Positions 1 through 24,000 of a stretch of 24,000 nt of DNA are shown piece after piece (positions within the stretch are counted from its first letter, which is position 1; every line of letters starts with the position of its first letter). The stretch is taken from the NCBI GenBank assembly GCA_013817245.1, contig JACDDA010000003.1, forward strand, positions 233,039 to 257,038, read 5' to 3'. The notes beneath the pieces are model-generated. The model worked only from the letters and a program-made list of their open reading frames with translations. It was not told where the DNA came from and made no database searches. Position numbers and translations under genes: made by a program. This DNA is from Gammaproteobacteria bacterium. GTDB taxonomy: Bacteria; Pseudomonadota; Gammaproteobacteria; HTCC5015.

Positions 1-330
1 ATTCGCGGCGAACGCGCCAGCTTAACGGCGCCTAAGGCATTGGATTGGTTAACGATTGAAGGCGCACGTGCGTTGCAATTAAGTAAAGAAATTGGCAGCT
101 TAGAAATTGGCAAAGCCGCAGATTTTGCAATCTTCGATGCCGGCTGGCCCATTTACAATGTAGCCAATGCGTTAGTGCACGGCAGTGCACGTGCAGAACA
201 TGTGTTTATTGATGGTCAGGCGGTATTAGTAAACGGTAAGTTTGAAGGCGAAGAAAAAATTATTGCAGATGCTGAAGCCGCCGGCACACGTTTGGCGCAG
301 CGGATTGGATTACCGAGATGGACAGATTAA
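1..330 (+). CDS. Amidohydrolase-superfamily protein (TRZ/ATZ / MtaD-like deaminase or chlorohydrolase), C-terminal fragment; the 5' end lies outside the window
   Basis: Frame 1 is open from base 1 (IRGERASLTAPKALDWLTIEGARAL...). The track's M at 40 is really a TTG Leu inside the ORF. The tail motif IGSLEIGKAADFAIFD...HVFIDGQAVLVNGKF is typical of the C-terminal beta-sandwich of amidohydrolases. Stop TAA at 328-330. Confidence 0.7.
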   Translation: MRGERASLTAPKALDWLTIEGARALQLSKEIGSLEIGKAADFAIFDAGWPIYNVANALVHGSARAEHVFIDGQAVLVNGKFEGEEKIIADAEAAGTRLAQRIGLPRWTD

Positions 331-362
331 GGATTTGTGACTGCTAGTGCTTTCAACATAAT

Positions 363-405
363 GAATTGCAGAATAGAGTTTTAATATTTTGCAATTCAGA
401 TTTTT
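363..405 (+). terminator. Weak candidate terminator between convergent genes
   Basis: 8-bp inverted repeat gaattgca (363-370) / tgcaattc (390-397), followed by agattttt. The 19-nt loop makes it a weak call. Confidence 0.3.
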
Positions 406-422
406 AGATTTCTATTTGGAAA

Positions 423-812
423 TTACGCCGATTTATTCTCAGCACCGCTTAACCAACGTTCTGCTTCTAATACGGAACACCGGAAAATGTTTACCTCTAC
501 GCCAAAGTCTTCCATAAACACACCAAACATGCGTGACGTACCAAACACCAATGACGTTTTTACCACAATCGCTAATTTGCCACTTAACAAACCTTTGTGC
601 GTGCTAACCAAATAAGCAATATCACGTAACTCTTGCTCACTTTTGTTTTCTTTGGATTCATTCAAATCAGCCAGAATATGCCAACCCAGTAAACCGGTGC
701 GCTGCGCATCAATAAATGATTGCTGCACGATTTCAGCACCAGCCTGATAATCCACGTCGCCTTCCACGATCCAATGCAAAATTGGATATTCCAAACGATA
801 TTTAATGCCCAT
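423..812 (-). CDS. Hypothetical 129-aa cytoplasmic protein; function not recognised
   Basis: Clean ORF with no TM segment or signal peptide, bounded by intergenic AT-rich DNA. There are no diagnostic motifs. It loosely resembles a SpoIIAA/STAS-like alpha/beta pattern ending ..EAERWL, which is not enough to call. Confidence 0.55.
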   Translation of the reverse strand: MGIKYRLEYPILHWIVEGDVDYQAGAEIVQQSFIDAQRTGLLGWHILADLNESKENKSEQELRDIAYLVSTHKGLLSGKLAIVVKTSLVFGTSRMFGVFMEDFGVEVNIFRCSVLEAERWLSGAENKSA

Positions 813-911
813 TTACGATTCCCTTCATTACGTGTCTTCTAGAAAAATACTATCCCACAAAATCCAAGTTTATCAATCGTAGCAATAACAATTACTGATT
901 TATATTTGCGC

Positions 912-1571
912 CTATCTCGAAGAAGGTGCAGCAAATAATTTAGCAGCGGCCGCTTCATAACTTTTTTCAGTATCGTTTTCTGCATCGACACAAAAATCCA
1001 AGTCATGCAACAAACCATCAGTTAAACGATACACCCACGCATGCACGGAAATTTGTTGGCCACGTTGCCACGCACTTTGCACAATAGTCGTACGACAAAT
1101 ATTGGCCGCTTGAGAAACTACATTTAATTCACACAATCTATCTAACTGATCTTCAGCAGACACCGCATCCATTTGTGGTTTATACGCAATTAATAAATCC
1201 TGAATATGACGCAGCCAATTATCAATCAAACCAAAAGGTTTGCGCGTTAATGCTGCTTCAACACCGCCACAACCATAATGACCACACACGATCACGTGTT
1301 CGACTTGCAATACATCCACCGCGTATTGCAACACCGACAAACAATTTAAATCGGTGTGAATAACTAAATTAGCAACATTGCGATGCACAAATAATTCACC
1401 GGGTAACAACCCCACAATTTGATTAGCCGGCACTCGACTGTCCGAACAACCCACCCATAAATATTTAGGCCGTTGCTGCTGACGCAATTTTTCAAAAAAA
1501 TCCGGCTCAGCGGCGTGCACGCTTTCCGACCATTCACGGTTCAGGTTTAACAGATTAGTAAGAGAACTCAT
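912..1571 (-). CDS. can: Beta-class carbonic anhydrase
   Basis: Diagnostic beta-CA zinc and active-site motifs: CSDSRVP, FVHRNVANLV, VCGHYGCGG. The 219-aa length matches Can/CynT-type enzymes. AGGA lies about 9 nt upstream of the ATG. Confidence 0.93.
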   Translation of the reverse strand: MSSLTNLLNLNREWSESVHAAEPDFFEKLRQQQRPKYLWVGCSDSRVPANQIVGLLPGELFVHRNVANLVIHTDLNCLSVLQYAVDVLQVEHVIVCGHYGCGGVEAALTRKPFGLIDNWLRHIQDLLIAYKPQMDAVSAEDQLDRLCELNVVSQAANICRTTIVQSAWQRGQQISVHAWVYRLTDGLLHDLDFCVDAENDTEKSYEAAAAKLFAAPSSR

Positions 1572-1694
1572 TACGTCTATTCCTAGATTAGATTGGACGG
1601 ATAATAACGCGGATTGAAGCTTCTTGTACCCCTATACAGATAAACCACTGGCCGCCAATTGACTTGAAGCAAAATTCGGCTATAGTCGCGTGAC

Positions 1695-1781
1695 ATGAAC
1701 ACACTTTCCAACATCTGCACCACTCTTTTAGGCCGTACGCTGCTCAGCGCACTGCGCCTGCTGCCCTGCTGGGCACATTAA
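1695..1781 (+). promoter_or_regulatory. Candidate leucine-rich leader peptide (28 aa) upstream of leuA, followed by a T-run at about 1811-1819
   Basis: ATG 1695 ... TAA 1779-1781 encodes MNTLSNICTTLLGRTLLSALRLLPCWAH. It has 8 Leu in 28 residues, including three LL pairs, and sits 118 nt upstream of leuA. The tract tattttttta follows. No convincing Shine-Dalgarno is present, and I could not find a clean terminator stem by eye. Confidence 0.35.
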
Positions 1782-1898
1782 TCACGCCTGGCGAGGCTTT
1801 ACGCACTCCGTATTTTTTTATTAGACATTTTCGTTAAAATGCCGCGCCGATTGCATTAATAGACAGACTTCGCGCAGCACCTCATTTGGAGCTAGACC

Positions 1899-3446
1899 AT
1901 GAGCAAGCAACGCTTATTTATTTTCGATACCACTTTGCGCGACGGTGAACAAAGCCCGGGCGCGTCCATGACTAAAGATGAAAAACTTCGCATCGCACGC
2001 GCACTTGAAAAAATGCATGTTGATGTTATTGAAGCCGGCTTTCCGATTGCAAGCGATGGTGACTTTGAAGCGGTGCATGCCATCGCGAGCATTATCAAAG
2101 ACAGCACCGTCTGCGGCTTAGCGCGCGCCACCGATAAAGACATTGATCGCGCCGGTGAAGCGTTGAAACCCGCAAACTCTGCGCGTATTCATACCTTCAT
2201 CGCAACCTCACCGATTCACATGATGAAAAAACTTCAGATGCAACCCGATGAAGTTCTTGCGGCAGCCGTACGTGCAATTAAACGTGCTCGTCAATATACC
2301 GACAACGTAGAATTTTCTACCGAAGATGCCGGTCGCTCGGAAATTGATTTTTTGTGTCGTATCGTCGAAGCCGCCATCAGCGCCGGCGCAACCACCATCA
2401 ACATTCCCGATACCGTCGGTTACGCGATGCCGGAACAATATGGTTTTTTAATTCGCAGCTTAATTGAACGCGTGCCTAATTCTGACAAAGCGATTTTTTC
2501 CACGCATTGTCATAATGATTTAGGTTTAGCCGTTGCCAATTCATTAGCCGCAGTCAATGCCGGCGCACGCCAAGTTGAATGCACTATCAATGGTTTAGGT
2601 GAGCGCGCTGGCAACGCCGCACTTGAAGAAATTGTCATGGCTGTACGCACACGTCCCGATCTTTTTGGTTGTGATAGCGTCGTAGATGCAACTCAAATCA
2701 TGACTTGCTCACGACTTGTTGCATCGATCACAGGATTTGCCGTGCAACCTAATAAAGCCATTGTCGGCGCCAATGCATTCGCACATGAATCCGGCATTCA
2801 TCAAGACGGCGTCATCAAAAATCGCGAGACTTACGAAATCATGCGAGCAGAAGACGTCGGCTGGAGCAGCAATCGTTTAGTCATGGGCAAACACTCAGGT
2901 CGCAATGCCTTTCGCACGCGCTTAAAAGAACTTGGTATTGATTTCGAATCAGATGAAGCAAGCAATGATGCGTTTCGGCGCTTCAAAGAATTAGCGGATA
3001 AAAAACATGAAATCTATGACGAAGATTTAATCGCATTAATATCTGAAAGCGCCAACATCGCCGACAATGACGTGATTCAATTGATTACCTTAAAAGTACG
3101 TTCCGAAACCGGCGAAACGCCGCAAGCGGAAATTACACTTAAAGTGCGCGGTGTAGAACACAAAAGCCAAGCACAAGGTGATGGTCAAGTCGATGCAACA
3201 TTTAAAGCAATTCAAAATATTGCACAAGTCGATGCAACATTAGAATTATATTCAGTGAACAGCATCACCGGCGGCACCGACGCACAAGGCGAAGTTAGCG
3301 TGCGGCTTAAACAAGAAGGTCGTGTCGTTAACGGTCAAGGCGCCGACACCGACATCGTCGTCGCATCCGCACTTGCCTACATCAACGCGCTTAATAAATT
3401 AATCAGTCACACTGATCGTGCACATCCACAGCTCAGCGCTGTTTAG
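1899..3446 (+). CDS. leuA: 2-isopropylmalate synthase
   Basis: N-terminus [19 protein letters not shown], the HxH metal site ([18 protein letters not shown]), the ESGIHQDG motif, and a C-terminal LeuA dimerisation/regulatory domain. 515 aa. GGAG lies 8 nt upstream of the ATG. Confidence 0.97.
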
Positions 3447-3472
3447 TTTTTTTAATTTCATATCCGCAAAAT

Positions 3473-3503
3473 AAAACAGGGGCTTAAAGCTCCTGTTTTA
3501 TTT
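3473..3503 (+). terminator. Rho-independent terminator after leuA, probably bidirectional
   Basis: aaaacaggggc-ttaaa-gctcctgtttt hairpin (about 11 bp with one G-U), flanked by an A-run 5' and ttttattt 3'. It lies 27 nt after the leuA stop. Confidence 0.75.
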
Positions 3504-3625
3504 AGAAAGAAATAGTCGCGCATTGCATTGTATAATTTTTATAGGCTAGTACATTAAAATAATAATCCATGGTGTTTTTATAAAAAATCACCAGCGTTTC
3601 GCTTTTGAATGCAATCAAAACATAC

Positions 3626-3675
3626 GGCGCAATGTACCCTACGGGTATTTCACGCTGCGCTTATTCCGCCCTACA
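3626..3675 (-). repeat. REP-like element: two GTAG-headed imperfect palindromic units (read on the minus strand)
   Basis: The minus strand reads tGTAGggcggaataagcgcagcgtgaaatacccGTAGggtacattgcgcc. Internal pairings are taccc/gggta and gcgca/tgcgc. It resembles enterobacterial REP (..GCGCTTATCCGGCCTAC). It occurs once in the window, so repetitiveness is unverified. Confidence 0.35.
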
Positions 3676-3712
3676 TTTCTTAAATTTTAATTCCGACCCC
3701 TTAAATTCCTTG

Positions 3713-4102
3713 TCATTCAAATTCGGAATATTGTGGCAAATCTAGATTAATTGCGTACCAACTAGCTTTTTGTGAAATCCATATATGCGACTTTTCATGT
3801 GACAACGGATCGTCATTAAGTGACCCTAGACGCAGAATTACGTGCTGAGTGTTTTCTTTCTTGGCGTATATCTGAGTACCGCAATTCGAGCAAAAATACC
3901 GCTTTTTGCCCTTAGATGACTCGAAGTAGCTTAGCTCGTGCTCGCCTGACAACTTAAAATCATCATCACTTATCGCTGCCACACTTGAGAAAGCTGCCCC
4001 ATGTGCCTTTCTGCATGTTTGGCAGTGACAATGAACAATATCACCAACCTTGCCAGTGATTTCATATTTCACTTTGCCGCAAAGGCAACTACCAGTAATC
4101 AT
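3713..4102 (-). CDS. GFA-family (glutathione-dependent formaldehyde-activating / CENP-V-like) zinc-binding protein
   Basis: Characteristic Cys ladder: CLCGKVKY, HCHCQTCRKAHGAAF, YFCSNCGTQIY. 129 aa. Confidence 0.85.
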   Translation of the reverse strand: MITGSCLCGKVKYEITGKVGDIVHCHCQTCRKAHGAAFSSVAAISDDDFKLSGEHELSYFESSKGKKRYFCSNCGTQIYAKKENTQHVILRLGSLNDDPLSHEKSHIWISQKASWYAINLDLPQYSEFE

Positions 4103-4142
4103 TGAAGCCTCGATGCAGATTTAGCACATAACGCTGAGTTAA

Positions 4143-4167
4143 GGAGAAACCGCTTCGCGGTTTCTCC
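4143..4167. repeat. Perfect GC-rich inverted repeat (11-bp stem counting the closing c-g pair, 3-nt loop) between the M23 peptidase and GFA genes
   Basis: ggagaaaccgc-ttc-gcggtttctcc. No T-run follows the stem on the minus (transcribed) strand, so it is not a canonical terminator. Confidence 0.6.
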
Positions 4168-4276
4168 AAAAAGTTGTAAACCGATAATAACTAGTGGCAC
4201 GTTTTACCCAAGACCCAAAATGGTAAAAAATGCCAAGCTATGAATGTTTAAGGGATTACGGAATCGGCATGCGCCA

Positions 4277-5119
4277 TTAATGCGCAACGGGTTTGTTAAC
4301 CGGATTCATCGGCCCTGTTAGTAACATCGGATCTAAACCCGTATCACCCCAATACACGCCCCAATGTAAATGCGGGCCGGTTGCGCGTCCGGTCATGCCT
4401 ATTTCGCCAATTTTTTGGCCTTGTTTTACGACGTCACCTTCGGCGACTACAATTTTACTTAAGTGTGCATAGATACTGGTAACGGCTAAACCATGATCGA
4501 GCATTAATGTTTGGCCGGTAAAAAACATATTCGGATGCACCAAGGTCACAACACCATCAGCGGGTGCAACAATGGCGGTGCCTTCGGGCATCGCCACATC
4601 TACACCGAAATGCGGACTGCGCGCTTCGCCGTTAATGACGCGTTGCGAACCATATTCACCACTTAAGCGACCTTTGACTGGCCAAATAAATCCAGTTAAA
4701 AACTCGGTGCTGTTTCGCACTTTCGCACGCGCCGCTAATATGAGTGAACGTTCTTGTGTATTACGCGCGGCATCGGCTGCGGTTAAATTCACTTTGTTAT
4801 CGGCCACGCCATTGACGCGTGCAATGCTATAGCTGCGTTGTTTAATCGCTTCTTCTAAGATTTGTTTTTTGCCTTGCTGCGATTCAAGCATGATGCGCAT
4901 TTTGTTAGGCGCTTTGCGCGCTAAACCCACTACAAAATAACCGCTGTCTGATACTAATACGGGTTCACCATTAAAATTAACTTTGGTGCCTGCGGTGGTT
5001 TGGCCTATTAATAAACCGCCTTGTTGGAATTCGCCTGTTACTTTCGCTAACTCTTCGGCTTGCAGCAGATGCGAGTAACTCACTATCAACAGCAGCAATA
5101 CGTAAGATATTTTTTTCAC
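4277..5119 (-). CDS. Secreted M23-family metallo-endopeptidase (peptidoglycan DD-endopeptidase-like)
   Basis: N-terminal signal peptide MKKISYVLLLLIVSYSHLLQA. M23 zinc motifs HFGVDV...PEGTAIVAPADGVV and GPHLHWGVYW. GTG start with AGGAG 9 nt upstream. Confidence 0.9.
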   Translation of the reverse strand: MKKISYVLLLLIVSYSHLLQAEELAKVTGEFQQGGLLIGQTTAGTKVNFNGEPVLVSDSGYFVVGLARKAPNKMRIMLESQQGKKQILEEAIKQRSYSIARVNGVADNKVNLTAADAARNTQERSLILAARAKVRNSTEFLTGFIWPVKGRLSGEYGSQRVINGEARSPHFGVDVAMPEGTAIVAPADGVVTLVHPNMFFTGQTLMLDHGLAVTSIYAHLSKIVVAEGDVVKQGQKIGEIGMTGRATGPHLHWGVYWGDTGLDPMLLTGPMNPVNKPVAH

Positions 5120-5167
5120 TGTATATAACTCCTAAAAATCTTGGCTTGTTTGAATGTAATTCACTTT

Positions 5168-5554
5168 TTATTTCAACATGGTTTTTATAGTGGTAAACGT
5201 CAACATGCCTAGCACGGTTAAACAAAGCGAACCTATAACATGCGTAAACGATAAGCCTAATGCCCACAACCAACGACTTTGTTGCAACAAGTTAACGACT
5301 TCGGCGGAAAAAGTCGAAAACGTGGTGAGGCCACCTAAAAAGCCGGTGATGATTAATAATTTCCATTGCGGTGACAAGGCGGGATATTGCAGAAAAAAAG
5401 CCAACGCGATACCAATAATGTAAGCGCCTAAAAAATTAGCCAGCAATGTGCCTAGCGGCACCGCCGCAAAATAAACATTGAAGTGCTCTGCTAATTGCCA
5501 ACGCAATAAAGCGCCGACGCTTGCACCGAAACAAATCGCGATCACTGCGTACAT
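5168..5554 (-). CDS. crcB: Fluoride ion channel CrcB/FluC
   Basis: 128 aa with four TM segments and the signature GFLGGLTTFSTFS plus GA..R N-terminal motif. Confidence 0.93.
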   Translation of the reverse strand: MYAVIAICFGASVGALLRWQLAEHFNVYFAAVPLGTLLANFLGAYIIGIALAFFLQYPALSPQWKLLIITGFLGGLTTFSTFSAEVVNLLQQSRWLWALGLSFTHVIGSLCLTVLGMLTFTTIKTMLK

Positions 5555-5653
5555 GCCGCTGCCGACCTTTGCATTGCTGCGATTGATTTAAAAGATGCGG
5601 GAAGTATATCGAAGTTAGACAGTGGATGAAGGATAGCGAGTTTGCACGCAAAC

Positions 5654-5688
5654 ATAAAAAAAGCCCGTCTTGTGAACGGGCTTTTTGT
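5654..5688 (-). terminator. Rho-independent terminator following tRNA-Glu (palindromic, usable in both directions)
   Basis: The minus strand reads aaaaagcccgt-tcacaag-acgggcttttttt. It is a GC-rich 7-8 bp stem followed by a T7 run, starting 4 nt after the tRNA 3' end. Confidence 0.8.
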
Positions 5689-5691
5689 GTT

Positions 5692-5767
5692 TGGCGTCCC
5701 CTAGGGGATTCGAACCCCTGTTGCCGCCGTGAAAGGGCAGTGTCCTAGGCCTCTAGACGAAGGGGAC
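5692..5767 (-). tRNA. tRNA-Glu (anticodon UUC), CCA encoded
   Basis: The reverse complement GTCCCCTTCGTCTAGAGGCCTAGGACACTGCCCTTTCACGGCGGCAACAGGGGTTCGAATCCCCTAGGGGACGCCA folds as a cloverleaf. The anticodon loop is CTTTCAC. It is nearly identical to E. coli tRNA-Glu. Confidence 0.97.
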
Positions 5768-5859
5768 AAAAACTTCACGAACTGATTTCAAGCTGGCTGA
5801 AATCAAATTGCACTTAATTTAAATCGTCTTGCATCTTAACTTTGTCGATCTCTTAAAAC

Positions 5860-5935
<76 letters not shown>

Positions 5936-5985
5936 GGTATAACACCGTGTGCCTTCGCAAATGGGTCGGGCATCAAGGAGGGCGC

Positions 5986-6014
5986 AATTTACGCAAGCTA
6001 CTGCGTACTGTCAA
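5986..6014 (-). promoter_or_regulatory. Sigma70-type promoter for the tRNA-Ala/tRNA-Glu unit with a GC-rich discriminator
   Basis: The minus strand reads TTGACA (6014-6009), a 17-nt spacer, TAAATT (5991-5986), then gcgccctcc. The -35 element overlaps the gltX stop codon (6011-6013). Confidence 0.5.
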
Positions 6015-7420
6015 GCCTGCTGTAGCGTAGCAATCGTCCGATCTAGACGTGCCAAGCTGTGTGGCGCGCCTATTAAGTATAAGGTCAAATCAATGGATGG
6101 CGACGCTCCCTGCCCGGTTACGGCCGCACGCAAAGGTTGTGCGACTTTGCCCATCCCCACTTGGAGTTTTTCGGCGGTTTGCTGAATGGCGACATGAATA
6201 GATTCTTTTTGCCATGCATCGCCCGTGGATAATTCAGCCAAGGCGTTCCGAATAGCGCGCAATGGTTCAAGCGCTGCTGCGTTTAAATGCTTGGCAGCCG
6301 CCTCTTCATAATCGCTAAAGTCTTGATAAAAATAACGGGCGCTAGCGGCCATCTCAACCAAAGTTTTACTGCGTTCACGCAAAGCTAAGACCACATCAAC
6401 TACGGCCGGGCCGCTCGCGGTATTAACGTCTATGCGTTGCAGATACAGCGCTAAACGTTGCGCAATATCTTCCGCCGGCAAGGTTTTTAAATAATGCTGA
6501 TTCAACCACAATAATTTTTCTGGATTAAACGCGGCCGCGGCTTTATTGACATGCGTGACATCAAATAAAGCGATCATTTCATCAATCGAAAACACTTCTT
6601 GATCGCCGTGTGACCAACCTAAGCGCACTAAATAATTCAACAAGGCTTCGGGCAAATAACCGTCTTGCTCATATTGCATCACACTGACGGCGCCGTGACG
6701 TTTCGATAAGCGACTACCATCGGCGCCTAGAATCATCGGTAAATGTGCATAAGCCGGCAGCGTTGCGCCCAACGCGCGCAGAATATTCATTTGGCGCGGT
6801 GTGTTGTTCAAATGATCGTCACCCCGAATCACATGGGTGATGCCCATGTCCATATCGTCGACCACCACGGTGAGGTTATATGTGGGCGTGCCATCACTGC
6901 GCGCAATAATCAAATCATCTAACTCATCATTGCCGAAAATAACTTCACCGCGAATCAAGTCATTAACGACGACCTCGCCGCTTTGCGGATTTCGAAATCG
7001 AATCACCGGTGCAATACCCGCCGGCACGTCGGTGCGATCACGACATAAACCGTCATAACGCGGTTTTTGTTTATTCGCCATTTGTTCGGTGCGCAATGTT
7101 TCTAGGCGTTCTTTGGAACAATAACAATGATAAGCGTGGTTTTGGTGGAGCAGCTGCGCGTTAATTTCGTGATAACGATCAAAGCGCTGAGTTTGATAAT
7201 ACGGACCTTCATCAGCCGCTAAATTCAACCACTGCATGCCTTCTAAAATAGCGTCAACCGATGCTTGAGTAGAACGTTCTTGGTCGGTATCTTCAATACG
7301 CAACACAAACTGTCCCGCAGATTTGCGCGCATATAACCACGAAAACAATGCTGTGCGTGCGCCGCCAATATGTAAGAAGCCAGTAGGACTAGGGGCAAAG
7401 CGAGTTTTAATAACAGTCAT
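6011..7420 (-). CDS. gltX: Glutamate--tRNA ligase
   Basis: Class I HIGH motif ([15 protein letters not shown]) and KMSKS-type motif (RLSKRHG). 469 aa, colinear with bacterial GltX. Confidence 0.97.
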
Positions 7421-7580
7421 GATTCTTCAATGCAGGCAGGTCAAGGAGCCGCGAATTCTAGCAGAGCGACCGAACAGCGCCTAATCCGAACGCTTAGCGG
7501 AAAGCCGGCAAATTTGTCAGACAATTCATGTGGGTCTGTGGCAATATTTAATCTTTCAGAACAAGCAATTGGAAGGCATT

Positions 7581-8333
7581 ATGGGGGCTACACAGCCGTT
7601 AGTTGAATGGCGTTCTTGCGGTCTTACTACCGTGGGCGCAGTGCGTAAACACAATGAAGATTCTTATCTTGCAATGCCCGAAAAAAATCTCTGGGTCGTA
7701 GCGGATGGCATGGGCGGACATGCGCGCGGTGACCTAGCCAGCCAAGCAGTGGTGCATGCGTATAGCGATTTCGAACCGCTACGCACCTTGGCGCAAACCA
7801 TGGACGATCTTGAAGATCGTGCTTTAAAAGTTAACACCAAATTACGCGAACATTTAGACGGTAATCCCAGCAAAGTCATGGGCAGCACCATTGTCTTGAT
7901 GCACGCGCGACAACAATACGTGTTTCTCTTGTGGGCTGGCGATAGTCGTATCTATTTATATCGCAAAGGCAATCTCTTGCAAGTGTCACACGATCATAGT
8001 TTTGTTCAAGAAAGTGTTGATAAAGGTGCGATGACACCGAGTCAAGCACAAAATCATCCTAACGCTAACATCATCACCCGCGCCATCGGCGTGCATGATC
8101 ATTTATATCTCGATGTAGAATATTTAGAATACCAAGCGGGTGATAAATTTTTGCTTTGTTCCGATGGCTTATTTAAAGATGTCACGATGGCTGAGATTGC
8201 AGAACAGCTGGATAAAATTCCGTTTAAAGCAGCGGAAGGTTTAATCGAAATGGCCTTATCAAAAAGCGCCAACGACAACGTAACTATTATTGTGGTGGAA
8301 GCTTTTCCACTAACCACGTCTAGCAAGTCTTAA
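7581..8333 (+). CDS. PP2C-family Ser/Thr protein phosphatase
   Basis: PP2C motifs RKHNEDS, VADGMGGH, AGDSRIY, LLCSDGL, DNVTIIVV. I prefer ATG 7581 (GGAAGG at 7571-7576) over the track's GTG at 7530. Confidence 0.9.
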   Translation: MGATQPLVEWRSCGLTTVGAVRKHNEDSYLAMPEKNLWVVADGMGGHARGDLASQAVVHAYSDFEPLRTLAQTMDDLEDRALKVNTKLREHLDGNPSKVMGSTIVLMHARQQYVFLLWAGDSRIYLYRKGNLLQVSHDHSFVQESVDKGAMTPSQAQNHPNANIITRAIGVHDHLYLDVEYLEYQAGDKFLLCSDGLFKDVTMAEIAEQLDKIPFKAAEGLIEMALSKSANDNVTIIVVEAFPLTTSSKS

Positions 8334-8347
8334 GGATTTAATACAGC

Positions 8348-11300
8348 ATGGCGGCGTCTGTAAACATCAAAGAATTAAACCAATTACTTGATGCCGTTCT
8401 AGATGGTGAACTAGCCCTTGAAGAAGCCGAGATCACTGTCACTGGTTGGTTAAACCGTCATCCCGAACAAGCAGAAGCTTATCTTGCGTATGTTCAGTCT
8501 TATCATCAACAACATCCCTTGCCGGATGCTGCGTTTGAATGTTTCACACGCGCATTAGAAAACACCATTCAGCGCCGAGAAGTAGCTAATGATGACGACA
8601 TTACACGCTTATTAGAACAGCCGGAAAATCTCAAAGCACTGCTACTTAACAATAACCCTGACCAATTAAAAACTTTATTTGGCGGCGACTCGACGCATTT
8701 TGATTTAAATACGATTACCCGCGAACGCGCCACCCATACACAAACACAACCCAACTCCCAGCTTACCGACAGTGGCAGCGTTAAAGCAGGCGATCCAACG
8801 ACGTTGATTTCCGATACCAATTTAAGACGCCATAGCGTTAATCTTGAACGCGGCATGGTAGGACCCGGTTCGACACTTAAAGATCGTTTTGTATTAATTC
8901 GATCGATCGGTGAAGGCGGCATGGGTGTCGTTTACAAAGCCAAAGATTTACTTAAAGTAGAAGCTCACGATCGCAATCCGTATGTTGCGATTAAAGTTTT
9001 ATCACGAGCTTTTCGTTCGCATCAAAATGCTTTTATTTCTTTGCAGCGCGAAGCGAGTAAAGCGCAACGTTTAGCGCATCCCAATATCGGTACGGTTTAC
9101 GATTTCGATCGCGAAGACGATACGATTTATATGACCATGGAGTTATTAGAAGGCACCGAACTTAAAGACTATATTAAACAGTTACCCGTGGATGGCTTAA
9201 GTTTTACAGAAGCCTTTCCGTTAATTGAAGGCATGTCAAATGCACTCGCTTATGCGCATCAAAATAGTTTAATTCACTCGGACTTCAAACCCGGCAATGT
9301 ATTTTTAACGAAAGACGATCACATCAAAGTTATCGACTTCGGTATCGCACGCGCCTCGACTACGCGCAATGCTGAAGGCGAACAAACCGTTTTTGACCCA
9401 GGTCAACTGGGCGCATTAACGCCTGCGTATGCCACTCAAGAAATGTTTGAAGGTCAAAACCCACATCCTAGCGATGATGTTTATGCACTAGGCTGTACGA
9501 GTTATGAATTATTAACCGGTAAACATCCCTACGGAAAATTATCGGCGCCTAAAGCTAAAGAAAAAAATCTCAAACCATTCCGGATTGAAAACAAAAAACT
9601 GACCTCTCGCCAAAAGAAAACCTTGCTGCGCGCGGTAGCGATTAATCGTCAAGACCGCATTCAAAGTATTGATGAATTTATTGAAGGTATACGTCCGCAC
9701 CCCTCGTTCATCATGCCTATTGCCGCTGCTGCTGCATTAATTATTATCTTGCTGGGTTGGGTCGGTTCACTGACTGTTAACAACTATCTCGACAATCAGC
9801 TCCTTATGGCTTTACAAGCAGAAGACGATCTTACCGTCCAAAAAGCGTTAAATGAATTGTTAGCTATGCCCAGCGGCAAATCCCAATTAGCGATTGCTCA
9901 AACCAGTCGCGATAGCATCATGCGTTATTTTGAAACACGCATTGATAATGCCGTTGATCCGCTTAATAACAAGTATGATTATCCCACCGCTGAAAAATTG
10001 CTGGCGCAAGCGAATCGGTTATATGCTGATTCTTCCGTGATTGCTTCGCAGCAAAGTTCTTTAACCACGAGTAAAAATCTACTGCTCCACGAATTAAGTG
10101 AACGTCTAGATCGTGCCTTAAATCAAATACAACTCTTGCCCGATACCAATGCCGACAATATTCCCAAGATTCTGGACATGCTGCAACAGATTGCACCGCA
10201 GCATCCATTGCGTAATGACGAGCGCATAAGCTTAGCGTATGCAAAAGCCACTGAACAAACACTGGCCGCCAACTTACCGGAGCGCGCTAATAACTTATTA
10301 CAAATGGGCTTAAAGTATTTTCCTAATAACGGTCGCTTACAAAATCTTGCCGACCAAACCAATATCGAAACTCGCAAAAATACTGTCGCCAACAACATTG
10401 TTGATTTAGAAAAAACTTTACAGCCGCAACTCGCCACTTTTTCTACTTTAAAAACTGCGCAAGCCCTCGCCGACGCCGTGTTCGCATTACGCCAGCTTGC
10501 GCCACAACACGATTTATTAGCGCGCATTGACGCGCAAATAGAACCTGTATTTAAAACCACACTTAATGAATTTATTAAACAGAAAAACTGGTCATCTGCC
10601 GAAAAATTATTCAACGATAACGCTTTATTATTATCTCCCCTATTTTTAAATGCACACAGACAACAGCTCACACAAGCCGGCAGCAGCGACAATCCGCTTG
10701 CCAACAGTTTACAAACACAGCTATATAAACAGTTAGCATTTGCAGACATTAAAGATTATAGCTGGCATCAAAAAATCGTGGTTGCGCATCACCAACTCAC
10801 TGCCACACTGCCCTTTCAATCAGCCGCCATTCAAAAAATCAATGCGGATATCGCTGCTACTTATATAACAATCGCTAAAAAAATAACCAATCAACATCGC
10901 CATTTCTTAGCTCATGAAATTTTACGTTCTGGCACATTATTTTTAACGGCACAAAACAGTTTGCAAAAAGCCGATGAAGATATTCGCCAAATCCAAATAG
11001 CCTACCAAGCCGAACTCGCTAATCGCGAACGCTTAGCCAAAATAGCCGCTGCCAAACAAAGCTTATTAATCCAAGCAGAGGCCGAAAAAATTGATAAAGC
11101 ATTAACGACTTATCAACAATTAAAAAAAGAACTACCGCAGAACGACAAATTTTTAACCGAGGCTGCGCCTCAAGCGTTAATTAACGTCTTCCTCATCACA
11201 GCAAATCGCGCGATTAACGAGAAAAGAATTAATGAAGCGGAATCTATACTGACGCGTGGTTTAGCTACGTTTCCTGACAATGCTGCATTAAAGACCGCCA

Positions 11301-12523
11301 AAGCTAATTTAAAAGCTCAACTGATTATCGCCGACTTAACTGATTTGTTTGACACGGCCAGCATCCTTACCTTAGATACTATTCGTGAAAAGATTGCCTT
11401 TTTAACGCGTACTACACCCGAGCGCATCGACGCATTGAATCAAGAGTTTAGTGAACGCTTAGCGCGCCGCATAAAAACACTCGAAGCCACGAACCTGCGT
11501 GCAGCGCATGCATTACGTCAACAAGGCTTACAGTTATGGCCCGAAAACAAGGCGCTCCAAAAAGTGGTTCTGCCACCATTACCTAAACCTTCTATTTTTG
11601 CCGCCGACGGTATTAATAAAGCTGAAAATGGATTCATTACAGAAGCCAAAAGTTTGTTACGACAAGCAGAAGTCAAAGAACCTAGACATCCTGATATCAT
11701 GCAACTCAAAACTTTATTGCAACAAAAAACTACTCAAGCGCAAGCAAGCGCACAAGAAGCGCGCCGTGCTTTACAAAATTTTGATTATGCAAGAGCCAGT
11801 GTTGCAATTAATAATGCGGTTGATATGTGGAAAGATCACACAGAATTTAAAGATTTGAAAAAACGCATTGATACCTTCATGCAAAAAATTGCCGCTGGCG
11901 CACGTTTATGCAGCGATAGAATGATGAGTTATGGTCAAGATGATCGCGCCGGTTGTTATGATCTATTATCGAACAACACACGTGCATTACAACTCGTGGT
12001 AATCCCTCCCTTTGCTATAGGCCAACCCGCCTATGCCATGAGTAAATATGAAATCTCCAACGCGGAACTCGATTTGTTTTGCGAAGCGTCCGGACAATGT
12101 AAAGTCGGCGATAATGCCACGCAACCTGCAACGCAAGTCACGCCCCAAATCGCTCAGGCTTACGCAAACTGGTTATCGGAAGAAACTGGATTTACTTATC
12201 GTCTGCCGACAGTGAGCGAATGGCAACACGCTGCTAATGCGGGCGGGCGCGAAGCCAATAGCGACTATAATTGCAAACTGCGCGCAGGCAAGCAACTTAT
12301 CAAACGCCCAGCCTTACTCAATACCAGCTTCGGCAAAGCTAATCGTTGGGGTGTTGTTAATTATGTTGGCAATGCGCAAGAATTAGCGGGTAGTGGTAAC
12401 AGCTGGCAAACTTTAGGCGGGCATTACCAAGACACCATGTCTAATTGCAATACACAGTTGAGTCGCAATTATAGTGGCCCAAATGCATTAACTGGCTTTC
12501 GCTTAATCCGCGAACTTAACTAA
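8348..12523 (+). CDS. Bitopic Hanks-type Ser/Thr protein kinase with a long TPR-like extracytoplasmic region and a C-terminal FGE-sulfatase (SUMF1-like) domain
   Basis: Kinase domain at about 8888-9700: Gly loop GEGGMGVVYKA, VAIKVL, catalytic loop HSDFKPGN, DFGIAR, TPAYATQE. Single TM segment FIMPIAAAAALIIILLGWVGSLTV (about 9706-9777). Repeated A..LL..GL..FP.N..L motifs. C-terminal YRLPTVSEWQHAANAGG ... NRWGVVNYVGNAQE ... LTGFRLIREL is typical of FGE-sulfatase domains. Confidence 0.9.
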   Translation: MAASVNIKELNQLLDAVLDGELALEEAEITVTGWLNRHPEQAEAYLAYVQSYHQQHPLPDAAFECFTRALENTIQRREVANDDDITRLLEQPENLKALLLNNNPDQLKTLFGGDSTHFDLNTITRERATHTQTQPNSQLTDSGSVKAGDPTTLISDTNLRRHSVNLERGMVGPGSTLKDRFVLIRSIGEGGMGVVYKAKDLLKVEAHDRNPYVAIKVLSRAFRSHQNAFISLQREASKAQRLAHPNIGTVYDFDREDDTIYMTMELLEGTELKDYIKQLPVDGLSFTEAFPLIEGMSNALAYAHQNSLIHSDFKPGNVFLTKDDHIKVIDFGIARASTTRNAEGEQTVFDPGQLGALTPAYATQEMFEGQNPHPSDDVYALGCTSYELLTGKHPYGKLSAPKAKEKNLKPFRIENKKLTSRQKKTLLRAVAINRQDRIQSIDEFIEGIRPHPSFIMPIAAAAALIIILLGWVGSLTVNNYLDNQLLMALQAEDDLTVQKALNELLAMPSGKSQLAIAQTSRDSIMRYFETRIDNAVDPLNNKYDYPTAEKLLAQANRLYADSSVIASQQSSLTTSKNLLLHELSERLDRALNQIQLLPDTNADNIPKILDMLQQIAPQHPLRNDERISLAYAKATEQTLAANLPERANNLLQMGLKYFPNNGRLQNLADQTNIETRKNTVANNIVDLEKTLQPQLATFSTLKTAQALADAVFALRQLAPQHDLLARIDAQIEPVFKTTLNEFIKQKNWSSAEKLFNDNALLLSPLFLNAHRQQLTQAGSSDNPLANSLQTQLYKQLAFADIKDYSWHQKIVVAHHQLTATLPFQSAAIQKINADIAATYITIAKKITNQHRHFLAHEILRSGTLFLTAQNSLQKADEDIRQIQIAYQAELANRERLAKIAAAKQSLLIQAEAEKIDKALTTYQQLKKELPQNDKFLTEAAPQALINVFLITANRAINEKRINEAESILTRGLATFPDNAALKTAKANLKAQLIIADLTDLFDTASILTLDTIREKIAFLTRTTPERIDALNQEFSERLARRIKTLEATNLRAAHALRQQGLQLWPENKALQKVVLPPLPKPSIFAADGINKAENGFITEAKSLLRQAEVKEPRHPDIMQLKTLLQQKTTQAQASAQEARRALQNFDYARASVAINNAVDMWKDHTEFKDLKKRIDTFMQKIAAGARLCSDRMMSYGQDDRAGCYDLLSNNTRALQLVVIPPFAIGQPAYAMSKYEISNAELDLFCEASGQCKVGDNATQPATQVTPQIAQAYANWLSEETGFTYRLPTVSEWQHAANAGGREANSDYNCKLRAGKQLIKRPALLNTSFGKANRWGVVNYVGNAQELAGSGNSWQTLGGHYQDTMSNCNTQLSRNYSGPNALTGFRLIRELN

Positions 12524-12535
12524 AGGAATAATTTC

Positions 12536-13147
12536 ATGAGCAGAGCAGGTCTTCCTGAATCTAACTTACGCAAACTCGCTATCGCTTACGCCAGCGGTAA
12601 AGTTGATCGCGAAAATTATCGTAAACTTCGCACAAGACAATTAAGCGCTTTAGATTTTGATAAAGCGTTGCCCGATTTACCAGATGAAATTGCCGCGATT
12701 GGTGTGCCCTCTGTAAAAGTAGATGCACCGAAAAATGCTGGCGGCAATCTTCTTAAAGGGCGTTCTCTAAAAACAATTGTCATGGCAATAGCGGCGATTG
12801 TATTAGTAGGCATCGTCGGAATATATTTTACGGGCGACAATAAAAAATCAAATGAACAAACACAAAATACGCAGAAAATTGATTTAGCCGTAGAAGCCCA
12901 AAAATTAATTCAAAAGCCCGAATGGACTAATAGTGACATGGGATATTTTAAACGTCTTTGGGATAGCCAAGAAGCACAAGAATTAACCACTGCTCGAGAA
13001 AGCCGCTGGTTTGCAGACTTAGAAAGAGATATCGTACGGCGCATTAATGAAAATAAACAATTAATGCAAACCGCCGAAGATAGTGAAGCGGTACAAAAAC
13101 AATTAACTGATTTGCGTTTGTTCTACGCACAGCTCGCGACGGAATAA
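12536..13147 (+). CDS. Hypothetical bitopic membrane protein, likely translationally linked to the kinase
   Basis: Starts 12 nt after the kinase stop, with AAGGA 9 nt upstream. One TM segment IVMAIAAIVLVGIVGIYF, an N-terminal cytoplasmic part of about 80 aa and a C-terminal helical part of about 100 aa. No recognisable family. Confidence 0.7.
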   Translation: MSRAGLPESNLRKLAIAYASGKVDRENYRKLRTRQLSALDFDKALPDLPDEIAAIGVPSVKVDAPKNAGGNLLKGRSLKTIVMAIAAIVLVGIVGIYFTGDNKKSNEQTQNTQKIDLAVEAQKLIQKPEWTNSDMGYFKRLWDSQEAQELTTARESRWFADLERDIVRRINENKQLMQTAEDSEAVQKQLTDLRLFYAQLATE

Positions 13148-13155
13148 ATTACCTA

Positions 13156-13188
13156 AGCTGTTCTCAATCGTTGAGAACAGCTGCTTTT
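13156..13188 (+). terminator. Rho-independent terminator closing the phosphatase-kinase operon
   Basis: agctgttctcaa-tcg-ttgagaacagct (perfect 12-bp stem), followed by gctttt. Confidence 0.8.
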
Positions 13189-13382
13189 AAGTACACACGA
13201 AATAAATCAAATGTTCTTTTTCTTCGATTAACCTGTGTCCGCAAGACCGTTACCCTAAGCTTAAAGCCCATCACAATAAAATCTAAACCTGTATCTCCCC
13301 AGATCGGCGAGATTGTGCCTTGGCTCGCCCGCTTGGTCGGTGTTAGAGTCGGCCTATACCTTATATATAGAAGAGCTTACTT

Positions 13383-14204
13383 ATGTCAGCCGATGCATGG
13401 ATACGCTTAATATGTTTCAGCGGTGTTTTCAGTCTACTGTTGATTTTAGAACGGTACTGGCCGCAGCGTCGCAAAACGGTGGCCGCATCCTTCAGATACG
13501 GAGCACGCTGGTTCAACAATCTCGGTTTATTGTTATTAAATAGCATCCTGCTGCGCGCGTTGACCGTCGTGGCAACATTAAGCAGTGCTTTATGGGCTAC
13601 TCAACATCAATGGGGACTATTCAATCTGATCAGCTTGCCCGTGTTGGTCAAAACCTTGATCACCTTGATAATATTGGATCTGCTTATTTATGCTCAGCAC
13701 CGACTCATGCACAGCTGGCCACTGTTGTGGCAACTCCACCAAATTCATCACAGCGACATTGATCTCGATCTCACTACCGGCGGCCGCTTTCATCCACTTG
13801 AAATAGGATTGTCGATTTTGCTGCAATCGGTCGTCATCGTTTTATTAGGACTTAATGTTGTCGGCGTTTTAGCCTATGGAATCTTGCTCAATGCATTTGC
13901 CCTCTTCGTGCACGCCAATCTCCGTTTAAATTCTAAACTGGATGCCGGCTTACGACGAATAGTGATTACGCCTGATTTACATCGCATCCATCATTCACAA
14001 ATTGTGCATGAAACTAACAGCAATTACGGCACGATACTCAGCGGCTGGGATCGGTTGTTTAAGAGTTACCGTGCTACTGCGCAACAAGCGCCTGCCGATA
14101 TTGACATTGGCCTGACCCAATATCCACACAACTTAAGCCTGCTAGCATTATTGTTATTACCTTGGCGGACGCATGCCAGATCCAATTCCAAACACTCAAC
14201 GTAA
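13383..14204 (+). CDS. Fatty acid hydroxylase / sterol desaturase superfamily integral membrane di-iron protein
   Basis: Multi-TM protein with the three His boxes of the family: HRLMH, HQIHHSD, HRIHHS. It also has the RFHPLE motif. Confidence 0.85.
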   Translation: MSADAWIRLICFSGVFSLLLILERYWPQRRKTVAASFRYGARWFNNLGLLLLNSILLRALTVVATLSSALWATQHQWGLFNLISLPVLVKTLITLIILDLLIYAQHRLMHSWPLLWQLHQIHHSDIDLDLTTGGRFHPLEIGLSILLQSVVIVLLGLNVVGVLAYGILLNAFALFVHANLRLNSKLDAGLRRIVITPDLHRIHHSQIVHETNSNYGTILSGWDRLFKSYRATAQQAPADIDIGLTQYPHNLSLLALLLLPWRTHARSNSKHST

Positions 14205-14259
14205 ATACTAATACGCGAAATTATTTTATCAATACTCACATTACCTAAAAGAGAACATC

Positions 14260-15219
14260 ATGCGCGCCATGCTGCCTTTATTACAAGCAACTGATTTTCC
14301 TAAGATCCGTCGGCAATCGTTACAGACCTTACAAGTCAATCTTGGTTATCGTTGCAATCAAGCGTGTTTTCATTGTCATGTAAATGCTGGCCCCACACGC
14401 ACCGAAGCCATGGACAGCGACACCATTAATACCGTGCTAAGGTTTATCGAACAACACAACATTACCACCTTAGACATCACTGGCGGCGCACCCGAATTAC
14501 ATCCACAATTTCGTGAACTAGTCAGCGCTGCACGCACACGCAATGTGCATGTCATTGATCGTTGCAATCTCACTGTTCTATTAGAACCGGATCAAAGCGA
14601 TACCGCTGCTTTTCTTGCGCAGCAGAAAGTTGAAATTGTTGCTTCATTACCTTGTTATCTAGAAAGCAATGTCGATGAACAGCGTGGCGATGGCGTATTT
14701 CAAAAAAGTGTAGAGGCTTTACATTTGCTCAACAAATTAGGTTACGGCATGCTCAATAGCAGTCTAACTTTAAATTTAGTTTACAATCCTATCGGCGCTT
14801 ACCTACCATCCGCACAAGAAAATCTAGAAATAGATTACAAACGCGAACTTCAAGCTCGTTACAACATTCATTTTAATCATCTATTTGCCTTAACCAATAT
14901 GCCCATTGCACGATTTGGCAGTACTTTAGTAACACAAGGTAAATTTGAAGAATACATGACACTGCTAAAAAATGCTTATCAAGCCAGCAACTTAGATAAT
15001 CTAATGTGTCGTTCGTTAATCAGCATTGACTACCAAGGTTATGTTTACGATTGCGATTTTAACCAAATGCTCGGCATAGGCTTAGGAGCAAGCAATAAAC
15101 TTCGAACCCACATTCGAGAATTACTCGATCACAATCTAAACGACACACCGATTGCAATTGCCGATCATTGTTATGGCTGTACTGCGGGTCAAGGTAGCAG
15201 TTGCGGCGGCGCACTTTAA
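14260..15219 (+). CDS. Radical SAM / Cys-rich C-terminal domain protein (ArsS-like family)
   Basis: CNQACFHCH (CxxxCxxC, 14353-14376) near the N-terminus, and a GGAPEL SAM-binding-like motif. The C-terminal Cys-rich tail is CRSLISIDYQGYVYDCDFN ... DHCYGCTAGQGSSCGGAL. Confidence 0.88.
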   Translation: MRAMLPLLQATDFPKIRRQSLQTLQVNLGYRCNQACFHCHVNAGPTRTEAMDSDTINTVLRFIEQHNITTLDITGGAPELHPQFRELVSAARTRNVHVIDRCNLTVLLEPDQSDTAAFLAQQKVEIVASLPCYLESNVDEQRGDGVFQKSVEALHLLNKLGYGMLNSSLTLNLVYNPIGAYLPSAQENLEIDYKRELQARYNIHFNHLFALTNMPIARFGSTLVTQGKFEEYMTLLKNAYQASNLDNLMCRSLISIDYQGYVYDCDFNQMLGIGLGASNKLRTHIRELLDHNLNDTPIAIADHCYGCTAGQGSSCGGAL

Positions 15220-15223
15220 TGCT

Positions 15224-15901
15224 ATGAAATTATCGATCATCATTCCCACACTCAATGAAGCCGCGCGCATTCAACACACGCTTCAATCACTGCAAACATT
15301 ACGTGGCACATATGCTGAAATTATTCTGGTTGATGGCGGCAGCAACGACAACACGCTCATGCTTGCGCAGTCCTTATGCGATTATACAATCAGCAGCGCA
15401 CGCGGACGCGCACAACAAATGAACGCCGGCGCTGCCATTGCTACGGGTGATGTTTTATTATTTTTACATGCCGATACACAATTGCCTACGAACGCACTCG
15501 CTATACTTCAGCAGCACGAACAATCTCTAAGCTGGGGGCGTTTTGACATCCGCTTAAGCGGACAACATTTTTTATTTCGCATTATCGAGCGAATGATCAA
15601 TTCGCGCTCTCGACTGACAGGCATTGCCACCGGCGATCAAGCTATTTTTGTAACACGTGAATTATTTTTTCGTAGCGGTGCTTACCCTGCACTTCCGCTC
15701 ATGGAGGATATTGCTTTAAGTCGCACATTGCGGCAACACAATAAACCCTTATGTTTACGCGACACTGTCATTAGCGATAGCCGCTATTGGGAAACCCATG
15801 GCATCATCAGAACCGTATGCCGCATGTGGTATTTACGGCTAGCTTATTTTTGCGGCGTATCTTCCGAAAAATTAGTTCGTCAGTATTATCGTAATACTTA
15901 A
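15224..15901 (+). CDS. Family-2 glycosyltransferase-like protein (the type described as rSAM/selenodomain-associated transferase 2)
   Basis: MKLSIIIPTLNEA...EIILVDGGSNDNT...LFLHADT is a GT2 N-terminal Rossmann/DxD-like pattern. ATG 15224 lies 4 nt after the rSAM stop. The track's start at 15152 overlaps the rSAM gene and is unlikely. Confidence 0.85.
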   Translation: MKLSIIIPTLNEAARIQHTLQSLQTLRGTYAEIILVDGGSNDNTLMLAQSLCDYTISSARGRAQQMNAGAAIATGDVLLFLHADTQLPTNALAILQQHEQSLSWGRFDIRLSGQHFLFRIIERMINSRSRLTGIATGDQAIFVTRELFFRSGAYPALPLMEDIALSRTLRQHNKPLCLRDTVISDSRYWETHGIIRTVCRMWYLRLAYFCGVSSEKLVRQYYRNT

Positions 15902-15906
15902 ATCGA

Positions 15907-16563
15907 ATGCCAGAAAATAATTCCACACAATTATTGATCTTTACTAAAGCCCCTATACCCGGCCAGGTAAAAACGCGTTTAATCCCTGCATTAAGCGCGG
16001 CAGCAGCGGCTGAACTGCATATAAAATTACTTGCCCACACCTTAGAACAAGTTAAAACTCTCACATGGCGCAAACAACTTTGGTGCGCGCCCGATACACA
16101 ACACCCACTATTTGCGACTTATCAACAACAATTCAACGTATCCTTACATCAACAAATAGGTGAAGATTTGGGTGCGCGCATGCAACATGCATTTGCCACC
16201 GCCTTTAAACAAGCAGAACAAGTCATCATCATTGGCAGCGATTGCCCCGCGATTGATCACCAATATCTAGTCGAAGCACAACAAAGCCTGAACCATAAAA
16301 CGCCCGTAGTATTAGGTCCTGCTGAAGACGGCGGATATGTATTGATAGGCCTCCAACGCACCGACCCCGCGAAACTGCAAAAAACTTTTACTGCACTGTT
16401 TAACGAGATGCCATGGAGTCAACCGAACTTGCTGCGCTTAACCATTAACCAACTGCATACAGCCAATATTGGCTGCCAGTGCCTGACAACAAAACGAGAC
16501 GTTGATACCCTGGACGACCTTGCCTGGTTAACAAGGCAACACTCGCTATTATTAAGTCAGTGA
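15907..16563 (+). CDS. DUF2064 family protein (CofC/MobA-like nucleotidyltransferase fold; the type described as rSAM/selenodomain-associated transferase 1)
   Basis: LLIFTKAPIPGQVKTRL...IIIGSDCPAID...VLGPAEDGGYVLIGL are the hallmark DUF2064 motifs. It starts 5 nt after the GT2 stop. Confidence 0.85.
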   Translation: MPENNSTQLLIFTKAPIPGQVKTRLIPALSAAAAAELHIKLLAHTLEQVKTLTWRKQLWCAPDTQHPLFATYQQQFNVSLHQQIGEDLGARMQHAFATAFKQAEQVIIIGSDCPAIDHQYLVEAQQSLNHKTPVVLGPAEDGGYVLIGLQRTDPAKLQKTFTALFNEMPWSQPNLLRLTINQLHTANIGCQCLTTKRDVDTLDDLAWLTRQHSLLLSQ

Positions 16564-16762
16564 TTTTATAAAATTTTATTTTGCTGAAAGATCTTTACCA
16601 CAATAATCCAGATCGATACTTTCCCGACGCAGCGGCACATTCACGCATCGCTTTTGGGACGGTGGCAAGGCACCGACCACAATAAACAAACCTTGGCCGG
16701 AACCTCTATCAATTGATACTCTCTAACAGCCCTCAGATGGATTTTTTGATAAGCTGCGCGGC

Positions 16763-17662
16763 ATGAATAAACTGCTCACATGGATACGATCGGAACGCTG
16801 CCAACGCATAGCCCCTTGGATAGTGAGTGGACTATTGATTATGGGCATTGCCAGCCATACCGCCCTACTCACTTGGCACTGGTTTGGCAACGCTGCTGCT
16901 GAACCCGTTATCACCGACCAAAATTTCCCGGTACAAAATAAAGAAACCGCTATGCAGGATGCCAACAACATTGCCGAACAACATTTGTTTGGTGAAAGTG
17001 CGTGGCTTGCAGGTGATTTAAGTGGCGCTCCCGAAACCCAAATGAATTTAGAACTGCGCGGCGTGTTTGCATTTGGCGAAGACAGTGGTTGGGCGTTAAT
17101 CGCGAGCGGCGGCGGAATCGAACAAGTATATGGAATGGGTCAAGTGGTTCCCGGCAACGCTACTTTAAAAGCCGTGTTCCCCGATCGCGTCGTCCTGGAA
17201 AGTGGCCGCGGTCTGGAAACGTTGCTCATGCCCAAAGAAAGTCCTTTGCTGAGTTTTGCAGAAAACTCCAACGATACGGCGAATGCCAATCAAGTTTACA
17301 AACCTGATCCCACTGCTTTGCCGCGCGGAATAGGCCGTTTTGAAGCCTCAGTGAAAAACTATCGCCGCGAATTTATGGCCAACCCGGCTGCGATCGGTGA
17401 ATACGTTGACATTACCGCTTTCAAAGAAAATGAACGCGTCCGTGGTTATCAAGTGAATCCTAAAAAAGATGATCCGGTGTTAAAAGAAATGGGCGTACAA
17501 GCGGGTGATGTGGTCACGGCGGTTAATGGAATTCAATTAGATAACGAACAAAATCGCTATCGCGCTTTACGTGCGATGATGAAAGACCCGAATATTAGCC
17601 TAACGGTAGAACGCGACGGTCAAACACAAGAGCTAAAAAAAGAGATTCCTGCTGATAATTAA
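16763..17662 (+). CDS. gspC: Type II secretion system protein C (TM anchor, HR domain, C-terminal PDZ)
   Basis: N-terminal TM segment APWIVSGLLIMGIASHTALL. HR-domain pattern LELRGVFAF...WALIA...EQVYGMGQVVPGNATLKAVFPDRVVLE. PDZ-like GYQVNP...LKEMGVQAGDVVTAVNG. It sits directly upstream of gspD. Confidence 0.88.
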   Translation: MNKLLTWIRSERCQRIAPWIVSGLLIMGIASHTALLTWHWFGNAAAEPVITDQNFPVQNKETAMQDANNIAEQHLFGESAWLAGDLSGAPETQMNLELRGVFAFGEDSGWALIASGGGIEQVYGMGQVVPGNATLKAVFPDRVVLESGRGLETLLMPKESPLLSFAENSNDTANANQVYKPDPTALPRGIGRFEASVKNYRREFMANPAAIGEYVDITAFKENERVRGYQVNPKKDDPVLKEMGVQAGDVVTAVNGIQLDNEQNRYRALRAMMKDPNISLTVERDGQTQELKKEIPADN

Positions 17663-17754
17663 TTGCCGAGAAAAATCACTTCGTCATAAAACTGCATGGC
17701 GATGTAATTAAACTTCGGCTCATTTTTCTTTTACTATAAAACGATTTGGTACTC

Positions 17755-20340
17755 ATGCGCATAGTCACAAAAAAACTTCTGCTTAGCACCCTTTGTGGGC
17801 TGACCATTTTTGCAACAGGCTTCACGGCGATTGCACAACCCAACACAGAAGAAGTACCTTATGGCAGCAATCCGCCGTCAACGGAAACGCCGCCGGATAT
17901 GCAACAACCGTATATGCCTACACCTGCCATGAACGGTATGCCTGATAGCATGAGCACCAATTCCAGCGCCAATTCAAACGGCAATAACAACAGTCGTTTC
18001 GTACCCAGCCAAATCAACAATCGGAATAATCTCGGCAACAAAACCTCGAACGATGCTAGTAGCGGCGGCGGTGCCACTTTAAATTTAAGCGATGCGGATA
18101 TTCGTGTGTTGATCAACACGGTTTCTGAAATTACCGGCAAGAATTTTATTATCGATCCGCGTGTTAAAGCCAAAATCACCGTCGTCTCATCCAAGCCCAT
18201 GCAAAAAGATGAGTTATACGAAGTGTTTTTATCTATTCTGCAAGTTCATGGCTTCGCTGCCATTCCCAGCAAAAAAGGCTTAATCAAAATTGTTCCAGAT
18301 GCCATTGCTAAGCAAGGCGCTATTCCCACGGTCGATGGCAATCAATATCGTGACTCCGATCAATTAGTCACTCGTGTATTACAGGTACAAAATATTTCGG
18401 CCAATCAATTAATTCCGATTTTACGTCCGCTGATTCCCAATCAAGGTCATCTCGCAGCGTACGCGCCTACCAATGTATTAGTCATTTCAGATCAAGCATC
18501 TAACATTAATCGCATTTTGCATATCATTCGCCAGATCGATCAAGTGAGCAATGCTGATGTTGAAATCATTCGCGTTGAAAATGCAGCAGCGGGTGAAATT
18601 GTACGCATATTAAATTCATTAGCGCAAAAAGATCAAAAAGCAGCGCCCGAATCAGTGCAAACCAGTTTTATTGCAGACGAACGCACCAATAGCATTTTAT
18701 TAACCGGCGACTCCGGTTCACGTAAACGTATTTCTAAATTAATTTCGGAATTAGATGCGCCATTAACGTCAACCGGCAATACCCGCGTATTCTTTTTGAA
18801 ATACGCAGATGCCAAAGAGCTTACAACTATTTTACAAGGTGTATCAGCCAAAACCAGTGATGGCAAAACCGCGCCTGCCGCCGGCAACAAAAGCGATGTC
18901 GACATTCAAGCCGATATCACCAACAACGCTTTAATTATCACTGCGCCTGCTTCATTAATTCGCCAATTTGATTCAGTCATCAAACAACTCGACATCCCGC
19001 GTGCGCAAGTATTAATCGAAGCCATCATCGCTGAAGTGTCAACCGATTTAGCCACTGAATTAGGTTCGCAGTTATTAGTGAATGGTTCAGAAGATGGTCG
19101 CGGGCCAGTCGGCGGTGTGTTATTTAGAGAATCAAATGACATTAGCAGTTGGGTCACCGACACACCGATTGTAAAAGACGGTTTGAATCTCGCTATTGGT
19201 CGCACCGATGTCGCAAATCAATTTGCCTTGGTGTTGCGCGCTTTACAAGGTGATGCCGCCACTAATATTTTATCAACGCCTACCTTAGTTACTTTAGATA
19301 ATGTGGAAGCAGAAATTGTTTTTGGCCAGAACGTGCCGTTTGTAACCGGTAGTTACTCCAACACTGGCGCAAACAACGGTTCTACCAATCCTTTCCAAAC
19401 TATTCAACGTCAAGATGTCGGCTTAACCTTAAAAGTAAAACCGCAAATTAATGAAGGCACCAGTGTTAAATTAAATATTTCACAAGAAGTATCAAACATT
19501 GCGAGCTCTAGCAGCGGCGCCAGCGATATCGTTACGAATAAACGCTCTATTAAAACCGAAGTACTCGTCGATGATGGTCAAATGTTAGTACTGGGCGGCT
19601 TAATTGAAGATCAGTTCACCGACAGTGTACAAAAAGTTCCTTTGCTCGGCAGCATTCCCATCATTGGTCATTTATTTCGTTACACCAAAACACAAAAAGT
19701 AAAACGCAACCTAATGGTATTTATTCGGCCAGTCATTTTAAGCGATAGCGTCCGTGCTAATTATTTCACCCAGAAAAAATATAGTGCTTTTAAAGAACGT
19801 CAAGATCAAGCCAAAATTGGTAAGCGTGGTTTATTACGTGATAGCGCTGCAAAATTACCGCCGATTGATACGTTATTTACACCAATGCCGCCAGCAACAA
19901 CACCGATTGCAGCGCCAGTGGTAATGCCACAGGCAACTCCTGCTATTACACCAGTTACACCCACATCCACTGTGGTTCCCGCCAATGAAACCAGCGGAAC
20001 CAACAACACAACACCTCCTGCTGTAACAGGCGAAGCAGTTTCAACATCTACATCAACTCAGGTGGTTGTAACAGGTGAAGCTGTTCCAGCTTCGACAACA
20101 ACACTTGTCGCGCCTGCTCCAGCACCGGCATCAACACCGGCAAACAGTGAAAATATTTCGCCGACGACTGATAGCACCGATACAAAAAAGACAATGACAG
20201 AAGCCGAAGCCATTGCCGCTGCCGAGCAAGCGTTTGAATTTACTCCCTCCGAAGCGAGTGTAGAAACAAATACACTAACTAACAGTAAGACGCCTGCTAT
20301 TTCCACCTCCAGCAACAGTAATACTGCTACAACACCATGA
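17755..20340 (+). CDS. gspD: Type II secretion system secretin GspD with atypical low-complexity N-terminal linker and C-terminal extension
   Basis: Signal peptide MRIVTKKLLLSTLCGLTIFATGFTAIA. N0 domain LNLSDADIRVLINTVSEITGKNFIIDPRVKAKITV. Secretin core ATNILSTPTLVTLDNVEAEI...VPLLGSIPIIGHLFRYT...NLMVFIRPVIL. ATG 17755 is preferred to TTG 17746. Confidence 0.95.
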   Translation: MRIVTKKLLLSTLCGLTIFATGFTAIAQPNTEEVPYGSNPPSTETPPDMQQPYMPTPAMNGMPDSMSTNSSANSNGNNNSRFVPSQINNRNNLGNKTSNDASSGGGATLNLSDADIRVLINTVSEITGKNFIIDPRVKAKITVVSSKPMQKDELYEVFLSILQVHGFAAIPSKKGLIKIVPDAIAKQGAIPTVDGNQYRDSDQLVTRVLQVQNISANQLIPILRPLIPNQGHLAAYAPTNVLVISDQASNINRILHIIRQIDQVSNADVEIIRVENAAAGEIVRILNSLAQKDQKAAPESVQTSFIADERTNSILLTGDSGSRKRISKLISELDAPLTSTGNTRVFFLKYADAKELTTILQGVSAKTSDGKTAPAAGNKSDVDIQADITNNALIITAPASLIRQFDSVIKQLDIPRAQVLIEAIIAEVSTDLATELGSQLLVNGSEDGRGPVGGVLFRESNDISSWVTDTPIVKDGLNLAIGRTDVANQFALVLRALQGDAATNILSTPTLVTLDNVEAEIVFGQNVPFVTGSYSNTGANNGSTNPFQTIQRQDVGLTLKVKPQINEGTSVKLNISQEVSNIASSSSGASDIVTNKRSIKTEVLVDDGQMLVLGGLIEDQFTDSVQKVPLLGSIPIIGHLFRYTKTQKVKRNLMVFIRPVILSDSVRANYFTQKKYSAFKERQDQAKIGKRGLLRDSAAKLPPIDTLFTPMPPATTPIAAPVVMPQATPAITPVTPTSTVVPANETSGTNNTTPPAVTGEAVSTSTSTQVVVTGEAVPASTTTLVAPAPAPASTPANSENISPTTDSTDTKKTMTEAEAIAAAEQAFEFTPSEASVETNTLTNSKTPAISTSSNSNTATTP
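20023..20112 (+). repeat. Two tandem 45-nt (15-aa) units inside the gspD 3' extension
   Basis: VTGEAVSTSTSTQVV / VTGEAVPASTTTLVA. The 18-nt heads gtaacaggcgaagcagtt (20023-20040) and gtaacaggtgaagctgtt (20068-20085) match at 16/18. The remainder of each unit has diverged. Confidence 0.6.
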
Positions 20341-21896
20341 GCGCGATGAATCCATTGATCGATGGCGACAGTAAAAAAAATCTAGATGTGAACGCGGCCG
20401 TCGATGTTCCAGCCATCATCGCGATTAAACGCCCCGCTTATAGTTTCGCAAAACGCCACGGCATACTGATTGATGAACGACTTCCTAATGGCGTACGCGT
20501 GTTATACAAAAAAATTCCTACGCCGGCGCTAATGGCGGAATTAAATCGCTTTATCGGCGAACCTTTGATTTTCGAAGCCGCAGCAAACAATTTTGATCAA
20601 CTCTTAGCACAACGTTACGATCGCGGCAAAGAAGGTGCGCAAGCCAGTCTTGATGATATGGGCGATGAAATGGATCTCGCACAAATCGCCGAGACCTTAT
20701 CAGAACCCGAAGATTTATTAGAATCGCAAGATGATGCGCCCATCATTCGTTTATTAAATGCCTTGTTATCACAGGCTATTAAAGAAAATGCGTCTGATAT
20801 TCATATCGAAACCTTTGAAACTCGTTTATTGGTACGCATGCGCATTGACGGCGTGTTGCGTGAAATTTTAGAACCACCCCGCAGCTTAGCGCCGTTGATT
20901 ATTTCACGCGTTAAAATTATGGCTAAACTCGATATCGCTGAAAAACGTTTGCCGCAAGATGGTCGCATATCTTTAAAAGTCGGTGGGCGCGCAGTTGATG
21001 TGCGTGTCTCAACACTGCCATCTGGTTATGGTGAACGTGTGGTGATGCGTTTACTGGACAAACAAGCGGGACGTTTAAATCTGATTGATCTCGGCATGGC
21101 CGCAGAAACCTTAGAACGCATTCAACAAATCATTCATAAACCCCACGGCATTTTCTTAGTCACCGGCCCTACGGGTTCAGGAAAAACGACAACGCTTTAT
21201 TCAGCATTAACTCAATTAAATGATTTAACTCGTAATATTTTAACGGTTGAAGATCCTATCGAATATTACTTAGATGGTATTGGTCAAACGCAAGTGAATA
21301 CTAAAGTGGATCTTACCTTTGCGCGTGGCTTGCGTGCGATTTTGCGCCAAGATCCTGATGTAGTGATGGTGGGCGAAATTCGCGATTTGGAAACCGCCGA
21401 AATTTCTGTGCAAGCCAGCTTAACTGGACACATGGTATTTTCGACCTTGCACACTAACACCGCAGTGGGTGCAGTGACGCGTTTACGTGATATGGGCGTA
21501 GAACCTTTTTTATTATCATCAACGCTCATTGGCGTACTCGCTCAACGTTTAGTCCGTACTTTATGCGTGCATTGCAAACAAGCGCATACACCGACAGAAG
21601 CAGAACGTATTTTGCTCGGTATAAACTCAGACCATGCTTTAACTATTTTTAGTGCCCAAGGTTGTCAGCATTGCAGCAATAGCGGCTATAGCGGACGCAT
21701 GGGTATTCATGAATTAGTTTTAATCGACAACACCTTGCAACATATGATTCATGAAGGCGCTGGTGAACACAAATTAGAAAAACATGCGCGCACTCGCACG
21801 CCCAGCATTCGACAAGATGGGATTGCTAAAGTAATGGCGGGGCTCACTTCTATAGAAGAAGTGTTGCGCGTCACCAAAGACGATAACAACGAGTAA
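20337..21896 (+). CDS. gspE: Type II secretion system ATPase GspE
   Basis: ATGA overlap with the gspD stop. N1 domain YSFAKRHGILI, Walker A GPTGSGKTTT, Asp/His boxes, and the tetracysteine CVHCK...CQHCSNSGY. Confidence 0.97.
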   Translation: MSAMNPLIDGDSKKNLDVNAAVDVPAIIAIKRPAYSFAKRHGILIDERLPNGVRVLYKKIPTPALMAELNRFIGEPLIFEAAANNFDQLLAQRYDRGKEGAQASLDDMGDEMDLAQIAETLSEPEDLLESQDDAPIIRLLNALLSQAIKENASDIHIETFETRLLVRMRIDGVLREILEPPRSLAPLIISRVKIMAKLDIAEKRLPQDGRISLKVGGRAVDVRVSTLPSGYGERVVMRLLDKQAGRLNLIDLGMAAETLERIQQIIHKPHGIFLVTGPTGSGKTTTLYSALTQLNDLTRNILTVEDPIEYYLDGIGQTQVNTKVDLTFARGLRAILRQDPDVVMVGEIRDLETAEISVQASLTGHMVFSTLHTNTAVGAVTRLRDMGVEPFLLSSTLIGVLAQRLVRTLCVHCKQAHTPTEAERILLGINSDHALTIFSAQGCQHCSNSGYSGRMGIHELVLIDNTLQHMIHEGAGEHKLEKHARTRTPSIRQDGIAKVMAGLTSIEEVLRVTKDDNNE

Positions 21897-21898
21897 TC

Positions 21899-23125
21899 AT
21901 GCCCGCGTTTGAATATATTGCATTAAATGCTGAAGGTCGCCAACAACACGGCGTGCTCGAAGGCGATAGCGCACGCACAGTGCGCTTTTTATTGCGCGAA
22001 CGTAATTTAACACCGATCTCGGTTAACGAAACCCGCAAAAACAATAAAGCTGATACCGCGCGCAGCGGCAGTGGTTTATTTAATCGTCAAAGCATGAGCA
22101 CGGCGGAATTAGCACTGATCACGCGTCAACTCGCAACGTTGTGTCGTTCAGGTACACCATTAGAAGAAGCGCTGGGCGTGATTGCGCGGCAAACAGAAAA
22201 AAATCGTAGCAAAAGTGTATTGCTCAGTGTTCGTGCCCGCATTCTGGAAGGCCATAGTTTTGCGAATGCTTTAAATGATTATCCCGGCATTTTTCCTGAC
22301 TTGTATCGTTCCAGCATCATGGCGGGTGAACAATCCGGTCATTTGGATACGGTATTAGAACGCTTAGCCGAATACACCGAAGCACGTTTGGCCTTAGTAC
22401 AAGATATTGGCGTTAAATTAATGTATCCGGTATTAATTTGTTTAGTCGCTATCGGTGTGATTATTTTTCTAGTCGCTGGGGTTGTGCCACAAATTGTTGA
22501 AGTGTTTGAACAACAAGACATGGACTTACCCATCATGACGCAAATCTTATTATTCAGCAGCAGCGTGTTGCGCAATTATTGGTGGTTAGGCGTTATCTTA
22601 TTATTTGTCGGCAGCATGACTATTTATTCGCTACTTAAAGTCGAAGCTAATCGCCGCAAATGGCATCACCTATTGTTGCGTTTACCTTTTATAGGAAAAT
22701 TGATTCGCGGTTTAAATGCTGCGCGTTTTGCGCGCACCTTAAGTATGTTGTCATCCAGTGGTGTGCCGATTTTACAAAGTTTACAAATTGCCGCGTCGAC
22801 TATTCGTAATTTGCCGATGCGTGAAGCGATTGAACAAACCGCAGTGAAAGTACGTGAAGGTGGCAGCATTGCGCGCGCTTTAGACAAAACTAATTTATTT
22901 CCACCGATGACGATGCACATGATCGCCAGTGGCGAAGCCAGCGGTCAATTAGAACAGTTACTCGCTAAGGCGGCGGATTATCAAGAACGCGAAACCAAAT
23001 CGATGGTTAATATTTTTGTCGGATTGTTTGAACCGCTGATGATACTCAGCATGGGTTTAGTCGTACTGTTTATTGTATTAGCCGTGTTGTTACCGATTCT
23101 GGATATGAATTCGCTAGTCCAATAA
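21899..23125 (+). CDS. gspF: Type II secretion system inner-membrane platform protein GspF
   Basis: MPAFEYIALNAEGRQQHGVLE start, duplicated GspF domains and three TM segments. It starts 2 nt after the gspE stop. Confidence 0.96.
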   Translation: MPAFEYIALNAEGRQQHGVLEGDSARTVRFLLRERNLTPISVNETRKNNKADTARSGSGLFNRQSMSTAELALITRQLATLCRSGTPLEEALGVIARQTEKNRSKSVLLSVRARILEGHSFANALNDYPGIFPDLYRSSIMAGEQSGHLDTVLERLAEYTEARLALVQDIGVKLMYPVLICLVAIGVIIFLVAGVVPQIVEVFEQQDMDLPIMTQILLFSSSVLRNYWWLGVILLFVGSMTIYSLLKVEANRRKWHHLLLRLPFIGKLIRGLNAARFARTLSMLSSSGVPILQSLQIAASTIRNLPMREAIEQTAVKVREGGSIARALDKTNLFPPMTMHMIASGEASGQLEQLLAKAADYQERETKSMVNIFVGLFEPLMILSMGLVVLFIVLAVLLPILDMNSLVQ

Positions 23126-23142
23126 AAGCTACAATAAACGGT

Positions 23143-23727
23143 TCAATAACGCAGCACTAAACGATATAACCATAACAGCACAAAAAATAGCAACCCGCCG
23201 ATAGCACCGTACAAATGCGCTTCAGTAATTATCGCTCCGCCAATCCATGCACTGGTTGCTGACATCGCGCCTTGTTGATGCTCATAAACTAATTTAGCCA
23301 GCACGCCGACTAACAAAAAGCTATTCGCATAAGGCCGCTGGCGAATGCTGAGTAAAACTCCGCTGATTAATAAACCATGCAAGGCGCCGGATAAACCCAC
23401 ATACCACTGCAAATGCGGCAGCCACCACCACATACCCAGTGAAACTATCAACATACAAAACACTAAACTCGCGAACCAAATGGATGCTTTAGGATTGGGC
23501 ACGTCCTGAATCCATAAGCAGGTGATCAAGACCAAGGCGATACTATTTAATAGAGCATGCCGCCAACCCAAATGTACAAAGTGGCCTGTCAACAAACGCC
23601 AATATTCACCGTCTATAATGGCCGGTCTAGACCAGCACCAAAACTCAAGATCGTGCCATTGGAAACCAATACCCAATAGCAACGTCAGAAGACACAATGC
23701 GCTTATTTGTAAATGTGCTTTTGACAT
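23143..23727 (-). CDS. rrtA: Rhombosortase-like rhomboid-family intramembrane serine protease
   Basis: About 194 aa and polytopic. GEYWRLLTGHFVHLGWRHALLNS (rhombosortase-type TM2 motif), catalytic GLSGALHG, and a second-half His in EAHLYGAIGGL. The start is ambiguous: ATG 23727 (preferred) or GTG 23739. Confidence 0.8.
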   Translation of the reverse strand: MSKAHLQISALCLLTLLLGIGFQWHDLEFWCWSRPAIIDGEYWRLLTGHFVHLGWRHALLNSIALVLITCLWIQDVPNPKASIWFASLVFCMLIVSLGMWWWLPHLQWYVGLSGALHGLLISGVLLSIRQRPYANSFLLVGVLAKLVYEHQQGAMSATSAWIGGAIITEAHLYGAIGGLLFFVLLWLYRLVLRY

Positions 23728-23838
23728 GCGGCAGATCACTCGTTTGACGTAGATAGGTTAAGATAGCAACTTAAATAAACGCTGCGATGCTGATTAAACT
23801 GTTCAGTTCGCGTATTCAACCACAATGGAGATTATTCG

Positions 23839-24000
23839 GTGTCATTTTTTAAATACCAGACCCCTCGCCGCCTTGATGCGGGCTTTACCTTAATTGAAAT
23901 CATGGTGGTAGTAATGATCATTGGTTTAATGGCTGCAGTGGTTGTGCCCAAATTAATGAATCGGCCTGATCAAGCGCGTCTCACCAAAGCCAAAGTAGAT
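23839..24000 (+). CDS. gspG: Type II secretion major pseudopilin GspG, 5' part (continues beyond the window)
   Basis: Not in the ORF track. GTG 23839 is preceded by GGAG (23827-23830). It translates to VSFFKYQTPRRLDAG/FTLIEIMVVVMIIGLMAAVVVPKLMNRPDQARLTKAKVD, giving a prepilin peptidase site G/FTLIE and the GspG-type N-terminal helix. The frame is open to base 24000. Confidence 0.9.
   Translation, partial: MSFFKYQTPRRLDAGFTLIEIMVVVMIIGLMAAVVVPKLMNRPDQARLTKAKVD

Follow-up and report, generated by a model that had tools for sequence, protein, structure and literature searches.

Among the closest known systems to the locus analysed here is PpkA/PppA/TagR, the threonine-phosphorylation pathway that serves the Pseudomonas aeruginosa H1 type VI secretion system (H1-T6SS). 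There a PP2C phosphatase is paired with a transmembrane Hanks kinase whose sensor region is periplasmic, and the output goes through Fha1, an FHA protein that binds phosphothreonine. TagR1 (PA0071), an FGE-sulfatase-domain protein (COG1262), is a periplasmic activator of PpkA and acts upstream of it. A second comparison is offered by the PASTA kinase/Stp1 pairs of Gram-positive bacteria (PknB-PstP, Stk1-Stp1, PrkC-PrpC), where an operon encodes a PP2C phosphatase and a bitopic Hanks kinase with an extracytoplasmic ligand-binding region. The combination of a kinase, a transmembrane (TM) segment and an FGE-sulfatase (DUF323) domain has been catalogued since 2005, and again in a 2025 kinome survey; the reports on these proteins (chlamydial PknD; “Proteo1” of the bacterial STK atlas) are catalogue entries without known function. 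The literature searched contained no account of three features described below: the long solenoid, PP2C and gene 3 as constant partners, and neighbourhoods with FHA-cyclase, TPS and T6SS genes.

The locus lies in the window, the whole 24-kb stretch of DNA that was analysed, and is a genuine operon of three genes, which encode a membrane-spanning protein kinase, an opposing phosphatase and a small membrane partner (Table 1). An independent gene caller, run on two other assemblies of the same DNA, gives the same gene boundaries (250, 1391 and 203 aa). The gaps are 14 nt (gene 1/kinase) and 12 nt (kinase/gene 3), each with a Shine-Dalgarno-like AGGA 8-9 nt upstream of the ATG, and a GGAAGG ribosome-binding site stands 5 nt ahead of the phosphatase ATG. 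A sigma-70 consensus scan of the upstream intergenic region returned no site, so the promoter was not located. At the other end, the hairpin proper (13156-13182) has a perfect 12-bp stem with a dG of -17.4 kcal/mol (z = -5.4 against shuffles; 0 of 200 shuffles fold as well). It is a good but non-textbook terminator, because the sequence directly 3' of it, GCTTTTAAG, has only four T. The preliminary description had taken the three genes for one unit, and gaps, hairpin and synteny all agree with it.

Table 1. Features of the operon and domains of its products.
Feature	Coordinates	Strand	Basis
Upstream intergenic region, presumed promoter	7421..7580	+	Between divergent gltX and phosphatase gene
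Gene 1, cytoplasmic PP2C/PPM Ser/Thr phosphatase, 250 aa, PppA/Stp1-like	7581..8333	+	Pfam, NCBIfam, motifs
Gene 2, kinase, 1391 aa	8348..12523	+	Open reading frame
Kinase residues 1-60, conserved N-terminal cytoplasmic helical domain	8348..8527	+	Conserved among full-length homologues
Kinase residues 61-172, linker of low conservation, rich in Thr, candidate region for phosphothreonine docking	8528..8863	+	Composition, motif counts
Kinase residues 183-449, Hanks-type Ser/Thr kinase domain, non-RD type	8894..9694	+	Pkinase, motifs
Kinase single TM segment, residues ~454-477	9707..9778	+	Kyte-Doolittle
Kinase residues 480-1175, periplasmic TPR-like alpha-solenoid	9785..11872	+	AlphaFold, Foldseek
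Kinase residues 1188-1391 + stop codon, periplasmic non-catalytic FGE-sulfatase (TagR/PvdO-like) domain	11909..12523	+	Pfam, AlphaFold, Foldseek
Gene 3, 203-aa bitopic protein	12536..13147	+	Hydrophobicity, 29-sequence alignment, synteny
Intrinsic-terminator-like hairpin, operon end	13156..13188	+	12 perfect pairs, 3-nt loop, then GCTTTT

The kinase begins with a short domain that has no Pfam match and reads MxDFxxLLxxxxxGxxxLxxxRxWxD as a consensus across full-length homologues; its likeness to the N-terminus of gene 3 is not significant (hhalign E 0.021, probability 2%). The linker that follows is unusual in composition. Across 109 homologues it contains 13.7% Thr compared with 5.9% in the whole proteins, and the motif [DEG]xTx[VILM] averages 3.3 copies per protein where shuffles give 0.68, an enrichment of about 5-fold; in the window protein the linker has 12% Thr and two such motifs. 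Threonines within it are thus candidate phosphorylation sites. The catalytic domain matches Pfam Pkinase (residues 183-422, 3.8e-39) and carries the motifs GEGGMGVV, VAIK, HSDFKPGN and DFG, invariant in 15 homologues. The segment at residues ~454-477 is the sole Kyte-Doolittle peak of at least 1.6 in the 1391 aa (maximum 2.57), and since a cytoplasmic location is required for the kinase domain, the C-terminal 910 aa have to lie in the periplasm. Most of this part forms a solenoid, modelled by AlphaFold with 34 helices and no strands of three or more residues (pLDDT 89.4), for which Foldseek retrieves TPR/HAT solenoids (Ctr9, Ski3, TTC7, LbcA, OGT-TPR) at E 6e-6 to 1e-3. Residues ~643-1033 are missing from the closest relatives, and the solenoid is therefore modular.

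The C-terminal domain belongs to the FGE-sulfatase family by Pfam (residues 1227-1348, 2.9e-10; 40.7 bits, gathering score 23.3), and AlphaFold gives residues 1165-1391 an FGE/PvdO-type fold (pLDDT 78.9). Its best Foldseek match is PvdO (TM 0.60, E 8.6e-9), with ToxD and the human and bacterial FGE (E about 2e-7) also found; a PDB profile search lists ToxD, PvdO, PorK and FGE. The six invariant cysteines (1188, 1203, 1245, 1251, 1309 and 1367) are all in the extracytoplasmic domain. At the FGE motif, GGSxxCxxxxC, the domain reads GGHYQDTMSNC, with the first catalytic Cys position occupied by the family-invariant Asp1362. The same Asp is present in the GGSWKD of PorK/GldK, which is non-enzymatic. 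PvdO and PorK/GldK are likewise periplasmic FGE-fold domains without the FGE cysteine pair, but neither has a kinase attached, PvdO acting in pyoverdine maturation and PorK being a ring lipoprotein and structural part of the T9SS secretion machine. Because an invariant Asp replaces the first catalytic cysteine, the domain is not plausibly catalytic and is better read, from its sequence, as a binding or sensor domain. The architecture proposed in the preliminary description (N-terminal region, Hanks kinase, one TM segment, helical repeat, FGE-like domain) was confirmed by Pfam, hydrophobicity and AlphaFold, and the TM analysis and folds support its view of a bitopic receptor kinase whose large extracytoplasmic sensor combines helical repeats with an FGE-like domain. 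It was right about the FGE fold, which the domain models bear out; the catalysis that it gives as usual for such domains is not plausible here.

Gene 1 matches Pfam PP2C_2 (8.6e-14) and NCBIfam Stp1_PP2C_phos (5.5e-61; 206 bits, under the equivalog cut-off of 230), and contains all metal-site motifs (RKHNED, DGMGG, GDSR, SDGL, DNVT); hydrophobicity analysis found no TM segment. Since the catalytic motifs of kinase and phosphatase are all intact, both are counted as probable active enzymes. The window's gene 3 protein matched nothing in protein-family model searches and a single-sequence search found only itself, the homologues being recovered by a synteny-guided iterative search. The protein comprises a cytoplasmic SHOCT-like helix (~9-40), a TM segment (~79-100) and a periplasmic helical domain (~120-203), with L14, G21, Y28, R32, W130 and L193 invariant in a 29-sequence alignment. 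SHOCT matches were obtained for 9 of these 29 homologues, one above the Pfam cut-off. Some homologues carry C-terminal FGE-sulfatase and/or SPOR domains, which places the C-terminus in the periplasm. Gene 3 may be an accessory protein or co-sensor.

Do these genes belong together elsewhere? The survey covered 80 species-representative genomes, with the trio count restricted to loci with DNA on both sides. A PP2C homologue adjoins the kinase, immediately upstream, in 66 of 67 loci and a gene 3 homologue in 65 of 70; all three are adjacent in 55 of 59, which excludes chance adjacency. Co-occurrence across genomes had been set beforehand as a test, and the synteny held. The trio is kept in dozens of uncultured Gammaproteobacteria, Marinospirillum alkaliphilum DSM 21637 and Saccharospirillum being cultured carriers, and its flanks fall into at least six different contexts. 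L084/L085, the closest relatives, have the order PP2C-gene 3-kinase, with the genes still together. A fusion of FHA and class III cyclase domains (Guanylate_cyc+FHA) is adjacent in 45 of the 80 loci, in two different orientations, and also in the closest relatives, where gltX is likewise the anchor. In two species (L018, L070) a full-length orthologue lies directly 3' of tssL-tssM-tagF; these are the only T6SS linkages among the 80 loci. Many loci share the housekeeping neighbours ubiG, gph and sdh, so that some of the conservation among neighbours reflects inherited synteny and not selection. The 24-kb window contains no FHA protein, cyclase, T6SS, TPS or response-regulator gene. An M23 peptidase gene, not conserved as a neighbour of the trio, is found 2.5 kb upstream of the operon, and a T2SS gspCDEF cluster, the window's only secretion genes, 3.6 kb downstream with four unrelated genes between.

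With moderate confidence, we favour the view that the three genes are the conserved core of a PpkA/PppA-type module for signalling by threonine phosphorylation in Gammaproteobacteria. In our reading it is a stripped-down PpkA/PppA-like core with a fused TagR-like sensor, whose usual FHA partner is not encoded in the window. The kinase would be an inner-membrane non-RD Hanks kinase bearing a periplasmic solenoid of ~700 aa and a disulfide-rich non-catalytic FGE-fold domain, the latter a putative in-cis counterpart of TagR. TagR provides a precedent in function for a Hanks kinase acted on by an FGE fold; its link to the domain seen here is at the level of the domain family only, and the nearest solved structure is PvdO. 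The earlier statement that the ligand of kinase-fused FGE domains is uncharacterised holds; for function, TagR1 acting on PpkA is a precedent. There are clear differences. TagR is separate from PpkA, whereas here the kinase itself carries the FGE fold, beyond a TPR-like solenoid of 700 aa, and the periplasmic domain of P. aeruginosa PpkA differs from that of this kinase. No TagQ/S/T genes are present in the window or among the annotated conserved neighbours, the third conserved gene has no counterpart in the P. aeruginosa system, and the FHA protein of most relatives is a nucleotide cyclase, not a T6SS scaffold. The preliminary description had set the locus apart from PpkA/PppA-type T6SS modules. 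Its observation that no FHA, T6SS or response-regulator gene is nearby was verified across the window, and the local neighbourhood agrees with its conclusion; the relatives do not, given the two loci after tssL-tssM-tagF and the FHA-cyclase at 45 of 80.

How might such a module work? The FGE-like domain, the solenoid and gene 3 would bind or sense a periplasmic or cell-envelope cue. The activated kinase would then phosphorylate threonines, probably in its own N-terminal linker, allowing a phosphothreonine-reading FHA protein to dock and be switched on. Judging from gene neighbourhoods, this protein would be the adjacent FHA-class III nucleotide cyclase in most relatives, converting the signal into cAMP or cGMP, and would operate in a T6SS context in two. 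Dephosphorylation by the PP2C would reset the system.

An alternative, which we think unlikely, is that the system is the Gram-negative equivalent of the PASTA kinase/Stp1 pair and serves in cell-wall or division-site surveillance. Gene 3 and the lectin-fold domain in the periplasm would then recognise a feature of peptidoglycan or glycan, with the kinase adjusting envelope synthesis or division directly and without an FHA-cyclase. That enzyme is indeed absent from the window, and the FGE fold is C-type-lectin-like. The best curated matches of both enzymes are to such pairs (Stp1/IreP PP2C, 5.5e-61; PknB/Stk1 kinase, 7.4e-59), although the scores are below equivalog cut-offs (206 vs 230; 200 vs 450). 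The TM region of gene 3 has a weak FtsN-like match (E 0.016), and SPOR domains, which bind septal peptidoglycan, on the gene-3 homologues at L018, L025 and L060 hint at a peptidoglycan connection. However, these fusions occur in few of about 65 gene-3 homologues, and a Pfam search found no PASTA domain; the sensor is a TPR-like solenoid plus FGE fold, in a Gram-negative host with a periplasm. No cell-wall or division genes are among the conserved trio neighbours, nor is the M23 peptidase of the window a conserved one. As a reading of the input, the surveillance explanation can in part be combined with the PpkA/PppA-like module.

More doubtful is a secretion-coupled checkpoint that monitors or gates the export of a giant two-partner-secretion (TPS) exoprotein, TpsA, through TpsB, or T6SS firing, the window copy being an orphan whose secretion partner has been lost. 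TpsB (ShlB+POTRA_2) is encoded at 39 and TpsA (TPS domain) at 27 of the 80 loci, in divergent-upstream and, in L070, downstream arrangements, accompanied by a PpiC-type PPIase at 29. A giant repeat protein adjoins the FHA-cyclase in the closest relatives, and L018 and L070 have the T6SS context. Against this, several lineages (L015-L017, L020, L025, L080) have the trio without secretion genes, the window offers only the T2SS cluster, and inherited synteny may explain part of the TPS adjacency.

NCBI names the homologues [quoted passage not shown], as it does the catalogued kinase-FGE-sulfatase proteins. A truly bifunctional enzyme, whose active FGE matures periplasmic sulfatases, would fit this name, the Pfam score and the fold matches to FGE, but is very improbable: the Asp replaces the first of two copper-binding/catalytic cysteines, as in non-enzymatic PorK, the domain is ~200 rather than ~270 aa and aligns to profile positions 35-190 of 255 only, the nearest structure is PvdO, not FGE, and neither the window nor the set of conserved neighbours includes a sulfatase gene. 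An anti-phage defence kinase system, suggested by matches of the kinase to PADLOC PD-T4-6 (5.4e-59) and mad6 (4.2e-51) and NCBIfam MADS6 and PglW, is dismissed as extremely improbable, since these are confined to the generic kinase domain (residues ~174-450), with NCBIfam scores far under cut-offs (128.6 vs 460; 53.7 vs 990), no defence family matches gene 3 and a single one weakly matches the PP2C (candidate family PDC-M21C, 1.7e-10), the locus is syntenic across species among housekeeping genes and not in a variable island, and a large periplasmic sensor is unexpected for intracellular phage sensing.

For the PpkA/PppA-like module, the neighbourhoods of the family suggest a class of target, and that this locus has lost the FHA gene from its surroundings; the partner in this genome would lie outside the 24-kb window, encoded elsewhere, or have been replaced. 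Because the window is without FHA, cyclase, T6SS and TPS genes, what the relatives suggest about output may not hold for this locus, and signal and output in this genome are inferred. With no such protein at the locus itself, the family context nonetheless points to cell-envelope sensing coupled to a phosphothreonine-reading output protein.

Three genes on the forward strand make up the locus. They encode a PP2C phosphatase (gene 1), a giant Hanks-type kinase with a domain like the formylglycine-generating enzyme, FGE (gene 2), and a small bitopic protein (gene 3). The anatomy given in the preliminary description, from the packing of the genes to the terminator and the kinase architecture, was correct throughout, as judged by open reading frame (ORF) calls, Pfam matches and folds. 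The genes are separated by 14 nt (genes 1 and 2) and 12 nt (genes 2 and 3), with an AGGA-type ribosome-binding site in each gap, and independent gene calls on two further assemblies of this DNA yield the same three product lengths. The terminator-like hairpin folds with a dG of -17.4 kcal/mol (z = -5.4), which none of 200 shuffled sequences equals; the T-run behind it is of four bases only. A scan of the 160-nt region between gltX and gene 1 returned no sigma-70-like promoter, and an Rfam scan found no non-coding RNA in or near the operon. The antisense ORF within the kinase gene has a Cys-, Ser- and Ala-rich translation and is treated as most likely spurious.

Features of the window, in order of position
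Feature	Position	Strand	Remark
Secreted M23 peptidase	4277-5119	-	Peptidoglycan endopeptidase family, 8.2e-30; 2.5 kb upstream of the operon
CrcB fluoride-channel gene	5168-5554	-	Pfam CRCB 1.1e-27
tRNA-Glu(UUC), tRNA-Ala(GGC)	5692-5935	-	Directly downstream of gltX
gltX (glutamyl-tRNA synthetase)	6011-7420	-	Divergent, upstream of the trio
Gene 1, PP2C phosphatase, 250 aa	7581-8333	+	ORF call
Gene 2, kinase, 1391 aa	8348-12523	+	ORF call
Antisense ORF, 208 aa	10123-10749	-	Within the kinase gene
Gene 3, 203 aa	12536-13147	+	ORF call
Terminator-like hairpin, perfect 12-bp stem	13156-13182	+	After the last stop codon of the trio
Fatty-acid hydroxylase family protein, radical SAM with DUF3641, family-2 glycosyltransferase, DUF2064	13383-16563	+	Right after the terminator; Pfam labels
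Type II secretion cluster gspC, gspD, gspE, gspF	16763-23125	+
Rhomboid-family membrane protease	23143-23739	-	1.4e-11; just past the T2SS genes

Several features of the surroundings stand apart from the operon. With tRNA-Glu directly behind gltX, the synthetase gene is followed by the gene of its own tRNA substrate. The window holds no fluoride riboswitch at the Rfam gathering score. The GspD secretin (864 aa) has an unusual terminal tail of ~150 residues, in which Thr, Pro, Ala and Ser abound. In relatives the kinase module often adjoins secretion genes (TPS, T6SS), and the window has a T2SS nearby. The M23 peptidase and the rhomboid protease are not conserved neighbours of the module.

The gene 1 product matches Pfam PP2C_2 (8.6e-14), finds Stp1/IreP as its best curated match (5.5e-61) and has no membrane segment. 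All the PP2C metal-site motifs are found, as RKHNED, DGMGG, GDSR, SDGL and DNVT (expected RxxxED, DGxGG, GDSR, DG and DN). Its score against NCBIfam Stp1_PP2C_phos, 206 bits, lies under the equivalog cut-off of 230; by these matches the protein is like the Stp1/PstP family but not an equivalog.

The kinase begins with a conserved 60-residue domain, and its linker is Thr-rich (13.7% Thr against 5.9% overall, across the homologues), with about 5-fold enrichment of [DEG]xTx[VILM]. The Hanks domain occupies residues 183-449 (Pkinase 3.8e-39) and its motifs are intact and invariant among homologues: GEGGMGVV in the Gly-rich loop, VAIK, HSDFKPGN in the catalytic loop (HxDxKxxN) and DFG. The HSD of the catalytic loop, in place of HRD, makes it a non-RD kinase. 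A single membrane segment lies at about residues 454-477 and, since the kinase domain is necessarily cytoplasmic, the C-terminal 910 residues are periplasmic. PASTA repeats gave no Pfam match in gene 2, and the NCBIfam PknB_PASTA_kin match, confined to the kinase domain, reaches 200 bits where the cut-off is 450.

The periplasmic part consists of a helical solenoid and the terminal FGE-like domain. AlphaFold models the ~700 residues after the membrane segment as 34 helices (pLDDT 89.4), which resemble TPR/HAT solenoids (Ctr9, Ski3, TTC7, LbcA and the OGT TPR domain). The C-terminal domain matches the FGE-sulfatase family of Pfam, as had been anticipated (2.9e-10; 40.7 bits against a gathering score of 23.3), and its model (pLDDT 78.9) retrieves in Foldseek PvdO (8.6e-9), ToxD and the FGEs of human, S. 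coelicolor and T. curvata (E 2e-7 to 7e-7). Six of the eight cysteines of the protein sit in this domain, all six invariant, which fits an oxidising compartment such as the periplasm.

Does the domain retain the active site of an FGE? Active FGEs have two catalytic, copper-binding cysteines in the motif GGSxxCxxxxC. The corresponding position of the kinase reads GGHYQDTMSNC, with the first cysteine replaced by Asp1362, a residue invariant in two alignments of 15 and of 20 homologues. The comparison with FGE active sites that the preliminary description proposed thus goes against an enzyme. An Asp-type motif (GGSWKD) is also present, by alignment, in PorK/GldK, a structural FGE-fold protein. 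The residue-level alignment was bridged through the canonical FGE domain of the gene-3 homologue of L018, a related locus, because the last 63 kinase residues, searched against the PDB, gave nothing useful. The domain is also short (about 200 residues, with profile positions 35-190 of 255 aligned), its closest solved structure is PvdO and not FGE, and no sulfatase gene lies near the trio in the window. Given these features and the Cys-to-Asp change, our conclusion is that the domain serves in binding or sensing.

Gene 3 is fast-evolving. The window protein has no family match. Used as a single query against 5.8 billion proteins it retrieved itself alone, and a profile search gave 16 proteins, all unnamed; its homologues were reached only by synteny-guided jackhmmer on fetched loci. 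It has one membrane segment (about residues 79-100), and an alignment of 29 sequences shows two conserved blocks. The first, at the N-terminus, forms a cytoplasmic helix, LRxLAxxYAxGxIxxxxYRxxRxxLI. SHOCT (PF09851) is matched by 9 of the 29 aligned homologues (best 3.7e-6), with the window protein lacking a match at E <= 0.01 and the homologue of locus L025 the single case over the curated cut-off (31.1 bits against 27). Homology between this SHOCT-like helix and the N-terminus of the kinase is unsupported, hhalign pairing the same positions at E 0.021 and a probability of 2%. The second block is a periplasmic helical domain of ~90 residues with an invariant Trp130. Some homologues carry an extra FGE-sulfatase domain (loci L018, 1e-45; L034, 4.8e-43; L054; L081) or an extra SPOR domain (L018, L025, L060), and these fusions to periplasmic domains confirm a periplasmic C-terminus for gene 3. 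The L018 homologue, of 642 aa, combines a SHOCT-like N-terminus, a membrane segment, a full FGE-sulfatase domain and SPOR; on domain content it amounts to a putative membrane-anchored TagR-like protein. Five loci (L072, L075, L078, L080 and L083) hold a short form of the system, where a kinase of ~670 aa matches only window residues ~170-672, without most of the solenoid and without the FGE domain, and is followed by a gene-3 homologue of ~99 aa made of the N-terminal helix and membrane segment only. This suggests the cytoplasmic helix and membrane segment as the minimum that gene 3 needs to work with the kinase.

Homologues of the kinase number in the thousands. More than 100 are full-length (about 1450 aa, 33-39% identity over nearly the whole length) and come from uncultured Gammaproteobacteria, and conservation extends along the entire protein. 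Taking one genome per species, a scan gave 80 loci; cultured carriers among them include Marinospirillum alkaliphilum DSM 21637, M. perlucidum and two Saccharospirillum strains. The PP2C gene is directly upstream of the kinase in 66 of the 67 loci with enough upstream DNA, and a gene-3 homologue directly downstream in 65 of the 70 with enough downstream DNA. The complete trio stands together in 55 of 59 loci with DNA on both sides, which bears out the earlier proposal that the three genes form one unit. As the trio is found in at least six different flanking contexts, its conservation is more than inherited synteny.

The flanking ORFs of the relatives were clustered and representatives scanned against Pfam. 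Within 7 kb of the kinase, 45 of the 80 loci carry a ~300-aa protein that joins a class III adenylate/guanylate cyclase domain (1.6e-22) to an FHA domain (3.1e-11); among the 40 loci having at least 3 kb on both sides, 29 carry it. It is placed on the same strand just upstream or convergent downstream. Of the 80 loci, 39 have a TpsB transporter (ShlB+POTRA_2) and 27 a TpsA exoprotein (TPS domain), mostly divergent upstream of the trio (downstream in L070), and 29 have a PpiC-type peptidyl-prolyl isomerase. In two metagenome-assembled genomes (MAGs), L018 (Sedimenticolaceae, 3-12715) and L070, the PP2C-kinase pair comes right after tssL (DotU+OmpA), tssM (IcmF) and tagF. An 833-aa protein downstream in L018, perhaps a lipase-type effector, gives a weak match to PGAP1-like alpha/beta-hydrolases.

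The closest relatives of the window (L084 and L085), whose kinases P0003 and P0004 are 48-49% identical to that of the window, adjoin the same divergent gltX. The gene order there is gltX (-), PP2C, gene-3 homologue (201 aa, 40% identity, 3e-38), kinase (955 aa), convergent FHA-cyclase and giant repeat protein. The latter, of more than 1850 aa, adjoins the FHA-cyclase (L084 6519-12999, minus strand, with the cyclase at 6519-7415; also L085), has an acidic C-terminal tail and no Pfam match, and resembles the repeat proteins (cluster c25) that Saccharospirillum and Marinospirillum carry beside the module. In the window, by comparison, gene 3 follows the kinase rather than preceding it, the solenoid has about 390 additional residues (643-1033), and the FHA-cyclase and giant protein are missing, with a fatty-acid hydroxylase gene behind the terminator instead. 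These differences mark the window locus as a stripped-down version whose nearest kin keep the FHA partner: the window copy is an uncoupled core. The four genes behind the terminator look like a separate biosynthetic cluster at the position of the FHA-cyclase and giant protein in those relatives.

The closest parallel in a known system is the H1-T6SS threonine-phosphorylation pathway of P. aeruginosa. Reviews describe TagR1 as a periplasmic factor that promotes activation of the kinase PpkA, with PppA as the PP2C phosphatase and Fha1 as the FHA target; three later papers, from which its domain family is taken here, place TagR1 (PA0071) among the FGE-sulfatase-domain proteins (COG1262). Both systems pair a transmembrane Hanks kinase with an adjacent PP2C (14 nt apart in the window), and the window has a periplasmic FGE-fold domain that is fused to the kinase, a likeness to TagR at the level of the domain family given in those papers. 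The logic of the family is alike, with the FGE-fold module in cis, and two orthologues (L018, L070) lie inside T6SS clusters. The preliminary description had denied a PpkA/PppA-type module: locally this stands, since the 24-kb window holds neither an FHA-domain target, present in the closest relatives and most others, nor any T6SS gene (a location that only L018 and L070 fit among relatives), but it does not hold for the family. Input and output, which it called unknown, are less obscure than it held.

On balance, we lean towards a PpkA/PppA-like pathway in which a TagR-like sensor is fused to the kinase in cis and a bitopic protein serves as a dedicated partner. The FGE-like domain, together with the solenoid and gene 3, would detect a cue in the periplasm or envelope, and the kinase would then phosphorylate threonine, probably in its own Thr-rich linker. 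An FHA protein would bind the phospho-marks, with cyclic-nucleotide output through the cyclase in most relatives and a T6SS context in a few, and the PP2C would return the system to its start. In the genome of the window, the FHA partner would have to lie elsewhere or have been replaced. Tentatively, and with clear reservation, the family might be a Gram-negative envelope-surveillance pathway, in which a lectin-fold TagR-like domain in cis and a bitopic partner lead through phosphothreonine and the FHA-cyclase to cAMP/cGMP and to the control of secretion by the two-partner or type VI route, the window being a naturally uncoupled core rewired to another output.

An alternative that concerns mostly the nature of the input is the sensing of peptidoglycan or division, by analogy with the PASTA kinases. 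The SPOR fusions and the best matches to Stp1/PknB point that way; unlike PknB/Stk1, the window kinase lacks PASTA repeats, cell-wall neighbours are not conserved, and we consider this input unlikely. It is distinctly improbable that the module acts as a secretion checkpoint for TPS or T6SS, which fits many relatives but not the window. An active bifunctional kinase/FGE is rejected as very improbable on the Cys-to-Asp change, and the NCBI name of the homologues, 'bifunctional serine/threonine-protein kinase/formylglycine-generating enzyme family protein', probably overstates their function and is likely to mislead. An anti-phage defence kinase (PD-T4-6, MADS MAD6, BREX PglW) is scarcely credible, as kinase-domain similarity is its sole basis: the PADLOC and NCBIfam matches are confined to residues ~174-450, the NCBIfam scores fall far under their cut-offs (128.6 against 460 and 53.7 against 990), and partner genes are absent.

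The kinase+DUF323/FGE-sulfatase architecture was noted for chlamydial PknD in 2005, and kinase+FGE-sulfatase is the 'Proteo1' architecture of a 2025 kinome atlas; the literature searched holds no dedicated study of the function of the kinase family, of gene 3, or of the FHA-cyclase or TPS link. Gene 3 represents an unannotated protein family revealed by synteny alone. The more interesting biology, output through the FHA-cyclase and coupling to secretion, is that of the relatives and not of the window, and the cultured carriers in Marinospirillum and Saccharospirillum make these ideas testable. With the FHA-cyclase as a conserved neighbour, threonine phosphorylation may feed into cyclic-nucleotide signalling, a route that the literature searched does not describe. 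Gram-negative Ser/Thr kinase signalling is poorly understood and the activation of PpkA-type kinases is still debated; the TagR-like domain fused to the kinase offers a one-polypeptide model for FGE-fold activation of a Hanks kinase across the membrane.

Follow-up and report, generated by a model that had tools for sequence, protein, structure and literature searches.

A probable four-gene operon combining an ArsS-family radical SAM enzyme with a membrane di-iron hydroxylase in an uncultured gammaproteobacterium

Results

Gene content and boundaries of the operon

The stretch of DNA analysed (24,000 nt, hereafter the window) carries four same-strand ORFs between positions 13383 and 16563, preceded by a terminator-like site found in a terminator scan:

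13156-13182, + strand: terminator-like hairpin (12-bp stem, 3-nt loop, T-run)
13383-14204, + strand: di-iron membrane hydroxylase, 273 aa (PF04116)
14260-15219, + strand: ArsS-family radical SAM enzyme, 319 aa (TIGR04167)
15224-15901, + strand: GT2 glycosyltransferase, 225 aa (TIGR04283)
15907-16563, + strand: DUF2064 protein, 218 aa (TIGR04282)

The hairpin, a strong one directly 3' of the upstream ORF, ends the upstream transcription unit, and the four genes are taken to begin a new unit after it. The intergenic gaps, read directly off the sequence, are 55, 4 and 5 nt, that between the hydroxylase and ArsS genes being the widest, and the scan found no terminator-like site on the + strand between the four genes. 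The four genes look like a single operon, as a preliminary description had deduced from these gaps. For the GT2 gene, the ATG at 15224 is a better start than the alternative TTG at 15152, as the match to the TIGR04283 profile starts from residue 3 of the protein read from that ATG. An Rfam search upstream of the operon yielded no riboswitch or other RNA. Horizontal gain of the operon was considered and rejected, given that its GC content (0.42-0.46) is the same as that of the flanks and synteny is kept within the clade.

Family assignment of the encoded proteins

All four ORFs are full length, are matched end to end by their profiles and keep every invariant catalytic residue. Each passes the curated cutoff of its model (TIGR04167, TIGR04283, TIGR04282 and PF04116), and the three TIGRFAMs accessions given in the preliminary description proved correct, all scoring above the NCBIfam cutoffs. 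The radical SAM protein belongs, as had been proposed, to the family annotated as ArsS, 'arsenosugar biosynthesis radical SAM protein' (TIGR04167, 458.5 bits against a cutoff of 300; residues 16-319 aligned to positions 2-303 of the 303-position profile). Its intact CX3CX2C [4Fe-4S]/SAM motif (CNQACFHC, residues 32-39) has C32, C36 and C39 invariant in our alignment A1. The C-terminal Cys-rich domain (PF12345/DUF3641, 187 bits), in which C304, C307 and C315 are likewise invariant, ends in HCYGCTAGQGSSCGGAL, where GSSC is the Cys form of the GxxU motif of those ArsS-family members that are selenoproteins (PMC13188914). A PDB sequence search with ArsS returned generic radical SAM cores only.

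The GT2 protein matches TIGR04283 over the whole profile (positions 1-221 of 221; 267.3 bits, cutoff 182) and PF00535 at 69.4 bits. It is small and soluble, with a GT-A fold and no transmembrane segment predicted from hydropathy, and the solved structures closest to it in sequence are those of 9omm, ArnC and dolichol-P-mannose synthase. The DUF2064 protein matches TIGR04282 from end to end (1-189 of 189; 204.3 bits, cutoff 134) and PF09837 at 109.9 bits, and has the CofC/MobA-like nucleotide-diphospho-sugar-transferase fold, with matches to CofC (TIGR03552, E = 4.7e-13) and to PDB entry 3cgx, a 'putative nucleotide-diphospho-sugar transferase' (E = 8.8e-17). The literature searched reported no activity for TIGR04282 or TIGR04283, and for DUF2064, DUF3641, these two families, the later arsenosugar steps and arsenolipid genes it held annotation-level mentions only.

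The hydroxylase is an intact member of the FA_hydroxylase or 'sterol desaturase' family (PF04116, 96.6 bits, cutoff 31), with four to five hydrophobic segments by hydropathy and three His boxes, HRLMH (106), HQIHH (119) and HRIHH (200). Alignments A2 and A3 both show H106, H110, H119, H122, H123, H177, H200, H203 and H204 to be invariant, and the AF2 model has a pLDDT of 92.3. Its best NCBIfam match is OlsE (NF052566), an identity that we rejected on score (96.2 bits against a cutoff of 475), and a PDB sequence search found no relative.

Arsenic and selenium genes around the operon

That the window lacks arsM, ars and selD genes, as the preliminary description had it, is borne out: Pfam scans of its ORFs of at least 100 aa gave no match to an ars or selD family, Pfam scans of the window found no methyltransferase family, and tblastn with probes for both ArsM types found no match in it. 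No ars- or selD-type gene occurs in the ~10 kb past the left edge or the ~8 kb past the right edge, which brings the sequence free of ars genes to ~42 kb (window plus ~18 kb of flanks), and the ArsS gene has no adjacent or co-transcribed arsM with which to form an ArsM-ArsS pair. The window also has neither an MTAP partner nor the VTT/DedA gene that usually partners the hydroxylase.

ArsS loci in proteobacteria

Using tblastn with probes, we surveyed a sample of 80 loci that carry ArsS, drawn from beta-, gamma- and zetaproteobacteria. A TIGR04283-type GT2 gene is present at 58 of them and a DUF2064 gene at 52. Genes for VTT/DedA-disulfide reductases (VTT-PNDR) occur at half of the loci (40/80), those for the TIGR03169 'N-terminal to SelD' oxidoreductase at 17, and those for MTAP at nine, mostly directly upstream of ArsS; an MTAP from these loci matches TIGR01694 (308 bits, cutoff 275). 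ArsM-type methyltransferases were found at 15 loci, the other 65 having none within 10 kb. For one ArsM type the score lies above the cutoff of NF038099, 'arsenosugar biosynthesis ArsM' (548.9 bits, cutoff 400), and all specific methyltransferases identified in the clusters are of the ArsM family. The commonest partners of the system handle thiols or chalcogens (VTT-PNDR, TIGR03169, rhodanese, DsrE, Trx/CcdA), a pattern that fits arsenic-thiol chemistry but would fit selenium or sulfur just as well. Rhodanese and DsrE genes are present in hydroxylase-bearing clusters, and clusters on Burkholderia glumae plasmids lack arsM but include Trx/CcdA and one further radical SAM gene.

In the ArsS tree, ArsM-linked and unlinked proteins are intermixed with no sequence divergence between the groups, mean identity being 68.7% within the linked proteins, 66.8% within the unlinked and 67.4% between them. 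Such intermixing and like identities argue for a single function across the family. Methylated arsenite is the only substrate of the family with experimental support, according to the work on ArsS cited in 10.1101/2022.09.23.509062 and PMC12159101.

Linkage of the hydroxylase to the ArsS system

Seen from the ArsS side the hydroxylase is rare, occurring at only 4 of the 80 loci and in varying positions, and the description of the operon as opening with it does not generalise. From the hydroxylase side the association is recurrent. A search outward from the hydroxylase placed its subfamily next to ArsS, TIGR04283, TIGR04282, ArsM-like, MTAP or VTT/DedA genes in many shuffled gene orders; for the first five of these neighbours, the distinct orders number at least eight. 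Among the arrangements are HYD-VTT/rhodanese-ArsS-GT2-DUF2064 (P0214, L161), HYD-VTT-PNDR-ArsS-GT2-DUF2064 (with HYD and VTT overlapping by 4 nt), HYD-VTT-PNDR-ArsS-ArsM-GT2-DUF2064 (L134), GT2-HYD-DUF2064 with a 3-nt gap (L125, families confirmed), GT2-HYD (L132, L180), HYD-ArsM-like with an 11-nt gap (L181) and ArsS-GT2-DUF2064 followed by HYD (L172). An ArsS cluster on an Acinetobacter portensis plasmid (strain JNE5) has a sterol-desaturase gene whose product is 43% identical to the window hydroxylase (E = 3e-59), together with a PiT phosphate/arsenate transporter. ArsM-type methyltransferases are encoded in several hydroxylase-bearing clusters (L024, L134, L138, L181 and the Acinetobacter plasmid), and hydroxylase-linked ArsS proteins are scattered over the ArsS tree, in five or more distinct places.

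The arrangement seen in the window is kept in its own clade (L091, L093). In L091, two opposite-strand genes separate the hydroxylase from ArsS. In another relative (L090), the hydroxylase is truncated and GT2 and DUF2064 are lost, and the hydroxylase of L055 is frameshifted. Identities to the clade relatives (ArsS 71%, GT2 52-58%, HYD 44-45%, DUF2064 38-39%) follow the same rank order as elsewhere. Several of the nearest homologues of the window hydroxylase (P0122, P0123, P0131) lie in unrelated contexts and not beside ArsS. In the tree, the window hydroxylase has a long branch and falls outside the clade whose members are mostly linked to ArsS. By a rough estimate of our own, which assumes ~2 copies per 4-Mb genome, a same-strand hydroxylase within 2.5 kb of ArsS would be expected by chance ~0.05 times per 80 loci, compared to the four observed. 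Judged from gene neighbourhoods, then, the hydroxylase appears to belong with the ArsS/TIGR04283/TIGR04282 trio, as had been supposed.

Interpretation and alternatives

The cluster in the window is part of a known, only partly characterised system. With moderate confidence, we read it as one operon, a variant of the widespread ArsS/TIGR04283/TIGR04282 system in which the membrane di-iron hydroxylase is an accessory gene, and propose that it acts by an arsenosugar-lipid mechanism. In the first step, a trivalent methylated arsenical held by the C-terminal Cys-rich domain of ArsS would receive a 5'-deoxyadenosyl group from SAM with the help of the [4Fe-4S] cluster, a reaction shown only for a cyanobacterial homologue, to give 5'-deoxy-5'-dimethylarsinoyl-adenosine. 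An MTAP-type phosphorylase, encoded beside ArsS in some relatives and presumably a housekeeping enzyme in the window host, could then strip the adenine to leave a 5-substituted ribose-1-phosphate, which the CofC/MobA-like TIGR04282 protein would activate with a nucleotide. The GT2 enzyme might next move the 5-deoxyribosyl unit onto a glycerol- or lipid-type acceptor, with the hydroxylase modifying the membrane-lipid acceptor or the lipid-linked product, such that the end product would be a membrane arsenosugar lipid and not a free sugar. Since the operon has no arsM, the methylated arsenic would have to come from outside it, either taken up from the environment or made through a gene at another place in the genome.

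The arsenosugar reading is supported by the above-cutoff scores of genes 2 to 4, by the intact catalytic motifs, by the co-location, tree and hydroxylase-linkage results above and by the cited work on ArsS and on ocean arsenolipids; the absence of ars genes from ~42 kb and of a nearby ArsM-type gene from 65 of the 80 loci counts against it, as do the thiol- or chalcogen-handling partners and the lack of a reported activity for TIGR04282 or TIGR04283 in the literature searched. The preliminary description had proposed a membrane-associated, possibly lipid-linked product rather than arsenosugar synthesis. The latter exclusion is unsupported, because several hydroxylase-bearing clusters carry ArsM-like genes, and ArsS does not split by ArsM linkage; the former part fits the hydroxylase family and the recurrent VTT/DedA partner and is plausible, though unproven. 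Our data suggest that the hydroxylase is a recurring, previously undescribed part of the pathway, whose product may be membrane arsenic lipids.

The same enzymology could instead serve another element, with ArsS in arsM-less genomes adenosylating a soft nucleophile other than arsenic, such as a selenium or sulfur species supplied by the rhodanese or disulfide reductase partners, to form a 5-deoxyribosyl conjugate unrelated to arsenic. The many loci without ArsM, the 40 with VTT-PNDR and the 17 with TIGR03169 would fit, as would rhodanese and DsrE in hydroxylase-bearing clusters, the B. glumae plasmid clusters and the selenoproteins of the family (PMC13188914). We nevertheless consider this somewhat unlikely: methylated arsenite is the one family substrate with experimental support in the work cited above, ArsS sequences do not divide by ArsM linkage, the specific methyltransferases identified in the clusters are all of the ArsM family, the Acinetobacter cluster includes the PiT transporter, and As(V)/As(III)-thiol handling should likewise call for thiol reductases. 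That the hydroxylase is a lipid-tailoring gene lying upstream by chance, the trio alone being functional and the adjacency inherited synteny, seems unlikely. Its rarity at ArsS loci, its homologues in unrelated contexts, its long branch, the 55-nt gap, the interruption in L091 and the truncation in L090 point that way, and the rarity, homologues and interruption, with the lack of VTT/DedA in the window, also weigh against the arsenosugar-lipid reading. Against chance stand the diversity of gene orders, some with the hydroxylase gene set between GT2 and DUF2064 or with reading frames that overlap or nearly touch, the scatter of hydroxylase-linked ArsS over the tree, the excess over the rough chance expectation and the lack of a terminator between hydroxylase and ArsS in the window. 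We regard as very improbable that the cluster is decaying in the window lineage and its product no longer made; the damaged L090 and L055 loci and the missing arsM, VTT/DedA and MTAP partners would agree with decay, but the window keeps four full-length ORFs with end-to-end profile matches and all invariant catalytic residues, and clade identities retain their usual rank order.

Comparison with known systems

Among the known systems closest to the operon is the cyanobacterial ArsM-ArsS pathway, described for Synechocystis sp. PCC 6803 by Xue et al. (2019) and Cheng et al. (2021), both cited via PMC12159101 and 10.1101/2022.09.23.509062. The window ArsS is in the same NCBIfam equivalog, with the same radical SAM motif and Cys-rich C-terminal domain, and is 45.5% identical to ArsS of Pseudanabaena galeata, which adjoins an annotated arsenosugar ArsM. 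In contrast, the window host is a non-photosynthetic gammaproteobacterium without arsM within ~42 kb, and its ArsS is coupled to a membrane hydroxylase and to TIGR04283 and TIGR04282, both absent from the Pseudanabaena locus.

Hopanoid side chains are built by the adenosyl-hopene transferase HpnH, HpnG of the nucleoside phosphorylase family and the GT2 enzymes HpnB/HpnI. The logic is alike: radical SAM chemistry puts 5'-deoxyadenosyl on a substrate, adenine is then cleaved off by an enzyme of the PNP/MTAP family, and glycosyltransferases build further on the product, which is a membrane lipid. However, no hopanoid genes are present, and the characterised ArsS reaction has arsenic in place of carbon as its acceptor atom. 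HpnH and HpnB models gave weak matches in the window profile search, and identification of ArsS as HpnH (TIGR03470), with the hopanoid reading, was rejected at 24.4 bits against a cutoff of 225.

The hydroxylase shares the Pfam family, three His boxes and polytopic topology of OlsE, sphingolipid/sterol hydroxylases and alkylglycerol monooxygenase, yet falls far below the cutoff of OlsE, its best curated match, and the VTT/DedA and ArsS-system neighbours of its subfamily are not described for any characterised PF04116 member. The TIGR04282 protein matches CofC of F420 synthesis and 3cgx over its whole length but is under the CofC cutoff (49 versus 105 bits), and its NCBI name 'glycosyltransferase' is by context only. 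ArnC and dolichol-P-mannose synthase are the nearest named solved relatives of the GT2 protein, by weak matches (E = 1e-5 to 1e-4), from which it differs in its short length and lack of TM helices. Such polyprenyl-phosphate GT2 enzymes work with DedA-family lipid flippases (PMC10127716); there is no DedA gene in the window, but in relatives the partners that most often accompany the ArsS system are VTT/DedA genes.

Possible implications for arsenolipid synthesis

In arsenosugar synthesis, the demonstrated steps are the first two alone, by ArsM and ArsS. Arsenosugar phospholipids dominate ocean arsenolipids, for which bacteria have been put forward as a source (10.1101/2021.03.22.436501), although the makers of the arsenolipids that dominate marine particulate arsenic are debated. 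A candidate gene set for the way from the adenosyl-arsenical to arsenosugars and arsenosugar phospholipids is provided by TIGR04282, TIGR04283, MTAP, the VTT/DedA-disulfide reductase or rhodanese fusions and the PF04116 hydroxylase, and A. portensis and the B. glumae plasmids offer cultured carriers of the cluster. Tentatively, it is possible that ArsS clusters with hydroxylase and VTT/DedA genes supply the as yet missing route by which bacteria make membrane arsenosugar lipids, through radical adenosylation, phosphorolytic adenine removal, DUF2064 activation, GT2 transfer to a glycerolipid, hydroxylase tailoring and DedA flipping, or that the same chemistry puts a non-arsenic 5-deoxyribosyl head group on lipids. 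If the arsenosugar-lipid route were true, heterotrophic proteobacteria would be a source of ocean arsenosugar phospholipids, possibly including acyl-ether forms. The ArsS clusters also offer a setting for the fusions of DedA with an oxidoreductase or a rhodanese, which have been called unexplained in the DedA literature (PMC10127716).

A four-gene unit with an ArsS-type radical SAM enzyme

The preliminary description had proposed an operon at 13383-16563 and had named three family accessions (TIGR04167, TIGR04283 and TIGR04282). The four plus-strand ORFs, with gaps of 55, 4 and 5 nt read from the sequence, were confirmed, and the accessions proved right, each profile matching above its curated cutoff.

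Features of the four-gene unit
13156-13182: hairpin, 12-bp stem and T-run, closing the upstream gene
13383-14204, + strand: gene 1, hydroxylase (HYD), 273 aa; PF04116, 96.6 bits (cutoff 31)
14260-15219, + strand: gene 2, ArsS, 319 aa; TIGR04167, 458.5 bits (cutoff 300); also PF12345/DUF3641
15224-15901, + strand: gene 3, GT2, 225 aa from ATG; TIGR04283, 267.3 bits (cutoff 182)
15907-16563, + strand: gene 4, DUF2064 protein, 218 aa; TIGR04282, 204.3 bits (cutoff 134); also PF09837/DUF2064

A terminator scan of the window revealed no terminator-like site on the plus strand between genes 1-4, and the base composition of the unit is that of its flanks. By their profile matches, genes 2-4 belong to known families named by context, all three currently called "arsenosugar biosynthesis" in NCBIfam, and the unit represents a variant of a system that is known but still incompletely characterised. 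The genes around it are housekeeping or unrelated: immediately upstream, a PP2C phosphatase and a Ser/Thr kinase of 1391 aa that carries an FGE-sulfatase domain; carbonic anhydrase, leuA, GFA, M23 peptidase, crcB and gltX further upstream; and T2SS gspC-F and a rhomboid protease downstream. The unit belongs to an uncultured gammaproteobacterium; in ~18 kb recovered beyond the window edges, ars genes are likewise absent.

The cluster motif CNQACFHC is retained in the window's ArsS, as are the cysteines of its C-terminal HCYGC...GSSCGG stretch. This stretch has Cys where selenoprotein members have the U of GxxU. The family is highly conserved, the best 120 of >8000 matches being 63-82% identical. 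Everything sought in the sequence itself agrees with ArsS, but no arsM adjoins the gene. The hydroxylase, a PF04116 member, carries the three His boxes typical of di-iron membrane hydroxylases, whose residues are invariant across aligned homologues, as well as 4-5 hydrophobic segments. OlsE, its best curated match, was rejected as far under cutoff (96 versus 475 bits). No TM segments are predicted in the GT2 and DUF2064 proteins. The latter resembles CofC and PDB 3cgx in profile and PDB sequence comparisons; the nearest named solved relatives of the former, at weak E-values, are ArnC and dolichol-P-mannose synthase.

Neighbourhoods of ArsS genes

An ArsS alignment, scanned against a single genome of each species, identified 80 loci. 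All belong to beta-, gamma- or zetaproteobacteria, and their neighbours were counted by tblastn with probe proteins and annotated with NCBIfam and Pfam.

Genes near ArsS (loci of 80)
TIGR04283-type GT2: 58
DUF2064: 52
VTT/DedA-pyridine-nucleotide-disulfide-oxidoreductase fusion, or the reductase (PNDR) alone: 40
TIGR03169 "N-terminal to SelD" oxidoreductase: 17
340-aa protein without family assignment: 16
ArsM-type methyltransferase: 15
DUF3047: 15
DUF547: 11
ECF sigma factor: 11
MTAP (methylthioadenosine-phosphorylase-type enzyme): 9, directly upstream of ArsS in most
Hydroxylase: 4

The trio of genes 2-4 is hence real and common, and the hydroxylase rare among these loci, about a fifth of which have an explicit arsenic link. 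Nine of the 15 ArsM-type genes are of the type passing NF038099, "arsenosugar biosynthesis ArsM" (548.9 versus 400 bits), while six are nearest to arsinothricin ArsM, yet under its cutoff. A neighbour-joining tree intermingles the ArsS proteins of loci with and without linked ArsM, and mean identities are 68.7% among ArsM-linked sequences, 66.8% among unlinked ones and 67.4% between the two groups; the sequences give no hint that function would differ at loci without an adjacent arsM.

Fusions of VTT/DedA proteins to either rhodanese or a MerA/Lpd-like disulfide oxidoreductase (L041 3234-5429, L038 1292-2260, L183 3425-8942, L184 8971-11121) are the most frequent ArsS partner; on a cyanobacterial plasmid (L183, Pseudanabaena pPg_02) they flank ArsM-ArsS. 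Exactly these fusions are given as unexplained in the DedA literature (PMC10127716).

Association of the hydroxylase with the ArsS system

Within the window's clade (ArsS ~70% identical) the four-gene arrangement is syntenic. Relative L093 (GCA_036381555.1) has the order HYD-ArsS-GT2-DUF2064-MipA-T2SS, as does L091 (GCA_028284675.1) except for two opposite-strand genes between HYD and ArsS (6062-7751; a tandem pair of 258 aa each, without Pfam match). Such synteny by itself could be an inherited arrangement. Searching outwards from the hydroxylase, we found its homologues P0214 (141 blocks in the contig collection) and P0173, which share a hydroxylase subclade with L024 and L038, both in tight operons, HYD-VTT/rhodanese-ArsS-GT2-DUF2064 and Dus-HYD-VTT-PNDR-ArsS-GT2-DUF2064 respectively, HYD and VTT overlapping by 4 nt in the latter. 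A hydroxylase alignment run against metagenomes yielded 80 loci (39-47% identity), in 21 of which a system gene adjoins the hydroxylase, many contigs being too short to judge.

Gene orders at hydroxylase loci
L134: HYD-VTT-PNDR-ArsS-ArsM-GT2-DUF2064
L161: HYD-VTT/rhodanese-ArsS-GT2-DUF2064
L172: ArsS-GT2-DUF2064, then HYD
L125: GT2-HYD-DUF2064, gap 3 nt
L132, L180: GT2-HYD
L181: HYD-ArsM-like, gap 11 nt
L105: HYD, then MTAP

The GT2 and DUF2064 genes of these loci are TIGR04283 and TIGR04282 members above the NCBIfam cutoffs, the hydroxylase most often directly adjoins a VTT/DedA protein, frequently rhodanese-fused (15 loci), and ArsS genes with hydroxylase linkage fall in at least five separate places in the ArsS tree. 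That the hydroxylase is incidental to the trio is a weakened explanation, as co-location persists despite shuffled orders, and the enzyme appears to belong with the system, an association for which we found no description in the searchable literature. Its subfamily is only partly ArsS-linked: P0122 lies beside rhodanese near sulfate-assimilation genes, and P0123 and P0131 adjoin thioesterase, HIT or CDP-alcohol phosphatidyltransferase genes. The window copy sits on a long branch; its identity to clade relatives (44-45%) falls between those of GT2 (52-58%) and DUF2064 (38-39%), and hence is not anomalous. Signs of decay are seen in some lineages, L090 (2755-4566), of the window's clade, having a hydroxylase truncated to 171 aa, ArsS kept, and guaB-guaA in place of GT2 and DUF2064, and L055 (7723-8439) a hydroxylase frame broken past the second His box; the intactness of its four ORFs makes decay of the window's own cluster unlikely.

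A probable route and its substrate

Hopanoid side-chain synthesis employs HpnH, HpnG and a GT2, a logic paralleled by the route we propose for the ArsS system; the window ArsS was rejected as an HpnH (24 versus 225 bits). PF04116 hydroxylases act on membrane lipids, and the family also includes alkylglycerol monooxygenase, an ether-lipid enzyme. Only the ArsS step has demonstrated chemistry, from the literature: as cited in two reports, ArsS adenosylates arsenic, on ArsM-made methylarsenite, as the first committed arsenosugar step (10.1101/2022.09.23.509062; PMC12159101). To judge from the gene set, adenine would then be removed by MTAP phosphorolysis, the resulting sugar-1-phosphate activated with a nucleotide by the CofC-like TIGR04282 protein, and the sugar transferred by the GT2. 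DedA proteins, which scramble or flip lipids (PMC10127716), together with a hydroxylase of a membrane-lipid family would suggest that the acceptor or the product is a lipid. The arsenolipids of ocean particles are chiefly arsenosugar phospholipids, whose acyl-ether forms prompted the suggestion, in one study, that bacteria produce them (10.1101/2021.03.22.436501). A PF04116 ether-lipid enzyme and acyl-ether arsenolipids may offer a lead tying these lipids to the window hydroxylase.

We keep alive a non-arsenic substrate for the ArsS system, given that arsM is absent here and near most ArsS loci, that thiol/chalcogen partners dominate (PNDR, TIGR03169, rhodanese, DsrE, Trx/CcdA) and that ArsR-rhodanese regulators adjoin HYD-VTT modules without ArsS. 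The preliminary description had linked the hydroxylase to a membrane-associated product, which is reasonable, but its inference away from arsenic is unsupported, because hydroxylase-bearing relatives carry ArsM-type genes. Hydroxylase-bearing ArsS clusters nominate testable candidates for the missing arsenosugar/arsenolipid steps in heterotrophic bacteria.

Plasmid carriers, ArsS-less modules and upstream genes

A cultured hydroxylase-ArsS example is the Acinetobacter portensis JNE5 NDM-1 plasmid pJNE5-X3_NDM-1 (NZ_CP096121.1, 137-146 kb; L186 1-12001), with the order arsS-VTT/PNDR-DUF547-TIGR04283-TIGR04282-ArsM-family methyltransferase-PiT and, on the other strand, mtnP together with a sterol-desaturase gene whose identity to the window hydroxylase is 43% (E = 3e-59). 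This extended cluster, hydroxylase homologue included, adjoins an IS3 element and a Tn7-like tnsA/tniB/tniQ module, and so may be mobile. In Burkholderia, arsS occurs in 49 plasmid records. On B. glumae plasmid NZ_CP100267.1 (L182 1-14314), from a cultured, genetically tractable carrier, arsS accompanies MTAP-TIGR04283-TIGR04282-FAD oxidoreductase, an ECF sigma/anti-sigma pair, Trx/CcdA, an MFS transporter, DUF547 and a second, TrsS-like radical SAM gene (106 bits); arsM is absent from this cluster. Cultured carriers in this species include BGR1 (NC_012718.1).

HYD-VTT/rhodanese modules without nearby ArsS (L171 2651-4815 and 5959-7938; L112 391-1068 and 3655-4657) have alongside them a small methyltransferase, a DsrE-like protein, a PNP_UDP_1 phosphorylase and an ArsR/SmtB-HTH-rhodanese fusion regulator that is transcribed divergently, which suggests a related pathway not using ArsS.

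At 5168-5935 of the window, crcB (fluoride channel family, - strand) lies downstream of two tRNA genes (5695-5767 and 5863-5935), with no fluoride riboswitch at the Rfam gathering score. A 203-aa ORF without Pfam match (12536-13147) lies between kinase and operon and ends at a strong terminator; L091 has a 202-aa gene, also without Pfam match, at the equivalent position. The PP2C phosphatase and the kinase, with its C-terminal FGE-sulfatase-like domain and one predicted membrane span region, occupy 7530-12523, and the gltX-PP2C portion of this arrangement is kept in L090 and L091.
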